From the IMG/VR virus record IMGVR_UViG_3300028800_000057: 64,000 nucleotides of DNA; one strand, written 5' to 3'. This document shows positions 1 through 64,000 of this stretch, one piece after another. Numbering within the stretch: the first letter of the stretch is position 1; each line of letters opens with the position of its first letter. Made by a program: the position numbers and the translations under genes. A model generated the notes under the pieces. It saw nothing but the letters and a program-made list of their open reading frames with translations, made no database searches and had not been told where the DNA came from. The DNA comes from a virus (taxonomy: Duplodnaviria; Heunggongvirae; Uroviricota; Caudoviricetes).

Positions 1-54
1 CAGACTGTAAATCTGTTTCCTTCGGGAGGAGTGGTTCAAATCCACCAGCCACCA
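1..54 (+). tRNA. tRNA-Tyr(GTA), 5'-truncated by window edge
   Basis: Anticodon loop CTGTAAA, long variable arm, T-arm GGTTCAAATCC, 3' acceptor followed by CCA. Confidence 0.6.
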
Positions 55-129
55 CCAAGACACTAGAAAGGTACTCATCATGTTCATCAAACGCGAGCCC
101 GGGAGCGGGCAACTAAAAGCAGAAAGCGA

Positions 130-202
130 GGGTTCGTAGCTCAATTGGCAGAGCAAGCGGCCTTTAACCGCAAGGTTGGGAGATCATTGCTCCCCGAGCC
201 CA
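130..202 (+). tRNA. tRNA-like, possibly Lys(TTT); non-canonical
   Basis: Acceptor stem 7/7 (GGGTTCG/CGAGCCC), canonical D-arm GCTCAATTGGCAGAGC. The T-loop is ATCATTG (no TTC) and position 33 is C in loop CCTTTAA. Confidence 0.35.
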
Positions 203-248
203 CTGAGTTAAAACAATCGATTAATCTTCTTTGGTGTAGGTACCTTGT

Positions 249-935
249 ATGAAGCGAGAGCGCCAACTACACTCTGACTACACTACCCTGAAGTTAAGCA
301 AACGAAACCATGACTTGAAGCGAAGAGCTGTTGAATACAAAGGAGGTTGTTGCCAGGTTTGCGGTTACTCAAAATTCCTAGGTGCTTTGGAGTTCCACCA
401 CACTGATCCATCCCAGAAGGACTGGACAGTGGCTAGAAATCACAGGGCTTGGGAAGTGTTGAGGTTAGAGTTGGATAAATGTGTCTTGCTGTGTTCCAAC
501 TGTCATCGAGAAGAGCACGGTAAGATAATCAGTGAGCACCACGCTAAGTTAGAGCATTCTGTCAGATCGCAAATTCCAATTCGGCATACAAATCCAAAAG
601 TACCTCATACTTGTAAGACTTGTGGTGGGTTATTCTATGCTCGCCCAAGTACAGGTCAAGTTTACTGTAGTAAGAAGTGTCGTGAGACACTTGTGTGGCC
701 AAGTTCAGATGAGTTAGTAGAGATGCTTCATACTATGACCCCTAGTCAGATAGCTACTAAGTTGGGGTGCCACTCAAAGACAGTTAGAGAGAAGCTTCAT
801 AAGATAGGTATCACTTGGAATAGACACGGGCTTGTGGCGCAATTGGTAGCGCAGCGGACTCTTAATCCGAAGGTTGACGGGTTCAACTCCCTCCAGGCTC
901 ACTCAGTTTTTGATCCGACATCGTCCAACGGTTAG
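249..935 (+). CDS. HNH homing endonuclease with C-terminal HTH
   Basis: HNH motif (CQVCG...HH...N...CSNCH) and a C-terminal HTH-like segment shared with the other HNH ORFs here. The 3' end overlaps two tRNA genes (828-985). Confidence 0.6.
   Translation: MKRERQLHSDYTTLKLSKRNHDLKRRAVEYKGGCCQVCGYSKFLGALEFHHTDPSQKDWTVARNHRAWEVLRLELDKCVLLCSNCHREEHGKIISEHHAKLEHSVRSQIPIRHTNPKVPHTCKTCGGLFYARPSTGQVYCSKKCRETLVWPSSDELVEMLHTMTPSQIATKLGCHSKTVREKLHKIGITWNRHGLVAQLVAQRTLNPKVDGFNSLQAHSVFDPTSSNG
828..901 (+). tRNA. tRNA-Lys(CTT)-like
   Basis: Acceptor 828-834/894-900 fully paired, D-arm GCGCAATTGGTAGCGC, anticodon loop CTCTTAA. The T-stem is weak. Lies inside the 3' end of the HNH ORF. Confidence 0.4.
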
Positions 936-985
936 GGCGCGGGCCTTTGAAGCCCGTTATCCTGGTTCGAATCCAGGTGTCGGAA
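914..985 (+). tRNA. tRNA-Gln(TTG)
   Basis: Acceptor TCCGACA/TGTCGGA, anticodon loop CTTTGAA, T-arm CCTGGTTCGAATCCAGG, CCA follows. Confidence 0.7.
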
Positions 986-1254
986 CCAATCGAAGCAAGC
1001 AACCGCTAGCTTAGATCCTTGACAATCTAACAGTGAATGAGTGCTGACCTTACGAGTCTGTTGTGGGCTCGGGAAGCAGACGTGCCGTGATCGACCTCAA
1101 GTAAACCGAGGGCTGCAGCGACCGTGCCTGCCGGGTAGTTTTTCATTCCTGACCGTAATGAAGTAAGGCATTGGCGAGCCCCGTAGGGGCAAGCACAGTG
1201 CCTACGGCACGAGCACCAACTCGTGTCGGGGGAGGCTTGAAACAGCCTCCATAT

Positions 1255-1328
1255 TCCAGGGTTCATGTGTTGGTACATGGGCGTGACTGTTAATCACGAT
1301 TCCGCTAGTTCGATTCTAGCCTCTGGAG
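1255..1328 (+). tRNA. tRNA-Asn(GTT)
   Basis: Acceptor 7 bp, D-stem CATG/CATG, anticodon arm CGTGA-CTGTTAA-TCACG, T-arm GCTAGTTCGATTCTAGC. Confidence 0.65.
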
Positions 1329-1341
1329 CTTAGTGTTTCAT

Positions 1342-1414
1342 TCCAGCTTAGCTCAGTAGGTAGAGCGTTTGTCTGTTAAACAAAGGGTGCCTGGTTCGAG
1401 CCCAGGAGCTGGAG
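1342..1414 (+). tRNA. tRNA-Asn(GTT), second copy
   Basis: GCTCAGTAGGTAGAGC D-arm, anticodon arm TTTGT-CTGTTAA-ACAAA, T-arm CCTGGTTCGAGCCCAGG, CCA follows. Confidence 0.7.
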
Positions 1415-1499
1415 CCAACTCGTCAACCTCATCTCTACGGGAGACGAGTGGGGGAAGTAGAGATCCCCTGGGCGCCCGACAAGGTCGGGAGTGCCCTAT

Positions 1500-1572
1500 G
1501 CTGGCATAGCAATCGTGGGAACGCGCATCTTTCGTAAAGATGTTCAGGGTGGTTCGACTCCACTTGCCAGCT
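1500..1572 (+). tRNA. tRNA-Thr(CGT), weak D-arm
   Basis: Acceptor GCTGGCA/TGCCAGC, anticodon arm CATCT-TTCGTAA-AGATG, T-arm GGTGGTTCGACTCCACT. The D-stem pairs poorly. Confidence 0.5.
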
Positions 1573-1574
1573 CT

Positions 1575-1647
1575 GCGGGAGAGTAAAATGGTTCTACGCC
1601 GGGCTCATAACCCGGAAACAGTGGGGTTCAACTCCTCATTCCCGCTA
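1575..1647 (+). tRNA. tRNA-Met(CAT)-like
   Basis: Anticodon arm CCGGG-CTCATAA-CCCGG, T-arm TGGGGTTCAACTCCTCA. The acceptor has a 1:72 mismatch and the D-arm is imperfect. Confidence 0.45.
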
Positions 1648-1740
1648 CCACTTGAGTTCTCGTCGTCCATATTGCAGGATCTCGTTCTACCCGGGTAGGC
1701 GAAGAAGGGGGATCGTAAACTCCCGAGAACTCAGTTACTA

Positions 1741-1826
1741 CGGAAGGGCCTCCTATAGGTGAGGGAAATTGTCTTGAAAACAATCGAGCGTAACAGCTCT
1801 GCGAGTTCGAATCCCGCTCCTTCCGC
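1741..1826 (+). tRNA. tRNA-Ser(TGA), type II
   Basis: Acceptor CGGAAGG/CCTTCCG, anticodon arm ATTGT-CTTGAAA-ACAAT, long variable arm, T-loop TTCGAAT. Confidence 0.65.
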
Positions 1827-1901
1827 TGGTGAGAATACTGATCTGGAGTACAATCTTGTTAATTGAATCCCTCTAGCTCGTTCCTTGTCTCACCTATCAA
1901 T

Positions 1902-1975
1902 GTCCCTGTCGTCTACGCTGGCTAGGATAGTGCCCTCTCAAGGCGCTGAAAGGGGCTCGACACCCCTCAGGGACG
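1902..1975 (+). tRNA. tRNA-Glu(CTC); T-loop CTCGACA
   Basis: Acceptor GTCCCTG/CAGGGAC perfect, anticodon arm GTGCC-CTCTCAA-GGCGC, T-stem AGGGG/CCCCT. The T-loop begins with C. Confidence 0.5.
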
Positions 1976-1980
1976 CCAAC

Positions 1981-2054
1981 GGCCTTGTCTTCTAAAGGAT
2001 CAGGATAACAGCCTTTCAAGTTGTCAATGTCGGGTTCGAGTCCCACCAAGGTCA
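1981..2054 (+). tRNA. tRNA-Glu(TTC)-like
   Basis: Acceptor GGCCTTG/CAAGGTC, anticodon arm ACAGC-CTTTCAA-GTTGT, T-loop TTCGAGT, CCA follows. The D-stem and T-stem are weak. Confidence 0.4.
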
Positions 2055-2082
2055 CCAAACTCTTCTCGGTGTACTATCTCAC

Positions 2083-2538
2083 ATGACCACGCTTCATGAT
2101 GTTGCTGATACCTTGTCTAGGGTTGAATGTGAAGATCTGCGAGTAGCAGTACTTCTTGTTCACCCAGAAGATGTACCAGTTCTTTCTGCTCATGTTGATT
2201 ATGAGTTGCTTGGTAAGTCAGAACCTAGACCAGAGTGGGGTGGTAGCTTAGTAGGGCATCTTTGGGGAACCTCGGTGATTAGTACTACCAAGGTTGAAGT
2301 TGGGTACCCAGATGCAATACCGGATCCTGGTGGTGTTCAATGTCTGGTAGCATCTTTGAAGGATGCAAGAACTCATTGGCACAAGTATGAGCCCCCACCA
2401 CCCCCAGATCCAAACCGGCTTCAGAAGATGATCTCCAATACCAGGTGCAGGCTCATCAAACTTCTTGGTGGTAAGCCACTGCTCACCCGGGTCAACCATG
2501 AAGTCAACATTGGTCCAGGCCCCATGCCTCAAGGGTAA
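2083..2538 (+). CDS. hypothetical protein
   Basis: 151-aa ORF in a coding-dense region. No recognisable motif. Confidence 0.35.
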   Translation: MTTLHDVADTLSRVECEDLRVAVLLVHPEDVPVLSAHVDYELLGKSEPRPEWGGSLVGHLWGTSVISTTKVEVGYPDAIPDPGGVQCLVASLKDARTHWHKYEPPPPPDPNRLQKMISNTRCRLIKLLGGKPLLTRVNHEVNIGPGPMPQG

Positions 2539-2542
2539 TCAA

Positions 2543-2728
2543 GTGCCAACCTACGAGTACCAATGCAAAGCCTGTCAGCACCTCTGGGAGGCTGACCAGA
2601 AGATTACGGAACCGCCGTTGATGGATTGCCCTGAGTGCAAGAAGCCAGAAGCTAAGAGGCTCATAAGCGGCGGCACAGGCTTCCAACTTCAGGGTAGTGG
2701 TTGGGCTGATTCTGGTTATTCCAAATGA
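2543..2728 (+). CDS. FmdB-family zinc-ribbon protein (GTG start inferred)
   Basis: VPTYEYQCKACQH...CPECK matches the FmdB zinc-ribbon pattern. The ORF track extends upstream to 2465, but the family consensus starts at PTYEY. Confidence 0.45.
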   Translation: MPTYEYQCKACQHLWEADQKITEPPLMDCPECKKPEAKRLISGGTGFQLQGSGWADSGYSK

Positions 2729-3735
2729 CTTTATTGAGAGTTGAGCAAATTGACCACAAGATATCAGGTAAGAGTGGTCGTCCAATCAAACACCAATTGC
2801 TTCATTTGAAGTGTGATGGGATCAGATGTACTATTGAGTTTACTCGAAGGTATCAAACGAGTATCTTCCAGAATCCTTATCACTTTTGTTCAAGATCTTG
2901 TACAGGTAGAACAATCTTTGCTCGTCCTGATGTTCAAGCAAAGATCGAAGTTACAAGCTCACTACCTAATGTGCGAGCCAAGAGGTCACAAAGTCAGAAG
3001 CTTGCTCAGGCTCGTCCTGATGTGCGAGCCAAGATCTCAGAGTCGGTTAAGTTGGCTAAGTCTAAGCCGGGTAGTCGTGAGAGGATGTCAGCTATTCTCA
3101 AGGTGTCCCAGAGTAGGCCTGAAGTTAAAGAAAAACTAGCTTTAGCTATGCGAGAGGTTTTGAGTAGGCCTGAAGTAAAAGAGAAGATCTCAGCAGCTAC
3201 CAAAGAACGTTATAGAAACCCAGAGTTCGCGGCCCATATGTCAGCCGTGCATAGAGAGTGTAACAATAGACCAGAGGTTTTGGCAAAGATGTCAGCCTCT
3301 GTTTCAATCGGTGCCCGTAGGGCTTATGCAGAGGGTAGAGCTGCCCCTCTTGGTACATTCTGTAAGATCTATACCCTTGCTTTACCCTCGGGTCGTATTG
3401 CAAAAGTCCAAGGTACTTGGGAAGCCGTTTACGCAGAGCACTTAGACAAGATTGCTACCAAGTTCCTAACTCAATTTGAAGGTATCGGATCTTTTCAGTA
3501 CACTGATGAATCAGGGGTGTCTCACACATACTTTCCAGATTTCTATCTACCAGAATCGAATACTTATGTTGATGTTAAAGGTGACTCTAAAGTATGGTAC
3601 TCTACTAAGTTACCATCAATCCTAAAGTGTAATCCTGATCTTCATCTTGAAACTGTTGATCAGGAAAGATTTCAAGAACTAGGTATACGAATCATGAGAG
3701 AGTCACGGTTGTTTCGAAAACGACTTGATCTCTAA
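2725..3735 (+). CDS. homing-endonuclease-like protein with tandem NUMOD3 DNA-binding repeats and a PD-(D/E)XK-like C-terminus
   Basis: Repeats RP(D/E)V.AKISE..K (at least five copies), an N-terminal Cys/His cluster, and a C-terminal FPDFY...YVDVKG motif. Confidence 0.5.
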   Translation: MTLLRVEQIDHKISGKSGRPIKHQLLHLKCDGIRCTIEFTRRYQTSIFQNPYHFCSRSCTGRTIFARPDVQAKIEVTSSLPNVRAKRSQSQKLAQARPDVRAKISESVKLAKSKPGSRERMSAILKVSQSRPEVKEKLALAMREVLSRPEVKEKISAATKERYRNPEFAAHMSAVHRECNNRPEVLAKMSASVSIGARRAYAEGRAAPLGTFCKIYTLALPSGRIAKVQGTWEAVYAEHLDKIATKFLTQFEGIGSFQYTDESGVSHTYFPDFYLPESNTYVDVKGDSKVWYSTKLPSILKCNPDLHLETVDQERFQELGIRIMRESRLFRKRLDL

Positions 3736-3738
3736 CAC

Positions 3739-3822
3739 GGTCCCTTGGCGGAACTAGGCAGACGCGGTGGACTTAAAACCCACTACCCACGTGGTGTCCC
3801 GGTTCAAGTCCGGGAGGGACTA
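3739..3822 (+). tRNA. tRNA-Leu(TAA), type II
   Basis: Anticodon loop CTTAAAA, long variable arm, T-arm CCCGGTTCAAGTCCGGG, acceptor paired. Confidence 0.65.
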
Positions 3823-3831
3823 CTACTATAT

Positions 3832-3905
3832 TGGCCGGTAGCTCATCTGGTTAGAGCGCAGACCTGATAAGTCTGAGGTGCCCAGTTCAAGTCTGGGGCG
3901 GCCAA
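3832..3905 (+). tRNA. tRNA-Ile(GAT)
   Basis: GCTCATCTGGTTAGAGC D-arm, anticodon arm CAGAC-CTGATAA-GTCTG, T-arm CCCAGTTCAAGTCTGGG. Confidence 0.75.
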
Positions 3906-3916
3906 CTAAGCCATTG

Positions 3917-3940
3917 GAAAATGCAAGTGGGGACTACAAT
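3917..3940 (+). promoter_or_regulatory. conserved post-tRNA motif, copy A
   Basis: GGAAAATGCAAGTGGGGACTACAAT, 12 nt after the tRNA-Ile 3' end. Confidence 0.4.
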
Positions 3941-4078
3941 CGCAAAAACTGTACACGTCTCTACAACCTTCTTGTTTCCAGTGGTGGCTCTTCTCAGCTC
4001 GATGGTGGGTTGGACTAAATAGTAGGAGCATCAAGGGGTTGCCCCTACTATCTACCACCCTTGAGCGAAACTTTTCAT

Positions 4079-4163
4079 GCAATCGTGGTGGAACTAGGCA
4101 GACACGCGAGTTTCAGAAATTCGTGGGGTAATACCCGTGGAGGTTCGATTCCTCTCGATTGCA
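4079..4163 (+). tRNA. tRNA-Leu(CAG), type II
   Basis: Acceptor GCAATCG/CGATTGC, anticodon loop TTCAGAA, long variable arm, T-arm GGAGGTTCGATTCCTCT. Confidence 0.7.
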
Positions 4164-4169
4164 CTCCAT

Positions 4170-4252
4170 GCATCAGTGGCGGAACTGGCAGACGCGGTAG
4201 CCTCAAACACTACTGTCCTTGTGACGTGGGGGTTCGATTCCCTCCTGATGCA
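4170..4252 (+). tRNA. tRNA-Leu(CAA), type II
   Basis: Acceptor GCATCAG/CTGATGC, anticodon loop CTCAAAC, T-arm GGGGGTTCGATTCCCTC, CCA follows. Confidence 0.65.
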
Positions 4253-4262
4253 CCAAAGCACC

Positions 4263-4284
4263 AAATGCAGTTAGGACTACAAAC
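4263..4284 (+). promoter_or_regulatory. conserved post-tRNA motif, copy B
   Basis: CAAATGCAGTTAGGACTACAAA, 8 nt after the tRNA-Leu(CAA) CCA. Confidence 0.4.
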
Positions 4285-4405
4285 ATCCCCCGCCAAGAGC
4301 CCCGAAGTTTGCTTCGAGCCTCTTGGGGGGATTCGGATGTGTCCGCCCTCCAAAGGCGGTTTGCCTCCGGGTAATAATGTCTTGGCAATCACTTGTTGGT
4401 GCTTC

Positions 4406-5125
4406 CTAACTTGAGACTGTGCGAGGCTTGTACTTCTGTGGTGCAAAGCCGAGCCTTCGTTTGATGTACTTCTTGACTGCATTATCTGACACCCCTAGTC
4501 CAGCAGCTACTTTGGTGTAACTAGTCTGCACTACGGATCTGGCAAGATCTTCTACCGGTGGCCACTTGGTCTTGCTCTCTACATGCCTGCCTAAGCAGGA
4601 CTTACACCTGTCGGACTTTCTGTAGATCACTGCCCCACAAGAGCACCGTCTTGGGTCACTTCGATACCTACCTAGCTTAGATTTACCAGTGAATGTTTTG
4701 GTCTGACTGTGACAATTAGGACATAGGATATGAAGGTTCTCTATCCTGTTATCACTTGAATCCCCATTCTTGTGATCTAGCTGCAAGGTTAGTGGTTTTT
4801 CATTCCACTTTGGGCCTACTCCGCAGTCATCACATTGGTTAGGTAGCAGGCCCTCTTTGATCAACCTTTTTCGTAGTGGGTTACTACCATACTGACTATT
4901 CTCAACCAATATATCTACTAACGGGATCTTGGTTGTTCTTGGGGATGTACCATGCGCAAGGCCTTTGAAGTGTGTGGTGTCTACTCCAATCTTCTTTACA
5001 ACTAGGCCGACACTCTTGTAGTTTCCTGGGCTTGTGGTTAGGTGGAGTGCTCGTAGAACCCCAGCCATTGTGTTGTTGGTTTGAGTTGCCAACCGAAGGG
5101 CTTCATCTGACCAAGATCTTTTCAT
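4406..5125 (-). CDS. HNH homing endonuclease
   Basis: CDDCG...LDHKNG...NLHILCPNCH motif and a C-terminal HTH-like tail. Paralog of 24913..25686. Confidence 0.65.
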   Translation of the reverse strand: MKRSWSDEALRLATQTNNTMAGVLRALHLTTSPGNYKSVGLVVKKIGVDTTHFKGLAHGTSPRTTKIPLVDILVENSQYGSNPLRKRLIKEGLLPNQCDDCGVGPKWNEKPLTLQLDHKNGDSSDNRIENLHILCPNCHSQTKTFTGKSKLGRYRSDPRRCSCGAVIYRKSDRCKSCLGRHVESKTKWPPVEDLARSVVQTSYTKVAAGLGVSDNAVKKYIKRRLGFAPQKYKPRTVSS

Positions 5126-5171
5126 ATAGTAGCACCCTTATAGATAGAGTAGTTACACCAGTTCGATTCAT

Positions 5172-5246
5172 GGACTCTGAGCTAGTTTGGTAATTTAGCG
5201 TTCGGCTGAAGCCCGAAAGAACCTGGTTCGATCCCGGGAGAGTCCA
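5172..5246 (+). tRNA. tRNA-Phe(GAA)
   Basis: GCTAGTTTGGTAATTTAGC D-arm, anticodon arm TTCGG-CTGAAGC-CCGAA, T-arm CCTGGTTCGATCCCGGG. Confidence 0.75.
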
Positions 5247-5250
5247 CCGC

Positions 5251-5276
5251 GAAGAATGACTGCAGGGAGTACATTG
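5251..5276 (+). promoter_or_regulatory. conserved post-tRNA motif, copy C
   Basis: GAAGAATGACTGCAGGGAGTACATTG after tRNA-Phe. Confidence 0.4.
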
Positions 5277-5398
5277 CATTAGGAGCCGTGAACGTGAGTT
5301 CGAATCTCACTCCCCACACTAATCAAAGACCACGTGGGGATCGTCTAGTGGTCAGGACAGCGTACGTTTCTCTCTCAACTACTTGTCTTCGCGAATTA

Positions 5399-5472
5399 CA
5401 GGGTGTAGCTCAGTTTGGTAGAGCATCAGTCTGGGGGACTGAGGGTCGGACGTTCGAGTCGTCTCATCCTGA
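5399..5472 (+). tRNA. tRNA-Pro(GGG)
   Basis: GCTCAGTTTGGTAGAGC D-arm, anticodon arm TCAGT-CTGGGGG-ACTGA, T-arm GGACGTTCGAGTCGTCT. Confidence 0.7.
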
Positions 5473-5626
5473 CAACTTTGGTGTACTATTCAACATGTCA
5501 CTCAAACGAGGAACCCTCATTGGTGATACTCTGGCTCGGATGCCAGCCCCTGTGGTGAGGCACCTAATACCACTTGATGGGTAATGTGGTACCCTGCCCT
5601 CCAAGTGCTAGAAGAGTAATCGTTAC

Positions 5627-5698
5627 CGGGGTGTAGATCAGTGGTAGATCGCGTGCTTTGGGAGCATGAGGCCGTCAGTTCAAGTCTGACCACCCCGA
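5627..5698 (+). tRNA. tRNA-Pro(TGG)
   Basis: Acceptor CGGGGTG/CACCCCG, anticodon arm CGTGC-TTTGGGA-GCATG, T-arm GTCAGTTCAAGTCTGAC. Confidence 0.7.
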
Positions 5699-5726
5699 CT
5701 ATTCTTTTCGTATTCAGATCTACAAT

Positions 5727-6497
5727 ATGAGTTCTCTAGTTTCTCGGGTGGTTGCTAGGTATAAAGCTGCGGTTGATGTCCGAAGACTCAATCTAGCTTG
5801 GTATACATTCAAGGAGTGGAATCTATCGGGGCCTCTCTCTTTATTAGATACCATGAGTAAAGCGTTCGACTCGAAACCCTTGAGTGATAAGACCAGAAAA
5901 CTCCTGGACATTGATTCTAGGTTGAAGAAGTTAGACAAGGAATACACTCATCGATTCAAGTCTTTAATAGATGATCCCTCTGACTTACCCAACCTACAAA
6001 AAGAACTCAAGCGAGAACTTAAGCTAATCGGGCTTCTTCTTCAACGATATGACTTCAATGCTGACGATATCTACAGTGATATTGATGATTCTCCTATAGC
6101 CAAAGTACTTGTTGATTTTGATCGGAACGATCTGATAGATCGTATTGGGTCATTCCCTGAGGATGCTCCTACAGAGGAGGATCTAAGTTGGTTGAAGTCA
6201 TTAGACTTCTCTAAACAACAGAGGGCTCTGGATCAGGTTCATAGCTACATCCCAGACTTCTCACCTTCTGACCATGATTACGGTAGTTTCGCTTTCTTCA
6301 AGGAGTGGATACACAACCTTCCTACTAACTATGATGAGTGGGAGGATGCACTTCCATCTAACTTTGAAGAGATTAGCACTGATGTAGTAGAGACCAAGGT
6401 TGGTCAGGGTGTGACTAAGTACTTTGATGGCAACCAGTCGATCTTCGAGTACATCCAAGGTGACCTAGAGTCTCTTTTAGATGATCTCGAGATTTAG
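5727..6497 (+). CDS. hypothetical acidic protein with N-terminal RVAARY-type leader
   Basis: 256-aa ORF. The N-terminus MSSLVSRVVARYKAA matches a leader shared by at least five other ORFs. Confidence 0.5.
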   Translation: MSSLVSRVVARYKAAVDVRRLNLAWYTFKEWNLSGPLSLLDTMSKAFDSKPLSDKTRKLLDIDSRLKKLDKEYTHRFKSLIDDPSDLPNLQKELKRELKLIGLLLQRYDFNADDIYSDIDDSPIAKVLVDFDRNDLIDRIGSFPEDAPTEEDLSWLKSLDFSKQQRALDQVHSYIPDFSPSDHDYGSFAFFKEWIHNLPTNYDEWEDALPSNFEEISTDVVETKVGQGVTKYFDGNQSIFEYIQGDLESLLDDLEI

Positions 6498-6510
6498 ATC
6501 ACAATTTTAC

Positions 6511-6598
6511 GGAAGGTGCCAGCTAACCGGATGGCAACCAGCTTCGAAAACTGGTGGGTACCTCGTAAGGGGTAAGGGTTCGATTCCTACACTTTCCG
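6511..6598 (+). tRNA. tRNA-Ser(CGA)-like, type II
   Basis: Acceptor GGAAGGT/ACTTTCC, anticodon loop TTCGAAA, long variable arm, T-loop TTCGATT. Stems are imperfect. Confidence 0.45.
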
Positions 6599-6771
6599 CT
6601 AAGCCCGAATCATCAGGGATCATCTTACCTCTGTTACCTGACTTGGGCTGAAGCTGCTGAACTCTTGTAAGATGAGGGAAGCGGAAGCTGAATGGCAGTC
6701 GGTCTTGAGGGTCCGATCCAGCAAGATTTCTGAGGGTGCGCACCCAATAATGAGATCCTGCCAAACTTTAT

Positions 6772-6856
6772 GGAAGGTAAATCTGGATCTGGTCTGGAGC
6801 CCGCCTGCTGAGCGGTGCGTAGGTAACACTATGGCGTTCGAATCGTCTGCCTTCCG
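6772..6856 (+). tRNA. tRNA-Ser(GCT), type II
   Basis: Acceptor GGAAGGT/GCCTTCC, anticodon loop CTGCTGA, long variable arm, T-loop TTCGAAT. Confidence 0.55.
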
Positions 6857-6872
6857 CTGGTGTAACTTTAGT

Positions 6873-7433
6873 ATGCGAGTCTGCTCTTGTGGTAAAGAAG
6901 AAACCCCAGATGAGCCTTTTTACGATAAGAGTGCTGTCTGTAGGAAGTGCTACTACTTGAAGAAGGAGGGTACTGCTAAGATCTATCGAGATAACCAACG
7001 AATTAGGGATATGTATAATAGACTTGATCGGGATCGAAGAGCTAATCCTAGATTCAGATCCGGGTTCATACTCAAGGACTCTAAACAGTCAGATAGGAGG
7101 GCAGGGCGGTCAAATGACTTGACCAAAGAGATTATCGAGAAGTTAATCTCACAAGAGTGTCAGTATTGTGGTGAGACCTCACTTAAAATGACTTTGGATC
7201 GTAGAGGTAACTCACTTGGGCATCTTGAGTCCAATGTAATACCGTGTTGTATACGATGTAACTACATAAGAAGAGATATGCCTTATGAGGCTTGGATTCT
7301 ATTGAGTCCATTTCTTCGATTAGTTCGAGAGTCTGGTTTATTTGGTTCTTGGACTTGTGGTGTGGGTAATCGGACAAATGGAAGGGATGGGGTGAGTGGT
7401 CGCCCGCCAGCTTGGAAACCTGGATGCCCGTAA
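6873..7433 (+). CDS. HNH homing endonuclease
   Basis: CQYCGE...LDRRGNSLGHLESNVIPCCIRCN motif. The ORF track starts at 6672, but that part overlaps tRNA-Ser(GCT), so the start is taken at the ATG after the tRNA. The 3' end overlaps tRNA-Ser(GGA). Confidence 0.55.
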   Translation: MRVCSCGKEETPDEPFYDKSAVCRKCYYLKKEGTAKIYRDNQRIRDMYNRLDRDRRANPRFRSGFILKDSKQSDRRAGRSNDLTKEIIEKLISQECQYCGETSLKMTLDRRGNSLGHLESNVIPCCIRCNYIRRDMPYEAWILLSPFLRLVRESGLFGSWTCGVGNRTNGRDGVSGRPPAWKPGCP

Positions 7434-7462
7434 GGACCGCAGTTCGACTCTGCTCTCTTCCG
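7380..7462 (+). tRNA. tRNA-Ser(GGA), type II
   Basis: Acceptor GGAAGGG/CTCTTCC, anticodon loop TTGGAAA, long variable arm, T-arm CGCAGTTCGACTCTGCT. Confidence 0.55.
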
Positions 7463-7500
7463 CTACTTGATCAAGTTTCACTTATAGGGTACTTCTTGGT

Positions 7501-8370
7501 GTGGAAGATCCTATTGTCCAGAGAGTGGCCCGTCGTTTTCAAGCGGCTGCTCGTAAGAGACCTCTGGATCCAGAGAAGATGACAAAGCTCTTACTCTGGG
7601 TTCGAAAGAATCCAAAGCTAGGGAAAACACTCAAGGAGCTATGGCCAGTCTTCGACTATCTTGGTTGGACAATCGAGCCCCTCAGGGGAGGAACCAAGTT
7701 CACTGCCCCAAACGGAGCTGTATTCGAGACTGGAGTCTTCTTCGATTACATCGGGAGGGAGTACCTATTCATCATTCGAAACGCTGAGGGTGAGACCCTA
7801 GAGAAGTGGTTGACGAAGAATCACTTCCAGGATCAAGTACTCGAAGCTCTGCAGATGGAGTCCTACGAAGCTGAGACCGAGAGGAAGAAGCAAGAGCGTG
7901 AGGAGAGGGCTAGGGTTGGTAAGGCAACCTGCCCATGCTGCTTCAGGGCCTTCATGCTGCTGCCCAGGGCTAAGAAGGGTGACAGGTCGATGCCCGGGGT
8001 CGTCCTCCACGGGTACAAGCGTCCTGGCATAGGCTACCTCCAAGGAGAGTGCTTCGGCAACGGGTGGCCCCCCTTCGAGCTTAGCTCAGAGGGTACCAAG
8101 GAGTACCTCACGCACCTAGGTCCGATACTGAAGGGGCTGACTGAGTACTTGGGTCGACTCGAACGGGACGAAGAAGACACTCTGGTCATCGGTTTCATGA
8201 AGGCATATTACCGAAATGATACGCCTCCTTACGATTGGGATCGTTACCGAGAGATGGCAATCAGCCATCAGAAGGCTCAGGTTCGGGAAGTTACTCAGGT
8301 CATGGGGCTGGTTAGGAGCAAGTTGGGCTCTTGGGAGCCACACCCCGAGCGTTTAGAAATCAAGCTCTAA
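7501..8370 (+). CDS. hypothetical protein with RVAR(R)F leader
   Basis: 289-aa ORF with N-terminus MEDPIVQRVARRFQAA. Confidence 0.5.
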   Translation: MEDPIVQRVARRFQAAARKRPLDPEKMTKLLLWVRKNPKLGKTLKELWPVFDYLGWTIEPLRGGTKFTAPNGAVFETGVFFDYIGREYLFIIRNAEGETLEKWLTKNHFQDQVLEALQMESYEAETERKKQEREERARVGKATCPCCFRAFMLLPRAKKGDRSMPGVVLHGYKRPGIGYLQGECFGNGWPPFELSSEGTKEYLTHLGPILKGLTEYLGRLERDEEDTLVIGFMKAYYRNDTPPYDWDRYREMAISHQKAQVREVTQVMGLVRSKLGSWEPHPERLEIKL

Positions 8371-8690
8371 TAGTCGTCTTATGCTATTGTCCTGATGTGG
8401 AAGACCTGACTATCATCTCCAGAGTGTCCGCTCGTTTCGCTTCATCCACCCTTGCCAAAGGGGACCTTCTTAGGGTTTGGGTGAAGCGTGGTGACTGGTG
8501 GACAGAGATGCGTCGTGGAGTCCAGCTTGAAGTGAAAGCAGTCAATGGTGATGATATCACAGTCAACCACTACGGCTGGGCCACTTCCGGGTGGACAATG
8601 AAGTTACCCCCAGGCCAAGACTTGTCAGGAAAGTTCAAGTTAGAGGGTGATGCAAGGTTTCGTAGATCTCTTGTAGTTGATAAGGTCTGA
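8331..8690 (+). CDS. hypothetical protein
   Basis: 119-aa ORF. Confidence 0.35.
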   Translation: MGATPRAFRNQALIVVLCYCPDVEDLTIISRVSARFASSTLAKGDLLRVWVKRGDWWTEMRRGVQLEVKAVNGDDITVNHYGWATSGWTMKLPPGQDLSGKFKLEGDARFRRSLVVDKV

Positions 8691-8882
8691 GTGATGATAC
8701 CCTTGAGAGTTACTTGGTTCACGACCAAGCCGCTGACGGCGGCAAGGAGGAACCATGGCAAACTTCAAGAGACGGCATCGGCGCCGAGGTGGTATCAAGG
8801 GTTGTTGCGGAATGTGTATGCTCCGTAAGACTGATGGTCGACGGAACCACAGACGATTGACCCAACAAGAACTGGCAAGCAC

Positions 8883-9242
8883 TTGCTCCGAACGGGAGCA
8901 AGTGCAAGACCTTGGTGTAGCACGAGGATGGTGTACGAAGACATCCGCGAGTTGATGACCTCTATCATGGTGTACGTGAAAGAGAACCCGGGATGTGTCG
9001 TCGTCTCCGATGACACCCCCAAAGACTTACTCTTTGGGTTCACCTTGAGGGACATCAATCCATTCTTGCTAACTCGGCCCACCTGGAGAATCAGAACGAG
9101 GGACTTCAGGTCCTCAGTCGCTAAGATTCCGGACAAGCCTCGCGACATCCTGATCGATTACTTCTACTCTGGGTACAAGCGCCAGGTTCTGGCTAACCTA
9201 CTCACCAATAACGGGTCACCAGAGATGAGTATCTCGGTCTAA
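8883..9242 (+). CDS. hypothetical protein
   Basis: 119-aa ORF. Confidence 0.35.
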   Translation: MLRTGASARPWCSTRMVYEDIRELMTSIMVYVKENPGCVVVSDDTPKDLLFGFTLRDINPFLLTRPTWRIRTRDFRSSVAKIPDKPRDILIDYFYSGYKRQVLANLLTNNGSPEMSISV

Positions 9243-9277
9243 GGGTCGAAGTCCGGTAGCTTTAGCTTAGTTTTCAT

Positions 9278-9350
9278 GCCCCAGTAGCTCAGTGGATAGA
9301 GTGTCGGTTTCCTAAACCGAATGCCGCTGGTTCGAGTCCAGCCTGGGGCA
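9278..9350 (+). tRNA. tRNA-Arg(CCT)
   Basis: GCTCAGTGGATAGAG D-arm, anticodon arm TCGGT-TTCCTAA-ACCGA, T-arm GCTGGTTCGAGTCCAGC. Confidence 0.75.
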
Positions 9351-9351
9351 C

Positions 9352-9481
9352 CGCGGAGAATGCAGTAAGGACTACAATTAATCAGCGTGTCACGGGTTCG
9401 AGTCCCGTCGTCCGCTTCGGCGGATGTAGCTCAGTTGGCAGAGCAGCCGAACACAATGTCTTTGCGATTCTTGTCTCCGCA
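9352..9481 (+). ncRNA. tRNA-derived structured element: conserved motif, then T-arm plus 3' acceptor strand, then a 5' acceptor strand plus D-arm
   Basis: AGAATGCAGTAAGGACTACAAT motif, then T-arm ACGGGTTCGAGTCCCGT plus CGTCCGC, a 5-nt spacer, then GCGGATGTAGCTCAGTTGGCAGAGC, ending in TCTCCGC. That end is the exact complement of GCGGAGA at 9352-9358. Confidence 0.3.
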
Positions 9482-9487
9482 AACTAT

Positions 9488-9561
9488 TGCCCTCTGATGC
9501 TGCTTGGGTAGGCAGCCGGCTTGTCACGCCGGTGTTGACGGGTTCAAATCCCGTAGGGGGC
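9488..9561 (+). tRNA. tRNA-Asp(GTC)
   Basis: Acceptor GCCCTCT/AGGGGGC, anticodon arm CCGGC-TTGTCAC-GCCGG, T-arm ACGGGTTCAAATCCCGT, CCA follows. Confidence 0.7.
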
Positions 9562-9589
9562 GCCAATCTTTTAATGCTAGAACCATGGT

Positions 9590-10144
9590 ATGATCCTTCG
9601 TCTGCGTATTTTTGACTTCGATGGGACGCTCTTCAATAGTCCCCAACCACCGAATTGGTGGAAGGACCCCGCTGGGTGGTTCTACAGTATCGAGTCAATG
9701 ACCCCGCCGTGTCTCGCAGAGACACCCTCCGATGACTGGTGGATTGAATCAACCGTCAGTGACGTCAGAGACTCTCTGAGTGATAGGTCCAATTACGTGG
9801 TCCTACTGACAGGTCGCCAGTGGACGGTCTTCGCTGATAGGGTTCATGAGCTTCTGGAGCAGAAGAGTCTGAAGTTCGATGAGATTCACTTGTCGGACCG
9901 AGTTGATACTGTGGACTTCAAGGTCGAGTGTATCAAGAGGTTGCTTTCAGAGCACCCCACGGTTGAGGTCGTCGAGATGTGGGATGACATGTTAGATCGA
10001 ATCCCACCCTGTAGGGCTGCAGTCGATGGCGCCGGTGTCAAGTTCAAGCTCCACAAAGTGGACATGAAAGAGCGCAAGTCTCCTTGCACTGAAGATGAGT
10101 TTCTTACCAAGAAAGTAGTCTCACGCTACGCTTCCTTGGTGTAA
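9590..10144 (+). CDS. HAD-superfamily phosphatase
   Basis: Motif I FDFDGTLF, motif II LLTGR and a C-terminal DD motif (MWDDMLD). Confidence 0.55.
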   Translation: MILRLRIFDFDGTLFNSPQPPNWWKDPAGWFYSIESMTPPCLAETPSDDWWIESTVSDVRDSLSDRSNYVVLLTGRQWTVFADRVHELLEQKSLKFDEIHLSDRVDTVDFKVECIKRLLSEHPTVEVVEMWDDMLDRIPPCRAAVDGAGVKFKLHKVDMKERKSPCTEDEFLTKKVVSRYASLV

Positions 10145-10148
10145 ATAT

Positions 10149-10220
10149 AGGGGTATCTTTCAATTGGTAGGAAAGCGGTCTCCAAAACCGCCAATCGTGG
10201 TTCGAGTCCACGTGCCTCTG
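10149..10220 (+). tRNA. tRNA-Trp(CCA)
   Basis: Anticodon arm GCGGT-CTCCAAA-ACCGC, T-arm CGTGGTTCGAGTCCACG. The acceptor is paired using G-U pairs. Confidence 0.65.
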
Positions 10221-10230
10221 CAAAGTATCT

Positions 10231-10422
10231 ATGAAACATCCTTGTGCTTGGTGCGGACAACGACCTGTTGTCTATCGAGGTACTGAGTACTGTAGCTATC
10301 AGTGCTGGGTCGACTCCTTGCACGCGGTTCAAGGTGAGCCCGTTCGAGAAGACCCACCACCCCCTAAGCTGAATGGTGTAGTTCAACTTGACTTGTTTGA
10401 AAAGCTCATGCATACTCTATGA
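10231..10422 (+). CDS. small Cys-containing hypothetical protein
   Basis: 63-aa ORF with CAWCG...CSYQC. Confidence 0.3.
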   Translation: MKHPCAWCGQRPVVYRGTEYCSYQCWVDSLHAVQGEPVREDPPPPKLNGVVQLDLFEKLMHTL

Positions 10423-10428
10423 GCCTAT

Positions 10429-10499
10429 TGGGATATCGTCTAATGGTAGGGCAGCGGACTCTGAATCCGTCTATCCAGGTTCAAGTCCTGGTATCCCAA
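10429..10499 (+). tRNA. tRNA-Gln(CTG)
   Basis: Acceptor TGGGATA/TATCCCA, anticodon loop CTCTGAA, T-arm CCAGGTTCAAGTCCTGG. Confidence 0.7.
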
Positions 10500-10526
10500 C
10501 TAACTTACCTATGAGCTACTGACTAG

Positions 10527-11012
10527 GTGGACCGCCTAATCAGAAGAATTGTTGCTCGGTGGAACTTCAAGGTCGCTATGTCGGGGTACCGCCCCGATAT
10601 TCCACAGTGGGTCTTTGATCGGTACGCGACCAGAGTATCTTTTCAGGGTAACCCGCAGATTGATCGTGAGCTCCTCAACGAGGGTAGAGAATCAATTAGT
10701 GCTCTTCTTCCTAGCTTTCTTTCAGTACTTAGGAGGTCACTAGGGGACCGGTACTCGATGAACTCGAGTCAAACCTCGACTGACATGTTCTACTTCTTTG
10801 CTCCGCCCCAGCCAATTGACTCTATTGCGATGCACCTAGGGAGTCATGGGGGCAAGCTCAGGTTGGATTTGAGTTACTTGCCACGTGATCTTAAGGGTGG
10901 GATCAACCTATCCAAGATTGTGGAACTCATGGAGATCATCGAAGACCCTGAGTTGGTTGGGCTTCACATGATGCGCATGATTAAGAAGCTCATGGCTAAG
11001 ATTCGTAAGTAA
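10527..11012 (+). CDS. hypothetical protein with RIVARW leader
   Basis: 161-aa ORF with N-terminus MDRLIRRIVARW. Confidence 0.45.
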   Translation: MDRLIRRIVARWNFKVAMSGYRPDIPQWVFDRYATRVSFQGNPQIDRELLNEGRESISALLPSFLSVLRRSLGDRYSMNSSQTSTDMFYFFAPPQPIDSIAMHLGSHGGKLRLDLSYLPRDLKGGINLSKIVELMEIIEDPELVGLHMMRMIKKLMAKIRK

Positions 11013-11014
11013 AT

Positions 11015-11087
<73 letters not shown>

Positions 11088-11091
11088 CTAA

Positions 11092-11337
11092 GGGCGGGAT
11101 AGCCTAAACTGGATAGGCACCATAAAAAACGGAATGTGTATGGGCTGTGATGGCCCCAACGCAAGACAGGAGGGAGGGGAGCTAGGTAGGGCGTCGCTCG
11201 GACCTAGACAACTCCGGATGGTCTCGGGCAAGGTTGCGGATGCACCGAATGGCAGTGAGATCCACGGTCGCTAGGGAAGCGCGTTTCCTAAGAGCCCTTT
11301 GTGTTGAGTGCGGGTTCGATTCCCGTCCCGTCCACCA
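11092..11337 (+). ncRNA. tRNA-like element with a roughly 170-nt internal insertion (intron-containing tRNA or other structured RNA)
   Basis: 5' GGGCGGG plus a D-arm-like segment at 11092-11118. 3' T-arm GCGGGTTCGATTCCCGT plus CCCGTCC-A-CCA at 11305-11340. The two ends are fully complementary. Confidence 0.3.
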
Positions 11338-11515
11338 ATCTTCTTCTTGTGGTTTAGCTGAGGTTACTATGGAAGAGATCTTGAATCAGCCGAAGGCTGA
11401 ACCCAAGAAGGAACCAAACGTTCAAGTTTGTGGTTATTGCAATGGTTGGTGCCATCAAGGTGAGTATCTTCATCATGACCTTGATTGTCAGCGTCCGGAT
11501 CAGAACAATTGATAT

Positions 11516-11587
11516 GGGGCCATCGTCCAATCGGGAGGACACTAGCTTTGCAAGCTAGGAACGTCGGTTCGACTCCGTCTGGTTCCA
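11516..11587 (+). tRNA. tRNA-Ala(TGC)
   Basis: Anticodon arm CTAGC-TTTGCAA-GCTAG, T-loop TTCGACT, CCA follows. Confidence 0.7.
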
Positions 11588-11668
11588 CCACTAATCAAGT
11601 AGGTCGCCTCTCTTGTACGGAGAGCTGGTAAGAGTGAGGGTAGCATCGCCACACTTGATTAGCATTAT

Positions 11669-11741
11669 GGGGCTGTAGCTTAGTTGGGAAAGCGTTTCCC
11701 TCGCACGGGAAAGATTGAGAGTTCGAATCTCTTCAGCTCCA
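11669..11741 (+). tRNA. tRNA-Ala(CGC)
   Basis: Acceptor GGGGCTG/CAGCTCC, anticodon loop CTCGCAC, T-arm GAGAGTTCGAATCTCTT. Confidence 0.55.
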
Positions 11742-11747
11742 CAATAT

Positions 11748-11820
11748 GCTGGTGTAGCTCAATTGGTAGAGCTCCTGCCTTGTAAGCAGGGGGTTGCGGG
11801 TTCAAGTCCCATCACCAGCT
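11748..11820 (+). tRNA. tRNA-Thr(TGT)
   Basis: Acceptor GCTGGTG/CACCAGC perfect, GCTCAATTGGTAGAGC D-arm, anticodon arm CCTGC-CTTGTAA-GCAGG, CCA follows. Confidence 0.75.
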
Positions 11821-11829
11821 CCAATCAAT

Positions 11830-11902
11830 GCGGGAGTAGCTCAGTTGGTAGAGTATTTGCTTCCCAAGCAAAATGTCGAGGGTTCGATTCCCTTCTCCCG
11901 CT
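11830..11902 (+). tRNA. tRNA-Gly(CCC)
   Basis: Acceptor GCGGGAG/CTCCCGC, anticodon arm TTTGC-TTCCCAA-GCAAA, T-arm GAGGGTTCGATTCCCTT. Confidence 0.75.
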
Positions 11903-11927
11903 CTGTTTCATCACCCCTTGTCTCGTA

Positions 11928-11951
11928 TGAGAATGCCGGTGGAACTACATT
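11928..11951 (+). promoter_or_regulatory. conserved post-tRNA motif, copy E
   Basis: GAGAATGCCGGTGGAACTACATTT, 25 nt after tRNA-Gly(CCC) and about 50 nt upstream of ORF 12000. Confidence 0.4.
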
Positions 11952-11999
11952 TCCAGGGTCGTCCAATCGAACTAAGGACACTGGCCTGATTCGCCAGAA

Positions 12000-12398
12000 A
12001 TGCTGGTTAGAGCCCAGCCCCCGGAGCCTAACCCTCTCGGTGTACTGGTCAGTGTGGTATACCGAATGGACTTTCTAGAGCTACCAAACGATCGTAAGCT
12101 TTTTGCTGAGCACCTCGTCACCTTCCTCAACGAGTGCTTCAAGACTGACCCTGAGGCTATCAAGTCCCTGTTCGCTCATCGAGTACCGGTGAACGAGGCT
12201 ATGGCAGACCACCCAACGGTCCAAGTGTCCCCAGGGGACCCTCCGACAATGAGCATCCTCGGTCTCCTCAATGGCTTCGTGGGTGTTATTCCGGGTACAG
12301 ACTCAATCGGGTATGTCTGTGGGAACTACGACGATGAGGACCACGACAAACTACTTGGCTTTAGCGTTCACAAGAAGGCAATAGAAGCCAATGGCTGA
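12000..12398 (+). CDS. hypothetical protein
   Basis: 132-aa ORF. The start is uncertain. Confidence 0.4.
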   Translation: MLVRAQPPEPNPLGVLVSVVYRMDFLELPNDRKLFAEHLVTFLNECFKTDPEAIKSLFAHRVPVNEAMADHPTVQVSPGDPPTMSILGLLNGFVGVIPGTDSIGYVCGNYDDEDHDKLLGFSVHKKAIEANG

Positions 12399-12870
12399 TC
12401 AAGCGGCACTCTCCGACACTAAGTGGGTGTTCCCTCTCTCAGAGGGTTTCCACCAGAAACCTAATAATGATGAGGACTCACCTCTAGCAAAAGAGTTCAA
12501 GTCTTTCTTCCCTGATGGCTTCGTGCCTGATCAGAAAGCTGAGTACATTGTATTCAGGTTTGAGAACGAGGACGGGTCCTATTGGGGCGGTGAGGACATT
12601 GACTTGAAGGCTCGATTTGATGAGTTCTTCAAGTGGGGGTTCCGAAGTCCCAGGGATGGTTCAATTCTCCCTATGCTTTGGCAAAGGCCGGCTTGGCTTA
12701 CCCTCCGAGCTTGGCAGCTCCTCAGGTTGTCCGTATCCCATAGGAACTGGGATGACATACCGCCCAGTGAGTTGACTATAAAGATCCTGCAAGCTAGGAA
12801 AGACTACTTCGACAAAGGGATGTACAAAAAACATGGTTTCCCCGTTCGTTTGATCATCACTTTAGAGTAA
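12391..12870 (+). CDS. hypothetical protein
   Basis: 159-aa ORF overlapping the upstream stop codon. Confidence 0.45.
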   Translation: MADQAALSDTKWVFPLSEGFHQKPNNDEDSPLAKEFKSFFPDGFVPDQKAEYIVFRFENEDGSYWGGEDIDLKARFDEFFKWGFRSPRDGSILPMLWQRPAWLTLRAWQLLRLSVSHRNWDDIPPSELTIKILQARKDYFDKGMYKKHGFPVRLIITLE

Positions 12871-12874
12871 CTAT

Positions 12875-12947
12875 GCCCATGTAGCACAGTTGGTAGTGCG
12901 CATCCTTGGTAAGGATGAGGTCATCGGTTCGATTCCGATCCTGGGCT
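12875..12947 (+). tRNA. tRNA-Thr(GGT)
   Basis: GCACAGTTGGTAGTGC D-arm, anticodon arm CATCC-TTGGTAA-GGATG, T-arm ATCGGTTCGATTCCGAT, CCA follows. Confidence 0.7.
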
Positions 12948-13064
12948 CCACAATCCTTGTATTCCGAAAAACTTCATGCTAGGGTTGTCTCCTACTCAAC
13001 GGGCCATCGTTGAGTAGTGGTGGAGGGTAGCCGGGAACGGCCGCCCCTAGCGAAGCCCGATGCA

Positions 13065-13092
13065 AGTCGGGCTTTCGTCTTTCTATGCGGGT
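13065..13092 (+). terminator. rho-independent terminator-like hairpin plus T-run
   Basis: GCCCGA-TGCAAG-TCGGGC followed by TTTCGTCTTTCT. Confidence 0.4.
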
Positions 13093-13159
13093 AACTCCTC
13101 AATGGTGAGGTGCTTCGTTGCCAACGAAGACCCGGCGGGTTCGATCCCCGCTACCCGCT
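13087..13159 (+). tRNA. tRNA-Gly(GCC)
   Basis: Acceptor GCGGGTA/TACCCGC perfect, anticodon arm CTTCG-TTGCCAA-CGAAG, T-arm GCGGGTTCGATCCCCGC. Confidence 0.7.
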
Positions 13160-13187
13160 CTAAACCTCTTATGGTAGGTTCCAGAGT

Positions 13188-13823
13188 ATGACTCGCGAGC
13201 TGATCGCCTTCCAAGACGCCCTGATTGCCGATAGTGTTGCAACTCGCTTCGTCGAAGCGAGTATCAAGACTCACAAGACGGCAAGCGTCAGCAAGCCGTT
13301 GTATGGCCATGATTCGATGACCAATGCTTTCGTGGTTGACGACTACCCGTACGGCTACCGCCTTCGATGCAAGATTCGGTACTGGGTAGAGTTCAACCCA
13401 ACCAAGGGCTATCGGATGTTTAGTCAGACCACGAATCCCAAGATTACGGGAAAAGAGGTTTGGAACAAGCCAAAGGCTTCAACGTTTACTGAGTTGGCAG
13501 GTTGTCTCTACTTGGATTCGAGTGACAAGGTTCAGTTCGGAACCCTCGGGATATACTCAAGTGCTGAGCAGTGTCTTGAGTTCATGAAGGACTTCCCCAA
13601 GTTCGAGGGTACCAAGAGATTGGGTATTTGGGCCGTCAAGAAGCTAGAGTTCTGCTACAAGATGATGACGGGGAAGGCTCACTGGGTTGTCAATGAGGTG
13701 AAGCAAGAGACCAGTGACTCCGACAAAGGTCGGTATCGAGATGAGGCCAAGCAGTGGTCACAGCTTGCCAAGAAGCTTGGTCAGAACTATCCGGATTTCG
13801 TAGACGAGGAACTAGGCCTGTAG
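13188..13823 (+). CDS. hypothetical protein with VATRFVEA leader variant
   Basis: 211-aa ORF. Confidence 0.5.
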   Translation: MTRELIAFQDALIADSVATRFVEASIKTHKTASVSKPLYGHDSMTNAFVVDDYPYGYRLRCKIRYWVEFNPTKGYRMFSQTTNPKITGKEVWNKPKASTFTELAGCLYLDSSDKVQFGTLGIYSSAEQCLEFMKDFPKFEGTKRLGIWAVKKLEFCYKMMTGKAHWVVNEVKQETSDSDKGRYRDEAKQWSQLAKKLGQNYPDFVDEELGL

Positions 13824-13854
13824 CAGGGTATCGGGTTCCTCGTTTTAGTTACAT

Positions 13855-13927
13855 GTCGAGGTTCCCGAGTGGTAAGGGCGCGGTCTGCAAAACCGTAGTT
13901 TCGTCAGTTCGATCCTGACCCTCGACT
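13855..13927 (+). tRNA. tRNA-Cys(GCA)
   Basis: Acceptor GTCGAGG/CCTCGAC perfect, anticodon loop CTGCAAA, T-arm GTCAGTTCGATCCTGAC. Confidence 0.65.
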
Positions 13928-13931
13928 CTAT

Positions 13932-14004
13932 GCGGACATAGCTCAATTGGTAGAGTTTCTGCCTTCCAAGCAGATCGTTGAGGGTTCGAGTCCCTTTGTC
14001 CGCT
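13932..14004 (+). tRNA. tRNA-Gly(TCC)
   Basis: GCTCAATTGGTAGAG D-arm, anticodon arm TCTGC-CTTCCAA-GCAGA, T-arm GAGGGTTCGAGTCCCTT, CCA follows. Confidence 0.75.
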
Positions 14005-14008
14005 CCAG

Positions 14009-14034
14009 GGAGAATGCTTGCTCGGAAGTACATT
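14009..14034 (+). promoter_or_regulatory. conserved post-tRNA motif, copy F
   Basis: GGAGAATGCTTGCTCGGAAGTACATT after tRNA-Gly(TCC), upstream of ORF 14158. Confidence 0.4.
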
Positions 14035-14157
14035 TAGTTCAAACCTGAAATCCCCCCGCTACTTATGGGGGATCGCCTTATGGAGGCATCTTTCGGCTTC
14101 TCTTGTCTCCCTCAGTCTAATGAACTTATCCAGTGGGTAAGTGTGTTTGATGACCTA

Positions 14158-14982
14158 ATGACCCTTCGTGTTGCGGCTCGGTACGTTCGAGCACGAGCGA
14201 AGATATCACTTAGTACTGGGGAGGATGACGAGACCCAACGAAAGGGTAAGATCCCTCCCAGGTGGAAAGAGTGGTTGGACCTTACACAAGAAGGGGGTAA
14301 GCGTAAGGTTCCTAACCCAAGTGCAGATCCTCAGTCTCGTGAGAGAAACTCGGAGGTTTCCTTCAGTACAGCTCTAAAGAACCCTAGCTTTTATGGCAAG
14401 GCACTCAAGGAGTACTACAACTGGGTAGGGAAGCAGGACGATAAGGGTGGTACTTCACCAAAGAAGCCAACGCCTTCTGAAGAGTCCACTTCAGATGCTA
14501 AGCCCAAAGAAGAAGACTCAAAACCAAAGTCCAAGGGTGATGATTCGAAAGATACTGCTCCGTCCAATCCTTTAGAGTTGGACGACAAGCGACTAGACGC
14601 TATCATCGAGGAGAATAAAGAGCACTTTGACCAGATCACGAAAGAGATGACTGAGTCGGTTAAGGGGTTTAAGTCTAGTCACATGAAGAAGCGCTACCCC
14701 GGGGATCGGTACCCAAGCCTCTTCAAGAAGGCTTTTGATCGACTCACTCCTCAAGAGCAAGCACTCTGGGCTGGTGGGGATAAGCTAGGCAAGCACTTCC
14801 AAGACTACATGTCTAAGAAGGATGCTGAGGGTCAACGAGTAGGTCGAGGTGCTGTTGCTGGTTGGAGGATTGCAGGTGATTTCACTGAATCTGAATCAGC
14901 TCAGAACTTAATTGGTATGGTTGAAGCTTGGGGCATCAAGGGTTGCCAGCAGTTCAACCTGAACTTGACTAAAGTTACTTGA
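14158..14982 (+). CDS. hypothetical Lys/Asp-rich protein with RVAARY leader
   Basis: The ORF track starts at 14065. The leader consensus points to the internal start MTLRVAARYVRA. Confidence 0.45.
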   Translation: MTLRVAARYVRARAKISLSTGEDDETQRKGKIPPRWKEWLDLTQEGGKRKVPNPSADPQSRERNSEVSFSTALKNPSFYGKALKEYYNWVGKQDDKGGTSPKKPTPSEESTSDAKPKEEDSKPKSKGDDSKDTAPSNPLELDDKRLDAIIEENKEHFDQITKEMTESVKGFKSSHMKKRYPGDRYPSLFKKAFDRLTPQEQALWAGGDKLGKHFQDYMSKKDAEGQRVGRGAVAGWRIAGDFTESESAQNLIGMVEAWGIKGCQQFNLNLTKVT

Positions 14983-15177
14983 CTCCGCTCGTCTCATAGA
15001 TAATCATCCTATCAGATCGGATGTACATGAAGATGAAAGTGGTTCGAGTCTCGGCCACTGAGTTCGAATTGGAAGACGGTAGGGTATTTCCCCACGTCAC
15101 CCCACTCGAACCGGTTCCGACCCCCGAAGAGTTTCAAGTACATTACGACCTTTGGTCAGATCGGTTGAAGCGAAAGG

Positions 15178-15801
15178 ATGTCCCATGGACTTGTCTCGCT
15201 CAAAAAAGCGGCTGAAATCCTTGGTTGCGGAACCTCCACACTTCGAACTTGGGATAAGAACAAGAGCCTCGTAGCCGTTCGAACTCCTGGTGGTCAGCGC
15301 CGATACCGCACTGAAGACCTCGACCGCTTCCAGGGAATCATCAAGAAGACCTCCAAGAAGTCGGAGTCCGTGGCAGTCTACGCTCGTGTTTCTAGTCACG
15401 AGCAGAAGGCTAAAGGAGACCTCGACCGCCAGAAGGGAAGGCTTCTAGAGCATTGCGTCAAGCAGAGCTACTCGGTGACCCACGTCATGGAGGAGGTTGG
15501 ATCTGGGATGACGGACACTCGGCCGAAGATGCTACGGCTTCTTGAGCTGGCAACGAGGGGCGAGATTGGGCGAGTGGTTATCGAGCACAAAGATCGGTTA
15601 GCTCGGTTCAATTTCAACATATTCCAGAAGTTCTTCGAGAGTCACGGTGTACAGGTTGAATGGCTGGAAAACGTGCTTCCGAAGTCTTACGAGGCGGAAC
15701 TCGTTGAGGATATGGTCAGCCTTATGTCCAGCTTCTCAGCCAAAGTATATGGGAAACGCTCTGCTGAGAACCGCCGAAAGAAGAAGGCTGAAGCGGCATG
15801 A
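15178..15801 (+). CDS. tnpA: IS607-family TnpA (serine recombinase with N-terminal MerR-like HTH)
   Basis: An N-terminal HTH (AAEILGCGTSTLRTW) followed by a resolvase catalytic core (YARVSSHEQ...DRQ...R). Sits immediately upstream of, and overlapping, a TnpB gene. Confidence 0.7.
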   Translation: MSHGLVSLKKAAEILGCGTSTLRTWDKNKSLVAVRTPGGQRRYRTEDLDRFQGIIKKTSKKSESVAVYARVSSHEQKAKGDLDRQKGRLLEHCVKQSYSVTHVMEEVGSGMTDTRPKMLRLLELATRGEIGRVVIEHKDRLARFNFNIFQKFFESHGVQVEWLENVLPKSYEAELVEDMVSLMSSFSAKVYGKRSAENRRKKKAEAA

Positions 15802-17225
15802 AGAAGTGTAGGTTCTTCATGTTGCACTCCGAGTGCAATCCAGGGAAGGTTAAAGCTATCGAGGCCCTCCATGCTGAGTATGTGCTTTACGTTCGGATAT
15901 GCGTCCAGACGATGCTCTCCGCTCGCCGACTAAGCTTGCCCCGCTCGGAGAAGCAAGAGTTCTTTCCCCGAGCTGAGAACCTAACTTCACAGATTGAGAA
16001 GAACGCCCGTGATCATGCCATCCAGATCGTAAGTACCTGGGCCAAGGGGATCTATGCCAGGAAGCTCAAGACTTTCATCAGGTTATCCTTCAATGAAGGG
16101 ACTTTCGATGAGGACTTTCGGAAGCAACTCTGTACGGTCGGCAAGTATTTGGTTCACGATCCGAGTAAGACCGTGACCCAAGAGGCTATCAATCTGTATT
16201 GGGCTTGGCTCTCTGACCCAGAAGTAGTTGGAAACTTCCCAAGTGTGTCTAGTCGAATCCCAATGAGGATGTCTGAAAACACCTGCTCATTGGAAGATCC
16301 AGAAGAGGCTGTTCACGCTTATCTTTGGCTCAAGATCTCGACCTTAGTTTCTCGTAAGCTTGCCTGGCTCCCGCTGGTTGGAAACCCGTATGTCAAGAAG
16401 TCCTCTGATGTGGGTAAGGGGATTCATGCTAGAAAAGACCGAAAAGGCCGGTGGCGATTCGAAGCTGTTGACACCAAAGAATGGCTGATCTGTGAGGCGG
16501 AGCCAGACCTTCCAATGATCGGAGTAGATGTCGGGCTAAACGTAGTAGCGGCTACTTCGAGCGGACACACGTTTGGGGCAGACTTGAAACCCAAGTTTAA
16601 TCGGCTCTACAACAAGGTCAGGGCGGTTCGAGCGAACCGCCAAAGGCAGGGACTCAAAGAAAACAGCCCTAGACTCGACAGGCTTGAGTCCAAGCTCTCC
16701 GGCTTGACTAAGAGCATCACTGGACGGGTCTCCAATGAGCTTCTTCGAGCTTATCCAGAATCAGTCTTCGTCCTTGAGGACTTGGATCTTCGGGGTTGTC
16801 GTGGTCAAAAACGCTTTTGCTACAGAGCCTTAGCTCACGCTCTTGAGAGCAAAGCTCCGACCGATAAGGTGAATCCCGCTTATTCTAGTCAAACATGCCC
16901 TTCTTGTGGGCATGTCTCCAGGCTCAATCGGTCTGGAACCAGTTTCATCTGCCGCCAATGCGGCAGGATTTCACATGCTGATGTGGTAGGAGGGATCAAT
17001 CTGCTCAGACGTTCTGAGAGCAAACAGATTGGTCTCAATGATCACCCATCGGAAGTGAAGAGAATGCTTGTGAGGCTATACTGGTCTAGGAGGAATCCTA
17101 ACCAGGACTGTCCACAAGACTTCTTGAATAAATACGCGCCATTACCGTATGGCCGGAGGCTTACTACCAAGGGACGTTCTCGAAAGAGAAGCATTGGCAT
17201 AGCTTTTAATCAGGTAGTTGCTTGA
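15798..17225 (+). CDS. tnpB: TnpB (RuvC-like RNA-guided nuclease, IS605/IS607 family)
   Basis: RuvC-I (IGVDVGLN), RuvC-II (VFVLEDLD), zinc finger CPSCGH...CRQCG and RuvC-III (HADVVGGINL). Confidence 0.8.
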   Translation: MKKCRFFMLHSECNPGKVKAIEALHAEYVLYVRICVQTMLSARRLSLPRSEKQEFFPRAENLTSQIEKNARDHAIQIVSTWAKGIYARKLKTFIRLSFNEGTFDEDFRKQLCTVGKYLVHDPSKTVTQEAINLYWAWLSDPEVVGNFPSVSSRIPMRMSENTCSLEDPEEAVHAYLWLKISTLVSRKLAWLPLVGNPYVKKSSDVGKGIHARKDRKGRWRFEAVDTKEWLICEAEPDLPMIGVDVGLNVVAATSSGHTFGADLKPKFNRLYNKVRAVRANRQRQGLKENSPRLDRLESKLSGLTKSITGRVSNELLRAYPESVFVLEDLDLRGCRGQKRFCYRALAHALESKAPTDKVNPAYSSQTCPSCGHVSRLNRSGTSFICRQCGRISHADVVGGINLLRRSESKQIGLNDHPSEVKRMLVRLYWSRRNPNQDCPQDFLNKYAPLPYGRRLTTKGRSRKRSIGIAFNQVVA

Positions 17226-17379
17226 ACCCACGTAAGTTTAAGCAACTTCTTGAGTACGGTTGGACTGATCCAGGCTCAGGATTCTCAGGACAACCCTAAT
17301 ATTGTCAAGATTAAACTGGATGATATCAGTAGAATCATGTTCATCCCAGCTAACAAGTCTAGTAGTTTAGCTGATAGGG

Positions 17380-17964
17380 TTGCGACTCGTTGGTGTATTC
17401 AGCAGGGTGGCAATCGGTAAGGGTCCAATTAATCTCCCCGTAACTCCTGATATGCCCCTAAGTGAGCTTCAAGAGAAGTTGAAGGCTCATGTACGAGGCC
17501 CCGGCGCAGTCTGTCCAGTATGCCGTCAACTCGTGAGGATGGTTGAAAAAGAGCTGAGTGCCCCGATGGCGTACGTCCTCATTCTGATGTACCGTCACTT
17601 CCAGACGGCCTCTGACTGGCTCGACATGAACCAGTACATCTCAAACATGGTGGCGATTGGGTCCGAGGTGAAGGGTGGGGAGTGGTCGAAGATGAAGTAC
17701 TGGCAACTCATCGTCGAGCGCCCGCCGGAGAAGAAGTCAATCGTGAACCCCAAGCCTCCAGTCAAGACTCAGGGGATGTACAAGATGACAGAGCTTGGCG
17801 CAAGGTTCGTTCTCGGCAAGATCAAGATCCCTCGAAGTGTCTGGCTCTACAATGGCAAGGTCATCGAGGTACATAAGAAGTCCGTAAGCATTCAAGAATG
17901 CTTAGGAAAAGACTACAACTACGAAGCACTCATGGCTGGGAACCTAGGAAGCTTCGCAGTCTGA
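17380..17964 (+). CDS. hypothetical protein
   Basis: 194-aa ORF downstream of tnpB. Confidence 0.45.
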   Translation: MRLVGVFSRVAIGKGPINLPVTPDMPLSELQEKLKAHVRGPGAVCPVCRQLVRMVEKELSAPMAYVLILMYRHFQTASDWLDMNQYISNMVAIGSEVKGGEWSKMKYWQLIVERPPEKKSIVNPKPPVKTQGMYKMTELGARFVLGKIKIPRSVWLYNGKVIEVHKKSVSIQECLGKDYNYEALMAGNLGSFAV

Positions 17965-17969
17965 TTTAT

Positions 17970-18042
17970 GCCCCCATAGCTCAGTGGATAGAGCAAAGGT
18001 TTTCTAAACCTGAGGTCGAAAGTTCAAGTCTTTCTGGGGGTA
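17970..18042 (+). tRNA. tRNA-Arg(TCT)
   Basis: GCTCAGTGGATAGAGC D-arm, anticodon loop TTTCTAA, T-arm GAAAGTTCAAGTCTTTC, CCA follows. Confidence 0.7.
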
Positions 18043-18047
18043 CCAAT

Positions 18048-18120
18048 GTCCGCGCAGCTCGATTGGAGGAGCAACAGCTTGCGAAGCTGGAGGTTGGAGG
18101 TTCGACCCCTCTCGCGGACG
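18048..18120 (+). tRNA. tRNA-Arg(GCG)
   Basis: Acceptor GTCCGCG/CGCGGAC perfect, anticodon loop TTGCGAA, T-arm GGAGGTTCGACCCCTCT, CCA follows. Confidence 0.65.
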
Positions 18121-18125
18121 CCAAT

Positions 18126-18199
18126 GATCTCGTAGCATAACGGACTTGTGCAGCGGCCTCCGAAGCCGACGACTGTGGGTTCGAATCCCACCGGGATCA
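18126..18199 (+). tRNA. tRNA-Arg(CCG)
   Basis: Anticodon loop CTCCGAA, T-arm GTGGGTTCGAATCCCAC, CCA follows. The D-arm is weak. Confidence 0.5.
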
Positions 18200-18221
18200 C
18201 CAACTACGGTGTATTAGGGCC

Positions 18222-18557
18222 ATGGCTGTAATCACAATCAATGGCAAACGCATAGAGGTTGATGGCTCAGGTACTGTCTCAATCAACAATGGGGTTATCA
18301 AGGTTGATGGGGTGACCGTCGAGAATGGCCTTCATGGAGTCGTCGAAGTCAAGTGGGAAGGTCCTCTTGCTAACCTTCGATCTGATGCTTCAGTCACTTG
18401 TGGGGACGTCACTGGGAACGTGAGTGCGGGAGGTAGTGTCCATGCTGGTAACATTCAATCTACAGTGACCGCCGGTGGGAGTGTCCACGCTGATGACATC
18501 ATCGGGAACGTTAATGCTGGAGGAAGTGTCAACTGTAGAAGTCAAAGATCTCGTTAG
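18222..18557 (+). CDS. small repeat protein (three copies of G-N-V-x-A-G-G-S-V-H-A)
   Basis: 111-aa ORF with internal tandem repeats. Confidence 0.4.
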   Translation: MAVITINGKRIEVDGSGTVSINNGVIKVDGVTVENGLHGVVEVKWEGPLANLRSDASVTCGDVTGNVSAGGSVHAGNIQSTVTAGGSVHADDIIGNVNAGGSVNCRSQRSR

Positions 18558-18561
18558 TTAC

Positions 18562-18635
18562 ACCCCCATAGCTCAATTGGATAGAGCAGAGGTTTTCGAA
18601 GCCTAAGGTTGGAGATTCGAGTTCTCCTGGGGGTA
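18562..18635 (+). tRNA. tRNA-Arg(TCG)
   Basis: GCTCAATTGGATAGAGC D-arm, anticodon loop TTTCGAA, T-arm GGAGATTCGAGTTCTCC, CCA follows. Confidence 0.6.
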
Positions 18636-18640
18636 CCAAT

Positions 18641-18713
18641 GCTGATGTAGCTCAATCGGTAGAGCGGCGCTTTCATAAGGCGAAGGTTGCGGGTTCGAGT
18701 CCCGCTTTCAGCA
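18641..18713 (+). tRNA. tRNA-Met(CAT) (or Ile2)
   Basis: GCTCAATCGGTAGAGC D-arm, anticodon loop TTCATAA, T-arm GCGGGTTCGAGTCCCGC, CCA follows. Confidence 0.65.
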
Positions 18714-18743
18714 CCAAAGTTCTCACTGGGTGTAGTACCTAGG

Positions 18744-18923
18744 ATGGTGAGAATACTCCGAAGGTCGAAGGACGAAGTAGTGGTCATGGACAACGAAGAC
18801 ATAGTTGGTTCTGTAGTCAACCAAGTTGGATGTGTTCAGGTTGCAACTATTGACGGTTCTTTCGTGGTTGTCGACGATGTAGTCAGAGCGGCCAAGCTCC
18901 TCGATGAGCCTTGGCCTGAGTAA
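18744..18923 (+). CDS. small hypothetical protein
   Basis: The ORF track 18687..18923 begins inside a tRNA. The internal ATG at 18744 lies beyond the tRNA. Confidence 0.3.
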   Translation: MVRILRRSKDEVVVMDNEDIVGSVVNQVGCVQVATIDGSFVVVDDVVRAAKLLDEPWPE

Positions 18924-18930
18924 CTTTCAT

Positions 18931-19005
18931 GCCCCTGTAGCTCAATTGGTAGAGCGCTGGTCCTACAAACCAGAGGTTTTGTACGTTCAAGTCGTATCGG
19001 GGGTA
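18931..19005 (+). tRNA. tRNA-Val(TAC) with C32-C33 anticodon loop
   Basis: GCTCAATTGGTAGAGC D-arm, anticodon arm CTGGT-CCTACAA-ACCAG, T-loop TTCAAGT. Confidence 0.5.
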
Positions 19006-19010
19006 CTAAC

Positions 19011-19095
19011 GCACGAGTGGCGGAACTAGGCAGACGCTCCGGACTTAGAATCCGGCGGGGTAATTCCCATGGAGGTTCAATTCCTCTCTCGTGCA
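19011..19095 (+). tRNA. tRNA-Leu(TAG), type II
   Basis: Acceptor GCACGAG/CTCGTGC perfect, anticodon arm CCGGA-CTTAGAA-TCCGG, long variable arm, T-arm GGAGGTTCAATTCCTCT, CCA follows. Confidence 0.75.
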
Positions 19096-19354
19096 CCAAT
19101 CTCCAATGAAAGAAGGTTTTATGCTCAAGTTCAAGATACGATGGCTTAGTTCAAGACTCGTTATGGGTCGTGGCCTAAGCTGGGTGGTATAGCTGAATCC
19201 AATAGCTCAGTTCTGAGAGGCTCAGCTGCATTCATCGCCTCATTCAGGCAAATGCTAGCGATCTCTGCTCGGAATTGAGCCGGTTTTCTTGGGTTCACCA
19301 AAACTAAGGGCATAGAACTCTCACCTTCAATACGCCGTTTTGTCTTAGATCTTC

Positions 19355-19585
19355 CTACTCACCTGTTGGTAAATAGGTGACCTTCCTAGAAGGTTCATTC
19401 ACGATCGAGGCCTTCTCAATACAGTACCTTGTTCTGAGGTAGAAGTCACCGTCTCTAGCAATCGTCTCCGCAAGATCTGGGGTGGCTCCTCGAACAGTGC
19501 ACTTTCCAGTGTACGTTCGGTTGAACTCGCAATTTATCGAACAACACCTTGTATCAAACGGGATAATTACTCTTAGAGCTGGCAT
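19355..19585 (-). CDS. small Cys-rich hypothetical protein
   Basis: 76-aa ORF on the minus strand between the tRNA block and an AT-rich region. Confidence 0.3.
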   Translation of the reverse strand: MPALRVIIPFDTRCCSINCEFNRTYTGKCTVRGATPDLAETIARDGDFYLRTRYCIEKASIVNEPSRKVTYLPTGE

Positions 19586-19737
19586 GCCATTACTCTACTC
19601 AATAAGATGATAAAACTCAATGACATTTAAGCAACCTTCGATTAATCAAGTCTTCATTCATTGATACATGAGGCTTACAGACCTCAACGTAGGCATGGCT
19701 CGCTCTTAGTTATCTTCTTGTTGGGTTTTCTTCGTAG

Positions 19738-21015
19738 ATGCGCGAAGACGTCTTAACTCTCCGAGTAGCTGCTCGCTTCATTCAAGCAGACATCTTGACC
19801 AAGCAATGGCTCATGGGGGTCAAGAGGGGCTGGACTGCCGTCATCAAGTCCCCGCATGAGATGGATGACAAGCACAAGGCTCTCATTGAGTTCCTGAGGA
19901 ACCTAGGGGATCAGGTACTCTTCCAAAGGCATGGCATGAACATTGTGTTCACCGGTTCTAGGGAGCGGATCAAGTTCGAGAACCTTTTGGCAAAGACCAA
20001 AGGTCAGGTTTTCGAGGTGTACACAGAATACGAAAAAATAGCCAGTAATTACAGAGAGGTAAGTGAGAAGCGCGAGAAGTTCCTGGATGAGATCGAAGAG
20101 CGAACTGGGGACAACATCCGAAAGCTTCACGGATCTGATGAGTTCATTCGCAAATACCCTGAATACGAGCCATATCACGCAAAGTGGACTAAGGCCATGG
20201 ATGCTGTTGATCAGTATCGGTGGCATCCAGAAGTGGTGTGGGCTCCGGCTACCAGAGTCTTCGATGCTTTGATGAAGCACCTCTACGCTGATGCCAAGGC
20301 TACCGCTGAGTACAAGAAGGAACACGGGGAAGATCCAATCGATGACTTCTACTCTACGGTTCCTAAGGAATTTGATCTCAACAGCGCCAAGGTTGTTGTC
20401 ATTGATGACTCAGTGAGTCGGAATGACGTTCGTGATTACATCAAGTACATCAACCGAGCACAACAGATGTTGAAAAACAATGGTTTCGGAAAGTTGTGGT
20501 ACGGGGTGATGTTTGTTGAGGCCAAGAATCACAAGAAAACCCAAGAAGAGATTGAGCTTGCTCAGAAGTGGGGTTACAGTAGTTCTGGGGATGCTGGGGA
20601 GTATAACCACGATCTGGACCAAGTCTATATTAGGAATAAGCCAGAGGGTTTCGTTACCCGTATCGTGATCCATGAGCTTGGGCACCGATACTGGTTCAAG
20701 TTCATGACCCCAGCGAATCGAGCTCGATTCAATGCCTTAGTTCAAACCAAGACTACAGACAGATTCAGGGATTACCCGCAGGGACCTACTGATGAAGAGG
20801 GTAATCCTAAGCCGGTTGCACCATTGGGTGAGTACGCTAGCTCCAACATTGAAGAGGCTTTCGCGGAAGTGTTTGAGGGTTATGTGTCTGGAGGGGGTCT
20901 CACTCGAGACCAACTTGAGTCTTTCCGATCAGTTCTATCCTCTGAGCGGAACCAAGAATATCCTTTGGTTTCTAGTAGTGGACACTATCAGATCCGTCGG
21001 GTAGTAGATCTTTAG
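19738..21015 (+). CDS. putative zinc metallopeptidase (HExxH) with RVAARF leader
   Basis: VIHELGHRYW HExxH motif. N-terminus MREDVLTLRVAARFIQA. Confidence 0.5.
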   Translation: MREDVLTLRVAARFIQADILTKQWLMGVKRGWTAVIKSPHEMDDKHKALIEFLRNLGDQVLFQRHGMNIVFTGSRERIKFENLLAKTKGQVFEVYTEYEKIASNYREVSEKREKFLDEIEERTGDNIRKLHGSDEFIRKYPEYEPYHAKWTKAMDAVDQYRWHPEVVWAPATRVFDALMKHLYADAKATAEYKKEHGEDPIDDFYSTVPKEFDLNSAKVVVIDDSVSRNDVRDYIKYINRAQQMLKNNGFGKLWYGVMFVEAKNHKKTQEEIELAQKWGYSSSGDAGEYNHDLDQVYIRNKPEGFVTRIVIHELGHRYWFKFMTPANRARFNALVQTKTTDRFRDYPQGPTDEEGNPKPVAPLGEYASSNIEEAFAEVFEGYVSGGGLTRDQLESFRSVLSSERNQEYPLVSSSGHYQIRRVVDL

Positions 21016-21020
21016 TTCAG

Positions 21021-21169
21021 TCATGATCACCTTCATCTTGTTCGTTGACAAGCTCTTCTAGAGCCGCTATTGCTTCATCAATGCCTTCGAAAGGTCCTGG
21101 TGAATGTTTCTTTGCCATAGCAATGTACAGTTTGATTAGGTCTCTCTGGGCTGGTGTCATAAATTTCAT
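21021..21169 (-). CDS. small ORF translationally coupled (ATGA overlap) to the tail-fiber-like gene
   Basis: 49-aa minus-strand ORF MKFMTPAQRDLIKLYIAMAKK.... Its ATG overlaps the TGA stop of the 21166..23631 gene. Confidence 0.3.
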
Positions 21170-23631
21170 AGATCAGCGGTTACCCGCTTACAGTGGTTAG
21201 TCGAGTCTACCCTAACAATAGCTGTCTTGCCTCCGGCAATCGTAACTCCGGTATCACCTGCCGCCCTAGAGATAACGAACATCGGGTTTGTGTTGTTATT
21301 TACTACCGTGAACTGAAGTCCAGGTATCCCAGGTAGGCCAACACCACTCGCTGAGGCTGAGGCCGATATCTCTATGGTGGTATTGTAGCACTCACTTAGT
21401 AGTATGAATCGATTGCTGCCAGCATACGAGAGAACCCCACCGGTCTGCTGAAATGTAACCAAACCCGGGGCAATCACGAGAAATTGTTGATTCTCTGTTA
21501 TAGCACTAAAGTCACAGTTTGGCCCTATCTCAATAGTACCACTTGAGCAAGAGATCCCAACACCACCAGCAAAGGTTATGTTGGACAGTCTGATACGAGC
21601 TGCTGTCTGTACACGCAAACAATAACCTGTAGGTCCCGTCTCTATTCTCCCACCATCCAGTAGTAGAGTACCCGTAGTACCAACATCAACCGCGATTCCA
21701 CTTTTCATCTTCAGATCTATGTCGCGGATGATGTTAGTGCCGACTCCAGATACAAACACCCCTGTTGCACCAGGATCAGTTCGAGTGCTGTGGTGATGCC
21801 ACTGTGATATGGTAGCTGCCCCAGAAATAACAATTCCAGTAAGACACTCGTCAGTATTCAGCTGGGTGAATGAGGTTCCAGTTGCAGTAGCGTCGATATA
21901 AATACCAATAGGAGCCTTGGTATAGCTGCAATTTGTAAATGTTGCGGTCTCATTATTGCGATCAACTAGAAGCCCGTACTGGGGGTTCTTAGTGCTCGAT
22001 AACCCAAGGGTTTTTGTTCTTTTAGAACCCCAAAGCCACTGCCCTACTTCACTTCCAATGTCAGCACATGCAACGAATGCACAATCTAAACAACCAAAAG
22101 TACCATCCACAAATACTTGTGCAACTTGACCCCAAACACAGTCAGAGGTTATGTTCCCAATGGCGTTGCAGGCATAACAGTCCATGAAGGAGTACCCCTG
22201 CGCTCTGGCATTGCGGATTCGATTATTCCACAGCAAGGTTCCTTCATTTGACTGACCGTAAAAGCCATTGCTCCCTATGTAGTAGGGGTTATTCGGAAAT
22301 TCAATCGTTGAGTTCGATAGTGTGCATTCGCGACTTGCTACATCAAATGCAAGAGTAGCAGTCCCACCGAGGAACGGGATCTGGTCATTCGTTAGTTGAT
22401 AGTTGAGTCCATTGACTGTAGCCCTTTGGGCCTGCGTGAACTCAATAAGCTGGTTTGCGTACCCACTGACATTAGCTCCTGTGAAGTCAAGTAAGATGTC
22501 CTTCGGGTAGTCGGGGGCACTGGTAACTGAGTCGCCAATTGAATGCTCCCACACAATAGATCGGTCGAGCAGAACAGCAACATAGGTTGGAACACCAGCG
22601 GTGAGACCTAGAGCTGTGTTTGCGGTACCAGCTCCGATCACAATCGACTTCGAGGAGATGAGTAGGTTGTTCCCTGATGCACCACCAGTTCCCACTTGCA
22701 GCAAAGAAGGCCACTTAACAACTATCGCTGCAATGAGAGTGATAAGGGTTGTTGTATTCCCAGCTCCGGATAACGTAAGTGTCTGCTCTCCAGCCCCATC
22801 AATGTTGAGCTTGAGGGTCAGTCCGTTGAGAGTCCCGCCACCCCCATAGAGAGTGGTGGCCGTTACGTCAGTGATCCCTATGGTGGAAACACCAAGTTCC
22901 TTGATAGTATATGTACACCCGCTCACTTGCGGGGTAACTCCCATGTACTGCTCAACCCAGATAACGTACCCAACTGCAGGAGTTATACCCCAGGGGTTGA
23001 CTATAATTATGTTGTTGTTGGCAGCCCTGGTTGCAGGAGGAGAAGCAACGGTGCTCCCAGGGGACAGGTTAGCTCTCCCATACAACCCGAAGCGATAGGT
23101 CATGTCAAACCTGAGATTTGTACCTGGAGCACACGTCATGTACTCCCCACTACTCAGGTTTGGAGTAGAATTTGGTGGAGCATAAGTACCACTACCATCA
23201 GGGGGTGTCTTGAACTGAATTGTATTCCCGGCATTCAGTTGTACTCGATACCCAGTACTTGCTGCTGAAGCTAATTTAGCAGTAAATGCTGGCATGTCAT
23301 CTACACTACCATCGATGGCTACATAGTTGAGAGTCTTGTTCTCAGCTTCGATCTCCGTTCGCATCTCATCGAGTCCACCACCAGTGAGAACAGCTACAAC
23401 GGTCGAACCTGGTGCATGTGAAACCGCGGTAGTCCCTTCGATCCCACGGGTCACTGTCCAAGAGGTACCCGAGACTCCGGTTACCAACATGAGTTCTTGG
23501 CCAATTCGAATCCTGAACTCAGGTTGAGTCGGAAAATGGGTAGTACTCTGGACTGAGAAGGTTAGGTCACCAGCTCCAACCGATGAGGACAAAGCTGTAC
23601 TTGCTTGATTGACGAAGCGTTCAGTTGTCAC
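21166..23631 (-). CDS. tail-fibre / receptor-binding-like structural protein (beta-helix-like, Gly/Thr/Asn/Ser-rich)
   Basis: 821-aa minus-strand ORF. Its composition and repeats resemble a tail fibre or pectate-lyase fold. Confidence 0.5.
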   Translation of the reverse strand: MTTERFVNQASTALSSSVGAGDLTFSVQSTTHFPTQPEFRIRIGQELMLVTGVSGTSWTVTRGIEGTTAVSHAPGSTVVAVLTGGGLDEMRTEIEAENKTLNYVAIDGSVDDMPAFTAKLASAASTGYRVQLNAGNTIQFKTPPDGSGTYAPPNSTPNLSSGEYMTCAPGTNLRFDMTYRFGLYGRANLSPGSTVASPPATRAANNNIIIVNPWGITPAVGYVIWVEQYMGVTPQVSGCTYTIKELGVSTIGITDVTATTLYGGGGTLNGLTLKLNIDGAGEQTLTLSGAGNTTTLITLIAAIVVKWPSLLQVGTGGASGNNLLISSKSIVIGAGTANTALGLTAGVPTYVAVLLDRSIVWEHSIGDSVTSAPDYPKDILLDFTGANVSGYANQLIEFTQAQRATVNGLNYQLTNDQIPFLGGTATLAFDVASRECTLSNSTIEFPNNPYYIGSNGFYGQSNEGTLLWNNRIRNARAQGYSFMDCYACNAIGNITSDCVWGQVAQVFVDGTFGCLDCAFVACADIGSEVGQWLWGSKRTKTLGLSSTKNPQYGLLVDRNNETATFTNCSYTKAPIGIYIDATATGTSFTQLNTDECLTGIVISGAATISQWHHHSTRTDPGATGVFVSGVGTNIIRDIDLKMKSGIAVDVGTTGTLLLDGGRIETGPTGYCLRVQTAARIRLSNITFAGGVGISCSSGTIEIGPNCDFSAITENQQFLVIAPGLVTFQQTGGVLSYAGSNRFILLSECYNTTIEISASASASGVGLPGIPGLQFTVVNNNTNPMFVISRAAGDTGVTIAGGKTAIVRVDSTNHCKRVTADL

Positions 23632-24312
23632 ACCCGAAGCAGGCCCATAGAGACTCTATTGGCCAGTTTAGTTCCCAAGAACTTGATCGCGGTGACCCCC
23701 TCAGATCACCAGAAAATCTCGGATTCAATTCGATGCTTGGATCAACTAAATCAAAGAAGATGTAGCTCTTGACGAAAAACGTCAGAGATGTCAATAGGGA
23801 ACCACTCAGGATTCTTCAATCGACCAGTTGCTTCGTCTCTATGCTTGTGAGAAAGTCTTACTGTGAGTTGAGCTTGCAGAAGTTGGTTCGGTGGTGGAGT
23901 TCGAACTCACCATTGAACCTGAGATTCTCTGGAACCTCTCTGGCTGTGCAAGTACCACCCCTCTTGTTGGTGCAATTATCGGCACAGAGGTTATCACCTT
24001 TGGTTCGGATTATTGATAGGAGCTGGTGAGTTTCTGAGGGTGGGGCTGGCCTGGCTTTGCCTTTTAAATGGCAGCTGCCCAATAAATCCAACACTTGCCT
24101 AATAATTAACCGGCTAGACGAACCAACCATTTTTGAACTTCCAAATACCACAGCAATCACCCACAGCCCTACTACCTGCAAACTCATTCAGCTCGATACC
24201 CTAAGCTCAAAACGAATCAGCACAAATGCCAGACAAAAAAGCAAAGGCCACCTCAGAGGATAGCCTTTGGTCAGTGTCATTGTGGTTAGTTTAATTCATG
24301 TCTATCCGGTTG

Positions 24313-24639
24313 TTACCCATTTCTTACTGACCAATTTTGTAAAGGGCGTGCTGTTGCGAACGAATTCCGAAGCTCAGCCAATTCTACCTGTTCAGCCTTT
24401 CGGTTCCGCTGCGGGAGCCACGCAGTGACGGAAATGACTAACGACTTATCAAGGTGGCGCTCTTGAGCTTCAGCGTAAGCATGGTTTCGACAAAAGGCGT
24501 TTTCTCTACTCCACCGCGAGCCTTCGCGAATGGCGTGCGTGATGGGACGGTACTGCCTATTTTCTATAAGGCAACGTTGGCAGTCAAAGTGGCGAGGCAT
24601 TGAACGTTCAACCGTACCACAGCGTGCACTGTCGGCCAA
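24313..24639 (-). CDS. hypothetical Cys/His-rich protein inside an inverted-repeat-flanked element
   Basis: 108-aa ORF, locally higher GC, flanked by 16-bp perfect inverted repeats at 24053-24068 and 24689-24704. Confidence 0.3.
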   Translation of the reverse strand: MADSARCGTVERSMPRHFDCQRCLIENRQYRPITHAIREGSRWSRENAFCRNHAYAEAQERHLDKSLVISVTAWLPQRNRKAEQVELAELRNSFATARPLQNWSVRNG

Positions 24640-24701
24640 GGTTTGGCCGACAGTGGGATGTTGCCTTTTAAGTCCCCTTGGTGAGGTATTTAAAAGGCAA
24701 A

Positions 24702-24767
24702 GCCGGGTGGTATACCGGCGCCCGTCCTATTAACGGGTGGCGTAGGGGTTCGATTCCTCCATGACCT
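24702..24767 (+). pseudogene. tRNA-like pseudogene (Ile-TAT-like anticodon arm) lacking a pairing acceptor stem
   Basis: D-arm GCCG...CGGC, anticodon arm CCCGT-CCTATTA-ACGGG, T-arm AGGGGTTCGATTCCTCC. The flanks do not pair. Its 5' end coincides with the right inverted repeat. Confidence 0.35.
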
Positions 24768-24772
24768 ACTGA

Positions 24773-24845
24773 GGGAGACTTCTTGACGGGTGTTGAGCAC
24801 GCTGTGACACGGCGTTGATGATGGGTTCGAGTCCCATGTCTCCTA
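24773..24845 (+). tRNA. tRNA-Val(GAC)
   Basis: Acceptor GGGAGAC/GTCTCCT, anticodon arm ACGCT-GTGACAC-GGCGT, T-arm ATGGGTTCGAGTCCCAT. Confidence 0.55.
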
Positions 24846-24912
24846 CTATCTAAAGGTGAGTTAGCTAGGTGGTGTAGTTGATGTCTAAACGTCTTGTACA
24901 TTATCCATACCT

Positions 24913-25686
24913 ATGACCTACTCTCGGGATGTTTTGGCTTCGGCGGTTTCCAAGAGCACATCGATCTTGGGTGTGGTCCATAACCTTGGATTGCAGTACA
25001 GGAGTGGCTCCGCTTGGGTAGCTGTTAAACGGGCCATACTTGAGCAAGGGCTGTCCACATCCCATTTCTGTGGAAGAGCCCATAATAAGGGTAAACCTAG
25101 CGATAAGAAGCTATCTCCTAGTCAGGTTCTGGTTGTTACTGATGGTAGGAACAGAACTAAACCAAAATTGCTTCGTCGCGCTATGACCGAAAGCGGGGTA
25201 CTCTACCAATGCTCATCTTGTGGGGTTGGCCCTGAATGGAATGGCAAGAAGTTGGTGTTAGAGGTGGATCACAAGAATGGCTTGTGGTGTGATTGCAGGT
25301 TAGGTAACCTTAGGTTTTTATGCCCTAACTGCCACTCTCAGGAGCCCACGTCTGTACGTAAGAAGACTCTGGTGCACGCTAAGTGCTCTGGTTGCGGGGT
25401 TGATATCGTATCTAGGGTTGATTCGAATGGGGTTCAAATGATTTCATTTTGTAGTCCGTCCTGCGGGTCAAAGTTCAGCCCCAGGGCAATCCAAGAGAAA
25501 GGTTCTTGGCCAACTAATTCAATCCTAAGTACTATGGTCTGGTCTATGCCAGTAGATAGATTGGCTAAAGAGATCGGAGTTTCTGGGTCTGCTGTCAAAA
25601 AGAGGTGTAGGCGTTTGGGGATCAACACCCCACCACGAGGGTACTGGTCGAAAAAGGTTGACCCTAGTGTATCTTCTGGGGTATGA
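24913..25686 (+). CDS. HNH homing endonuclease
   Basis: CSSCGVGPEWNGKKLVLEVDHKNG...NLRFLCPNCH motif and a C-terminal HTH-like tail. Paralog of 4406..5125 (minus strand). Confidence 0.65.
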   Translation: MTYSRDVLASAVSKSTSILGVVHNLGLQYRSGSAWVAVKRAILEQGLSTSHFCGRAHNKGKPSDKKLSPSQVLVVTDGRNRTKPKLLRRAMTESGVLYQCSSCGVGPEWNGKKLVLEVDHKNGLWCDCRLGNLRFLCPNCHSQEPTSVRKKTLVHAKCSGCGVDIVSRVDSNGVQMISFCSPSCGSKFSPRAIQEKGSWPTNSILSTMVWSMPVDRLAKEIGVSGSAVKKRCRRLGINTPPRGYWSKKVDPSVSSGV

Positions 25687-25747
25687 TTATCCTAATCGAT
25701 GGTTGTGATTACCATTAACTGGGATGTGTAGCAATCATCGTCTTTAT

Positions 25748-26094
25748 GGGAATGATCGGTTTCGACGTTGGGTGAAAGGATCTCTTGCGTGTAAGCGGCT
25801 CTCGAACCGCTCATCAATCGAGAAACGTTAATTGCGAACGACAATGCAATCGCCGCTGCGGCCTAAGAAACCGCGCGACCAGTTCCTAGAGAGATAGTCT
25901 TGGTATCGAAGGAGCTGCCAATCACAAGGCTGGCTTACCTCACGGGCTCCCGGTGAGGTGGCGAGATAAACAGGGTGATAGGTCGTAGGCCGAATCCACG
26001 AACTCAGTCGAGGGGGATACTTCGACTACGCACGTGAATGAGAGAGATACCAGACAACTGACGGACCGGGGTTCGATTCCCCGCATTTCCACCA
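25748..26094 (+). ncRNA. ssrA: tmRNA (ssrA), tag peptide ANDNAIAAAA
   Basis: 5' GGGAATGATCGGTTTCGACG and 3' ACGGACCGGGGTTCGATTCCCCGCATTTCC-A-CCA. The acceptor halves are complementary. Internal reading frame GCG AAC GAC AAT GCA ATC GCC GCT GCG GCC TAA at 25834-25866. Confidence 0.8.
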
Positions 26095-26096
26095 AC

Positions 26097-26127
26097 GAAG
26101 CCTCCTAACGGGGGCTTCGGTGTTTAA
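26097..26127 (+). terminator. rho-independent terminator after tmRNA
   Basis: GAAGCC-TCCTAACGGG-GGCTTC followed by GTGTTT. Confidence 0.5.
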
Positions 26128-26191
26128 TGGTTCTGTGAAAACACATTGGAGAAACATCATGAAAAGGCGAAGGCGAAGGTAAAGGTGCACC

Positions 26192-26755
26192 ATGGAAACT
26201 CGAACACTGCTTCTGAATTCTTGGGCAATGCCCCACGCGATCCTTACGTGGGATGATGCCATCTGCCTGGTTTACCAGGAGAAGGTAACCGTTCTGGAAG
26301 AGTATGACGAGATAGTTAGCTCACCCTCAATCTCATACTTTATCCCGGCGGTCATCCAGCTCCGACAGCCAGTTGCTGCAATGAAGAAGGGTGTTAAGTT
26401 TTCCAGGATTAACGTCTTCACTCGTGATGGCTTCAAGTGCCAGTACTGCGGTGAGCGCAAGACCATGCGCGAATTGAACTACGATCACGTCATCCCTCGC
26501 AAGCAAGGTGGAAAGACCAACTGGGAAAACATCGTGACTTGCTGCTATCCGTGCAACGAGCTCAAGACAAGTCGTACTCCAGAGCAGGCTGGGATGAGGT
26601 TGCTTCGAAAGCCCACCAAGCCGCACGCACTCCCACTTCATGCGGTCTATCTTGATTCAGGGAAGGTGCCTCTCGTTTGGGAGCCCTACTTGGATTGGTC
26701 TCGTGCTCAACAGCATGGGAACGGGTACTACTTAGTAGCACCTTCAGCTGCATAG
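26192..26755 (+). CDS. HNH endonuclease (McrA-like)
   Basis: CQYCGERKTMRELNYDHVIPRKQGGKTNWENIVTCCYPCN motif. Confidence 0.65.
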   Translation: METRTLLLNSWAMPHAILTWDDAICLVYQEKVTVLEEYDEIVSSPSISYFIPAVIQLRQPVAAMKKGVKFSRINVFTRDGFKCQYCGERKTMRELNYDHVIPRKQGGKTNWENIVTCCYPCNELKTSRTPEQAGMRLLRKPTKPHALPLHAVYLDSGKVPLVWEPYLDWSRAQQHGNGYYLVAPSAA

Positions 26756-26914
26756 TTGCTCTTTGCCTCAAAAGTATGAGACCCTCCTAACCGGAGGCTT
26801 TAGCGAGTGGTCGTAACCCTCGCTTTTGGTCGAAGGAATGAGACCTGATTCCAGCGTAATAGAACTTATTCAAAAGTCAACCCTTTTGAGGCAAAGCCGC
26901 ATAGTTGGAGTAGA

Positions 26915-26953
26915 GGAGGTCCCCTGGGGTTGGGGGCCTCCTTTCCTTTTTTG
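26915..26953 (+). terminator. strong rho-independent terminator
   Basis: GGAGGTCCCC-TGGGGTT-GGGGGCCTCC followed by TTTCCTTTTTTG. Confidence 0.6.
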
Positions 26954-26955
26954 AG

Positions 26956-27192
26956 GTGGCTTTAGTAAAGGCCACCTTGCTTACTAGACGTGCAACCATT
27001 GAAGTTGTGAGCCGAGAGCTGACTTGTTGTCAGTGCGGGGAGCATCTCATTCATGGTCGTAGGGTAGCTATGCTTCAATTCTCCGACCACGAGATAGAGC
27101 CATGCTGTATTCGGTGCTTGGTTCAAATTATTTTGGACTCAACCGAGATAATTTTGGTACTCCCCGACCCACTATCGGTGTATAAGGGGTGA
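26956..27192 (+). CDS. small zinc-ribbon-like hypothetical protein
   Basis: 78-aa ORF with CCQCG...CCIRC. Confidence 0.3.
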   Translation: MALVKATLLTRRATIEVVSRELTCCQCGEHLIHGRRVAMLQFSDHEIEPCCIRCLVQIILDSTEIILVLPDPLSVYKG

Positions 27193-27393
27193 CCGAGACC
27201 GCGCTAACGCTTGTCACCCCTTGGAAGTAACCCTTCAAGGTTACAGGCACCCTGCTTGGGTCTCTTTTTCAAAGACGTAGCCGCGCTTTAGTAGCTTGGG
27301 CAAAGTCTCGGACTTAACGGAAACTGTTTGGATTTGGGAGAGTGTCCAATCTCCGCATCCCAACGTCACTCACGTTCAGCGAGAGTATGTATC

Positions 27394-28854
27394 ATGCTAT
27401 TAAATCCGCAATTTACGTTTGAAAAAGTTCGTTTTGACCAGTCCACCGACCTGCACTTGGTGGTATCCGTCACTGCACCCAAGAGCGATTGGCAAACCCA
27501 TCGCCCTCCGTTGTGCATCATCCCAGCTGTTGATCGATCGGGTTCAATGCGCGGGGAGAAGATGGCCTACACGAAGAGGTCATTGCTCAAGCTGATTGAA
27601 CACCTAACGGCGGACGATACCTTTGGTTTGGTGAGCTTCGCTACCGACTCTACGGTTGACTTTCCTGCTGAGAAGATGACCCCGGATGCCAAGGCGCGAG
27701 CCAAGAAGGTTGTCGACGGGTACCGAGACTACGGCAACACCTTCCTCTCCGGAGGCCTCATGAAGGCACTAGAGATGGTGAGTGGACTAGACCTTGGTGA
27801 TACTACGATCACCCGTATCATCCTATTCACTGACGGGCAGCCAAACATTGGTGTGACCCAATTGGATGGGTTGGCTGGTTTAGTTGAAACTAGTCGTGGT
27901 CGCGCGAGTGTTTCAGCTTTTGGGTATGGCTCTGATGCTAACCAAGAGTTGTTGAACGCCATGGCTACAAAAGGTGCTGGCAACTATGCCTTCATCCAGG
28001 ACCCTGACTCGGCTCTTGCGGCTTTCGGCAAGGAACTTGGTGGTCTACTAAGCACCTATGCTCAGGACCTGATCATCGAGCTGACCCCGCACGAAGGTAA
28101 CCAAGTACTTGATATCGTTTCAGACTTTGACGTTGAGGAGATCATCACCGGTGAAGCTCGGATCAAGATCCCCCACATCCTGTCCGAGGAGACGATTGAC
28201 ATTGTCATCAAGGCCAAACTTGCTGCTCAGAAGCATCCAGGTCCACGTCAAGTCAATGCTGTTAGCGCCAAATTGTCTTGTCAGGTACTCGGGGCTGATG
28301 GAAAGATGCAAATTGAAACGGCTGAGGGTAACGCCAAGGTTCAGTTCGTCAAAGTTGGTGAGGAGCAGACTACTCCGACCAAGGAAGTCGATGAGTTGGT
28401 AGCACGGGCTCAGCTTCTTCAGGTGCAGAATCAAGCTGAGGCGGCCGCTCAACGTGGTGACTATGCCACTGCTGGACTCTGCTTCGATAGTATGAGTGCC
28501 AACTTCTCAGCACGTGGCCTAGGTGGAGTAGCTGCAGCTTCACATAGTCTTCGTTCAAAGTATACAGATCAGCACGTCTATGCCAAGAGCGCTGGTAGTC
28601 GTATGGGTTTGAATCGAGGGTTGAATAGGGCTCGGGCCGCTTCAGCCATGGGAGATAAGGATCTTGAGCTGCTCTGTAGCCTTGGGATTAGCGACACTAC
28701 AAGTGCTCAGGATGGTATGATGAGGAGCTTTCAAGAGCCCACCGTCGAGCCTGCAGTCATCAATAACCCGCTTGGTGCAATCGGTATCGAACCCCCAAAG
28801 GAAGAGCCAGTAGTTCGGTCCCCATTGACCAAACGACGTACTACTCAATGGTAA
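27394..28854 (+). CDS. von Willebrand factor A (vWA) domain protein
   Basis: MIDAS motif DRSGSM...T...TDGQPN. An ATG with the upstream RBS-like GAGAG is chosen. The ORF track starts at 27328. Confidence 0.6.
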   Translation: MLLNPQFTFEKVRFDQSTDLHLVVSVTAPKSDWQTHRPPLCIIPAVDRSGSMRGEKMAYTKRSLLKLIEHLTADDTFGLVSFATDSTVDFPAEKMTPDAKARAKKVVDGYRDYGNTFLSGGLMKALEMVSGLDLGDTTITRIILFTDGQPNIGVTQLDGLAGLVETSRGRASVSAFGYGSDANQELLNAMATKGAGNYAFIQDPDSALAAFGKELGGLLSTYAQDLIIELTPHEGNQVLDIVSDFDVEEIITGEARIKIPHILSEETIDIVIKAKLAAQKHPGPRQVNAVSAKLSCQVLGADGKMQIETAEGNAKVQFVKVGEEQTTPTKEVDELVARAQLLQVQNQAEAAAQRGDYATAGLCFDSMSANFSARGLGGVAAASHSLRSKYTDQHVYAKSAGSRMGLNRGLNRARAASAMGDKDLELLCSLGISDTTSAQDGMMRSFQEPTVEPAVINNPLGAIGIEPPKEEPVVRSPLTKRRTTQW

Positions 28855-28904
28855 GCACTTTGGGTGATTGACAGAAAGGGCTCGGTAACTCCGGGCCCTT
28901 TTCA

Positions 28905-29489
28905 TTGGTGTACTTCGTACCCATGATTAATGACGAAGTATACATATCAACCGACATTGAGTCGGATGGACCAATCCCGGGCCCTAATTCAATGCTCAGT
29001 CTTGGATCTGCTGCTTACTTACCAGATGGTAAGCGAGTTGGTACCTTCTCAGTCAACTTGGAGACTCTTCCGGGCGCGCAAGGCGACCCAGATACTATGA
29101 AGTAGTGGTCCGAGAGACCAAAGCAATGGGAGGAGTGTCGTAAGAACCAACAGCCACCTAAAGAGGCTCTCATCTCTTTAGGTGGCTGTTGGGTTGGTAA
29201 GATGCCAGGACGTCCTGTGTTCGTCGGGTATCCAGCTACATACGACTTTGCATTTGTTCATTGGTACTTGATCAAGTTCATCGGGTCTAGTGTGTTTAGC
29301 TTCTCGGCGCTTGACATGAAGTCATTTGCTATGGCGATCCTAGGGGCTAACTTCAGAGGTACCACTAAGAAAAATATGCCTAAAGAGTGGCTCACCGGTC
29401 TACCTAAGCACACGCATGTAGCGGTTGATGACGCCATTGAGCAAGGGGTTTTGTTCATTCGTATGCTTAAAGCTTCTAGGGTAAGCTAA
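28905..29489 (+). pseudogene. DEDDh (DnaQ-like) 3'-5' exonuclease interrupted by one in-frame TAG (29103-29105)
   Basis: Exo I ([10 protein letters not shown]) lies in ORF 28905..29105. Exo II (YDFAFV) and Exo III (HVAVDDA) lie in ORF 29202..29489. Both ORFs are in the same frame and the intervening 32 codons are open apart from the single TAG. Confidence 0.5.
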
Positions 29490-30052
29490 TGACTTGCGAG
29501 TGCTACAAGATACATGTTATTCAGAAAAACCCTCTAGGAGGAGTTTACGCTATACACAACACGATTAACCACCATTGCTATATTGGGAGTACCACTGATT
29601 TTAGAAAGAGATTCGACCTCCACCGTCATCTCTTGAGGGGTGGTAAGCACCACTCACCTCACCTTCAGGCAGCTTGGAATAAATATGGTGAGGATTCATT
29701 CGTATTCTTTAGGCTTGCATTCATAGATGACAAGCAACAGAGATTGTTAATAGAGCAGACCCTACTGGATACTCTGTCCCCGAAATACAACGTGTCCCGC
29801 TCGGCAGTGTCTAGTGAGGGCTGTACTCGAAGCCCTGAAACGAGAGCTAAGTTACGTAAAGCAATGCAGGATCCTAGTAGGTTGAAGTTTATTCGTGAGT
29901 TAGGGCTTAAGCCTAAATCGGAAGAACAACGATCTTTGATGGCAGAAGCTCAACGTGGGAGACATCACTCGGATGAGGCTCGTGCAAAGATGAGAGCCTC
30001 CAGTGCTATTCGTTGGGCTAGGGTTGAATCTAAGGGTAAACCTGCAAGGTAA
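29489..30052 (+). CDS. GIY-YIG homing endonuclease with NUMOD3-like C-terminal repeats
   Basis: GVYAIHN...YIGSTTDFRKRF...H...N GIY-YIG core and C-terminal S/RPE.RAK repeats. Confidence 0.7.
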   Translation: MTCECYKIHVIQKNPLGGVYAIHNTINHHCYIGSTTDFRKRFDLHRHLLRGGKHHSPHLQAAWNKYGEDSFVFFRLAFIDDKQQRLLIEQTLLDTLSPKYNVSRSAVSSEGCTRSPETRAKLRKAMQDPSRLKFIRELGLKPKSEEQRSLMAEAQRGRHHSDEARAKMRASSAIRWARVESKGKPAR

Positions 30053-30120
30053 AGCCTGTACTCCCATAAAACAGCGGTCACAAAAGAGAATCTGAACCGC
30101 TAACCGGTGTAATTACTGAG

Positions 30121-31524
30121 ATGTCCTTCAAGTATCAGGCTCAAAAAGTCGGTGACGCCCATTACGTCCTTCCGCGTTGCGGAACGATGAAAGTGGAGGC
30201 GCATGCTTTTATATCAGAACCTCTCTTCGAGGCTTCTGAGGAGCAGCTTTGGAGGCAACTTGCCAGTGGAGCATCCTATGATGGAGTGACTGGTGCTTAT
30301 TTGATGCCTGATTGCCACCCTGGGTTTGGCATTCCGACTGGGTGTGTCCTAATCACGGACAAAACTCTCATCCAAGCTGGGTCAGGGTACGACATCTCTT
30401 GTGGGGTTCTGTACTTGAAAGTCAATCTCTCTGCTAATTCGGTCAGGAGCTGGGATAAGCGGGAGCGGTGGGTTCAGGAGGTCGAGAAGCGGATCTCTAC
30501 GGGGAAGAACTCTTTTGTCCCTAATATGCGTCCATCCTTCAATAGCCGTCAGGTGCAGGACATTCTTCGATACGGTGCCAAGGCTATTGGGGTGCCACGG
30601 GAGCTCTGCGAGCGGCATTACATACCGATTCCGGATGACACTAAGCTTACAAAGATTGATCGTGCCTACTCAAGGGTGCTTCCCCATATAGCTTCTGTTG
30701 GCGGGGGTAACCACTTTGTGGAGATGCAGGTCGACAGGGATACTGGAGAAGTATTCGTCATGATCCATTGCGGATCCCGCGGGTATGGGTGGCATACGGC
30801 AAACCATTACTTTTACGAAGGGGCTAAGCTACGGAACCTCCACCCAGATGCTCGAGAGGATTCCTGGCTTTACATTGACGAACCTCTTGGGCGAGAGTAC
30901 TGGGCATACCATAATTCGGCCGCTAACTTCGCTATCGCCAATAGGCATCTGATTGTACGTGGGATTCAAGAGTCAATTCAGGAGGTCTTCAACACAGACT
31001 CTGAAGTTTACTACGAGATCTCTCACAACTTGGTCCAAGAGGAAACCCTGGTACTTCCGGATGGTACTACGAAGAAGGGGTTCGTTCACCGGAAGGGTGC
31101 AACCCGAGCATTCCCAGCTGGTCACCCGGAACTGATCGGGACCCGCTGGGAGAAGACCGGCCACCCATGTCTAATACCGGGATCAATGATGGATGGAGCT
31201 GCTATCCTGTTTGCTGAACCAGGGGCCTACCAAACTGCTTGCTCAGTGAATCATGGATCTGGTAGAAAGATGGCTCGTGGTGAAGCCAAGAGGAAGTTGG
31301 AGCCCGAGCAGCTCCGGATTGACGATGAGATGAGGACCGTCAAGCGCGAGTTTGCTGGAGTGTCCATTGAGGGTATTGTTGGAAACCACCAGCACACGCC
31401 ATTGGATGAATGCGAGCACGTGTACAAGGACCTCGATGAGGTCTTGGATGTTCTTGAGGCAAACAAGATCGCGAAGGTTGCCCATCGATTGTATCCTGTA
31501 GCTAATATTAAGGGAAGCGACTGA
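30121..31524 (+). CDS. rtcB: RtcB RNA ligase (3'-phosphate/5'-OH)
   Basis: Conserved RtcB blocks, including HCGSRGYGWHTANHY and NHGSGR, with Cys/His metal ligands. 467 aa. Confidence 0.85.
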   Translation: MSFKYQAQKVGDAHYVLPRCGTMKVEAHAFISEPLFEASEEQLWRQLASGASYDGVTGAYLMPDCHPGFGIPTGCVLITDKTLIQAGSGYDISCGVLYLKVNLSANSVRSWDKRERWVQEVEKRISTGKNSFVPNMRPSFNSRQVQDILRYGAKAIGVPRELCERHYIPIPDDTKLTKIDRAYSRVLPHIASVGGGNHFVEMQVDRDTGEVFVMIHCGSRGYGWHTANHYFYEGAKLRNLHPDAREDSWLYIDEPLGREYWAYHNSAANFAIANRHLIVRGIQESIQEVFNTDSEVYYEISHNLVQEETLVLPDGTTKKGFVHRKGATRAFPAGHPELIGTRWEKTGHPCLIPGSMMDGAAILFAEPGAYQTACSVNHGSGRKMARGEAKRKLEPEQLRIDDEMRTVKREFAGVSIEGIVGNHQHTPLDECEHVYKDLDEVLDVLEANKIAKVAHRLYPVANIKGSD

Positions 31525-31525
31525 A

Positions 31526-32062
31526 ATGGACGAGAAGACCTTAGTCAAGAAGAGCAGGCACCTGAGTAAGGTTCTCCGTCATGAACCGGATTCAGTAGGT
31601 ATTACGCTCACTGAAGCCGGTTGGGCTCCAATATCGTCTATTCTTTCGGCCTTGAACCTCAAGCGAGAAGAACTCAACCAAGTCGTAGCAGAGAACAACA
31701 AGAATCGATTCGAGTTCTCCGAGAACGGGATGTTCATCCGAGCTCGTCAAGGGCACTCAGTAGAAGTGGATCTGGGGTACCCAGAGGCTACCCCACCGGA
31801 TACTCTCTACCATGGTACTTCACGTCAAACAGTATCGGTGGTTCTTCGAGATGGCATCAAGAAGATGCTTCGACACCATGTGCACATGTCACCGGATCTC
31901 GAGACAGCTAAGGTTGTGGCCTCGCGCCGGTCCGACCCAAAAATCCTTAAGGTTGATTCTAAGTCCATGTCAGCTGCAGGGATCAAGTTCTACCTAACAG
32001 GTAATGGTGTATGGTTGACTGATTATGTCGACCCAAAGTACGTCAGCGAGTACCACTCCTGA
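31526..32062 (+). CDS. kptA: Tpt1/KptA RNA 2'-phosphotransferase
   Basis: LSKVLRHEP...GWAPI...RARQGHS...HGTS pattern typical of KptA. 178 aa. Confidence 0.75.
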   Translation: MDEKTLVKKSRHLSKVLRHEPDSVGITLTEAGWAPISSILSALNLKREELNQVVAENNKNRFEFSENGMFIRARQGHSVEVDLGYPEATPPDTLYHGTSRQTVSVVLRDGIKKMLRHHVHMSPDLETAKVVASRRSDPKILKVDSKSMSAAGIKFYLTGNGVWLTDYVDPKYVSEYHS

Positions 32063-32624
32063 GATTTATGGTAAGAACTCGAAGCCACAAGGGGTGACCC
32101 CTTCTGTTGTACTGATCAATCCTAAGTTTCCGCATAATGTTGGAGCCGCCTTACGGGCGGCTTCTTGTTATGGAGCCAAGCAAGTTTGGTTCACAGGGGA
32201 TCGAGTGGAGCTTGGTCTCAAAGGGTCGAAGCGTCTTCCTCGTGAAGAGCGTATGAAGGGGTACAGGGACGTCGAGCTTCGACATTATGACCGGGTATTT
32301 GATCAGTTCGAGGATGTAGTACCGGTAGCGGTAGAGCTACGACCGAACTCCGAGAGCCTTCCTCAGTTTGATCACCCGAAGAACGCCATCTACTTATTTG
32401 GTCCTGAGGATGGCTCTATCCCGCAGATGTACCTGCAGCATTGCCATAGATTCGTGGTCATACCCACACGACATTGCGTGAATCTAGCGGCTGCTGTCTA
32501 CACTGTCCTCTATGATCGTCAATGCAAATTGTGTCCTGATATCACTATCCAAGACAGCCTAGCTGAACAACGATTCGACTTTCCGGAGAACGTTGAGTTA
32601 GCTACCTACCTCGGATTGGGTTGA
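32025..32624 (+). CDS. SpoU/TrmH-family RNA 2'-O-ribose methyltransferase
   Basis: SpoU motifs HNVGAALRAA, LFGPEDGSIP and IPTRHCVNLAAAVYTVLY. Confidence 0.6.
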   Translation: MSTQSTSASTTPEIYGKNSKPQGVTPSVVLINPKFPHNVGAALRAASCYGAKQVWFTGDRVELGLKGSKRLPREERMKGYRDVELRHYDRVFDQFEDVVPVAVELRPNSESLPQFDHPKNAIYLFGPEDGSIPQMYLQHCHRFVVIPTRHCVNLAAAVYTVLYDRQCKLCPDITIQDSLAEQRFDFPENVELATYLGLG

Positions 32625-33016
32625 CTATGAGCCTCGACATTGAAGTTTACACTTGGGATGAAGAGCGAATCAAAGATGAGGTAACGCTCCGTCTCGACCC
32701 TGAATGGGTCTTCAAGATTGGGTCTTCAGAAGACCAAACCTCTTGGGTAGCTTCAATTCTAAATCCGGATGGAGTAGAGGTTTGGGACGGCTCAGCGTTG
32801 ACAGCACAGCTCGTACTTCTTGATGCTCTAGGTTGGTTAGAGAGTCGACAGCACAAGGTAGCAGATACAAGCCCATGGGTTCGTCGGCGCGGGGATCTCA
32901 ACCCTCAACGAGTTCATGAGATTGCGTACTCGAAGTCGTTTGGGCCTCCAGACCCTCCACATCTGGACCTAAATGAGATTGATTCGGTTGTTAGGTCCGT
33001 TAGGAAAGGTAAATGA
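32621..33016 (+). CDS. hypothetical protein
   Basis: 131-aa ORF overlapping the upstream stop. Confidence 0.4.
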   Translation: MTMSLDIEVYTWDEERIKDEVTLRLDPEWVFKIGSSEDQTSWVASILNPDGVEVWDGSALTAQLVLLDALGWLESRQHKVADTSPWVRRRGDLNPQRVHEIAYSKSFGPPDPPHLDLNEIDSVVRSVRKGK

Positions 33017-35349
<2,333 letters not shown>

Positions 35350-35367
35350 TTATCCCTGGTCCTAGTT

Positions 35368-35754
35368 GTGGACCAGAGACTGTTCAAGATAGCGGGACGG
35401 CGCCCAGAGCGGCTCACTAGGGCTGACACTCCAGAAGTAGCCCGAGCGATGGCTGCCTACTATCGTCATCAGGCTCAAGTGACCAAAGGTGTACTCAACG
35501 AGGTCGCCTATGTTCGCTTGTACAACCCTGGTATCATCGATGTCGTCATTAGGTGGGACGATTGGGTCAAGATTCTTCCGTATGTCACGGATGGGTCGTT
35601 TGATACAACCATCATTCCGGAGCCAACCCTGTTCGTGGCTCATATTGCAGTCCTAGCTAGTGCCTCGACGATTGATCAGACTGATGAGTTGTACCAGAGA
35701 ATTCTCGACGTACTCAATCAACTGTTCACTGTAGCGTTCCCTCAATCCTCATAG
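35368..35754 (+). CDS. hypothetical protein
   Basis: 128-aa ORF. Confidence 0.35.
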   Translation: MDQRLFKIAGRRPERLTRADTPEVARAMAAYYRHQAQVTKGVLNEVAYVRLYNPGIIDVVIRWDDWVKILPYVTDGSFDTTIIPEPTLFVAHIAVLASASTIDQTDELYQRILDVLNQLFTVAFPQSS

Positions 35755-35762
35755 GTATTCAA

Positions 35763-35999
35763 ATGCCAGATAGATTCGATGCACAAGGCGTAAACCCAGG
35801 TCTTGCAAACCAAAAAGCACCTCAACCTGAGATCATCCACCTGAAGTGCCCAAACCAGAGGTGCAAGTCGGTTAGAGCTACTGAGTTGAACAAGCAGGTT
35901 ACGAATGAGGTCCAGGGGGCCCCTCACAATCGTATGTATCAATGCGTTGAGTGCATGCATATTTGGGGCGTACCAACTGGCGGCTATGTGGCTTTCTAG
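35763..35999 (+). CDS. small zinc-ribbon protein
   Basis: CPNQRC...CVEC pattern. 78 aa. Confidence 0.35.
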   Translation: MPDRFDAQGVNPGLANQKAPQPEIIHLKCPNQRCKSVRATELNKQVTNEVQGAPHNRMYQCVECMHIWGVPTGGYVAF

Positions 36000-36006
36000 G
36001 TAGATC

Positions 36007-36690
36007 ATGGAACTAAGCACCCTTAAGGAATTTGAGGCTAACACTAGGTCGTATATCCCAACCTTCTCAGTGAAGTGGAAGGACAAGAGCCTAGTTCAGA
36101 AGTTACTAGGGGTGCTTTTGTTCTTTAACCCACTGTACTTGAGTGGGTATATCACCACGTTCTACCCGGTAGTTTGGTTTCCATCTCAGGCTGAGTACGA
36201 GAAGAAACCAGTTGATTCATTGATCGTGCTAGCGCATGAGAGAGTTCACTTACTTGATGCTGTCCAACACGGGTGGTGGTTTAGGTTCTCATACCTCTTA
36301 CCCCAAGTTCTATTCATTCCGCTATTATTTGGCTCTATCGCTTGCGTGATAGGAGGCCATACCTTGTACTCATTGGTTTACTTGGGGTTAGGTCTTGTAG
36401 TCCTAGCGCCTTGGCCAAGTCCGTGGAGAGTCCAGTGGGAGAAGCGAGGGTACGCGATGACCTTTGCAGCTAACTACTGGTTGTTCGGAGTTATCTCGAG
36501 CCAGCTGAAGCAGAAGATTAGGACTCACTTTCTTGATTGGTCCTACTACAAGATGTCTAGAAATCCGAAGGATATCGATAGTTGGATAGCAGGTGTCGTG
36601 GCTGACATTGAAGGGGACACTATTCGTTCAGATGTGGCTTACTACAATGTTCATAGCTTTTTGCTGAGTAAAGGGTTGTTACCAAAATGA
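36007..36690 (+). CDS. predicted membrane protein
   Basis: Several hydrophobic segments, and an HExxH-like HERVH. Confidence 0.4.
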   Translation: MELSTLKEFEANTRSYIPTFSVKWKDKSLVQKLLGVLLFFNPLYLSGYITTFYPVVWFPSQAEYEKKPVDSLIVLAHERVHLLDAVQHGWWFRFSYLLPQVLFIPLLFGSIACVIGGHTLYSLVYLGLGLVVLAPWPSPWRVQWEKRGYAMTFAANYWLFGVISSQLKQKIRTHFLDWSYYKMSRNPKDIDSWIAGVVADIEGDTIRSDVAYYNVHSFLLSKGLLPK

Positions 36691-36884
36691 GTGACCCAGT
36701 ACTCGGCGTGATGCGGTGTACCCAAGAAGGCTGTGGAGGCCATCTCGGATCAAGCGGCCAGGAAGTCACACGGTTACTTTGTGTGAAGTGTGGTCAGAAC
36801 TACAGAGTTTGTGTGTTCCTGGAACCAATTGATCCGAAGAAGTACGAACTATCCCTCCCGCCTTCGGTGGAAAGTGTTAGATGA
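36687..36884 (+). CDS. small zinc-ribbon protein
   Basis: CTQEGCGG...CVKCG. 65 aa. Confidence 0.3.
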   Translation: MSDPVLGVMRCTQEGCGGHLGSSGQEVTRLLCVKCGQNYRVCVFLEPIDPKKYELSLPPSVESVR

Positions 36885-37824
36885 CATAGTCGGCCAAGAA
36901 GAAGCTGTTAAATACCTTCGTCGATTTGTAGCCGGTTTTGTAGATAAGCCGTTGCTACTGGTTGGTGATGAGGGCACAGGGCGGCGATCCTCGGTAATGA
37001 AGGTTGTGCTGGAGATGGTTGTAGCCAAGAGGGGCGCCACCAGTCCAGAGGCTATTCAAGTGAGGAACGGAACTCACCCTGATGTAGTCACTGTATCGGC
37101 TCCAGAGGGTAAGGAGATTGGAGTCGAACCGATACGTGAGATGCTAGACCGCTCGGTAATGCACCCGATCTCAGCACCACATAGATTTTTCATTATCGAT
37201 GGGGTGGATCGGATGACTCCAGCGGCGGCGAACGCTATTCTGAAGAAGATTGAGGAACCACCTGCGTTGTCTAGGTTCTTTCTCCTAGCAGAATCGTACG
37301 ACCAGGTGATACCTACCATTCGCTCAAGGTGTGGTCGGGTGAACTTTCGTCGTTTGCCTGAATCCTTCATATTTCAGAGGTTATCTGAGTTCGAGCTCGA
37401 CCCTAATAAAGCACTTGTCTATGCTCGCCTAGGTGAAGGTTCGGTAGGCCGAGCCATAAAGTATTGGGGCGCTAATCGCCTCACATTAAGAGACTGTGCG
37501 CTTACCATGTTGGAATCCAGCGCGATAGGAGATGTGTCGTCTGCATTCTCAGTAATTGATGAGGTGAGTAAGGAACTGAACCTCACCCTCAAGTTCTTGA
37601 TCTTCTTGGTGCATGATGTCCTTGTTGGCGGTGTCGACCAGTCTAGAGTCATTAATCAGGACCTTGAGGAAGAACTATCTTCTATGAGATCTCGTGTAAA
37701 GTCCTCTACTTGGAGCAAATTGTGGGAGGGCCTACATACTGTTAGTGACAGGAATGAGTCGTCATACGTTAACCTAGGGTTTCAATTGAAGTCGGCGTTT
37801 GCCACGACCTTCTGTGGTGGGTGA
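36874..37824 (+). CDS. clamp-loader delta'-like AAA+ subunit (HolB-like)
   Basis: VLDDIVGQEEA, GDEGTGRRS, FFIIDGVDRMTPAAANAILKKIEEPP, SRC motif. A GTG start is chosen. The ORF track starts at 36790. Confidence 0.55.
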   Translation: MLDDIVGQEEAVKYLRRFVAGFVDKPLLLVGDEGTGRRSSVMKVVLEMVVAKRGATSPEAIQVRNGTHPDVVTVSAPEGKEIGVEPIREMLDRSVMHPISAPHRFFIIDGVDRMTPAAANAILKKIEEPPALSRFFLLAESYDQVIPTIRSRCGRVNFRRLPESFIFQRLSEFELDPNKALVYARLGEGSVGRAIKYWGANRLTLRDCALTMLESSAIGDVSSAFSVIDEVSKELNLTLKFLIFLVHDVLVGGVDQSRVINQDLEEELSSMRSRVKSSTWSKLWEGLHTVSDRNESSYVNLGFQLKSAFATTFCGG

Positions 37825-37827
37825 GTC

Positions 37828-38805
37828 ATGGGATTTCGATTCACAACACCAGTAGTCGTGTCTTTTGGCGAGGAACCATTCTTCCTAGATCAGGATATCA
37901 AGATGTTTGGTAGTACCAAGGGGTACGCGATTACCTATCTTGATGGTTCTGAGGTTAGTGGCTCTAAGGTAGTGTCCACATGCGTCTCTAATCAGATCAA
38001 CTTCGACGACTTAGACAACTCCCCAACTAACTTAGTGATTGTTGATAATGCACACAAGGTAAAGGTTGATAAGGCTCTCAAATCGTACCTGGATGGTCTG
38101 GAAGCCAAGGATCTGTCTGCAATTCTAGTTGGTATTTTTAGGTCTGCTTCGGTTACGGGAGCTTGGTCCAAGTTGGGGCCCAAGGCTGTTATCCGAGAGT
38201 ACAAGAAGCTCAAGACCTGGGAGGACAACAATGATGTTGTGAAGTGGGTTCAGGATGAAGCTGCACGTCTTGGTCTGAAGATCGACAGTGCTATCGGTAC
38301 CTTCATGTTCAAGGTGGCAGGCGATGACCTGTACCGACTTTCAAGTGAGGTCCACAAGCTCAAGTTACTACTCGGCAAGGGTATTGTAACTAAAGAGCAC
38401 TTGGATCTCGTCATGGCCCCCACTAGTAACTTAGCTTCGTGGGATGTAGCCGACTCAGTATTCTTGAAGAATTGGAAGAAAGCTCTAGTTCAAGTATCCC
38501 AGGTTTTCAAGTATGCTCCTGAGGATCCATCACTCATGATCTTGGGAGCTTTGATCAAAGGTGTAGAGCGACTGTTCGTCACTCGTTCACTGTTAGATAA
38601 AGGGGTGTCCCCGGACGATATAGCTGGTCGTTTGGGTATGCACCCGTATCGCTTCAAAAAGGCTGTACTACCTCAAGCTGAGAGGCAAACGGTAGCGAAG
38701 CTTGTCAGCAATATGCAGATGTTATCCAGATTAGATGTAGATCTGAAACGTACCAGCCACCGAAGAACCCTCGTTGAATTGGCTGTGTATGAACTTGCGT
38801 CCTAA
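37828..38805 (+). CDS. putative clamp-loader delta-like subunit
   Basis: Its position between delta' and the downstream replication genes, and its 325-aa size. Weak sequence evidence. Confidence 0.35.
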   Translation: MGFRFTTPVVVSFGEEPFFLDQDIKMFGSTKGYAITYLDGSEVSGSKVVSTCVSNQINFDDLDNSPTNLVIVDNAHKVKVDKALKSYLDGLEAKDLSAILVGIFRSASVTGAWSKLGPKAVIREYKKLKTWEDNNDVVKWVQDEAARLGLKIDSAIGTFMFKVAGDDLYRLSSEVHKLKLLLGKGIVTKEHLDLVMAPTSNLASWDVADSVFLKNWKKALVQVSQVFKYAPEDPSLMILGALIKGVERLFVTRSLLDKGVSPDDIAGRLGMHPYRFKKAVLPQAERQTVAKLVSNMQMLSRLDVDLKRTSHRRTLVELAVYELAS

Positions 38806-38820
38806 AGGAGTTGGCCTCAA

Positions 38821-40767
38821 ATGTTGATCATAAATGCTACTCTGAAACCGAAGAGATTTCGTTTTTCCGAGGACTTCTTATCGCCCTACTATAAAGAGGG
38901 TGATCCGTTTCAGAGCTTGCTGGCGAGGTCTACTTACCTCAACAAGTACTGCAGGGGTAAGGAAACGTGGACTGACACGATACGTCGTGTTGTGGAAGCC
39001 AACCTATCTATGGCTGCAGCGATTAATGAGCAGGAAGCAAAGATCCTGTTCCACCTGTTCTGGACGGGTCAAGCCCTTCCTCCAGGTCGTGGTCTCTGGA
39101 CAGGTGGGGTTGAAGGGATCCCAGCGGATGCTCGTTACAATTGCTGGTACACGACCCTCTATGGGATCGACGACTGGTGCTGGACTGCCAATCAACTTAT
39201 GCTCGGTGGTGGCGTAGGCGTTGGCCTAGGGGAGATCGATACTCTTCCAGTGGTTCAACGAGAGCCTCAGGCTAGGTTCTCTGTGCTCTGCTCGGATATC
39301 CACCCCGACGTCAATGATGTCAATCCGAATGCAAAGAGCTACCTCAACGGTCAGACCCCAATATTCCGAGTACCTGACTCGCGCGAGGGTTGGGTTGAGG
39401 CGCTTCGTACCGTACTCACCTCTGCCTTCTATGCCAAGGACTTGATTGTCGATGTCTCAGAGGTTCGTGCCCGGGGTATGCCGATTCGAACTTTTGGTGG
39501 TATCGCTTGCGGTCCCGGACCGCTCACCAATCTTCTGCGCAACTCATGGCTGATAGTTCGTGGAGCTGCTGGTCGACGTCTCAACTCGGTTGAGGCCTTG
39601 GATATTACCAATTACATCGGTCTTTGCATCAAGGCGGGTAACGTTCGTCGTTCAGCTCTGATTGCTATCGGCGATGCCTATGACCAGGCTTTCCGAGATG
39701 CGAAGAAGGACATGGACAAGGTGATCTCTCACCGACACACGTCCAACAATACGATCGCCTTCCGTTCTTGGGAGCAACTCCAGAACTTCGACTGGGATTC
39801 CCTCGTACAGGACATGGCCGAGAATGGTAGTGGGGAGCCTGGGATCCTCAACTTACCGCTCGTATGGAAGACTGATGCCGGAGCTAAAGGGGTCAATCCT
39901 TGTGGTGAAGTACCTCTTCATGACCGTGAAGCATGCAACCTAGCTGAGGTCTTCCCGGCTAAGTTCGAGGCTAACACTGATTCTGACCTGGTATTCAAGC
40001 TCATCACTCGCTACTGCTTGCGCCAGAGGTTGACTCCACTCCTAGATGAGCGGGCTGACAGCGTTCAGAAGCAGAACATGCGAGTTGGAGTAGGACTCGG
40101 AGGTCTCTGTGACTTCGATTGGACTCAACCCCAATTGAGCCGATGGTATCAGTTGTGTCGTGATGAAGCTACCTCGTACTCCAAAGAACTTGGAGTGGCT
40201 GATCCAATTGCTGTTACAACAGTCAAACCCTCAGGGACTATCTCCTTACTCAATGGGTCAAGCCCAGGCATTCACGCCCCCTACGCTGCTTACTACCTTC
40301 GACGCACCAGGATCGCCAAGAACGACCCTATGGCGTTGGCAATGGCAGAAGCTGGGGTACCCTTCGAAGATGATGTCTACGACACGAGTGGGCATACTTG
40401 GGTGTTCGCTTTCCCAATGAAGTCCTTGAATGATCATGTTACTGTTCAGAATGAGACCATTCGTGATCAGTTCGATCGACAGAAGGCCGTTCAGGGTTCG
40501 TGGGCAGATAATGCTGTCTCTGCTACCTTATCATTTGCCGAGAGTGAGCGCGCTGAGTTGGCTGATTGCTTGAAGGAGTATGTACCGTACCTCAAGAGTA
40601 CCTCTACCCTTCCGAAGGTACATGGGTATGCTCAGGCTCCTCTAGAGGCTTGCTCAAAGGATGAGTATGAACGTCTATACTCCATGATTGACCACAAGCA
40701 TCCTTTGGTGCGTGGTGGCGACTTCGAGGTTGAAGAGTGTTCCAGCGGTGTGTGCCCAGTTCGCTGA
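38821..40767 (+). CDS. nrdJ: class II (adenosylcobalamin-dependent) ribonucleotide reductase NrdJ
   Basis: Active-site motif VNPCGEVPLHDREACNLAEV, an N-terminal ARSTYL...ETW block and a C-terminal CSSGVCPV redox pair. Confidence 0.75.
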   Translation: MLIINATLKPKRFRFSEDFLSPYYKEGDPFQSLLARSTYLNKYCRGKETWTDTIRRVVEANLSMAAAINEQEAKILFHLFWTGQALPPGRGLWTGGVEGIPADARYNCWYTTLYGIDDWCWTANQLMLGGGVGVGLGEIDTLPVVQREPQARFSVLCSDIHPDVNDVNPNAKSYLNGQTPIFRVPDSREGWVEALRTVLTSAFYAKDLIVDVSEVRARGMPIRTFGGIACGPGPLTNLLRNSWLIVRGAAGRRLNSVEALDITNYIGLCIKAGNVRRSALIAIGDAYDQAFRDAKKDMDKVISHRHTSNNTIAFRSWEQLQNFDWDSLVQDMAENGSGEPGILNLPLVWKTDAGAKGVNPCGEVPLHDREACNLAEVFPAKFEANTDSDLVFKLITRYCLRQRLTPLLDERADSVQKQNMRVGVGLGGLCDFDWTQPQLSRWYQLCRDEATSYSKELGVADPIAVTTVKPSGTISLLNGSSPGIHAPYAAYYLRRTRIAKNDPMALAMAEAGVPFEDDVYDTSGHTWVFAFPMKSLNDHVTVQNETIRDQFDRQKAVQGSWADNAVSATLSFAESERAELADCLKEYVPYLKSTSTLPKVHGYAQAPLEACSKDEYERLYSMIDHKHPLVRGGDFEVEECSSGVCPVR

Positions 40768-40856
40768 CGTGATTTAATCTATCCAACAAGGCTCTCTTTC
40801 GGTGTCACTGAAGGGGAGCCTTGGCAATTTAAGGCTTCAACTCGAACGAGGTTCAT

Positions 40857-41135
40857 GTGGCTGATATTGATATCAAGAGCTTGGGGATCTACATTGTCGA
40901 AGGGACTGTCGAGGTTGACCCAGTAACTGGGAGTGTAACCATCCGCACCGTAAACCCCAAGACTGGTGACCCTTTATCCTTTGACCCTATCCCAGCTATT
41001 GCAATGCTGAATGGGAAAGAGGTTAGGTTCGTTCTGACCCCGATGGCCTCAGTCTCGATTCTTGAGGAGTTACACAAGAAGTCCCTTGTTGATCAGTCCG
41101 ACCCTGCAGAAAAACCAGGTTCAAATCAGGGGTAA
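40857..41135 (+). CDS. hypothetical protein
   Basis: 92-aa ORF. Confidence 0.4.
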   Translation: MADIDIKSLGIYIVEGTVEVDPVTGSVTIRTVNPKTGDPLSFDPIPAIAMLNGKEVRFVLTPMASVSILEELHKKSLVDQSDPAEKPGSNQG

Positions 41136-41138
41136 CTC

Positions 41139-43031
41139 ATGACTGACTTCGTAGAAGAAGATCGGATTAAGGAACTTGAGGGTCTGATTGCTAAGGCTCG
41201 GGACGATTACTACAACAAGACGCCGATCGTCTCGGATGAGATATACGACGCTTGGGTCGATGAGCTATCAGATCTGAATGATATCAGCCCATACTTGAAG
41301 GCAGTTGGGGCTCCCCCAGTCTCTGAGTGGTCCAAGGTCAAGCACCTTGTACAGATGGGATCTCTTGACAAGGTAAACACCCTGGAGGAAATGACTGAGT
41401 GGGTTACTACTTATGCTCCGGATGAAGACTTGTTGTACTCAGAGAAGTTGGACGGGATCTCAATCTCTGTACGCTATGTTAATGGTAAGCTCACTCAAGC
41501 GTTGACTCGAGGTGACGGGAAGGTTGGTGAGGACATCACCGCCAATGTAGCAAAGATGCAGGGGGTTCCTAATCGAATCCCAAGGAAGACTACCTGCATA
41601 GTGCGCGGGGAGATCATCATCCGGAAGACGGACTTCGATAACTACTTCAAGGCTAACTACTCCAATACTAGAAATGCTGCTAGTGGAATAGCCAAGCGCT
41701 ACGATGGTCAGAGTTGTGAGCACTTGACAGTCTTGTTCTACAAGGTATTGGGTGGCCCTAAGCTTGATACTGAAGCTGATCAGTTCAAATTCCTTGATTC
41801 AATGGGGTTCAAATCACCTGGGTGGGGCTTGTCGAAGATGAAACCCGGGTCGAGGACTCCGCTCGATGTCTGGGTTGAGTATCATCAGTCCAAGCGTGAT
41901 CAACTGAACTATGACATTGATGGTTTGGTATTTGTCATTAACAACCTAGGTAAGCAAGAAGGTCTTGGCGAGAGGGACATGCGTCCTTTGGGGGCGATAG
42001 CTTTCAAGTTTGCTCCGGCTACCCGAGAGACAGTTCTTCGCTCTATCACTTGGCAAACCGGTAGTACCGGGCGTATCACTCCAGTAGCCAACTTTGATCA
42101 AGTCAACCTTCTAGGGGCTCAGATCGTGAATGCCAGCCTCTATAATTGGAGATACATTAACACCCTGAAGCTCGACGTAGGGTCTAAGATCCTAGTTGCT
42201 CGGGCTAACGATGTCATCCCGCGCGTAGTCTCAGTGATCACCGGGGTGGGGACTATCGCTTCGGCTCCGGCAGTCTGCCCCTCTTGTGGGGCTGAGGTTG
42301 TCTCGGAGGGCGAGTTCCACACTTGCCCTAATAGAGATGGCTGCCCGGCTCAGGTTGTCGGTAGGTTATCTCAGTGGCTTACCAACCTCGGTATTCTAGA
42401 GTGGGGGGACGTCCTGTTGGAGAAGTTGACTTCAACAGGGTTGGTCAAGTCAGTTCCTGACTTGTATCGACTCACCGAGGATCAGATAGCTGGTCTCGAG
42501 CGCATGGGTGCAACTTCAGCGGCCAAGGCTCTTGGTTTGCTTCATGAGAAGAAGATCCTCCCCCTCGACTTGCTGCTCGGGTCCTTGTGTATCCCGGGAA
42601 TCGCTCAGTCCACTATCAGGCTTCTGATGGACTCCGGATACGACGACATCTACAAGTTGCGAGAGCTTAATACTGTAACCCTGAGCAAGATCAAGGGGAT
42701 AGGTCCTGTTAAGGCTTCAGTACTATCCAAGTGGGTCAAAGATAACAGTCAGATCGTAGACGAACTGGACAAGGTAGGGGTTTGGGTACAGGAACCAATC
42801 CGAGGTAAGTTCTCAGGAATGTACTTCTGCTTTACCGGTGAGATGGGACACCCGCGCGGGGACCTTGAGCAGATGGTCAAGGTCAATGGTGGCGAGGTCA
42901 AGGGCTCTGTCACTAAGAAGCTAACCTACCTCGTTCTGGCGGATACTAGTACAACAAAGGCGGCGACGGCGCGCAAGTACGGTACCAAGTGCATCACCGA
43001 GGAGGAGTTCCTCTCCCTTGTAAGTTCATGA
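41139..43031 (+). CDS. ligA: NAD-dependent DNA ligase LigA
   Basis: KxDG adenylation motif (EKLDGISISVRY), Zn finger CPSCG...CPNRDGCPAQ, HhH region and C-terminal BRCT. Confidence 0.85.
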   Translation: MTDFVEEDRIKELEGLIAKARDDYYNKTPIVSDEIYDAWVDELSDLNDISPYLKAVGAPPVSEWSKVKHLVQMGSLDKVNTLEEMTEWVTTYAPDEDLLYSEKLDGISISVRYVNGKLTQALTRGDGKVGEDITANVAKMQGVPNRIPRKTTCIVRGEIIIRKTDFDNYFKANYSNTRNAASGIAKRYDGQSCEHLTVLFYKVLGGPKLDTEADQFKFLDSMGFKSPGWGLSKMKPGSRTPLDVWVEYHQSKRDQLNYDIDGLVFVINNLGKQEGLGERDMRPLGAIAFKFAPATRETVLRSITWQTGSTGRITPVANFDQVNLLGAQIVNASLYNWRYINTLKLDVGSKILVARANDVIPRVVSVITGVGTIASAPAVCPSCGAEVVSEGEFHTCPNRDGCPAQVVGRLSQWLTNLGILEWGDVLLEKLTSTGLVKSVPDLYRLTEDQIAGLERMGATSAAKALGLLHEKKILPLDLLLGSLCIPGIAQSTIRLLMDSGYDDIYKLRELNTVTLSKIKGIGPVKASVLSKWVKDNSQIVDELDKVGVWVQEPIRGKFSGMYFCFTGEMGHPRGDLEQMVKVNGGEVKGSVTKKLTYLVLADTSTTKAATARKYGTKCITEEEFLSLVSS

Positions 43032-45214
43032 CTTCACTAAAGGTTTTGGTTACAGGGATCATCCACAAGGCTGAGGACTTCTACATCATCACTGTAGAGC
43101 CTTTGAATCCTGACCCACGCTCGCGCGACTCTAAAATCATTTGTAAGGGTAGGTTCTTTGGGATTCAGGGTGTTGTCCCCGGGGTCCCCCTTGAACTCTT
43201 CGGTAAGTGGGTACTTCACCCTAAATTTGGGCGACAGTTCGCATTTAATGGTTGGGGGCCCTGGGCTAGTTCAGACGTGGGGGTCGAGAACTTCTTGCGC
43301 TACTGTTTGGGGATCTTGGATGAGAGCAAGATCTTTGATCTGATTGATAAGTTCGGTAAGGACTCATTCCGGATTCTGTCCGAGGAGCCAGCACGTTTAA
43401 TGGAGGTCCCCGGATTCGATGCAGATACAGCCTCATCACTGCTCAGTGCTTGGACTGAGGCTATAACTAGCTCTGAGTTATCGGCTCTTCTTGCTGACCA
43501 TGAGGTGACCTCCGAGCAAATGAAGGCCTTGTTCAATGCCTTCGGATCTGAGGCTCGTAAGACCATCTCAGAAAACCCTTACAGTTTACTGGAGGTTGAC
43601 GGGTTCGAATTTGATAAAGTTGACGAGGTAGCCGAGTCTCGTGGGATCAGCAAGAGTGATCCTCGCCGATTCGAAGGGGCTGTACTGTGGTTACTGCGAG
43701 AGGCATCTCAGTCAGGACACTTGTGTCTTCGCCGGGGCGACCTTTCAATGAATCTCAGGGAGTCTATGAAGGCTGAGGTTGAGTCATTTGAGAGCACAGA
43801 CCTCTCCAAGGACTTGATTGAAGCTACGGCTAGGTTGCAGGAAAAGGGAAAGGTATTCATCGATCCAGACGTCGGAGTCTATCTCCCCTCCTTGTTCAAT
43901 TTCGAGCGTCGGTCAGCAGAGTACCTGGCTAAGTTCATGACCCCACTTGCGCTCGATGTGGACATCAAGGAATTCCTAACTAATTATGAGAATATCCACC
44001 AGATCAGTCTCTCTGAAGCCCAGCAAGATGCAGTACACAAGCTACTTAGCAATCGAGTTCTCGTTCTTACTGGGGGGCCAGGAACTGGAAAGACCACGGT
44101 TATCAAGACCTTTGTCGAGTTATTTGACAGGGCTGGCGTAGGGTTCAAGCTGATGGCTCCCACAGGGATCGCTGCAAAGAGGGTGGCCATGGTAACCGGT
44201 CGCGAGGCAGCCACTATCCACAGGACATTCAGGTTCAATGGTGAGGAGTGGGGTTACAGCGAGTGGAACAAGTACCCTATCGGGGCTGTGATCATTGACG
44301 AAATGTCAATGGTGGATCAGGAGCTATTCTTTAGGGTGGTGAGTTCTCTCGAGGAGGGGACTATCCTTGTTCTCGTCGGCGATGATGCTCAGTTGCCGTC
44401 GGTTGGCCCTGGTAGTGTTCTTCGAGACTTAGTACGTTGCCCAGCGATACCCACAGTACGATTGACTCAGATCTTCAGGCAAGCTCAGAAGAGTGAGATT
44501 GTCGTGAACTCCCATCGAATCAATCGAGGTGATGGCATCTTGACTGGGGATGACAACTCGGACTTTAGGTTTCTGTCCTTGGATGACTCAAGAATTCCAG
44601 ACCTGATCGTGAAGATGGCGGCCAAGCTCAAGGAGCGTGACGCTAACTTCCAAGTACTATCCCCGAAGTATGATGGTATTGTTGGGGTTACAAACCTGAA
44701 TGAGCGTTTACGCGAAGTCCTAAATCCACCAGAGATGGGTAAGATGGAGGTGTCTTTCGGGAAGATGCTCTTCAGGGTTGGCGACCGCCTCATGGTCATT
44801 AAGAATGACTACAAACTTGGGGTTTACAACGGAGATATGGGCAAACTTGTGGACATCCGCTCTGACTTCTTACGTGTCAGGATCCATGGTCTGGGTGAGG
44901 ATGGTCTTGACGCCAACGTTGAAATACAGAAGAGCGATGTACTTCAGAAGCTCCGGCTGGCTTACGCAATCACAGTCCATAAGTGCCAAGGCAGTGAGTT
45001 CGACACTATTATACTGCCAATGGTTCGAGAGCATGGGCGTATGCTTCAACGGAACTTGTTCTATACGGCGGTTACCCGTGCAAAGAAGAAGGTTTGGGTT
45101 CTTGGTGACCGCGGGGCTGTCCAACGTGCAATCGACAATGATAAGGTTATAGCTAGAAACACTGGATTTGGGAAAGCTATCTTGGAAGCGGTTGGTTCTG
45201 GTGTAGTTGAGTGA
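42989..45214 (+). CDS. RecD-like SF1 DNA helicase with long N-terminal extension
   Basis: Walker A VLTGGPGTGKTT, Walker B AVIIDEMSM, and a C-terminal RecD/Dda-type motif YAITVHKCQGSEF. Confidence 0.75.
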   Translation: MHHRGGVPLPCKFMTSLKVLVTGIIHKAEDFYIITVEPLNPDPRSRDSKIICKGRFFGIQGVVPGVPLELFGKWVLHPKFGRQFAFNGWGPWASSDVGVENFLRYCLGILDESKIFDLIDKFGKDSFRILSEEPARLMEVPGFDADTASSLLSAWTEAITSSELSALLADHEVTSEQMKALFNAFGSEARKTISENPYSLLEVDGFEFDKVDEVAESRGISKSDPRRFEGAVLWLLREASQSGHLCLRRGDLSMNLRESMKAEVESFESTDLSKDLIEATARLQEKGKVFIDPDVGVYLPSLFNFERRSAEYLAKFMTPLALDVDIKEFLTNYENIHQISLSEAQQDAVHKLLSNRVLVLTGGPGTGKTTVIKTFVELFDRAGVGFKLMAPTGIAAKRVAMVTGREAATIHRTFRFNGEEWGYSEWNKYPIGAVIIDEMSMVDQELFFRVVSSLEEGTILVLVGDDAQLPSVGPGSVLRDLVRCPAIPTVRLTQIFRQAQKSEIVVNSHRINRGDGILTGDDNSDFRFLSLDDSRIPDLIVKMAAKLKERDANFQVLSPKYDGIVGVTNLNERLREVLNPPEMGKMEVSFGKMLFRVGDRLMVIKNDYKLGVYNGDMGKLVDIRSDFLRVRIHGLGEDGLDANVEIQKSDVLQKLRLAYAITVHKCQGSEFDTIILPMVREHGRMLQRNLFYTAVTRAKKKVWVLGDRGAVQRAIDNDKVIARNTGFGKAILEAVGSGVVE

Positions 45215-46129
45215 GTGGACCAGAAGTACGTTGATGATTTATATCGCGAGATTGGTACGTTCCGAGTTGAGTTGGAGCCGGATCCAACAGTGCTGGGGGC
45301 TAGATACATCCAATCGGTAACTTCAAAGTGTCGCAACTACCTGAACAAGGTGTCCCAGCGTCGAGTTGATCTGAGTCTGAAGCGACGTAACTTGATGGTT
45401 CAGATCGCCGGTGAAGAGACTGCCCTCTCGATAGAGAAGGACCACTTGCTGGCTGAGAATGAGACAGTACAGCGCCAGCCTAACATCCGTGACCGTGAGG
45501 CCGTCGTCAACACGATGCTTCGTCAGCAGGTCCAGAGCATAGCTTCAAAGAAGAGAGACCTGCTCGATGTGGAGACCGTGGATAAGGCAGTCAAGCTGGT
45601 TCACGATGAGTTGATTCGAACCTCCACTGAGATTAAAGTACAGCGGAGCCTTTTATTCTCTGACCGCATGTCTGGGTCCGGTTATGGGGATGAGTCTCCA
45701 GTTGGTAGCAACCCCCCACCCTCTGGAGCCCCTGCTGATATCAACGAGAATGAACTAGAGAACTTGATGAAGGGTACTATACCACTTGTCCCTAGTACTA
45801 CGTCGGAAGACGAAGACAGTGATCTTGCAGCGGCTCTAGCTGGTATTCAAGATGAAGAGCCATCTTCTGAGGTTGTTGTAGCAGAACTAGAGAAGCCTGC
45901 TGAGAAACAAGCTAGTGCACCTGAAGTTTCGAGCGGGGTACCTTCAGTGGTAGAGGTTAGTGATCCAACTTCAACCTCTGATGAAGATGATCTAGCAAGT
46001 TTCTTAGAGGAAAAACCAGCGCCAGCTAAGGCAACTTCAAAGAAACCCAAGGCTGCAGAAGAGTCACCTGCAAAAGTAAAGTTAGATGACATAGACTTCA
46101 ACTTTGAAGACGTTTTAAGTAACGTGTAA
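45215..46129 (+). CDS. coiled-coil acidic protein with conserved C-terminal tail
   Basis: 304 aa with an Asp/Glu-rich C-terminus ending DDIDFNFEDVLSNV. Confidence 0.45.
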   Translation: MDQKYVDDLYREIGTFRVELEPDPTVLGARYIQSVTSKCRNYLNKVSQRRVDLSLKRRNLMVQIAGEETALSIEKDHLLAENETVQRQPNIRDREAVVNTMLRQQVQSIASKKRDLLDVETVDKAVKLVHDELIRTSTEIKVQRSLLFSDRMSGSGYGDESPVGSNPPPSGAPADINENELENLMKGTIPLVPSTTSEDEDSDLAAALAGIQDEEPSSEVVVAELEKPAEKQASAPEVSSGVPSVVEVSDPTSTSDEDDLASFLEEKPAPAKATSKKPKAAEESPAKVKLDDIDFNFEDVLSNV

Positions 46130-46309
46130 GTCGTCTCGCACCGACTGTTGGTGTAACAGATCACTGGTACGTCACTGACATGATCCGTCCGTGGTGACAC
46201 TATCCAGTCCTATGGCGTACTACATTGAAGCACAGACCAGGTTACCCAGCTCTACCTACCAAATTGTAACTGGGGCCACGTCATTGCAAATAAAGGAAAA
46301 CACACAATC

Positions 46310-47179
46310 ATGGCTGAAGAAGATCTAGACATCGAGCTACCCGACGTTAACGAAGACATTGGCCTTGGGGATGAGGACAAGGGGCGAGTCCAGTCCAACA
46401 AGCTTGAGTGGTACAAGGGTGAGAAGGGTCGTACCGACCGCATTGCTCTTGTGTACTTCAACAACTACGAGACTATTCAACTCCGTAACCAGCTCAAGGC
46501 CAAGCCGGATCTGAGTCAGGAGCAACAGAAGGCCATCATCAAGAAGGTCCGCGCAAGCATCGCTGCCAAGCTCAACAAGTCGGTTGACGCTCTTGAACCT
46601 GTCGACCTGTTGGACCTGAGGGAAGCTCGGTTCAAGCCGGCTTCGGCGGTCTACAAGGAAGGTCTTGGATTCCTCTCATGGCCGACGGGGCTTAGCCCAG
46701 CTGACGAGAAGGTTTGGGCCAAGGTTGGTGACCGTAAGGACTACGTGATCACAGTGGTTCTGTGGTACCCAACTGACCGTGAAGGTGAGATCGACAAGGA
46801 GCGTCTCTCCAAGCATTGGAGAGTTCTCCCCTGGCGCACTACTCCCGAGATGTACGGAAACTTCCGCAGGATGAATAAGGGTCTCGTTGGGGATGGTTCT
46901 TCCATCTCACAGATCGACTTGAACCTCACCTGCAGTGACACCAACTTCCAGAAGAATACCATCACACAGGCGGGCAGCGCCATCTACTTGAAGAACGAGA
47001 ACTTCAAGAAGATGGTACTCGAGAAGGCATTCGCCTTGTACGCTAAGTTGAGCCCATTCCGTACGCTGACGACGGATGAGCTTCGAGAGAAGCTTGGTAT
47101 GCCGGCAGCCGGTGGTGGGGGTTCCTCCAGCGTGGATATCAGCGACGAGGACTTCTCCGGAGTCCTCGGTAACGTCTAA
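46310..47179 (+). CDS. putative ssDNA-binding / recombination mediator protein with acidic C-terminal tail
   Basis: 289 aa, ends DISDEDFSGVLGNV. Sits upstream of the RuvC-like and RecA-like genes. Confidence 0.4.
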   Translation: MAEEDLDIELPDVNEDIGLGDEDKGRVQSNKLEWYKGEKGRTDRIALVYFNNYETIQLRNQLKAKPDLSQEQQKAIIKKVRASIAAKLNKSVDALEPVDLLDLREARFKPASAVYKEGLGFLSWPTGLSPADEKVWAKVGDRKDYVITVVLWYPTDREGEIDKERLSKHWRVLPWRTTPEMYGNFRRMNKGLVGDGSSISQIDLNLTCSDTNFQKNTITQAGSAIYLKNENFKKMVLEKAFALYAKLSPFRTLTTDELREKLGMPAAGGGGSSSVDISDEDFSGVLGNV

Positions 47180-47275
47180 CCCGTGGTAACTGTGAGTAGG
47201 GGCGTTAGTGCGTCCCTACTCAGGCACTTTTTCGTCCAGTAGTCAACAACGACTTGTTGACTACTAGCGGTACAG

Positions 47276-47926
47276 GTGTGCTTAATGTATTCCCTCGGGC
47301 TAGATCCATCATTCTCTGATATGGGTTGGTGTGTACACGACCCATGGGCAGTAGGTAAGGCGCGCGTCATAGATAAGGGCCGTTTTTCAAGCCCTGCTGA
47401 TATGGTGTTCGTAGCTCGATACATGGGTTTGCGATCGTGCATTAACAACTTACTTGATGATTACCCTGAGGTTAGCATCGTTGGAGTAGAGTCACCCCCT
47501 TTTGGTGAAGGTTGGTCTGAAGGACTCTACGCCCTGTTCACATATGTAAATGAAGCGATTTATACCCATCGACGAGATGTGGTGTACTTCGATCCTCTAA
47601 CAGTGAAGTCCCTTGCCAAGGAGGATCCCTCCATACGCAAAGGGAAAATGTTCAAGTCTGACATGGTTGCGATGGCCAAAGCGGATACAGGCATCACTCG
47701 TTGGAACAACGACGAAGCTGATGCCTATAACGTGGCGAGATTCGCAGCTCGGTTCTGGCTGCTGTTAGAGGGTGAGATAGATGAAGATGTACTGATCCCG
47801 TCCGAGCGACACACCTTTATTGGGGAGCACACTTTCTCAAAGGGTGTTCGCTCGGGCGAGATCGACAAGTACGGAACGCTATTCAGGGAAAACGATAGGT
47901 TCTTCAGGTTCTCAAAATTGGAGTGA
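47276..47926 (+). CDS. RuvC-like Holliday junction resolvase
   Basis: N-terminal SLGLDPSFSDMGWCV resembles the RuvC IGIDPG.R.GYAV motif. Acidic residues are spaced as in RuvC. Confidence 0.55.
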   Translation: MCLMYSLGLDPSFSDMGWCVHDPWAVGKARVIDKGRFSSPADMVFVARYMGLRSCINNLLDDYPEVSIVGVESPPFGEGWSEGLYALFTYVNEAIYTHRRDVVYFDPLTVKSLAKEDPSIRKGKMFKSDMVAMAKADTGITRWNNDEADAYNVARFAARFWLLLEGEIDEDVLIPSERHTFIGEHTFSKGVRSGEIDKYGTLFRENDRFFRFSKLE

Positions 47927-49152
47927 TTATGGCTGCCTCTAAGAAAAATGCTCAACCCCCTATGGATGAAGTCGACGCCAAGCGAAGAGAGATGATGGCG
48001 CAGACACGAGCCTTCATTAAGAAGGCGACGGACCAAGACCCAATTGGTACCCGGAATGGTTCCTGGCCTCACTTGCAATCAGGAGCTATCGCGGTTGATA
48101 GCTTGATTGGTGGGACTCCAATCCTTGACGGGTCAGGGCTGGTATGTCCTGGGTACCCCCGAGGACGTATCACAGAGATCTACGGAGCTGAGTCAAGTGG
48201 TAAGACTACCCTTGCTTTAGCTGCTGCAGTTCAGGCTCAGCGAGCCAAGCAAGGGGTTCTGTACTTCGACTATGAAAACGCTATCCACCACGGATACGCG
48301 CGGTCGATTGGAGTCAACTTCGATGAGTCCTACCTGAGCTTGTTCGCACCAACCACCTTGGAAGAGGGCATGAAAATGCTCTACATCGCCATCAAACAAG
48401 GGGTTGGACTGGTTGTCATTGACTCGGTAGCCGCGATGGTACCCAAGGCTGAGTTGGAGAAGAAGCTCGATGACGCGGCTGCCATTGGAGTTCTAGCTCG
48501 GTCGATGAGTTCGGTCCTTCCGAAGATGACTCAGTGGCTCAAGGGCAGCCCGACAGTGGTTATCTTCATCAACCAGGTTCGAGCTAACATATCAAAAACT
48601 AGCTATGGTCCTGGTGACGACAACACGGCTGGTGGTAAAGCCGTGAAGTTCTATGCAAGCCTACGCTTGAAGCTGACTCGAATCAAGTCAGAGTTCATCG
48701 AAAAGGTGGACCCAATCACCCTTCAAAAGAAGAAGATCCCCTTCGGTAACGTGGTTCAGGTCAAGGCCGTCAAGAACAAGATGGATGGGAAGCAAGGACA
48801 TGCCTGCGAGATCTTCATTCGGTATGGTACTGGAGTTGATGAGTACCTGTCCTTGGTTGAGGCGGCGGTACCTCGCAAGATCATACTCAAAAGAGCGTCA
48901 GCCTACGACTTCGAGGGTGAGTCCTTCAAGGGTCGAGACAAGCTACGTAGTTATCTAGTGAGTAACCCAAAGGCTTTCGAGAAGCTTCGGGATAGTGTGA
49001 TGCAGAGCCTTCTTTCTGAGGCCCCAACCGCGGTTACCGAGGTTGATGACGATGACATCGTATCTGACATGAGGAAAGAACTCGATGACGATACCCTGTT
49101 TGACGAGGCAGTTGATACCACTCCTGAAGAGGTAGTTTCCGAGGGGTCATGA
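47923..49152 (+). CDS. RecA-family recombinase (UvsX/Sak4-like)
   Basis: Walker A GAESSGKTTLAL, Walker B LVVIDSVAAM, and a RecA-like L-loop region. Confidence 0.8.
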   Translation: MIMAASKKNAQPPMDEVDAKRREMMAQTRAFIKKATDQDPIGTRNGSWPHLQSGAIAVDSLIGGTPILDGSGLVCPGYPRGRITEIYGAESSGKTTLALAAAVQAQRAKQGVLYFDYENAIHHGYARSIGVNFDESYLSLFAPTTLEEGMKMLYIAIKQGVGLVVIDSVAAMVPKAELEKKLDDAAAIGVLARSMSSVLPKMTQWLKGSPTVVIFINQVRANISKTSYGPGDDNTAGGKAVKFYASLRLKLTRIKSEFIEKVDPITLQKKKIPFGNVVQVKAVKNKMDGKQGHACEIFIRYGTGVDEYLSLVEAAVPRKIILKRASAYDFEGESFKGRDKLRSYLVSNPKAFEKLRDSVMQSLLSEAPTAVTEVDDDDIVSDMRKELDDDTLFDEAVDTTPEEVVSEGS

Positions 49153-50495
49153 TCAATATTGAGGTCAAAGGCTTTCAGTCTGTCGAGGACCTCAAGATCT
49201 CCCTCGACGGGTTCACTGCCATCGTTGGCCGAAGCAACATTGGTAAGAGTGCATTGGTGAGAGCGCTCAAGTGCGCTCTCACCAATGCAGAGGGGGTGAA
49301 CTTCGTCAGGCACGGGCTTGATTGTGCTCGCGTTCTTCGAGGTGTTAAGACCTGCAAGTGTGCCTCCTCGGTACACATTGTGATGGATGGGTTCGACTTA
49401 TTTTGGGAGAAAGGGGATGCAGTAAATCGATACTTCTTCAACGGAGAGAAGTACGACAAGCCTGGTAAGGGTATCCCTGAGTTCCTCCTCAAGGACGGTC
49501 TTGCACCGGTCAAGGTCGGCGATGCCTCCAAGAGTATTCAGATTGCTGACCAGTTCTACCCTCTTTTCCTTCTGGACCAATCTGGTGGGGTAGTAGCCGA
49601 GACTATATCCGATGTTTCTAGGTTGGATCGGGTAAGCAAGGCTACCAAGCTGGTCGAGAAAGACCGTCGGGACCTGCAGGGGGTCAAGAAGATTCGAGAG
49701 GCGGATGCTGATAAGCTCAAGATTCGTCTGTGTGCCTATGAGGGGCTGGATAACGCCCTTCAGAAGGTGGTTGACGTAGAGGGTCAGTACAAGGTCATCG
49801 AGGCCAAGGAAGTCAAGCTAGGGGTCATCAAAGAGTTCCTTTCCAAGCTCAAGGACCTAGCGCTCCGGATCAGGTCCTTGGCGAGTGTTGAGTCTGTCCA
49901 GGTACCTGCTATCGACGCTATTGACCAACTAGGTCAGAAGGTTGACCAGCTCACCAAGTTTTCTGAGGACTACGACCGCCGAGAGGCGATTGTGTCTGGC
50001 TTGAGTTGGGTTGAGGACCTGGAGGGCCGTGTTCCGAATATAGCTTCAGTCTCCACCATGAACTCTAAGGTGGTTCAGCTCACCAAGTTTTCTACTGAGC
50101 ACGCGCGCCGGCAATCTCGGGTTGATGGGCTCACATGGGTCGAATCTTTGGTAGTACCAGAGATCTCCGGTCTAGATGCATTGTCTTCCAAGTTCTCACT
50201 CCTGGATTCTTGGATTGGCAAGCTCAGAGCGCTCAAGGCAAAGTTCGAGACCGTAAGTAAGGCGGTCAAGGCTCCTGTTCCAGATATAGAACTAATTCAA
50301 CAGTTGCAGAACAAGCTAAGTACTCTGAATCAATACCACGCCAAGCTTCAGTCCCTGCAGGGGCTGGTTGGGACCCTCGAAAGCGAATTGACTACGGTTG
50401 AAGTCGAGGAGGCTGGTCTTGAGCAAGAGGTCAGCGCGCTCGGTGTCTGTCCAACCTGTGTGCGACCAATGACCCTGGACCACTCACATGCCTAA
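49149..50495 (+). CDS. Rad50/SbcC-like ATPase, N-terminal half (Walker A + coiled coil + CPTC zinc hook)
   Basis: N-terminal IVGRSNIGKSALV, a long coiled coil with an internal tandem repeat, and a C-terminal CPTCVRPMT. No signature or Walker B motifs. Confidence 0.55.
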   Translation: MINIEVKGFQSVEDLKISLDGFTAIVGRSNIGKSALVRALKCALTNAEGVNFVRHGLDCARVLRGVKTCKCASSVHIVMDGFDLFWEKGDAVNRYFFNGEKYDKPGKGIPEFLLKDGLAPVKVGDASKSIQIADQFYPLFLLDQSGGVVAETISDVSRLDRVSKATKLVEKDRRDLQGVKKIREADADKLKIRLCAYEGLDNALQKVVDVEGQYKVIEAKEVKLGVIKEFLSKLKDLALRIRSLASVESVQVPAIDAIDQLGQKVDQLTKFSEDYDRREAIVSGLSWVEDLEGRVPNIASVSTMNSKVVQLTKFSTEHARRQSRVDGLTWVESLVVPEISGLDALSSKFSLLDSWIGKLRALKAKFETVSKAVKAPVPDIELIQQLQNKLSTLNQYHAKLQSLQGLVGTLESELTTVEVEEAGLEQEVSALGVCPTCVRPMTLDHSHA

Positions 50496-51462
50496 ACTAT
50501 CATTCCTTTTCAGGACTGACACTCACTTGTCCGACAATAGTCCAGCCTCTTGGAAGGCGGACTACACGGAAGAAATCTGGGATAGCTTAACTCAGGTAGG
50601 GGAGCTAGCCAAGAACTTTGAGGTTAATGCAGTGCTCGATGGGGGCGACTACTTCCACAACAAGGCCCCTACCCGTAACTCGCATTACTTGGTTCAGAAG
50701 ACAGCCTTGATTCATGCTGGTTACCCATGTCCTATTCTGATGGTGCCAGGAAACCACGATATCCGCTACAACAACCTGGAGACCCTTGATAGGCAGCCTC
50801 TAGGCACCCTCTATGCTAGTAAGGTCTTCGAGCAACTTGACGAGAGAGTTTTTGAGGATGGGGATCTTCGAGTGCGTGTGGTTGGCGTCCCCTACAACCC
50901 CAACCTGACTCTCAATGAGTTGATGAGTATTCAAAAGAAGAAGGGTGATACTCACTTAATAGCAGTTGTTCACACTTTAGCTTCATTGAGTCCGCCGGCT
51001 TCTGTTGAGGATTTCTGGAACGAACCCGTGTTCTCCTATGAATCACTTGTGAGTCGTAATGGCCCTGATGTTTTCATGTTTGGGCATTGGCATAAGGATC
51101 AAGGTGTTGAGGTTGTAGGTGGTAAGTACTTTGTCAATCAAGGTGCACTATCTCGCGGGTCACTGGTGAGGGAGAACCTTGAACGTACTCCGAAGGTTGC
51201 ACTCGTTGAGTTTGATGGTAGTGGGTTGCGAGTCGAAACCTACAAGCTAGCGGTTGCTCCCGCTGAGGATGTCTTCGACTTGGAGAAGAAGGCGGTCCAA
51301 GAACGTGAGCGCCAAGACATTGACCAGTTCGTTCAGCGTTTGGTGTCTGAGGGAGAAGTTGACCCAGATCAGACTATCGAGGACAACATCAAGTCTCTCG
51401 ACTTCGCTGATGACGTTCGATCTGAGGCACTCAAGTATCTAGAAATGGCTGAAGTAGGATGA
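50488..51462 (+). CDS. Mre11/SbcD-like nuclease (calcineurin-like phosphoesterase)
   Basis: Phosphoesterase motifs DTHLSD, GGDYFHN, VPGNHD and GHWH. Confidence 0.75.
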   Translation: MPKLSFLFRTDTHLSDNSPASWKADYTEEIWDSLTQVGELAKNFEVNAVLDGGDYFHNKAPTRNSHYLVQKTALIHAGYPCPILMVPGNHDIRYNNLETLDRQPLGTLYASKVFEQLDERVFEDGDLRVRVVGVPYNPNLTLNELMSIQKKKGDTHLIAVVHTLASLSPPASVEDFWNEPVFSYESLVSRNGPDVFMFGHWHKDQGVEVVGGKYFVNQGALSRGSLVRENLERTPKVALVEFDGSGLRVETYKLAVAPAEDVFDLEKKAVQERERQDIDQFVQRLVSEGEVDPDQTIEDNIKSLDFADDVRSEALKYLEMAEVG

Positions 51463-52424
51463 GCGTCAACTACATCTCATACTCTGGGTACAAGGAATAC
51501 GAGAAGTGTCCGTATGCCTATTGGTTCAAGTATGTGGTCAAGTACAAGCTCAAGGTACAGGAAAACAGTGTAAATTCACTGTACGGTACCACCATTGGTA
51601 CCGTTTTCGAGGCCTTCTACAAGCAAAAGATTTGGAAGGACAAGGACCTTCTGCGGCGCTTGTTGGAGATCGCCCCCGTGCACCTTGATGCAGCCATCAA
51701 CGAGTCTATGGAGAAGGGGCGAGACGTAGATTGGTTTGATGAGAAAGCCAACTATCATAGTAAGGAGGAGATCATTGCAGATCTCGAAGCGACGATCCCT
51801 ATTGGAGTTCAGACCATCCGAGAGAACCGTTTCGTCGGTCCTCGCATGGATACTGAGTTCAAACTCGACTTCAAGTTCGGCAAGTACATCATTGGGGGCC
51901 GCGCCGACTTCATCATTCAACGGGTGAAGCCATTCAATGACCTTGTGATTCTTGATGGCAAGGGCTCCAAGCACCGTGAGACCTATGTCGATGGTCACAG
52001 GTTAGCCAAAGGACAGAAGATCGAAGGGACCCAATTGAAGTGGTACGCCCTGCTATACAAGGCTAAGTTCAGCAGTATACCTGGTGGTATCGGCTACATT
52101 TTCTGGAGATTCGAGGGCGATAAGGCTATTGAGTGGGTAGAATTCTCCGAACAAGACTTGTATCAACTGAGGGTTGAGGTTCTGTCTGTACTAACTCGCA
52201 TTGACGTTGCAACTGATCGTTTAGACAAGGCTGGAAAAGGGTCTCAAGCATATAATGACCTAAGACAGGAGCTTTTCCCATCACAACCCAGTTATGGTTG
52301 TAACTTGTGTGCATTTGCATCGGTGTGTGAGGACGGTAAGAAACAAGTACAGAAATCTCGCCCACGCCCCAGACTAAACCTGCCAGAAGGTGTAACAGAA
52401 CTTGCCCTCGGTATTGACGACTGA
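51459..52424 (+). CDS. PD-(D/E)XK nuclease, Cas4/RecB-like with C-terminal Fe-S cysteines
   Basis: N-terminal YKEYEKCPYAYWFKY, central D...E.K, and C-terminal CNLCAFASVCEDG. Confidence 0.55.
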   Translation: MSVNYISYSGYKEYEKCPYAYWFKYVVKYKLKVQENSVNSLYGTTIGTVFEAFYKQKIWKDKDLLRRLLEIAPVHLDAAINESMEKGRDVDWFDEKANYHSKEEIIADLEATIPIGVQTIRENRFVGPRMDTEFKLDFKFGKYIIGGRADFIIQRVKPFNDLVILDGKGSKHRETYVDGHRLAKGQKIEGTQLKWYALLYKAKFSSIPGGIGYIFWRFEGDKAIEWVEFSEQDLYQLRVEVLSVLTRIDVATDRLDKAGKGSQAYNDLRQELFPSQPSYGCNLCAFASVCEDGKKQVQKSRPRPRLNLPEGVTELALGIDD

Positions 52425-52731
52425 AGCTTCATGGAGAGGTGGTTTGATGTCTCAGCTTTTGACACCAGATAAACTACAAGAGAAGGTGGCCGGTATCCTT
52501 CAGCGCCACACTAGAATACTACGTCGCAAGTCAGAATTATCTGGGGAGTTAAAGTCGAAGAAGGAAGAACTTGCCTCCCTAGTACGAGAGATTGATGCGG
52601 CTGGGTATAACCCCAAGACTCTTGTTGAGGAGCGGAACAAGACCCAAAAGGATCTTGAGGATATGCTCGAAGATTACGACAGACAACTGACTGAGGTAGA
52701 AGGTACTTTCGCAGAGTATGACAGGAAATGA
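52402..52731 (+). CDS. small coiled-coil protein
   Basis: 109-aa charged ORF. Confidence 0.35.
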   Translation: MPSVLTTEASWRGGLMSQLLTPDKLQEKVAGILQRHTRILRRKSELSGELKSKKEELASLVREIDAAGYNPKTLVEERNKTQKDLEDMLEDYDRQLTEVEGTFAEYDRK

Positions 52732-52739
52732 GGAGCTAA

Positions 52740-54002
52740 ATGAAGATTCAAATCAATTTCAACTTGGCCGATATCATTGAGGCCCTTGACATAGTGTCGG
52801 CTGTAGTTCCGCACCAGACTACTAACGAAGCCGCAGGGTACCTTTTCGTTGTGAGCGGCAAGGAGTGCTACTTGTACTCCAGTGGAGATAATTGTGTTGC
52901 TAGGGCCAAGTTCGACTTGATTGATTCGAGTGGTGACGGGGCTTTTGTATTCCCAGCAGTTAATCTGAGTAACTCATTGCGTCCACTAGCCAAGGAGGAA
53001 GAGACTTGTATCATCGAAGCCTCTTCAGATGAGGATGGTCGCCACCTGGTCAAGTATATGACAAGCCCGGATGGGGCTGAGGCTGAGTTCGGTAGCTACG
53101 CCCCTGATAGCATCTCCCGGTACGATGATGACCTAGCGGCTGCTACTGAGACCTATGAGTACAACCCGTCGATCTTGAAGGAGGCAATCAGCCTTGCTCG
53201 GGTTTTCATGGCCGATAAGATTGACCAGAGTGTGTCCGAAGCGTTCCGAGGTGTCGAGGTTATCGACAAGACTCGGCTTGAGAAAGGGGACGGCTACCTG
53301 TACGCTACTGATCGGTACATAGCCTACTACTTCAAGAGCGACCACTTTGTTGGTAAGAGATTGGCTATTCATGCTACGCACATACCAGCATTCTTGAGTT
53401 TCCTTAGTAAGTGCGACAGTGGTAGTGTGGTTGCCATCAAGATCAATGGTAACCTTACCTTTGCAGTCAGTTCCAAAGGGGACGTCTTTGGTTGGAGCAA
53501 GATTGGGGACCTGCACGACAAGTTCATCCACCACAACCTCAAGATGGACTCATTGGTGGTTCGGGTTAACAAGGCCCGTTTCCTACATGCTTTGGAGTCA
53601 TCCAAAGGAGCCTTGAAGGAAAAGGATGACAGCATCGTATTCAACTACGACGCGAAGACCAGCAAGATTTGGTTCAATGTCACCACCTCGAAGTCCAAGT
53701 CAATCAAGATTGAGGCTACTCCTGTTGTCGATACTGAAGAGGGTACTACGGCTTCCACGGCTGACTCTTTCTCCGCCTCTGTGAGTATTAGGCAGCTCAC
53801 CGAGCTAATTCAGAATATGAAGGGCTATGATGTCACCTTTCGCGGGTACATCGGGAAGCCCAAGGCGGGGACGAAAGCGCTCAATCTGTTCAGGACCATT
53901 GACGAATTCTTCCTGAGTTCTGCAGATGGCAAGGTCACTACATCCCAAGAGGACTCTATTCCGTGTCGAATAACGAGGTTCATGTCCTCTCTGACGAAGT
54001 AG
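52740..54002 (+). CDS. putative sliding clamp (DnaN-like)
   Basis: N-terminal MKIQINFNLADIIEALDIVSAVVP resembles beta-clamp N-termini. 420 aa. It sits beside clamp-loader genes. Weak. Confidence 0.35.
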   Translation: MKIQINFNLADIIEALDIVSAVVPHQTTNEAAGYLFVVSGKECYLYSSGDNCVARAKFDLIDSSGDGAFVFPAVNLSNSLRPLAKEEETCIIEASSDEDGRHLVKYMTSPDGAEAEFGSYAPDSISRYDDDLAAATETYEYNPSILKEAISLARVFMADKIDQSVSEAFRGVEVIDKTRLEKGDGYLYATDRYIAYYFKSDHFVGKRLAIHATHIPAFLSFLSKCDSGSVVAIKINGNLTFAVSSKGDVFGWSKIGDLHDKFIHHNLKMDSLVVRVNKARFLHALESSKGALKEKDDSIVFNYDAKTSKIWFNVTTSKSKSIKIEATPVVDTEEGTTASTADSFSASVSIRQLTELIQNMKGYDVTFRGYIGKPKAGTKALNLFRTIDEFFLSSADGKVTTSQEDSIPCRITRFMSSLTK

Positions 54003-54670
54003 GGAGGAAGCAGCGAGTAAATACCCTCCGGCTTCAGGCGACGAGGGTCAAGACTCTGAGAGACCAGTTGAACTTGGAGCTAGGTGAGAAGGAGAGGGAG
54101 CTAGAGACCCTCTCCTCTCGCTTAGCTATCCTTGCAAAGGTCTCAGAGTTATACCTGATTCTATTGGATCGTATGGTGAAGGGCCAGGTCAAGACCATTG
54201 ACGAGGTAATCACCCACGGATTTCAGACTATATTCTACGACCAGGATCTTCGGTTCGAGACCGAGCTATCCACGAAGTACAATCGGGTTAGTGCAGAGTT
54301 CTTCATTCGTGACGGTGACCCAGACAATGGTGGGACTCGAGGCAGTCCGCTGGAGTCCTATGGTGGAGGCCCTGCAACTATCGCAAGCCTAGTTCTGAGG
54401 ATACTGACAATCCTTCGATTGAAGCGCCGAAAGTTCCTTCTGCTTGATGAGACTCTCTCCGCGGTGTCAGACCTCTACGTGGAGAACACCAGCTTATTCC
54501 TCAAGGGCCTAGCTGAGACTATGGGTCTGGACATATTTTTGGTTACTCAACATCAATCCTATGTCGATTACGCTCCTACATCTTACCATGCTGATATCAA
54601 AATCGATGGGGGTAGGAAGCACTTGACACTACGGCGCGCTAAGGGTTCCAAACATGAAAACCAAGTCTGA
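53963..54670 (+). CDS. Rad50/SbcC-like ATPase, C-terminal half (coiled coil + signature-like + Walker B + H-loop)
   Basis: SYGGGPATIASLVL (signature-like), KFLLLDETLSAVSD (Walker B / D-loop) and FLVTQHQ (H-loop). Confidence 0.55.
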   Translation: MSNNEVHVLSDEVGRKQRVNTLRLQATRVKTLRDQLNLELGEKERELETLSSRLAILAKVSELYLILLDRMVKGQVKTIDEVITHGFQTIFYDQDLRFETELSTKYNRVSAEFFIRDGDPDNGGTRGSPLESYGGGPATIASLVLRILTILRLKRRKFLLLDETLSAVSDLYVENTSLFLKGLAETMGLDIFLVTQHQSYVDYAPTSYHADIKIDGGRKHLTLRRAKGSKHENQV

Positions 54671-55196
54671 GGTAGAGACGAGAGTCAGGGAGTTGGTTTG
54701 TGCAGAACTTGACCGTAGGGTGGCCATGGCCTCAGAAAGGCTACCAACCAGATGTGTCAACAACTACCGGCATCCTCTCGATACTCGGAAGAAGCTTGAG
54801 GGGGAATCCAACCCTGAGTATAACCGAATTACTGACAAGCTCGGGTTGCCGGTGATCCAGACTATTGGTTTCTGCATGCTAGGTTGCAGTGACCCCGAGA
54901 ATTGGGAGGGGACAATCTGCGAGGAGCCCATTGATGCCAAGAAGTGCAAGGACTTCAAGGCGGCTCGGGGCAAGGCAGACATCCTTCCTGAACTGTCCCA
55001 GGACTTGAAGAGCACCTCTTGGGTTGAGGAGAACCTCCCGGAGCTGTTCTCACTGTTATGGGTTCTCGGGGCGGTTCAAGAGATCAAGTTCCCGTGGTGG
55101 AAGTTGGTTTGGTTCTGGTTCTGCAGGGTTCGGTTGGAACCGGTAATCCCAAAGATCGATACCTCGAAGCTGCTACCGCCCCCGATTGACTCATGA
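54654..55196 (+). CDS. hypothetical protein
   Basis: 180-aa ORF. Confidence 0.4.
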   Translation: MKTKSEVETRVRELVCAELDRRVAMASERLPTRCVNNYRHPLDTRKKLEGESNPEYNRITDKLGLPVIQTIGFCMLGCSDPENWEGTICEEPIDAKKCKDFKAARGKADILPELSQDLKSTSWVEENLPELFSLLWVLGAVQEIKFPWWKLVWFWFCRVRLEPVIPKIDTSKLLPPPIDS

Positions 55197-55774
55197 GCTT
55201 TTCGATCTTCTCCTACATACTCGTAGCCGAACGTCTTCGCCCGCGAGCTGACTCTGGAGCTGGGTTCTCGGTACCAGCCCTCTCTGAGAGGGGTGTGGCT
55301 GATGGTCTGGACCCGATCCTTGTGACTAATGCCCGTAGGGAGTTCAAGGTTACGCGCAAGAACAGAGAGGGTATGGCTCGCTTCGGATTCTCCTTTTGCA
55401 CCTTGGAGGAGGAGCCAGCGCTCCTGGGAGACCTAATTCGACAGGTTGTGAGTCTGTCTATCCAAAGTAGTTGGGCAAATCGCTTTGGATCAGTCGGGGA
55501 GGCTGTTGAATCCATGCAGGCATCTCGATTCAAGCCGAAGAACCTAGTTCTACCTAAGGGCGTGGTCAGTCGTTTCACCGATGAAAACGGTGTGCAACAC
55601 GGCAATGTTGAGGGGATTCAACTCTTGTCAACTGACCTGCCAGCTAAATGTGCAATTCTTGTGGCCGATGCACCAGCCTTAGGTGTCTATACAAGGGTGG
55701 GAGACTACATCGGTCTTCAACTATACAATGTAGACAAGACTTTGGCGGTAATCGAGTCTCATGAATTGGGCTGA
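55193..55774 (+). CDS. hypothetical protein
   Basis: 193-aa ORF. Confidence 0.4.
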   Translation: MSFSIFSYILVAERLRPRADSGAGFSVPALSERGVADGLDPILVTNARREFKVTRKNREGMARFGFSFCTLEEEPALLGDLIRQVVSLSIQSSWANRFGSVGEAVESMQASRFKPKNLVLPKGVVSRFTDENGVQHGNVEGIQLLSTDLPAKCAILVADAPALGVYTRVGDYIGLQLYNVDKTLAVIESHELG

Positions 55775-56459
55775 TGATCTAGTTGAGTGCGCGCAAGGTA
55801 ACTTGGACGACAGGGTCAAGGATGCCTTGTATGGGCGTGGGGTGTCTCCAGAGCAGATAGTGGGGTTCAAGCTTGGGTATCTGAATGGGGTACTGCCCGC
55901 TGGAGTCGATCCTGAGTTCAGTCAGTGGGCGCACCGGGGAGAGAAGCTGAAGGACTCCTATGTCCTTCCGTTGACCAACGCTCTCGGGACGGTGACTGGG
56001 TTCCAATTCAGATCTGTTGATCAGTCGAACAAGGGGTATCTAGACTACTTCTTGGTACGTGATGAGTTGGTACTCTTTGGGTTGGGTCAGGCTATCCCTC
56101 ATATCTGGACTACTGGATCTATATGCATTGTGGAAGGTGCTTTCGATTTATTTCCTACCCAGAGGGTACTTCCATACACGGTTAGCACAATCACAGCTAA
56201 GGTTACTGAACAACTACTGAGGTGGTTGTTTCGGCTTGTGCATAAGGTGTACATGTTCTACGATGCAGACTCAACTGGAAGATCTGCTTGCAGAGAATTC
56301 AACAATGAGTATCGCTCGGACTTCAGTCACCTTCAGATTCTAGACTACCCGCGCGGTGTCACCCTAAGTGGTAAGCCAGTAAAGGATCCGGCAAACCTTT
56401 GGGAAGCTTGGGGTGACGACCCATTCAAGTCCTACATCATGAATCAGATTAGGGAGTAG
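55761..56459 (+). CDS. TOPRIM-domain protein (primase-like)
   Basis: CIVEGAFD (Toprim Glu) and FYDADSTG (DxD). No zinc-binding domain. Confidence 0.45.
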   Translation: MNWADDLVECAQGNLDDRVKDALYGRGVSPEQIVGFKLGYLNGVLPAGVDPEFSQWAHRGEKLKDSYVLPLTNALGTVTGFQFRSVDQSNKGYLDYFLVRDELVLFGLGQAIPHIWTTGSICIVEGAFDLFPTQRVLPYTVSTITAKVTEQLLRWLFRLVHKVYMFYDADSTGRSACREFNNEYRSDFSHLQILDYPRGVTLSGKPVKDPANLWEAWGDDPFKSYIMNQIRE

Positions 56460-56461
56460 CT

Positions 56462-56956
56462 ATGCCTCAAACCTACGAAGAAGCTCAGGCGGTTCAAACT
56501 ATCGCTGAGAGCTTAATTGGTACACATCATCCAGAGTTAGCCGAAGCCAGCTTCAGGTACATATTCAAGGAGAAGTGCAGCAAGAAGGGTGGAAAGCCCG
56601 TTCTTGGTACGGTTAAGAAGATGAGCGACCTGCAGAAGTTCCTCGTCGCTGGTGAACCAGATTTTTTGATGGAGATACCCCTCGATGTTTGGAATGAGTT
56701 GGATGCAGCTCGCCGAACCGCGCTAGTCGATCACTTACTCGAGTGTTGCACCGGTGAAGAGGATGAGCAGACGGCTGCAATGAAGTGGAAGACACGGGAG
56801 CCCGATGTCTACGAGTTCAGTTCTATCCTTCGACGGCATGGCGCTTGGACCGAGGACTTATCCAACTTTGCAATTGTAGCTCAATCGCTTGACCTCAGTT
56901 TCATGACTGCCGAGAGTGAAGAGGATAACGAGCTTCAAACGGCTGCCAACGAATAA
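56462..56956 (+). CDS. hypothetical protein
   Basis: 164-aa ORF. Confidence 0.4.
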   Translation: MPQTYEEAQAVQTIAESLIGTHHPELAEASFRYIFKEKCSKKGGKPVLGTVKKMSDLQKFLVAGEPDFLMEIPLDVWNELDAARRTALVDHLLECCTGEEDEQTAAMKWKTREPDVYEFSSILRRHGAWTEDLSNFAIVAQSLDLSFMTAESEEDNELQTAANE

Positions 56957-56968
56957 AGGTCATAAAAA

Positions 56969-58405
56969 GTGTGGGATACCACGTATAGGCCTTTGACCTT
57001 TGCAGATGTGCTAGGTCAAGAGGGAACCGTTCAACTACTCAAAGCTCGTCTCAGGAATGGGACCGCGCTGGACACTAGTTACATCTTCAGTGGTGGTAGT
57101 GGTCAGGGAAAGACGACTCTGGCTCGCATCTACGCTAGGGCGATGCTCTGTGAGAACGTAGGTAAGAACAACCCTGAGCCATGCAATCAATGCGAGAGTT
57201 GCAGGTCTATCCTGAACGACTCCTCAATGGCTTTTTCTGAGCAAGACGCAGCTAGCCAGGGTGGAATTGATCAGATTCGAAGGATAGTAGATAGCCTCCC
57301 CTTCTCGGTAGTGGGGGCTTCAAAGAGAATCTACCTCTTTGACGAGTGCCATCGGATGTCTAAGGATGCTCAGGACGTCCTACTCAAGCCGCTGGAAGAG
57401 CGCAAGATGATTGGGATGTTTTGCACCACGGAACCTGAAAAGGTTCGTGGTGCTATCCGATCTCGATGTGAAGAGTATGGGATTAGAAAGGTTACGCGCG
57501 AAGACATCCTAGTTCGGATGAGGCGTATCCTAGAAGCAGAGAAGGTAGAGTTCGATGACGATGGTATCCTAACGGTTATTGACTACGCCGGTGGTCATGT
57601 CCGTGACGTGGTGAGTCGTCTTGAGATGATCGCTCAGGTTGGGCCGGTCACTCTGGACAACGTTCGAGAGCACCTCAATCTGTCTGTGATCTCCACTTAT
57701 TACCACATACTACTCAACTTAACCTCTGACACCAAGAAGGCGCTCCAGCTTGTTGACCAAGCTTGTGAGAGAATGACCGCTGAGGAGGTAGTATCGGGTC
57801 TCTCGGAGGCCGCTATGAACTCTTTCCGGTTAGCAAACGGGATGGGAGCGGACTTCTCTTTCACAGATAAGTTACTGGCTGTAGAGGTCTATAAGCTCTA
57901 CGGTGTTGAGCTGATCAAGATCGCAAGCCACTTCTTGAGGTCCAGGTACGTAACTCAAGTTGGACTGATTTGTGATCTAACTGCACTGGCGTTCTCTGGG
58001 GTGAAGGGATCTTTCATCTCAGCTCAGCCTGTGTCGCAAGGTTCAGTCCTACAAGTATCTGCCCCCGTGGCTACTCAAGCTCCGGTGAGTACACTAGCTC
58101 CAACACCAAAGCCCGCTGAGACGTCGAGCCCACCACCAGTGGTAGAGGCTCAGCAGTCACCTGAGGAGCCCCCAAGTAGCAAGCAAATGCCTAGTGGCGA
58201 TATGCCTATCGGTAATTTGGGCTCTGATGATCCTCGGGCAATGACCATCTACGACACACAGGTCATCCCAGAAGCAAACCCTGGTAAGAGAAAGAAACTG
58301 AATCTAACGCCTAACGAAACCAGTACAAGCGATAGGGACTTAATTAGTCACGAAGCTTGGCGCCGAGGGTTCGCTGAACTCTGGAGTAGAGGGGGAAATG
58401 CCTGA
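56969..58405 (+). CDS. dnaX: DnaX-like clamp-loader ATPase (tau/gamma)
   Basis: GGSGQGKTTLARIYA, Zn module CNQCESCRS, LFDECHRM and SRCEEY (SRC), and a Pro/Ser-rich C-terminal linker. Confidence 0.75.
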   Translation: MWDTTYRPLTFADVLGQEGTVQLLKARLRNGTALDTSYIFSGGSGQGKTTLARIYARAMLCENVGKNNPEPCNQCESCRSILNDSSMAFSEQDAASQGGIDQIRRIVDSLPFSVVGASKRIYLFDECHRMSKDAQDVLLKPLEERKMIGMFCTTEPEKVRGAIRSRCEEYGIRKVTREDILVRMRRILEAEKVEFDDDGILTVIDYAGGHVRDVVSRLEMIAQVGPVTLDNVREHLNLSVISTYYHILLNLTSDTKKALQLVDQACERMTAEEVVSGLSEAAMNSFRLANGMGADFSFTDKLLAVEVYKLYGVELIKIASHFLRSRYVTQVGLICDLTALAFSGVKGSFISAQPVSQGSVLQVSAPVATQAPVSTLAPTPKPAETSSPPPVVEAQQSPEEPPSSKQMPSGDMPIGNLGSDDPRAMTIYDTQVIPEANPGKRKKLNLTPNETSTSDRDLISHEAWRRGFAELWSRGGNA

Positions 58406-60248
58406 GTGGGTTGTCCTAGAGTTAAGCCCTCAAGGTGAGGATGAGGACCCAGAGGTCCTCAGAAAAGCTGTTGGAAAATCTATCAAGAGCTTGAAGGATG
58501 TATTTGTACCAGCCTCAACCATCACACGCGGGCATTCTAGGTCAGTTTACAAGTTAATTGAGAACTACATCTTCGTTAGACGTACACAACCTGACCCCGT
58601 ATACTTCAAGTTGGAGGGTTCCAAGTATATTACCTCAATCCTGACAGTGTATGATCATCGGATTCGTAGGATATCGGCGGTGCCTGATAGCTCCATCGAA
58701 CAGATGCGCCTTCAGCTTCACATTGAGACTGAACAAGGGATTGAGGTAGGCGACGAAGTCTTGGTCATGAGTGGGGCCTACAGCGGGATTGTTGGCAAGG
58801 TAATTGAGAACATCCCTGAGAATAACTCCGTTCAAGTATTCGTTAAGCTCAGGTCGAAGCAGGCGCTGATCACACTACCTCGGAGCTTTTTGAAGTATGT
58901 CTCTAATACCGAAGACCAGCAGTACAACTCCCCGTTCCTAACTAAGTTGTTCAGGATTAAGCAGTGGATTGATCGTGCCAAGGCTCCGAATAAGTATTTG
59001 GTTAGTTCCGAAAAACCCTTACAAGCTAAGTATGACAGGTACCTAAGAATCACCTCGTGGCTTGATACTTTTAGAAGAGCCAGGAAGTTACTAGTAGACC
59101 CAGTGGCACCTGAGATGTTCACGGGATCCGATAGCGAGCCTCTGCTGAAAAAGTTTCATCAAGTTCAGCAAATGAACTCATTCATATCAAGGTCAGGGTT
59201 TTTCTTCTACTTACCTCTGATTCAATTGCCAGAGGTCTCACAACTAGCCAACTCTTCAGCTGCACTAGACCTACTCGACAGCTTCATAGCTAGATACTCA
59301 CAGATTCACAGTGATTGTGACCAACTTGAGAGGTCACTACCAGATTGGAACCCAGATATGGCTAACAACATCGTGTTCGACGGGCATAATCTAGCTTATA
59401 GGGTTGTCAATGCTCTAAGGAACATCCCTGATCAGCTAACCGATAGTGAGGGCAGATCAACTGCACTAGTATTTGGGTTCTTGCGTAGCTTAGCTGCACT
59501 CAAGAAGCGTTTTGAGAGAGCTAATATGTATGTTGTATGGGATGGCTCTAAGCAGCGTAGGGTTGACATGTATCCAGACTACAAGGCAGGCAGGCCAGAG
59601 CATAGTCAGGGTACACACGATGAGATGTCACGACTTCAGTCTATGCTTCCAATGTTTGGCATCTCACAAGTCCATAATCCAGACGAGGAAACAGACGATA
59701 TTATCGCTTGTTTACTGAAGAACAAGCTAAAAGGTAAACACAACATAATCATCTCTACAGACCGTGACTTCCTACAGTTGGTTACATACACTGACTTACT
59801 TTTAGTACCAAAGCAAGGAAGTCGACCTGAGACCCTTTACGACCCCGATAGAGTTGTGTCAGAGTATGGGGTCCCGCCCCGGTTGATGGTTCACCTCAGA
59901 GCACTCTCAGGTGACACATCGGACAATCTGCCCGGGGTCCCAAGAGTACCTCGTAAGATCCTGGCGTCCCTTCTAACAACGCACGGATCGATCGATGGGG
60001 TCTACGCTTCAAGCTTAGCCGGGGTCACCAAGACTCAGTACGACAAGATCCGAGGCTTTGAGAAACAAGCCCGATTAAATGTGGAACTTATGGCTCTTAG
60101 AACGGACCTAGACTACCAGATTACGGAGGCAGCTCCGAACTTTGATAGCGCTTTCGACGCTCTAAAGCAGTGTTCCATTCAACCTGAGATCTTGATTTCA
60201 ACCTTCTTCCAGACCCCTGTTGGGGCTGGGTTCACCAAGAATAGCTGA
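58398..60248 (+). CDS. fusion protein: NusG-like NGN/KOW N-terminus + FEN / 5'-3' exonuclease C-terminus
   Basis: N-terminal WVVLELS...GDEVLVMSGAYSGIVGKVIE...VQVFVKL (KOW). C-terminal VVWDGSKQRRVDMYPDYKAGR, ISTDRDFLQLV and LSGDTSDNLPGVPRV (5' nuclease motifs). Confidence 0.65.
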   Translation: MPEWVVLELSPQGEDEDPEVLRKAVGKSIKSLKDVFVPASTITRGHSRSVYKLIENYIFVRRTQPDPVYFKLEGSKYITSILTVYDHRIRRISAVPDSSIEQMRLQLHIETEQGIEVGDEVLVMSGAYSGIVGKVIENIPENNSVQVFVKLRSKQALITLPRSFLKYVSNTEDQQYNSPFLTKLFRIKQWIDRAKAPNKYLVSSEKPLQAKYDRYLRITSWLDTFRRARKLLVDPVAPEMFTGSDSEPLLKKFHQVQQMNSFISRSGFFFYLPLIQLPEVSQLANSSAALDLLDSFIARYSQIHSDCDQLERSLPDWNPDMANNIVFDGHNLAYRVVNALRNIPDQLTDSEGRSTALVFGFLRSLAALKKRFERANMYVVWDGSKQRRVDMYPDYKAGRPEHSQGTHDEMSRLQSMLPMFGISQVHNPDEETDDIIACLLKNKLKGKHNIIISTDRDFLQLVTYTDLLLVPKQGSRPETLYDPDRVVSEYGVPPRLMVHLRALSGDTSDNLPGVPRVPRKILASLLTTHGSIDGVYASSLAGVTKTQYDKIRGFEKQARLNVELMALRTDLDYQITEAAPNFDSAFDALKQCSIQPEILISTFFQTPVGAGFTKNS

Positions 60249-60254
60249 GGTATT

Positions 60255-60896
60255 ATGGGTAGCGCTGGCTTTACGATCTCGGTTGACCCTGCAGAGTTGG
60301 CAAACCGTTTTGCATCGCCAGAGCCGCTATTCGACGAACCAATTGAGGAAGTGGATGAGGAGCAGGTTGTCTCTATCCTATCCTCGTTGCACTTCGAAAC
60401 GCAGGTCAAACCTCTCCTCGACAGGATACCAGACAGGGAAGCTGACCTGATTGAGTTGTACTACATACAGAAGAAACGTCAGGCAGACATAGCCGAGATC
60501 TTCGATGTAACTCAGGCGGCAATCAGCTATCGATTGGATCGGGGCCTTCAAAGGATCAAGTTCTTGCTATCAATACCTCAGATCACCGAGAGCGAGATGC
60601 GGTATAACCTACCATTTGTACCTCTCAAGCCAATTGATGTTGATATATTGGTTGGCATGTGGAAGACCACTTGCCAGAGTGAAGTAGCAATGCAGCTAGA
60701 GCTTACTCAGGGTCGAGTGAGACATCGTTTCTTTGGGGCGGTGAAGCTACTTGAGCGAAAGGCCACTGAGGACACAACATTTGAGCCTCTATTCAAGGTG
60801 TTCTCATCCATTGCTAGTAAGAACTTCAACATACTTAGAGCAGTGAAACTCCCTCAATGGGAAAATCGTGGCGGCGACGAGTTGTCCGGGTTGTGA
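60255..60896 (+). CDS. sigma-70-family-like transcription factor (region 4 HTH)
   Basis: RQADIAEIFDVTQAAISYRLDRGLQRIKFL resembles a sigma region 4.2 HTH. Confidence 0.5.
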   Translation: MGSAGFTISVDPAELANRFASPEPLFDEPIEEVDEEQVVSILSSLHFETQVKPLLDRIPDREADLIELYYIQKKRQADIAEIFDVTQAAISYRLDRGLQRIKFLLSIPQITESEMRYNLPFVPLKPIDVDILVGMWKTTCQSEVAMQLELTQGRVRHRFFGAVKLLERKATEDTTFEPLFKVFSSIASKNFNILRAVKLPQWENRGGDELSGL

Positions 60897-60942
60897 CTCG
60901 ATTGAGCATTTACTTGTACGCTTGGCAGTTTAGAGGACTGCC

Positions 60943-61848
60943 TTGCCACCTGTACAGAACCTCCGATTCCAAGACTACCAGTTCGAGTATGCGGTACCAG
61001 CCGGTAAGTGGTATTGGACAACTCGAGTTGATGTATCTCAGTCAGTCCCCGCCTATCAGGTTAGGGACATCAAGTCTCCCTATGGGTTGCTAAGGGATTC
61101 AATCCCAATCCTAGGTGAGGTCATCCAAGCGATGGCAGATAGCATCGTTGAGTTGAAGTCCAACTTCGCTCCGAGCATCCTCATCGGACCCCCCGCGTCG
61201 CTCGTGTTCGAGGTTGACGAAGGTCGAGGCTACTCTGATCCTCAGTCGGCTCTCATTACCAACCAAGGAGTGTTCGGTTCAATCCTAGGTGCTAGCCTTA
61301 CAGTATCAGCACCATTCGTTCGAGTGAGCCCCTCCATGGTTGGTGGGTTGGCTATCAACGAGAGTGGTAGCTTCACGGTTGAAGTAGATTCAACTGGGTT
61401 ATTGGCCGCCAATAGTCCGTACCCAGAGTCAATCATAGTTCAAGACCCAACGGCTACCAACAACCCGCAGACGGTCCCTGTGCTAATCAACGTTCGCCCT
61501 AGAGCGCTGATAACCTCGAGCGACACCGTAGTCATCTTCAATGTAGTTCGTCCCCTCAACGGTCAGTATCCGCTGGTCCCGCAGCAGACTTTCAGTATTG
61601 GGAACATGGGACCCCCAGGCTCAGTTCTTGAATATGACATTCGGGCTATCACCGGCCTATGCGGGAACTGGTTGCGGAGTTGGCTACCCTCTGAGGGGAC
61701 ACTTCAGGCCACCGAAGGTGAGTTGATCACGGTTACAGTCCAACCACCTACTGGGATGTTGCAGGGGACTTACTCAGAAAAGCTGCGCATTATTGGTTAT
61801 AGCTCCAACAACTACATAGACGTTGAGATTCGTCTTGTAATTACGTGA
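60943..61848 (+). CDS. hypothetical protein
   Basis: 301-aa ORF. Confidence 0.45.
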   Translation: MPPVQNLRFQDYQFEYAVPAGKWYWTTRVDVSQSVPAYQVRDIKSPYGLLRDSIPILGEVIQAMADSIVELKSNFAPSILIGPPASLVFEVDEGRGYSDPQSALITNQGVFGSILGASLTVSAPFVRVSPSMVGGLAINESGSFTVEVDSTGLLAANSPYPESIIVQDPTATNNPQTVPVLINVRPRALITSSDTVVIFNVVRPLNGQYPLVPQQTFSIGNMGPPGSVLEYDIRAITGLCGNWLRSWLPSEGTLQATEGELITVTVQPPTGMLQGTYSEKLRIIGYSSNNYIDVEIRLVIT

Positions 61849-61855
61849 GGGTAGA

Positions 61856-62122
61856 ATGGCAGACCAAGATTTTGACTTGAGCAGGTTTGAGGTACAACCC
61901 TCCACGGGGCTGGATGCCTTCTTGGCGAGGAACGCCAATATGGTGACTCCCCTTCGACAGAAGGTAGCTTCAATCAAAGATCTTAGCTCATTTGTTCGTC
62001 TATCTGCTGATGAATTGGTCCACAAGTCCACACGGGACCTGTGGACGATTCGTAGGCAGGGCGACGGCGGCATGTTCGTCGAGAGGACCTTTGACGACAA
62101 CGGTGCGCCTCTTAAGGCCTAA
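61856..62122 (+). CDS. hypothetical protein
   Basis: 88-aa ORF. Confidence 0.35.
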   Translation: MADQDFDLSRFEVQPSTGLDAFLARNANMVTPLRQKVASIKDLSSFVRLSADELVHKSTRDLWTIRRQGDGGMFVERTFDDNGAPLKA

Positions 62123-62133
62123 TCGGAGGAACC

Positions 62134-63633
62134 TTGGACAACCGTGAAAAGGTCAGGGTACTAATTGCTAGGGAAGAGGGCTTGCCCTTACCACCACCAG
62201 CTCAAAAACCAGATGGTTTGGAGGGTGACAGTGGCATTGGCGTTGGTAAGCGTGCAATTCCTCAAGGGCATCAGTTTGATCCTAATGCCCTGAAGCCTCT
62301 AGCTCGAACTCTGTTCGCAGCTTCGGTTGCTCTTGGACACTCCCTAACAGCTTATCGAGAGTTTGCACGCATCAAGTCCGCGAGTATCTCCCCTGATGGC
62401 ATGCTTGGAGGCAAAGGGTATGTTCTAAAGGTCAAAGAAGTCAGATCCCAGCTGCAGCAAGCCTGTGAACTACTGTCTTCAATCACGGATACCTTGCATG
62501 ATGAGGTACACGCCCCTCATTGGCAACCCGATGTCACCATACTCGATGAGACCGAGGCTAATGAAATTGAAGGTTTAATTGAAGAGTCTGATGATGTACT
62601 TCAAGACCCCGAGCAGTATGGGGGTAAAGAAGTTGATGAGGCCGAAAAGGCTCCGAAGACTAAGAAGCTAACTGACCGCATCAAGGATGAGGAGAACAAG
62701 GAGTCCGGTGCTTCTAGGGTCCCAGGTGGTGGTGCTCAGGAGACGAGCGAACCTACCCCTGCTGGTGATGTCTTCAAGGTCAAGCAGGCAAGGGATTGGA
62801 AGGCCCCCTTCATCCAGAGAGTAGCCAACTCCTCGCTACCAGTCAACACTCTTCCAGGTCCTCGTGTCGATCACCTCGAACGAGGTGAGCAGACAGGATC
62901 AGAGGGATCCTATAACAAGGACGAACCTACTGTAAATGACGAGTGGGGAAAGTCTGAGGGTGTGGGAGACGAGTATATTTACACTACTCCTTGGGAGAAT
63001 GACACTAGTCGATCTGCTGGTGCAGTTATTATCTGGGGTAAATCAAACCTACCCTCTGATGATGATACCCATGGTGAGGCTAATGACTTTGGTCTAGGGT
63101 ACGGAGCAAAGGGTCAAGGGTCCGAGGGCTACGGTACAACTAGTCCGGATGGGCGCGGAGTCTACGGTCCTCAGAGTGGGTTACCCAATGACCCAGGCGG
63201 GCTCACGCATGACCCTGAGGGAGGTGCAACCCCCTTTGATGACAAGTTGTCCCCGAATAATGTATGGGCCGCGATAGCTGAGTCAGAACTCCCTTTTGAT
63301 GGCCCAGATCCCGTCGCTCGAAGTGACTACTTTGAGGGCGATAAGGGTAATCAATTCAACGTTCAACATCACGGTACCTCAGGGCTACCGGAGATGAACA
63401 TCCACTCTCCAGAAGCTCCTCTAACTCCTCGACCATCGCATAATCTAGAGCACATGTTCGCCGAGTCTCAGATGCCAGGTGATGGTGGAGTCAACTACGA
63501 TCACTACAGGGACACCACCCCTAACGTGGGTGAGAATACAGAACAACAAGATGTCCCCTACATCAAATGGAAGTCGGATGCTCACGACTACCGTAACGAC
63601 CAACAAGACCTGTACCGAGAAGACTACCACTGA
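62134..63633 (+). CDS. acidic Gly/Pro/Asp-rich, probably disordered protein
   Basis: 499 aa with low complexity and strong acidity. Confidence 0.45.
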   Translation: MDNREKVRVLIAREEGLPLPPPAQKPDGLEGDSGIGVGKRAIPQGHQFDPNALKPLARTLFAASVALGHSLTAYREFARIKSASISPDGMLGGKGYVLKVKEVRSQLQQACELLSSITDTLHDEVHAPHWQPDVTILDETEANEIEGLIEESDDVLQDPEQYGGKEVDEAEKAPKTKKLTDRIKDEENKESGASRVPGGGAQETSEPTPAGDVFKVKQARDWKAPFIQRVANSSLPVNTLPGPRVDHLERGEQTGSEGSYNKDEPTVNDEWGKSEGVGDEYIYTTPWENDTSRSAGAVIIWGKSNLPSDDDTHGEANDFGLGYGAKGQGSEGYGTTSPDGRGVYGPQSGLPNDPGGLTHDPEGGATPFDDKLSPNNVWAAIAESELPFDGPDPVARSDYFEGDKGNQFNVQHHGTSGLPEMNIHSPEAPLTPRPSHNLEHMFAESQMPGDGGVNYDHYRDTTPNVGENTEQQDVPYIKWKSDAHDYRNDQQDLYREDYH

Positions 63634-63645
63634 AGGATATTGAAA

Positions 63646-64000
63646 TGGCTGATTTGGGTGACATCTCTGGTTTTCTCAAGGAAGGCGCAGTCAACAATCT
63701 TGATTGGCTTGACGTTAATGATAAAGACTATCGGGAGCTCTCGGACCTTCCGAAGCAAAACCTGGACTTCGCTCCGGACTTGGAGGCTGCTTGGAGTCAC
63801 ACAGGTCAGGCTCCGTCCACTTACTTGGTCCCTAACAAAGACGTTCATCGAACCATGGGCGACTTGAGTGAGGCTCATGGCAAGTTGGCCTCCATGGAGA
63901 CCTTGGCTCAGGTCGAAAAGGTTGCTCGGTTGGCAATCATGCAATCTACTGATCCGGCCAAGATTAGTAGCACCCTGAAGACTAGGTTCGATCCTTGGAC
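63646..64000 (+). CDS. hypothetical protein, 3'-truncated by window edge
   Basis: Open frame from ATG 63646 (MADLGDISGFLKEG...) to the window end, with gene-like codon usage. It is preferred over the listed 63640..63867 ORF in another frame. Confidence 0.4.

Follow-up and report, generated by a model that had tools for sequence, protein, structure and literature searches.

A survey of phage genomes found tmRNAs in 402 of 18,146 (2.3%), and the tmRNAs of phages usually follow the lineage of the host (Buchholz et al. 2022, PMC9004378). Phage Melnitz is an exception, showing that the ancestry of a phage tmRNA can differ from the current host (PMC9004378). Huge phages have been reported to include both tmRNAs and SmpB in their complement of translation genes (Al-Shayeb et al. 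2020, PMC7162821); the Sinorhizobium jumbo phage AP-J-162 carries a tmRNA together with 66 tRNA genes (PMC11242549). The original prediction for the locus described here, which was made from the letters of the DNA alone, called a viral tmRNA uncommon; the figure of 2.3% of phage genomes (PMC9004378) agrees with that description, but there is nonetheless ample documentation of phage tmRNAs, above all from huge phages (PMC7162821).

The locus lies within a stretch of viral DNA of 64,000 nucleotides, the whole of which was analysed and is referred to below as the window. Judged by covariance-model score, by structure and by conservation in related genomes, the RNA encoded there is a real, intact and conserved standard one-piece tmRNA (SsrA) of a huge phage.

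Identification of the tmRNA gene

The original prediction placed a tmRNA with the tag ANDNAIAAAA at positions 25748–26094 and proposed a search with Rfam models or ARAGORN. Both searches call a tmRNA and agree exactly with that interval. ARAGORN reported a single tmRNA in the window, at 25748–26094 on the + strand, with the tag ANDNAIAAAA followed by a stop, and the Rfam model RF00023 matched the same interval over its full length (1–374 of 374) with 111.8 bits and an E-value of 7.2e-43, the gathering score of the model being 47 bits. The gene (ssrA) is 347 nt long, has an encoded CCA and has syntenic homologues in five of six related viral contigs. Its order is unpermuted, with no permutation flag from ARAGORN, and within the Rfam clan RF00023 was the best model, ahead of the alpha, beta and cyano two-piece models. 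A match by chance is excluded on the basis of the E-value and of the conservation in related genomes.

The two ends of the gene form the tRNA-like domain that had been proposed, with a complementary acceptor stem and CCA that can be read directly in the sequence. The 5′ strand of the acceptor stem, GGGAATG at 25748–25754 (+), forms seven base pairs with CATTTCC at 26084–26090, and is followed at the 3′ end by the discriminator A (26091) and the encoded CCA (26092–26094). The third acceptor pair is G3:U70, the alanine identity pair, and a G:U at this position is invariant, being found in 28 of 28 distinct sequences. The neighbouring pairs 4 to 6 covary (GC, AU, CG and UA) and the acceptor stem as a whole is 98.5% paired. 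The T-arm of the domain, CGGGG-TTCGATT-CCCCG at 26067–26083 (+), is 100% paired, with covariation at two of its five pairs.

Gene neighbourhood and conservation in related phages

Upstream of the tmRNA, at 130–19098 (+), is an array of at least 37 tRNA genes (about 38) detected with ARAGORN and Rfam. Downstream by 1.2 kb lies a gene for a VWA-domain protein (27328–28854, +; Pfam VWA, E 6e-16), which serves as the syntenic anchor, followed by a cluster for RNA repair and modification at 30121–32624 (+), in which Pfam identified an RtcB ligase (E 7e-84), a Tpt1/KptA 2′-phosphotransferase (PTS_2-RNA, E 1e-45) and a SpoU methylase (E 5e-16). A further RNA-repair gene near the tmRNA encodes HAD_SAK_1.

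Relatives of the locus were located in IMG/VR by searching with the VWA protein, that is, independently of the RNA. This search yielded six related contigs of 82–452 kb, with 38–75% protein identity, five of which (L001, L002, L003, L006 and L007) have a tmRNA at the syntenic place, in the order tRNA array, tmRNA, VWA gene, with Rfam scores of 105–121 bits. Their tags are ANDNAIAEAA (L001), ANDNALAAAA (L002), ANDNSIADRLVA (L003), ANDNAVQAAA (L006) and ANDNGTAFAAAA (L007), the tmRNA of L007 having been missed by ARAGORN. In the sixth contig, L009, no tmRNA was found within 6 kb of the VWA anchor gene. A close relative, L179, came from a later pattern scan and has a tag identical to that of the window and 82% RNA identity to it. 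The pattern scan of IMG/VR returned 64 stretches with an ANDNA-type tmRNA signature, many of them on contigs of 200–480 kb. A DNA search of 50,697 deposited phage records with the tmRNA and with 12 kb around it turned up no relative, and exact 20–27-mers from the ends of the tmRNA had no match in IMG/VR, which places the genome of the window itself outside both collections. Among deposited phages, the best match to the recombinase encoded in the window was a 595-kb uncultured phage, with 34% identity. That the tmRNA is conserved in relatives favours vertical inheritance over a single capture event.

Directly 3′ of the CCA, at 26096–26129 (+), a scan identified a hairpin resembling an intrinsic terminator (CGAAGCCTCC-TAAC-GGGGGCTTCG) with a T-rich tail, the scan match itself covering 26096–26119. 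The terminator hairpin of the original prediction is accordingly present, and it is kept in three relatives (L001, L002 and L179) with compensatory changes in the stem. On the 5′ side, the window has one match to a σ70-like promoter (TTGACC, an 18-nt spacer and TATGAT; 25658–25687, +), 60 nt upstream of the mature 5′ end, where 1.1 matches are expected by chance; it is partly conserved in L002 and is not evident in L001 or L179. Being at chance level and poorly conserved, this match was set aside as the promoter of the tmRNA. Transcription of the tmRNA by read-through from upstream genes is possible.

Coding selection on the tag and its C-terminal end

The tag frame occupies 25834–25866 (+), from the resume codon GCG at 25834 through ten codons to the stop codon TAA at 25864–25866, an assignment that draws on the sequence, ARAGORN and a comparison of codons. 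It reads GCG AAC GAC AAT GCA ATC GCC GCT GCG GCC TAA, giving ANDNAIAAAA, so that all eleven codons proposed earlier were confirmed, and its TAA lies inside the loop of helix 5. Positions −5 and −4 relative to the resume codon are U and A in the window, as in E. coli tmRNA (U85 and A86).

Comparison of the tag codons of the window with those of relatives revealed eight synonymous differences and one non-synonymous difference for L001, five and one for L002, and five and none for L179. This excess of synonymous change is a signature of selection on the peptide, indicating that the tag is likely to be under coding selection and its frame read by ribosomes.

The end of the tag was compared with bacterial tags obtained by scanning bacterial genomes with a pattern in which the 5′ TTCGAC motif was linked to a resume region coding for ANDNA[LIVMF]A. 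Among the matches listed, the bacterial tags included ANDNAIALAA (30), ANDNAVALAA (24) and ANDNALALAA (12), all in one-piece tmRNAs, and 68 of 68 tags of this class end in ALAA. Among the 14 distinct phage tags of the Myxococcota-affiliated group, none ends in LAA; the endings are AAA (seven), IAA (three), and EAA, MAA, QAA and LVA (one each), and the terminal Ala-Ala is retained in 13. The original prediction had proposed comparing the tag with that of the host: with ANDNAIALAA as the presumed host tag, the two have ANDNAI and the Ala-Ala end in common but differ in ending in ALAA versus AAAA.

For ClpXP, the Ala-Ala-COO− end is the most important determinant (Fei et al. 2020, PMC7652416), and mutation of the antepenultimate Leu raises KM modestly for the E. 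coli enzyme (PMC7652416). The phage tag should therefore remain a degron because it retains the Ala-Ala end (PMC7652416), and the earlier description of ANDNAIAAAA as an SsrA-type degron is a reasonable one. The idea that AAAA in place of ALAA makes an attenuated degron with weak ClpXP recognition was downgraded on the same grounds, namely the dominance of Ala-Ala and the modest contribution of Leu (PMC7652416). A functional shift of the phage tag is possible, although the data do not indicate one.

The contrast between the phage and bacterial tag ends, together with the setting of the gene, nevertheless bears on what the tmRNA might be selected for. The tmRNA of the clade may run a phage-specific form of trans-translation, in which the altered tag changes the choice of protease or adaptor or the speed of degradation, while the island of tRNA, tmRNA and RNA-repair genes might neutralise host defences that cut RNA or stall ribosomes; taken as one, these proposals are unlikely. 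Stated as a selected role, the tmRNA would work but would be specialised, either out-competing the host tmRNA with a Leu-less tag or countering a defence that stalls ribosomes or blocks trans-translation. The complete absence of LAA from the phage tags, set against its universal presence in the bacterial tags among the matches listed, speaks for such a role, but the varied replacements of Leu (A, E, I, M and Q) look more like relaxed constraint than directed change, in 14 phage sequences that are not phylogenetically independent. Likewise, the position of the gene among tRNA genes and near those for RtcB, Tpt1 and HAD_SAK_1 fits a theme of protection against RNA damage, and the tmRNA has long been retained in the phage clade, but nearly all of the phage tags keep the Ala-Ala end, and the effect of Leu on KM is modest in E. 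coli (PMC7652416). We consider a specialised role of this kind distinctly unlikely, and favour a tmRNA that serves ordinary ribosome rescue. The suggestion made with the original prediction, that a viral tmRNA could manipulate host ribosome rescue or proteolysis, is accordingly a hypothesis, the capacity indicated being only that for ordinary trans-translation.

Selection on the structure of the tmRNA

Two approaches were used to examine the structure. In a formal count of pairs, the full structure including pseudoknots was placed on 29 aligned tmRNAs of phages and Polyangiaceae, a set chosen since PK1 of L003, the most divergent member of the clade, is misaligned when a plain MAFFT alignment is limited to the six tmRNAs of the clade. 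Canonical pairs occupied 89.7% of the cells across the 29 sequences, compared with 75.4% after shuffling and 38–50% when the partners were slid by one to three columns, and 60 of the 89 pairs showed double-sided changes. The covariation score was 0.44, a value matched by none of 500 shuffles, versus 0.18. Two of the 89 pairs are non-canonical in the tmRNA of the window. When applied to the plain six-member MAFFT alignment, RNAalifold predicted 85 pairs, 44 of which are preserved through two-sided changes.

The second approach was a structure-free screen of 30 aligned tmRNAs of phages and Polyangiaceae, in which pairs of columns that covary and stack were sought. It picked out the acceptor stem and helix 2, the two stems each of PK1 and PK2, as well as the closing stem of PK3, one hairpin of PK4 and the T-arm.

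The screen and the formal count place PK1 at 25794–25823 (+), with stem 1 at nt 47–51/60–64, which is 100% paired, and the closing stem 2 at nt 53–58/71–76, which is 92% paired and has double-sided changes in four of its six pairs. Helix 5, which holds the stop codon in its loop (nt 107–130; 25854–25877, +), was placed from the Rfam alignment and is 83% paired, with four of seven pairs covarying. PK2 (25880–25930, +; screen and formal count) consists of nt 133–143/159–170 and a closing stem at nt 150–154/179–183; the closing stem is 100% paired with three of five pairs covarying, the inner stem is 96% paired with four of four covarying, and the outer stem (helix 9) is just 59% paired on the 29-sequence alignment.

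The formal count places PK3 at 25937–25977 (+), with a hairpin at nt 190–196/206–212 and a closing stem at nt 200–204/226–230. The closing stem is 93.6% paired with all five pairs covarying, and the hairpin, which falls in a poorly aligning region, is 71% paired. The PK4 region (25983–26026, +; formal count) contains two hairpins, the first at nt 236–254 (68.5% paired) and the second at nt 260–264/275–279 (100% paired, four of five pairs covarying). Neither the screen nor the formal count resolved a stem closing a pseudoknot at PK4, where the Rfam posterior probabilities are low. Helices 9, 12 and 14 score low because their columns align poorly between the group of the window and the bacteria. 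The pseudoknot-rich middle domain on which the original prediction depended is present, the closing stems of PK1 to PK3 being backed by covariation, and from the pattern of paired change the structure of the tmRNA is under selection.

These results bear on whether the gene could be a decaying relic that performs no trans-translation, either an imprecisely excised host ssrA or an attachment-site homologue. Host ssrA is a common site of prophage integration, and prophages can contain fragments of ssrA (PMC9004378); the gene in the window, by comparison, is full length, with very few non-canonical pairs and with compensatory changes throughout. Many IMG/VR contigs do end beside host smpB or ssrA, but across divergent phages the synteny and the terminator of this gene are conserved and the tag has an excess of synonymous change. 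A serine recombinase is encoded 10 kb upstream of the tmRNA; it is, however, part of an IS607-like element together with TnpB and is missing from relatives at the matching position. By eye, the 3′ end of the gene has just about 13 contiguous identical bases in common with Polyangiaceae ssrA. A relic or attP origin is very improbable, and we rejected it on the full length of the gene, the covariation and the coding signature, in favour of a functional tmRNA.

A huge-phage replicon

The window encodes a T4-style set of replication and recombination proteins (a Dda/RecD-like helicase, a UvsX-like recombinase, an SbcCD-like nuclease and a clamp loader), several HNH and GIY-YIG endonucleases, GroEL, a class II ribonucleotide reductase and an NAD-dependent ligase. 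No genes for capsid, portal or terminase were found within the 64 kb. A second contig, L198, is 100% identical to positions 52134–64000 of the window over 11,867 nt, and 3–8 kb beyond the window end it encodes a large terminase, matched by PHROG 9 and 2 (E 1e-16), together with a portal protein matched by phrog_16240 (E 3e-26). In addition, a 443,068-bp contig encodes an exact copy of the TnpB protein of the window. Because the terminase and portal genes lie on an identical contig and an exact window protein on one of 443 kb, we conclude from these contigs that the replicon carrying the tmRNA is a huge phage. The tmRNA is separated from the left and right ends of the window by 25.7 kb and 37.9 kb, respectively, and does not sit at a junction between prophage and host.

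That the window is instead non-viral, a fragment of a bacterial chromosome or megaplasmid or a chimeric assembly, would fit its own lack of capsid, portal and terminase genes and the similar sets of translation genes on large plasmids (Al-Shayeb et al., PMC7162821), but it is exceedingly improbable given the terminase and portal genes on the contig identical over 11.9 kb, the recurrence of the tRNA–tmRNA–VWA arrangement on independent contigs from different samples, a tmRNA GC content that fits the phage and not the bacterial relatives, and the T4-type replication genes and many homing endonucleases in the window.

Affinity to Polyangiaceae tmRNAs and the likely host

The scan of bacterial genomes returned at least 120 stretches, and about 70 of the 80 loci listed belong to Myxococcota. 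Among these matches listed were Polyangiaceae, Kofleriaceae, Sandaracinaceae, Labilithrix and Haliangium. The nearest bacterial tmRNAs among the matches listed form a Polyangiaceae cluster with the tag ANDNAIALAA, to which the tmRNA of the window is 68–69% identical overall. Because the bacterial tmRNAs used for comparison had been chosen by their tag type, with other tag types outside the sample, two controls were used. In the PK2–PK4 domain the identity to the Polyangiaceae cluster is 60%, versus 41–45% to Kofleriaceae, other Myxococcota and viral tmRNAs of the ANDNAF type. When the tag columns were left out, a member of the Polyangiaceae cluster was the closest bacterial sequence in 200 of 200 column bootstraps, within the tag-selected set of matches listed.

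The phage tmRNA has a GC content of 54.5% in a genome of 50% GC, compared with about 61.5% for Polyangiaceae tmRNAs in loci of about 66% GC. This closeness to the composition of the phage fits long residence in the phage rather than recent capture. Taken with the sequence affinities, it makes an old capture of the tmRNA from a Polyangiaceae-like myxobacterium probable.

A donor of this kind would also be the likely host lineage, and a Polyangiaceae-like host is a reasonable proposal that rests on one gene and on the usual agreement of phage tmRNAs with the host lineage (PMC9004378). The overall GC content of the phage (50%) is far from that of Polyangiaceae loci (about 66%), which counts against the host inference. 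No cultured phage is known for Polyangiaceae. The other probes gave no host information: relatives of the IS607-like TnpB with 84–88% identity were found on contigs of up to 510 kb, and searches with GroEL and the recombinase returned distant matches (at most 45% identity), which were uninformative about host and clade alike.

Probable dependence on host SmpB and proposed function

Searches with Pfam and phmmer found no SmpB in the ORFs of the window, in flanks of 10 kb on each side or in the loci of related phages, the genome being about 443 kb. A scan of IMG/VR with an alignment of myxobacterial SmpB found none on contigs of the clade among the 80 of 312 matches listed, which were mainly host smpB genes at the ends of prophage contigs. 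We infer that the phage tmRNA depends on SmpB of the host.

The proposed steps follow what is established for tmRNA. After trimming of the transcript to its tRNA-like end, the host AlaRS would recognise G3:U70 and load alanine onto the RNA. Together with SmpB and EF-Tu, the charged tmRNA would enter ribosomes that have stalled on mRNAs that are broken or lack a stop codon. Translation would then restart at the GCG at 25834 and add ANDNAIAAAA, the ribosome being freed at the TAA, and the product, ending in Ala-Ala, would pass to proteolysis of the ClpXP type. After its capture, the gene would have been inherited vertically within the phage clade while drifting toward the base composition of the phage. 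The likely benefit would lie in sustaining the supply of free ribosomes during infection, in combination with the phage tRNAs, RtcB and Tpt1, for example where host nucleases cut mRNAs or tRNAs.

That the tmRNA functions at all we infer from the conservation of its identity elements and from the coding-type conservation of its tag. The explanation as a whole, in which a functional one-piece tmRNA of a huge tailed phage descends from an old capture from a Polyangiaceae-like bacterium and contributes to the upkeep of ribosomes, is in our judgement highly probable on the genomic evidence assembled here.

Comparison with known systems

The tmRNAs of Polyangiaceae resemble that of the window throughout. 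Both have a tRNA-like domain with G3:U70, PK1, a tag beginning ANDNAI, PK2–PK4 and a T-arm, both place the stop codon in the loop of helix 5, and blocks of sequence are common to the two even in the variable pseudoknot domain. They differ at the end of the tag, which is ALAA in Polyangiaceae and AAAA in the phage, and in the acceptor stem, which is GGGGGCG in Polyangiaceae and GGGAATG in the phage. The neighbourhoods also differ, in that the phage tmRNA lies by a tRNA array and homing endonucleases, whereas five bacterial loci have smpB within a few kilobases of ssrA.

Mycobacteriophages of Cluster C (e.g. Bxz1) are large myoviruses in which, as here, a one-piece tmRNA adjoins a block of tRNA genes. 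Their tmRNAs differ from that of the window in host phylum and in tag family.

Huge phages (PMC7162821) and AP-J-162 (PMC11242549) likewise combine a tmRNA, detected with ARAGORN, with a very large set of tRNAs and translation genes in genomes of at least 400 kb. Some of the huge phages encode SmpB (PMC7162821), whereas none was found here in the window, its flanks and related loci, which make up part of the genome. The marine phages Melnitz, a phage of OM43, and the pelagimyophages (PMC9004378) also carry a complete tmRNA in a phage of lytic type, with a phylogeny that points to a donor or host, and the role proposed for the Melnitz tmRNA, upkeep of the hijacked translation machinery (PMC9004378), is the one proposed here. 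In contrast to the one-piece tmRNA of the window, that of Melnitz is circularly permuted, in two pieces and under a glutamine riboswitch; Rfam had no riboswitch match at the tmRNA of the window.

The gene described here is a well-supported addition to the known class of phage tmRNAs, and is conserved across a whole clade. Its history suggests that a phage tmRNA can persist for a long time under both structural and coding selection, beyond recent pick-up. Used as a marker of host or donor, the tmRNA provides a testable hypothesis of a Polyangiaceae (Myxococcota) host for a clade of uncultured phages, known here from contigs of 83–452 kb and lacking GenBank relatives, and the consistent loss of the host-type LAA end offers a small, testable lead on how phages may tune the fate of tagged proteins. 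In sum, phages bearing tmRNAs are already known, and what this locus adds to them is the evidence for long-term selection, an affinity to Polyangiaceae that serves as a lead to the host, and the loss of Leu from the end of the tag.

The tRNA array and the block upstream of the tmRNA gene

Comparison of the window with two related viral contigs recovered through their VWA protein, L001 and L002, revealed two segments that set the window phage apart. The distance from the last tRNA gene to the tmRNA is ~6.6 kb in the window (19100-25700), but only 385-919 nt in L001 and L002, which makes the intervening block look like an insertion peculiar to the window phage. This block contains minus-strand genes, including one (21166-23631) whose 821-aa beta-helix product shows weak matches to tail fibres, as well as an HNH/HTH endonuclease ORF (24913-25686). 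The second segment, an IS607-like pair within the tRNA array (15178-17225), consists of a serine resolvase with a MerR-type HTH (15178-15801) followed by a TnpB/Cas12f-like protein (15798-17225), and L001 and L002 have no such pair at the corresponding position. Several metagenome contigs carry exact copies of this element, and other contigs, reaching 510 kb in length, have relatives of 84-88% identity; judged from these sequence matches, the element appears to be in circulation among huge phages.

Additional tRNA-like genes and RNA-repair genes

Rfam identified two more tRNA-like genes in the window (1742-1825 and 1981-2054, 38.0 and 39.8 bits), neither of which was called by ARAGORN, bringing the tRNA count of the window to at least 39. 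Unusual tRNA matches were also found in the related contigs. The Rfam tRNA match at L002 5875-6002 (47.1 bits) is 128 nt long, a normal tRNA being far shorter; it may represent a tRNA gene interrupted by an intron or an insertion. Downstream of the VWA gene, at a distance of 0.8-1.6 kb, three other relatives showed weak tRNA-Sec-like matches (L006 8509-8593, L007 9059-9142 and L009 8125-8212); at 34-37 bits these fall short of the gathering score (47) and may be uncalled tRNAs with long variable arms.

The window also encodes an RtcB ligase, a Tpt1/KptA RNA 2'-phosphotransferase and a SpoU methylase in consecutive genes (30121-32624). The tRNA array itself contains, at 9590-10144, the gene for a HAD-domain protein of the 'Swiss Army Knife' type. 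This RNA-repair gene set suggests that tRNAs or other RNAs are mended by the phage after cleavage.

A conserved short ORF downstream of the tmRNA gene

A tiny ORF, MKRRRRR* (26159-26182; ATG AAA AGG CGA AGG CGA AGG TAA), occupies part of the interval from the tmRNA terminator to the HNH gene downstream, with GGAG before it at 26148-26151 and the HNH ORF starting after it at 26192. The ORF is conserved at the peptide level in L001, in L002, whose copy has one synonymous change, and in the close relative L179, whose version reads MKKRRRR* with several nucleotide changes, but is not present in more distant relatives. This run of consecutive Arg codons might function as a leader or as a coupled upstream ORF. 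Among the tRNA-Arg genes of the window phage are ones that carry the anticodons CCT and TCG.

SmpB matches and tmRNA variants in IMG/VR

Nearly all of the listed SmpB matches (80 of 312 in IMG/VR) lie at a contig end or no more than ~3 kb from one, and the contigs carrying these listed matches are mostly 10-60 kb. Such placement is the pattern expected for host smpB/ssrA flanks at prophage boundaries, and calls for caution when 'viral' SmpB genes are counted.

Among the related contigs, the tmRNA of L007 (4542-4887) was not called by ARAGORN despite an Rfam score of 114 bits. Its tag is ANDNGTAFAAAA, and ACGACT stands directly 5' of its resume codon, in contrast to TAAYT or TAGTT in the other clade members. 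More broadly, the IMG/VR census of ANDNA-type tmRNA signatures (L134-L197) revealed ANDNA-starting tags on many viral contigs, which range from 200 to 480 kb in length and from 29 to 66% in GC; among the tags are a separate ANDNAF... group and, on four contigs, one of 28 residues, ANDNAFDFTAMSFTGNTVANDSKFALAA.

What the first reader, a model, noticed from the sequence alone, without database searches (positions are those of the whole stretch)
30121..32624. RNA-repair cassette RtcB - Tpt1/KptA - SpoU-class 2'-O-methyltransferase next to a giant tRNA array
Three consecutive, partly overlapping genes encode an RtcB ligase, a Tpt1 2'-phosphotransferase and a SpoU/TrmH-family 2'-O-MTase. RtcB joins 2',3'-cyclic-phosphate and 5'-OH ends, the products of anticodon nucleases. 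Tpt1 removes a junction 2'-phosphate. The MTase is positioned like Hen1 in the bacterial Pnkp/Hen1 repair system, which methylates the junction to block re-cleavage. This cassette, the roughly 43 tRNAs, the tmRNA and a HAD phosphatase at 9590..10144 suggest a multi-layered counter-defence against host tRNA-cleaving immunity.
Basis: partly seen in the sequence, partly recalled or inferred. Interest (0 to 1): 0.65.

Follow-up and report, generated by a model that had tools for sequence, protein, structure and literature searches.

The report
Huge-phage RtcB, Tpt1 and SpoU methyltransferase genes
A very large uncultured phage carries three adjacent genes for an RNA ligase, an RNA 2'-phosphate remover and an RNA 2'-O-methyltransferase; the genes are real and probably service tRNA, but they sit together only in one narrow phage lineage, and the proposed Hen1-like "repair then methylate the junction" pathway is not supported.

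Summary
RtcB (30121-31524), Tpt1/KptA (31526-32062) and a SpoU-class 2'-O-methyltransferase (32025-32624) are intact, tightly packed, co-oriented genes with conserved catalytic residues. They lie about 11 kb downstream of a tRNA array (37-39 tRNAs, not about 43) and a tmRNA.

- RtcB leaves a clean junction with no 2'-phosphate, so it gives Tpt1 nothing to remove.
- The methyltransferase has the SPOUT fold, not the Hen1 fold, and no Pnkp partner was found.
- The trio is adjacent only in the window's own clade. The backbone in related huge phages is vWA - RtcB - [variable slot] - dsRBD-like protein - GroEL.
- That slot is empty in some relatives. In others it holds a tRNA-binding protein, a Nudix hydrolase, a 3'-5' exoribonuclease or a homing endonuclease.
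- Related phages carry the same three genes 13-31 kb apart.
- The methyltransferase belongs to a distinct, uncharacterised SpoU family with no conserved protein neighbour. In viral contigs it often lies inside tRNA arrays.

Best reading: a lineage-specific cluster of independently acting tRNA-maintenance genes. This is a variant of a theme already described for jumbo phages.

The parts
30121..31524 (+). RtcB 3'-phosphate/5'-OH RNA ligase (467 aa), archaeal/human-like type
   Evidence: Pfam PF01139 E 6.9e-84. PHROG 1075 'tRNA splicing ligase' E 1.7e-62. Best solved relative is P. horikoshii RtcB, E 2.6e-48. The motifs MPD64, GYD91ISC94G, GGGN197H198, H216, H302 and NH378GSGR align with the metal-binding residues and the GMP-histidine of PhoRtcB.
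31526..32062 (+). Tpt1/KptA NAD+-dependent RNA 2'-phosphotransferase (178 aa)
   Evidence: PF01885 E 1.1e-45. Best solved relative is 7kw8, E 1.7e-51; I identify this chain as Runella slithyformis Tpt1 from memory and from the residue numbering. The catalytic tetrad R18-H19-R61-R116 aligns with RslTpt1 R16-H17-R64-R119 (PMC6097658).
32025..32624 (+). SpoU/TrmH-class (SPOUT) RNA 2'-O-methyltransferase (199 aa); member of a distinct, uncharacterised family with an invariant RLPREERMKGY insert
32627..33016 (+). Conserved 129-aa protein (the ORF opens at TTG 32621) with an alpha-beta-beta-beta-alpha, dsRBD-like N-terminal domain; backbone partner of the GroEL gene
28905..29489 (+). Rv2179c-like 3'-5' exoribonuclease gene interrupted by one in-frame TAG (29103-29105)
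   Evidence: Reads as a single frame with TAG where every relative has Trp. Homologues match PF16473. In L008, L010 and L135 the intact gene lies directly upstream of rtcB.
29489..30052 (+). Free-standing GIY-YIG homing endonuclease inserted between the exonuclease gene and rtcB; not part of the RNA functions
   Evidence: PF01541 E 3.2e-10. PHROG homing-endonuclease families. Not detected at this position in L008, L010 or L135.
33083..34720 (+). Phage GroEL-type chaperonin; downstream boundary of the variable slot
   Evidence: PF00118 E 3.4e-61. Called as a 545-aa gene on identical contigs. Conserved downstream of RtcB in related phages.
27328..28854 (+). vWA-domain protein; upstream backbone gene
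   Evidence: PF00092 E 6.4e-16. Conserved upstream of RtcB in related phages.
9590..10144 (+). HAD_SAK_1 phosphatase of the 'Swiss Army Knife' RNA-repair type, embedded in the tRNA array
   Evidence: PF10307 E 2.3e-18. Lies between tRNA-Asp (9489-9565) and tRNA-Trp (10149-10221).
130..19098 (+). tRNA gene array: 37 by ARAGORN plus 2 more by Rfam
25748..26094 (+). tmRNA gene, tag ANDNAIAAAA
   Evidence: ARAGORN. Rfam RF00023, 111.8 bits.

Best explanation
The window comes from an uncultured huge phage of a bacterium, with a genome of at least 443 kb. The three genes form a lineage-specific juxtaposition of separately mobile tRNA/RNA-maintenance genes. They sit in a variable slot of a conserved backbone: vWA - (exoribonuclease) - RtcB - [slot] - dsRBD-like protein - GroEL.

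Proposed mechanism; every enzymatic role below is inferred, none was assayed:
- RtcB reseals tRNAs or other RNAs cut by metal-independent nucleases, which leave 2',3'-cyclic-phosphate and 5'-OH ends. The result is a clean junction.
- The SpoU enzyme methylates a ribose 2'-OH of intact, folded RNA, most likely tRNA of the phage or the host. It is not a repair-junction enzyme. This could mature or stabilise the phage's tRNAs, or protect a cleavage-prone nucleotide in advance.
- Tpt1 uses NAD+ to remove RNA 2'-phosphates that arise by a route other than RtcB. Its substrate is unknown.

In this lineage the genes are probably co-transcribed and partly translationally coupled. They need not act on the same molecule in sequence.
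For: Gene identities and intact active sites.

Tight junctions conserved within the clade.

Backbone and variable slot:
- RtcB is followed directly by the orf131-like gene and GroEL in L224, L230 and L246.
- The slot holds a 176-aa protein + Tpt1 + tRNA_bind in L136.
- It holds Nudix + tRNA_bind in L220.
- It holds an Rv2179c-like exoribonuclease in L222, L233 and L227.
- It holds a LAGLIDADG endonuclease in L251.

The same genes lie apart on single contigs:
- IMGVR_UViG_3300037484_000445: Tpt1 at about 273 kb, RtcB at about 304 kb, methyltransferase at about 334 kb.
- 3300037225_000673: methyltransferase about 20 kb from RtcB.
- 3300017528_000567 and 3300046461_000342: methyltransferase about 14 kb from RtcB.
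- 3300009685_000009 and 3300027985_000918: Tpt1 26 and 17 kb from RtcB.

Methyltransferase and tRNA genes in viral contigs:
- 19 of 71 distinct methyltransferase loci have a tRNA gene within 1 kb, and 20 are flanked by tRNA genes on both sides within 10 kb.
- 432 of 439 neighbouring tRNAs are on the same strand as the methyltransferase.
- In the comparison sets, 2 of 39 Tpt1 loci and 3 of 32 RtcB loci have a tRNA within 1 kb (Fisher p about 0.003 for the pooled comparison).

No protein neighbour of the methyltransferase is conserved.

Literature:
- RtcB gives a clean junction, and Hen1 works with Pnkp on the 3'-terminal ribose (PMC6097658).
- Jumbo and huge phages are already described as carrying RtcB, KptA and tRNA-modification genes against tRNA-cleaving defences (PMC7824862, PMC9503650, PMC7162821).
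Against: - Within the window clade the arrangement is stable. It holds down to 62% Tpt1 identity, and the Tpt1/methyltransferase overlap is kept. That fits selection for co-expression.
- Tpt1 lies near RtcB in three different configurations: directly downstream, downstream after a 176-aa gene (L136), and 3.6 kb upstream (L221). This hints at a real RtcB-Tpt1 link that 'independent action' does not explain.
- One bacterial chromosome (L164) also has RtcB immediately upstream of this methyltransferase.
- The putative RNA-repair cluster of Runella slithyformis pairs Tpt1 with a methyltransferase-HIT protein (PMC6097658). That precedent favours coupling of 2'-phosphate removal with methylation.
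- The methyltransferase substrate is not established, and rRNA is not excluded.
- In MAG contigs only 6 of 80 methyltransferase loci have a tRNA within 1 kb.
- The window's own copy lies about 13 kb from the nearest tRNA gene.
- Loci are not phylogenetically independent, so the p-values are rough.
Confidence: 0.55

Rival explanations
1. One reading: one integrated repair pathway. RtcB (or another ligase) seals the cleaved tRNA, Tpt1 removes a junction 2'-phosphate, and the SpoU enzyme then methylates the freed 2'-OH so the nuclease cannot cut again. This would be functionally like Pnkp/Hen1.
For: - Tight, partly overlapping genes conserved within the clade.
- The sequence 2'-PO4 to 2'-OH to 2'-OMe is chemically coherent.
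- The Runella slithyformis cluster pairs a ligase and HD-Pnk with Tpt1 and a methyltransferase-HIT protein (PMC6097658).
- RtcB lies next to this methyltransferase in one bacterial chromosome.
- Other RNA-repair-type genes lie nearby: HAD_SAK_1 and the exoribonuclease.
Against: - RtcB makes a clean junction without a 2'-PO4 (PMC6097658).
- No Trl1-type ligase, Pnk or cyclic phosphodiesterase was found among the ORFs scanned in the 64-kb window.
- The methyltransferase has the SPOUT fold, and its structural relatives act on internal nucleotides of folded tRNA or rRNA.
- The trio is not co-inherited outside one clade. In the nearest outgroup the methyltransferase position is taken by a tRNA-binding protein.
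- The closest solved Tpt1 relative, RslTpt1, does not remove terminal 2'- or 3'-phosphates (PMC6573784).
Confidence: 0.12
2. Adjacency without shared function. The slot downstream of RtcB is simply a hotspot for gene insertion. Tpt1 would act in NAD+/ADP-ribose conflicts, for example by ADP-ribosylating nucleic-acid 5'-phosphate ends. The methyltransferase would modify rRNA or another RNA, for reasons unrelated to tRNA cleavage.
For: - The slot also receives homing endonucleases and unrelated ORFs.
- A GIY-YIG homing endonuclease is inserted right beside rtcB in the window.
- In Bacillus phage G, Tpt1 sits in an NAD-synthesis cluster, and other phage Tpt1 genes have unrelated neighbours.
- Tpt1 can cap 5'-phosphate ends with ADP-ribose (title and abstract of PMC6182162, listed).
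- rRNA methyltransferases (RlmB, AviRb, RrmA) match the model as well as tRNA enzymes do.
Against: - The slot contents in relatives are enriched for tRNA/RNA-end functions: tRNA_bind in three lineages, an exoribonuclease, Nudix and Tpt1.
- The methyltransferase lacks the extra N-terminal RNA-binding domain that I recall in RlmB, AviRb and TSR-type rRNA enzymes (own knowledge). Those solved chains are longer, about 240-270 aa against 199 aa here.
- In viral contigs the methyltransferase is frequently embedded in tRNA arrays on the same strand.
Confidence: 0.25

Closest known systems
RNA-repair gene sets of jumbo and huge phages (RtcB or Rnl1/Rnl2 ligases, KptA, HAD 'Swiss Army Knife' phosphatases, 2H and Macro domains, alongside tRNA arrays), as surveyed in PMC7824862 and PMC9503650 and noted in PMC7162821
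   Same: Phage-encoded RtcB, KptA/Tpt1 and a HAD_SAK phosphatase together with a large tRNA set. The proposed role is to counter host nucleases that cut tRNA.
   Different: - Those surveys describe KptA as working with 2H phosphoesterases and ATP-grasp ligases, not with RtcB.
- They do not describe a SpoU-class methyltransferase in this context. A term search of PMC7824862 found 'SpoU' only as part of 'Spounavirinae'.
- The direct RtcB-Tpt1-SpoU order is confined to one uncultured clade.
Bacterial Pnkp/Hen1 RNA repair system
   Same: The concept of combining RNA sealing with ribose 2'-O-methylation, which blocks re-cleavage by transesterifying nucleases (PMC6097658).
   Different: - Hen1 methylates the 3'-terminal nucleoside before an ATP-dependent 3'-OH/5'-PO4 ligation by Pnkp (PMC6097658).
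- From my own knowledge, Hen1 is a Rossmann-fold, Mn2+-dependent enzyme.
- Here the methyltransferase is a SPOUT enzyme, the ligase is RtcB, no Pnkp was found, and the genes are not co-inherited.
Runella slithyformis putative four-gene RNA repair cluster: ATP-dependent ligase, HD-Pnk, Tpt1 and a methyltransferase-HIT protein (PMC6097658)
   Same: A ligase gene next to a two-gene Tpt1 + methyltransferase unit. RslTpt1 appears to be the closest solved relative of the window Tpt1 (7kw8, E 1.7e-51).
   Different: - The ligase class differs: ATP-dependent there, GTP-dependent RtcB here.
- There is no HD-Pnk here.
- The Runella methyltransferase is fused to a HIT domain; its fold class was not compared.
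- The function of the Runella cluster is itself unproven.
SPOUT tRNA 2'-O-methyltransferases TrmJ (position 32), TrmL (position 34) and TrmH (G18)
   Same: Same fold and the same three SpoU motifs. A single-domain protein of similar size. The weak best HMM hits are to the TrmJ/YjtD and TrmL models.
   Different: - All scores are far below the family cut-offs, for example 34 bits against 167 for TIGR00050.
- There is an invariant RLPREERMKGY insert.
- In the 1.84-billion-protein library only 2,228 proteins reach E <= 0.001 with the family profile, so the family is well separated from mainstream SpoU families.
- The target nucleotide is unknown.
Phage T4 Pnkp/Rnl1 repair of PrrC-cleaved tRNA-Lys
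   Same: A phage-encoded system that reverses anticodon-nuclease damage (background in PMC6097658 and PMC2610378).
   Different: The chemistry differs: heal-and-seal with an ATP-dependent ligase there, direct 3'-P/5'-OH sealing by RtcB here.

Membership tests
RtcB RNA ligase (PF01139) | Full-length match to the family profile above the curated threshold | tested here: met
   283 bits against a cut-off of 27; profile positions 1-426 of 426.
RtcB RNA ligase (PF01139) | Metal-binding Asp/Cys/His residues and the GMP-accepting histidine | tested here: met
   D64, D91, C94, N197, H198, H216, H302 and H378 align with the conserved motifs of P. horikoshii RtcB. The residue roles come from my own knowledge of the PhoRtcB structures.
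RtcB RNA ligase (PF01139) | GTP/Mn2+-dependent joining of 3'-P or 2',3'>P ends with 5'-OH ends | not testable with these tools
   Needs a biochemical assay.
Tpt1/KptA RNA 2'-phosphotransferase (PF01885) | Family profile match, and the catalytic Arg-His-Arg-Arg tetrad | tested here: met
   156 bits against a cut-off of 26. R18, H19, R61 and R116 are invariant in 24 homologues and align with RslTpt1 R16, H17, R64 and R119 (PMC6097658). The NCBIfam equivalog NF002014 scores 214.7, below its cut-off of 239.
Tpt1/KptA RNA 2'-phosphotransferase (PF01885) | A source of internal RNA 2'-PO4 (a fungal/plant-type ligase) in the same system | tested here: not met
   No such ligase, Pnk or cyclic phosphodiesterase was found among the ORFs scanned in the 64-kb window. 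The rest of the genome (at least 443 kb) was not available.
SpoU/TrmH (SPOUT) 2'-O-methyltransferases (PF00588) | Profile match, the three SpoU motifs, and the knotted alpha/beta fold | tested here: met
   [not shown]
TrmJ, TrmL or TrmH subfamily of tRNA methyltransferases | Score above the curated subfamily or equivalog cut-off | tested here: not met
   TIGR00050: 34 bits against 167. TIGR00185: 21 against 191. All 21 family members score below the cut-offs. Structure searches do not discriminate between the subfamilies.
Pnkp/Hen1 RNA repair-and-modification system | A Hen1-type (non-SPOUT) methyltransferase acting on the 3'-terminal ribose | tested here: not met
   The fold is SPOUT. Terminal-ribose activity cannot be tested here.
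Pnkp/Hen1 RNA repair-and-modification system | A linked Pnkp (kinase-phosphatase-ligase) partner gene | tested here: not met
   No Pnkp-like domains in the neighbours or in the other ORFs of the window that were scanned.
Conserved operon-like RNA repair cassette (generic criterion) | Co-inheritance of the component genes across diverged genomes | tested here: not met
   The genes are adjacent only in the window clade (Tpt1 at least 62% identical). They are absent from each other's neighbourhoods, or dispersed on the same contig, in other huge phages.

The most novel reading that the evidence does not exclude
The SpoU protein may represent an uncharacterised, horizontally mobile methyltransferase family that huge phages use to 2'-O-methylate a specific tRNA nucleotide, for example in the anticodon loop. 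Methylated phage and/or host tRNAs would then resist host anticodon nucleases that cut by transesterification, a kind of protective marking of tRNA. In the same reading, the recurrent placement of Tpt1 near RtcB reflects a still unknown bacterial or phage route that creates RNA 2'-phosphates during tRNA damage or repair. That would give Tpt1 a natural substrate outside fungal-type splicing.
Probability: 0.17. Interest if true: 0.72.

Novelty: new variant of a known kind. Interest (0 to 1): 0.4.

Why it matters
- Phage tRNA arrays and RNA ligases are now seen as counter-measures to bacterial immune systems that target tRNA (for example PMC10264068, PMC11464382, PMC11555353). A phage-encoded tRNA 2'-O-methyltransferase would add protective chemical modification to the known strategies of replacing and resealing tRNA.
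- The role of Tpt1 in organisms without a fungal-type ligase 'remains obscure' (PMC6573784). A phage lineage in which Tpt1 is tightly linked to RtcB offers a concrete setting in which to look for its substrate.
- As it stands, the finding is mostly a correct annotation with an over-interpreted mechanism, and the general theme is already published.

Tried and rejected
- Megablast of 29000-34000 against GenBank phages found no match. The only close phage hit is at protein level, in LR756511.1, where the methyltransferase reading frame is split into two pieces.
- PHROGs has no family for the methyltransferase or orf131. PADLOC has no hit for any of six proteins.
- The promoter and terminator scan found no more sites than shuffled sequence gives, so it says nothing about transcription units.
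- Clustering of neighbouring ORFs found no conserved protein neighbour for the methyltransferase, in either viral or MAG loci, and none for Tpt1 beyond clade-specific sets.
- I considered orf131 as a GroES-like or gp31-like co-chaperonin, or as an archease. Pfam gives no hit, and the model has a dsRBD-like alpha-beta-beta-beta-alpha fold instead. This is a hint of RNA binding, not proof.
- I considered archaeal-type tRNA splicing as the reason for RtcB. I set it aside because the phage carries bacterial-type features: a tmRNA, a GroEL-type chaperonin and a sigma-70 region 4 protein.
- I looked for a particular tRNA species next to the methyltransferase. No consistent isoacceptor emerged; Arg recurs, but tRNA-Arg genes are numerous in these arrays.
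Full report
**1. The observation**

The window has about 50% G+C and almost all genes lie on the + strand. Three ORFs occupy exactly the stated coordinates.
- 30121-31524: a full-length RtcB (PF01139, E 6.9e-84).
- 31526-32062: a Tpt1/KptA (PF01885, E 1.1e-45).
- 32025-32624: a SpoU_methylase protein (PF00588, 59.4 bits against a cut-off of 29.7).

The RtcB stop and the Tpt1 start are one base apart. Tpt1 and the methyltransferase overlap by 38 nt. The next gene's ATG lies 2 nt after the methyltransferase stop. The identical proteins occur in the same order on at least 16 independent metagenome contigs. An identical Tpt1 lies on a 443-kb contig, so the source is a huge phage.

ARAGORN finds 37 tRNAs (130-19098) and a tmRNA. 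Rfam adds two more tRNA-like hits. The total is about 39 rather than about 43, and the array ends 11 kb upstream of rtcB. The 'HAD phosphatase' at 9590-10144 matches PF10307, the HAD family of 'Swiss Army Knife' RNA-repair proteins.

**2. Are the enzymes intact?**

- RtcB aligns end to end with P. horikoshii RtcB (E 2.6e-48). It keeps D64, D91, C94, N197, H198, H216, H302 and H378 in the conserved active-site motifs. The residue roles come from my own knowledge.
- Tpt1 is most similar to chain 7kw8 (E 1.7e-51), which I identify as Runella slithyformis Tpt1. It keeps the tetrad R18-H19-R61-R116, which corresponds to the RslTpt1 residues shown to be essential (PMC6097658). These residues are invariant in 24 homologues.
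- The methyltransferase keeps the three SpoU motifs, invariant in 21 homologues. It also has an invariant RLPREERMKGY segment not typical of known subfamilies.
- No NCBIfam subfamily comes near its cut-off. The most consistent weak hit is to the TrmJ/YjtD model.

**3. Is the trio a conserved module?**

I centred searches on each gene in turn.

Methyltransferase-centred:
- The family is large: 4,378 relatives in the 90% clusters, 226 stretches in IMG/VR and 345 in GTDB species representatives.
- It is also well separated from mainstream SpoU families. Only 2,228 of 1.84 billion representatives reach E <= 0.001, and 194 reach 1e-30.
- Of the fetched viral loci with 10-kb flanks, only L008 and L010 (71-84% identity) have RtcB and Tpt1 adjacent.
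- Among the 75 other loci, one has a Tpt1 about 7 kb away (L017), one has a distant RtcB about 9 kb away (L059), and one has only a C-terminal RtcB remnant (L013).
- No protein neighbour is conserved.

Tpt1-centred:
- None of 41 viral loci outside the clade, and none of three cultured phages inspected, has RtcB or this methyltransferase within reach.

RtcB-centred:
- There are 32 distinct huge-phage loci with RtcB at 54-76% identity. The methyltransferase is present in none, and Tpt1 in one (L221, 3.6 kb upstream).

These loci reveal the backbone: vWA - RtcB - [variable slot of 0-4 kb] - orf131-like - GroEL. The slot contents vary:
- Empty in L224, L230 and L246.
- Tpt1 + SpoU methyltransferase in the window clade (also L135 and the 435-kb contig of P0134).
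- A 176-aa protein + Tpt1 + a tRNA_bind (PF01588) protein in L136.
- Nudix + tRNA_bind in L220.
- An Rv2179c-like 3'-5' exoribonuclease in L222, L233 and L227.
- A LAGLIDADG endonuclease in L251.

Several related contigs carry the same genes far apart. On IMGVR_UViG_3300037484_000445, Tpt1, RtcB and the methyltransferase lie at about 273, 304 and 334 kb. Five other contigs show separations of 13-26 kb (ranges).

The three genes therefore belong to the shared repertoire of this phage group. Their adjacency is a lineage-specific arrangement within an insertion-prone slot.

**4. What the methyltransferase associates with**

- In viral contigs, 19 of 71 distinct methyltransferase loci have a tRNA gene within 1 kb, and 41 of 71 have one within 10 kb.
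- Twenty loci are flanked by tRNA genes on both sides, and 432 of 439 neighbouring tRNAs are co-oriented with the methyltransferase.
- In the comparison sets, 2 of 39 Tpt1 loci and 3 of 32 RtcB loci have a tRNA within 1 kb (Fisher p about 0.003 pooled). The loci are not phylogenetically independent, so this value is rough.
- In MAGs the gene is scattered over many phyla. Some copies lie on Mb-size contigs beside ordinary cellular genes. One example is L164, with the order aroA, aroK, RtcB, methyltransferase, TopIB.
- The MAG copies again have no conserved neighbour, and a tRNA lies within 1 kb in only 6 of 80 loci.

The picture is of a mobile, stand-alone gene. Its only recurrent genomic partner is the phage tRNA array. 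That points to tRNA as the likely substrate, and to action on intact tRNA, as in its SPOUT relatives. No substrate was determined.

**5. Mechanistic assessment**

From the literature (PMC6097658):
- RtcB joins 2',3'-cyclic-phosphate and 5'-OH ends into a clean phosphodiester.
- A junction 2'-PO4 is the signature of fungal/plant-type ligases.
- Hen1 methylates the 3'-terminal ribose before Pnkp seals the break.

No Pnkp, Trl1-type ligase or cyclic phosphodiesterase was found among the ORFs scanned in the 64 kb. The region from 35 to 64 kb encodes DNA replication and recombination functions. The closest characterised Tpt1, RslTpt1, does not remove terminal 2'- or 3'-phosphates (PMC6573784). The linear pathway 'RtcB, then Tpt1, then methyltransferase on one junction' is therefore not supported.

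Some facts keep a functional link between RtcB and Tpt1, and perhaps between Tpt1 and a methyltransferase, alive as a minority reading:
- Tpt1 sits near RtcB in three different configurations.
- The Tpt1/methyltransferase overlap is conserved within the clade.
- The Runella cluster pairs Tpt1 with a methyltransferase-HIT protein beside a ligase (PMC6097658).

**6. Best explanation**

This is a tRNA/RNA-maintenance cluster of a huge phage. All enzymatic roles are inferred.
- RtcB reseals transesterification breaks.
- The SpoU enzyme 2'-O-methylates intact tRNA, either for maturation or as advance protection.
- Tpt1 removes RNA 2'-phosphates of unknown origin.

The genes are probably co-transcribed with an upstream Rv2179c-like exoribonuclease and a downstream dsRBD-like protein. 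In the window the exoribonuclease gene carries an in-frame TAG. My confidence in the overall picture is about 0.55. It is about 0.12 for the Hen1-like integrated pathway and about 0.25 for adjacency without shared function.

**7. Novelty**

RtcB, KptA, HAD_SAK phosphatases and large tRNA sets in jumbo and huge phages, and their reading as counter-defence, are already published (PMC7824862, PMC9503650, PMC7162821).

Three points appear to be undescribed in the sources searched:
- the direct RtcB-Tpt1-SpoU arrangement;
- the variable 'accessory slot' downstream of RtcB;
- this distinct SpoU family and its embedding in phage tRNA arrays. It has no PHROG family and no NCBIfam family above cut-off, and the paper searches found no literature on it.

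I rate it a new variant of a known kind, of moderate interest.

Noticed in passing
window 28905-29489 (TAG at 29103-29105): The Rv2179c-like 3'-5' exoribonuclease gene reads through in one frame except for a single amber codon. Every relative has Trp at that position (..DTMxWW..). The same TAG is present in three independent contigs. It is either a fixed nonsense mutation or a site that needs amber suppression. No suppressor tRNA was called in the window, but CUA-anticodon or 'Stop' tRNAs are called in several related huge-phage loci.
   Followed up: partly
window 29489-30052: A free-standing GIY-YIG homing endonuclease is inserted between the exonuclease gene and rtcB. It is not detected at this position in the close relatives L008, L010 and L135. 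L013 carries a GIY-YIG fragment abutting a C-terminal RtcB remnant, so homing endonucleases may repeatedly disrupt this locus.
   Followed up: partly
window 15178-17225: An IS607-like pair sits inside the tRNA array: a MerR-HTH serine recombinase (15178-15801) overlapping a TnpB/Cas12f-like protein (15798-17225).
   Followed up: no
[not shown]
   Followed up: partly
window 1742-1825 and 1981-2054: Two tRNA-like genes pass the Rfam gathering score (38.0 and 39.8 bits) but were not called by ARAGORN.
   Followed up: no
L136 8540-9016; L220 12688-13233; L013 12868-13290: Stand-alone tRNA_bind (PF01588, Trbp111/EMAP-like) proteins recur near RtcB or the methyltransferase in related huge phages. 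In L136 this protein occupies exactly the position that the SpoU methyltransferase has in the window.
   Followed up: partly
L164 4275-6594 (Pyrinomonadaceae MAG DATLMV010000039.1): A bacterial chromosomal context (aroA, aroK ... TopIB) has an RtcB (38% identical to the phage one) immediately upstream of a methyltransferase 59% identical to the phage enzyme. This is an independent RtcB-methyltransferase adjacency. Together with the many Acidobacteriota hits, it may hint at the host range or at gene exchange.
   Followed up: partly
L001 7980-8574 (LR756511.1, 595-kb uncultured phage): The methyltransferase homologue (62-72% identity) is split into two overlapping reading frames. This is an apparent frameshift in the only GenBank phage record with a close relative.
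   Followed up: no
L090 (Bacillus phage G, NC_023719.1 200-210 kb): The Tpt1/KptA gene of phage G is embedded among NAD+ salvage and synthesis genes (nicotinate phosphoribosyltransferase, NMN adenylyltransferase, NAD synthetase, Nudix). This fits its NAD+ dependence and differs from the RtcB context here.
   Followed up: no
window 4406-5125 (-) and 26192-26755 (+): Two HNH endonuclease genes lie within or beside the tRNA/tmRNA region. With the GIY-YIG gene and the IS607-like element, this part of the genome is rich in selfish elements.
   Followed up: no

Follow-up and report, generated by a model that had tools for sequence, protein, structure and literature searches.

The window analysed here is a stretch of 64,000 nt of viral DNA (IMGVR_UViG_3300028800_000057) that probably belongs to a much larger genome. 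An initial annotation had read two ORFs in it as the separated halves of a Rad50/SbcC ATPase, the first containing only the N-terminal ABC lobe with its Walker A motif and a coiled coil, the second the missing C-terminal lobe with signature, Walker B, D-loop and H-loop motifs. All of these motifs were found on the plus strand at the positions given below, with the single qualification that glutamine occupies the consensus histidine position of the H-loop. The genes named between the two ORFs, encoding an Mre11/SbcD protein, a Cas4-like nuclease, a small coiled-coil protein and a clamp-like protein, were likewise recovered. The two ORFs are referred to as the N-half and the C-half.

49149–50495, + strand: proposed N-half of a split Rad50/SbcC-like ATPase, 448 aa, with N-terminal ABC lobe, segmented helical arm and terminal CxxC
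49227–49250, + strand: Walker A/P-loop GRSNIGKS, aa 27–34; G27, N30, G32, K33 and S34 invariant in 40 homologues
49308–49361, + strand: His/Cys cluster RH..C..(9)..CKC of the N lobe (H55, C59, C69, C71), invariant columns
49536–49556, + strand: candidate Q-loop IQIADQF, aa 130–136; Q131 and Q135 invariant
49584–50441, + strand: arm of six heptad-patterned helices, from the secondary structure of the AF2 models
49902–50276, + strand: three tandem repeat units of 41–43 aa within the arm, VP...QLxKF...RR...V..L.WVE.L
50448–50459, + strand: CPTC, aa 434–437, candidate zinc-hook motif; C434 and C437 invariant, 11 residues from the C-terminus
50488–51462, + strand: Mre11/SbcD-like metallophosphoesterase, 324 aa (Pfam Metallophos 1.8e-12; phrog_100, SbcD-like; NCBIfam Mre11_Sulfo 1.3e-9)
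51459–52424, + strand: Cas4-like PD-(D/E)XK nuclease (Pfam PDDEXK_1 4e-20) with the Cys cluster C17, C281-x2-C-x5-C290
52447–52731, + strand: 94-aa coiled-coil protein, helix-turn(GYNPKTL)-helix, with 30 homologues of 91–95 aa
52740–54002, + strand: sliding-clamp-like gene (phrog_947, processivity factor, 5.7e-7), its 3′ end overlapping the start of the C-half by 40 nt
53963–54670, + strand: proposed C-half of the split ATPase, GTG start, 235 aa, a long N-terminal helix followed by the C-terminal ABC lobe (phrog_15167, 3e-16)
53999–54232, + strand: long helix of the C-half, aa 13–90; predicted base coiled coil between its first ~60 residues and N-half helix 157–195
54359–54379, + strand: signature motif region YGGGPAT, aa 133–139; G134–G136 invariant, P137 nearly so
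54434–54469, + strand: Walker B FLLLDE (aa 158–163) and D-loop TLSAVS (aa 164–169); L161, D162 and E163 invariant
54542–54556, + strand: H-loop region VTQHQ, aa 194–198; family consensus VTHK

The N-half contains neither a signature motif nor a Walker B motif. Its candidate Q-loop lies in a region (aa 119–157) of low AlphaFold confidence in both models. Matches to Pfam AAA_15/AAA_23 covered only aa 3–50, and phrog_16465 matched the protein through its last residues. A further match was to phrog_77, an SbcC family, and the NCBIfam archaeal Rad50 model NF002244 was collinear with aa 152–438 over model positions 178–459 of 895, i.e. up to the hook region. More than 400 homologues, 400–506 aa long, were found. 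The top match in the PDB profile search, the leucine-rich-repeat protein 4u08, was discarded as an artefact of repeats and composition, and PDB searches with single sequences were uninformative. The His/Cys cluster of the N lobe, from its residue pattern, might be a structural zinc site; it was not found in the homologues of the Bacillus phages phBC6A51 and 0305phi8-36.

In the AF2 models the arm helices comprise about aa 146–195, 200–244, 256–283, 299–327, 342–374 and 380–431, with proline-containing loops between them, and all six show a 3.5-residue hydrophobic periodicity and an a/d seam. The copy number of the tandem repeat differs among relatives, and the distance from Walker A to the CxxC is quantised across related loci, at about 342, 362–369, 401–412 and 446–450 residues. 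The arm of the N-half thus varies in steps of 41 residues, whereas the C-half is constant, with 127–136 aa before its GGG (r = 0.10). A CxxC, mostly CPTC, is located 4–22 residues from the end of the N-half in 50 distinct related loci. The CxxC is the class of motif that forms the Rad50 zinc hook, and the N-half motif is predicted from its sequence to bind zinc. Against 6zff and 1l8d, two constructs of the Rad50 hook, only a weak alignment without significance was obtained (E 0.2–0.46).

The C-half contains no P-loop and begins with a conserved M-x-x-D-x-x-H-A. In the H-loop of the window protein the residue following the unusual glutamine is a histidine. The family profile matched the C-lobes of SMC heads in the PDB, and Pfam SMC_N was matched by 25 of 40 family members. 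The family is large, with 1,936 clusters at 50% identity (E ≤ 1e-10); among the best 150 of these, almost all proteins are stand-alone and of about 200–235 aa, and the others are fragments or exceed this length slightly. Because both ORFs have large families of homologues of matching lengths, the pair is far beyond chance.

The Mre11/SbcD-like protein contains the phosphoesterase motifs DTH, GDYFH, GNHD and GHWH, with motif IV placed only tentatively at VVH. Its gene lies 3′ of the N-half gene in every related locus, overlapping or directly adjacent in most and separated by an insert of ~2.7 kb in seven, and the protein is presumed from its motifs and position to be the nuclease partner of the split ATPase. 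The gene for the Cas4-like nuclease is a conserved member of the block, and, with ORFs taken from stop to stop, the clamp ORF runs up to or into the C-half in nearly all related loci. The 94-aa coiled-coil ORF was found at the same position in most related loci; in the most distant of them it was missing or went undetected. It showed a weak profile similarity to gp7 of 0305phi8-36 (hhalign E 1.5e-4, probability 52%), and hhalign gave a probability of 4.5% with BC1854 of phBC6A51. With these values and its distribution it was not retained as a universal subunit; it may be an accessory one. The surrounding recombination-replication block encodes RecD2, RuvC, RecA, the Cas4-like nuclease, the clamp, a primase and a clamp loader.

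The motifs of the two proteins are complementary: Walker A and the Q-loop are present on the N-half only, and the signature, Walker B, D-loop and H-loop on the C-half only. The head was modelled as a covalent in silico fusion of the two halves with unpaired alignments. The model showed a canonical complete head, in which the two lobes form one nucleotide-binding head, and a base coil in antiparallel orientation. Most of the N-half arm had no partner in the C-half, and in a first fused model, calculated from a noisier alignment, the lobes were not docked. Taken together, the two ORFs probably represent the halves of one ABC ATPase of the Rad50/SbcC type (SMC class), assembled from separate polypeptides. 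Physical assembly of the two proteins, and ATPase activity of the pair, are inferred from the motifs and the model.

Several features of Rad50/SbcC are present, namely the N-terminal ABC lobe with Walker A, the C-terminal ABC lobe, here on a separate 235-aa protein, and a presumed Mre11/SbcD partner encoded alongside, as indicated by motifs, profiles and synteny. Other features differ from SbcCD and from T4 gp46/gp47. The two lobes are not on a single polypeptide but on two encoded by genes 3.5 kb apart, the chain being cut right after the CxxC. The matched arms of a long coiled coil are also lacking, the N-half arm comprising ~285 residues and the C-half helix 60–75; with so short a descending arm, Rad50's long antiparallel coiled coil cannot be built within one molecule in the usual way. 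The initial annotation had placed the split exactly at the apex of the hook. This holds in so far as the cut follows an invariant CxxC, but the C-half does not supply the matching descending arm. Heads of Rad50 and SMC proteins have been deposited as separate N and C chains (1F2T A/B, 3QKR A/B, 1XEW X/Y, 5H66 A/B); these are laboratory truncations of single-gene proteins, whereas the two-chain state in the window is a natural and conserved gene structure, in which one chain keeps the long arm and the hook motif.

To assess conservation, gene order was scored in 62 related IMG/VR loci wherever the flank was long enough. All of them, down to a C-half identity of 31%, have the order RecA, N-half, Mre11, PD-(D/E)XK nuclease, clamp, C-half on one strand. 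No fusion of N-half and C-half was detected among the 62 loci or in the Bacillus phages. The split Rad50/SbcC is thus clade-wide, in a large clade of huge-phage relatives. The architecture is not unique to this genome, since the clade shares it and a few cultured Bacillus phages also carry it without its having been recognised. Within the searchable full-text literature, which includes only a minority of subscription journals, no account of a Rad50/SbcC encoded by two genes was found.

The same split was observed in phBC6A51 and 0305phi8-36, two Bacillus phages of independent lineages, and the C-halves of the Bacillus phages map to positions 799–893 of the 895 in the Rad50 model, i.e. the last ~90. 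In the Bacillus prophage phBC6A51 the same three components as in the window are represented by BC1852 (518 aa, ending in GVCPLCESPMSFDHSH), BC1855 (211 aa) and the SbcD protein BC1857. The likeness extends to the end of the N-half (...GVCP.C..PM..DHSH), to segmented arm repeats and to a small coiled-coil ORF between the halves. The order differs from that of the window (N-half, two small ORFs, C-half, small ORF, SbcD), and no clamp or Cas4-like genes lie between. These proteins have been annotated as if unrelated, BC1852 as 'Exonuclease SbcC', BC1855 as 'Chromosome segregation ATPases' and BC1857 as 'SbcD'; the PHROG families 16465 and 15167 are counted with this system.

In 0305phi8-36, gp8 belongs to the same N-half family (23.5% identity by tblastn) and has the CxxC end (CPTC...). 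A stand-alone C-half, gp5 ('ATPase'), is encoded three genes downstream of gp8, with the small coiled-coil ORF gp7 between them. In gp8 the Mre11 domain is fused ahead of the N-half, whereas the window encodes Mre11 by a gene of its own. The protein was described as an Mre11-Rad50 fusion by Yoshida, Claverie and Ogata (2011, PMC3175470), in whose passages on gp8 the phage is said to encode only the fused version, without separate Mre11 or Rad50 genes. It is stated there that one P-loop NTPase segment of gp8 'was not observed', and in those passages the link to gp5 is not drawn.

A first alternative accepts the single ABC head and sees in it an SMC- or RecN-like DNA-bridging or condensing ATPase that is independent of the Mre11-like nuclease, their adjacency reflecting a shared replication-recombination module. 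We consider this unlikely. SMC proteins and MukB have a hinge, whereas only helices were found between the lobes of the window pair, with no hinge-like globular domain in either half and no match to Pfam SMC_hinge; a CxxC at the end of the arm, together with an Mre11-like neighbour, is the Rad50/SbcC solution. No kleisin-like gene was recognised in the gene block. Nor does the window pair fit RecN, a one-chain protein whose coiled coil is short and symmetric and which has neither a CxxC nor a partner nuclease. The position of the Mre11-like gene in every locus and its covalent fusion to the N-half in 0305phi8-36 also argue against independence from the nuclease, as does the collinearity of the N-half arm with the phrog_77 SbcC and NCBIfam Rad50 models. 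Furthermore, SbcC-SbcD is reported to be practically universal in jumbo phages (Iyer et al. 2021, PMC7824862). The window contains no other SbcC candidate, and a six-frame HMM scan of these 64 kb, a part of a probably much larger genome, revealed no second copy of either half.

A second alternative takes the ORFs as functionally unrelated: the N-half would be a coiled-coil P-loop protein acting by itself, for example one of the OLD/Gabija kind or what is left of a degenerate SbcC, and the C-half would be a clamp or replisome accessory, or the partner of some other protein. The best single-sequence PDB match of the N-half was indeed an OLD-family nuclease, in the P-loop region only (E 0.018). 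The four genes that separate the half-genes would also fit, as would the arrangement in Microbacterium phage Magritte, in which N-half-like and C-half-like genes are ~40 kb apart. Neither half alone, however, has a complete nucleotide-binding site, the fused model is a canonical complete head, and the halves are found together wherever a related locus has sufficient flank, and also in the two independent Bacillus-phage lineages. OLD, Gabija GajA and PARIS AriA combine an ABC ATPase with a TOPRIM nuclease, fused or as a partner, in a defence context; the window pair does not fit them, and a Pfam search revealed no TOPRIM or other effector domain fused to the N-half. This reading is accordingly regarded as very improbable. 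A last alternative is that the division is spurious or marks gene decay, whether from misassembly, from frameshifting of a pseudogene or from genes recently inserted between the halves. Nothing but the unusual arrangement itself suggests this, and the comparative data effectively refute it: the boundaries are repeated, at 31–96% identity, in 50 distinct loci of independent metagenomes, the intervening genes are intact, conserved and kept in order, and the many invariant columns make purifying selection on both halves evident.

For a split Rad50/SbcC-type ATPase, the N-half would supply the P-loop lobe, the first arm helix, the long segmented arm and the terminal CxxC. The C-half helix of 60–75 residues would pair, in antiparallel orientation, with that first arm helix, and the C-half lobe, with signature, Walker B, D-loop and H-loop, would complete the nucleotide-binding head. 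Two such heterodimers would then come together on ATP in the manner of Rad50/SMC heads generally, and together with the Mre11/SbcD-like nuclease could form a phage complex for the processing of DNA ends and hairpins.

As the descending arm is almost wholly missing, the ~230 residues of the N-half arm beyond the base must pair elsewhere. One tentative possibility, on balance doubtful, is that the arms of two N-halves pair in register beyond the base coil and that one zinc bound by two CxxC motifs closes the tips, giving a ring of four polypeptides. Among the arrangements considered, in-register pairing is preferred since any number of repeats would be tolerated, and arm length would change freely by gain or loss of 41-residue repeats. 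A fold-back hairpin of the N-half arm, with the CxxC partway down the arm, is conceivable but unlikely, because arms gain or lose one 41-residue unit at a time, and each such step would put the hairpin half a unit out of register. A 'zinc staple', in which a His of the N-half tail and His7 of the C-half would re-join the cut around the CxxC, was dropped because these residues showed no covariation and neither is invariant. The 94-aa coiled-coil protein with its GYNPKTL turn possibly binds the long N-half arm and, if the arms are paired, might decorate them.

On the current view, Rad50/SbcC and every SMC-like ATPase depend on a long coiled coil formed by one chain folding back on itself, and arm length and hook are known to matter for their function. 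Here, a large natural family has its chain cut at the hook motif and its returning arm nearly gone, while the ascending arm and the CxxC are under selection. The family therefore offers a ready-made test of what arm and hook do, and an alternative way of building the ring may emerge from it. In 0305phi8-36, gp5 explains the 'missing' ATPase segment of the Mre11-Rad50 fusion. More widely, thousands of proteins of ~220 aa annotated as 'chromosome segregation ATPase' or 'hypothetical' are to be read as one subunit of SbcC, and the 'exonuclease' or 'AAA_15' proteins of ~400–500 aa in huge phages as the other. The cultured Bacillus phages phBC6A51, vB_BboS-125 and 0305phi8-36 allow laboratory testing. 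If in-register pairing of the N-halves proved true, the split family would have given up the intramolecular antiparallel coiled coil otherwise universal in Rad50/SMC proteins, in favour of a different ring topology.

The Rad50/SbcC-like ATPase was found to be encoded by two half-genes, as proposed in the initial annotation: the P-loop lobe lies on the N-half, in which neither a signature motif nor a Walker B was detected, and the signature, Walker B and H-loop lobe lies on the C-half, in which no P-loop was detected.

Features of the split ATPase region (window coordinates)
49149-50495: N-half, 448 aa; Walker A GRSNIGKS (aa 27-34), candidate Q-loop IQIADQF (aa 130-136), CPTC (aa 434-437)
49308-49361: RH...C...CKC cluster, N-half aa 54-71
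49902-50276: N-half arm repeats, 41-residue units, number varying between relatives
52447-52731: small coiled-coil ORF
53963-54670: C-half, 235 aa, GTG start codon with AAGAGGA ahead of it; YGGGPAT (aa 133-139), FLLLDE (158-163), TLSAVS (164-169), VTQHQ (194-198)
53963-54002: 40-nt overlap of the C-half start with the end of the clamp-like gene
54542-54556: H-loop region

The VTQHQ motif first read as the H-loop is present, but the His of the family consensus (VTHK) is replaced by Gln in the window, with a His one residue later. Gln at this position is common to a few close relatives. Residues H55, C59, C69 and C71 of the RH...C...CKC cluster do not vary within the huge-phage N-half family and are missing from the Bacillus-phage homologues; possibly, the N lobe has a zinc site here that is specific to this clade. 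The clamp and C-half ORFs, taken from stop to stop, abut or overlap in nearly all related loci (L007-L067), which points to coupled translation of the clamp and the C-half.

The window seems to come from a huge phage genome. Its genes lie almost all on the + strand, as do 37 tRNA genes for most of the amino acids and a tmRNA (Rfam RF00023, 111.8 bits; tag ANDNAIAAAA) at 130-19098 and 25748-26094; such a tRNA-rich set with a tmRNA is typical of very large phage genomes. No near-identical DNA was found among 50,697 deposited phage records. The ATPase genes sit within a replication-recombination block comprising, in order, a class II ribonucleotide reductase, NAD-dependent ligase, RecD2-like helicase, two unknowns, RuvC-like resolvase and RecA/UvsX; then the N-half, a Mre11/SbcD-like phosphoesterase, a Cas4-like PD-(D/E)XK nuclease, the small coiled-coil ORF, the clamp-like gene and the C-half; and finally two unknowns, a Toprim primase-like gene, a metallopeptidase, a clamp loader and a KOW-5'-3'-exonuclease fusion. 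The latter (58398-60248, 616 aa) joins an N-terminal KOW (NusG-like) motif to a 5'-3' exonuclease/FEN domain and is also kept in the related loci L001 and L002.

More than 400 homologues of the N-half (400-506 aa) and 101 of the C-half (mostly 200-237 aa, with a few shorter fragments) were collected, many of them sharing the same 100-620 kb contigs. An exhaustive C-half profile search gave 3,686 representatives of 50%-identity clusters, 1,936 of them at E<=1e-10; the best 150 matches were almost all stand-alone proteins of ~200-235 aa, the remainder being fragments or slightly longer proteins. A scan of IMG/VR, annotated by HMM and jackhmmer, yielded 62 related loci, and in none of these were both halves found in one ORF. 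All loci with sufficient flanking sequence, down to a C-half identity of 31%, have the order RecA, N-half, Mre11, PD-(D/E)XK, (small coiled-coil ORF), clamp, C-half and two more conserved genes on a single strand. These comparisons indicate that the split is ancient and conserved. As for a complete Rad50 elsewhere, a point raised in the initial annotation, no second copy of either half was found within the 64-kb window. In a divergent subgroup (L058-L061, L063-L065), ~2.7 kb of extra DNA lies between the N-half and Mre11-like genes, and the two ATPase halves are still separate. The Mre11-like gene encodes 700-800 aa, versus ~325 aa, in L001 (11226-13322), L012, L013, L029 and L036, with a faint LAGLIDADG match that looks like an intein or homing-endonuclease insertion; here too the halves are separate.

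In the N-half, Pfam matches (AAA_15, AAA_23) were limited to the first ~50 residues, and the C-half as a single sequence had none; single-sequence PDB searches of both halves were uninformative. Each half has its own PHROGs family: the N-half is matched by phrog_16465 ("exonuclease") up to the last of the 491 profile positions, and the C-half by phrog_15167 ("ATPase", 211 positions); phrog_77 (SbcC-like) also matches the N-half arm. A C-half profile of 40 sequences matched SMC head C-terminal lobes in the PDB (E ~1e-3) with GGG, Walker B and H-loop aligned, and 25 of the 40 members individually matched Pfam SMC_N. NCBIfam archaeal Rad50 models were collinear with the N-half arm (aa 152-438 against positions 178-459 of 895, reaching slightly beyond the hook region) and with BC1852 of the Bacillus prophage phBC6A51 (5-509 to 3-459 of 895). 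Bacillus-phage C-halves matched Rad50 positions 799-893 of 895, and RecN about equally well. These low profile scores put both halves in the SMC/Rad50/RecN class but do not single out one family within it.

In place of the heterodimer prediction suggested at the outset, an in silico fusion of the two window halves was modelled, with unpaired homologues in the alignment; row sets were pretested and a cleaned alignment was used for the second model (pTM 0.52). The base coiled coil was confident (N-half 157-195, pLDDT 83-94; C-half helix 461-538 in fused numbering, ~80-95) and a strand was newly formed at residues 22-27, while N-half aa 119-157 stayed low in confidence. The model was compared with the G. 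stearothermophilus SMC head (score 22.8, 285/332, 3.2 A) and Rad50 of P. furiosus (21.7, 318/359), human (21.7, 367/487), T. maritima (21.4, 307/357) and M. jannaschii (20.0, 285/359), and with the E. coli SbcC head (19.6, 301/364, 3.6 A); OLD, GajA and AriA scored 13-15 and ABC transporter domains ~12-13. By its fold, the model cannot be told to be Rad50 rather than SMC. The model shows the halves as structurally complementary, which in a fusion is not a demonstration of binding; this is consistent with solved Rad50/SMC heads being routinely deposited as two chains (1f2t A/B, 3qkr A/B, 1xew X/Y, 5h66 A/B).

A split exactly at the hook apex was borne out in part: the cut falls right after the CxxC, but the C-half does not supply a symmetric counterpart to the N-half arm. 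The N-half arm comprises ~285 helical residues, and the protein ends 11 residues past CPTC; in 50 distinct loci the end lies 4-22 residues past a CxxC, mostly CPTC, and apart from C434 and C437 no arm residue is invariant. In 36 distinct N/C pairs the distance from Walker A to CxxC is quantised (~342, 362-369, 401-412, 446-450), which corresponds to a 41-residue unit, VP...QLxKF...RR...V..L.WVE.L, being added or dropped. Differing unit number gives protein length classes of ~407, 448 and 489 aa among relatives (P0103, P0111-P0115, P0120, P0122-P0140); similar units of 45-47 residues (VERL.VP...) occur in BC1852. The distance from C-half start to GGG is constant at 127-136 in the same pairs (r = 0.10 versus the Walker A-CxxC distance). 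By analogy with Rad50 structures we take ~55-60 of these residues to belong to the C lobe, so that ~60-75 are left as a helix matching the first N-half arm helix. The other ~230 arm residues are modelled as five further helices of 28-52 residues with Pro-containing loops between them; each has a clear heptad a/d seam, which suggests that they are built to pack against something.

The same split design was found in two independent lineages. In phBC6A51, BC1852 ("Exonuclease SbcC", 518 aa, ending GGVCPLCESPMSFDHSH) is followed by two small ORFs, BC1855 ("Chromosome segregation ATPases", 211 aa), a small ORF and BC1857 ("SbcD"). In the jumbo phage 0305phi8-36 (locus L004), gp8 is followed by gp7 (92-aa coiled coil), gp6 and gp5 ("ATPase", 236 aa). 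Both this phage and the window have an N-half and a separate C-half, but Mre11, a separate gene in the window, is fused to the N-half in gp8 (4978-7287; NCBIfam Mre11 aa 29-241, Rad50 N-lobe from aa 341, end ...KCPTC...). This published fusion (Yoshida et al. 2011, PMC3175470) is without the C-terminal ATPase lobe, which is probably supplied by gp5 (8304-9014; annotated as ATPase or chromosome segregation ATPase), a stand-alone C-half family member. Among cultured phages stand-alone C-halves are rare (phBC6A51/PHBA67-T, vB_BboS-125, 0305phi8-36 and Microbacterium phage Magritte). Magritte has a C-half-like gp2 ('exonuclease', L068 284-934) and an N-half-like gp155 (hypothetical, L069 3992-5044), ~40 kb apart across the ends of the linear record.

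The N-half and C-half complement each other as the two parts of an SMC/Rad50-class head, and a Mre11-like nuclease always co-occurs. They would assemble 1:1 through head sheet completion and the base coiled coil; the heterodimers would dimerise around ATP and, together with the nuclease, process ends and hairpins for recombination-dependent replication in the manner of T4 gp46/47 and SbcCD. More speculatively, the long arms of two N-halves might pair in register, closed by a zinc shared by their CxxC motifs, so that repeat number could drift without compensation; no other block gene in the related loci has a length tracking repeat number. Alternatively, the arm may fold back, or bind the 94-aa GYNPKTL protein encoded by the small coiled-coil ORF. 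This protein is kept at its position in most related loci and was undetected in the most divergent IMG/VR loci (L055-L065). In three distant lineages a small helix-turn-helix coiled-coil protein with a G(Y/V)xP(K/E)(T/D)(L/I) turn is encoded between the two ATPase genes, the other two proteins being gp7 (L004 7301-7579) and BC1854 of phBC6A51 (L003 5569-5802). Profile similarity was weak to gp7 (E 1.5e-4, probability 52%) and not convincing to BC1854, which weakly supports homology across the three. Databases file the two pieces under unrelated names, and no description of a two-gene Rad50/SbcC was found in searchable full text, which excludes most subscription journals. The machine is that of Mre11-Rad50/SbcCD; what differs is that the ATPase is naturally made as two chains, divided at the hook motif, and has lost its descending arm.
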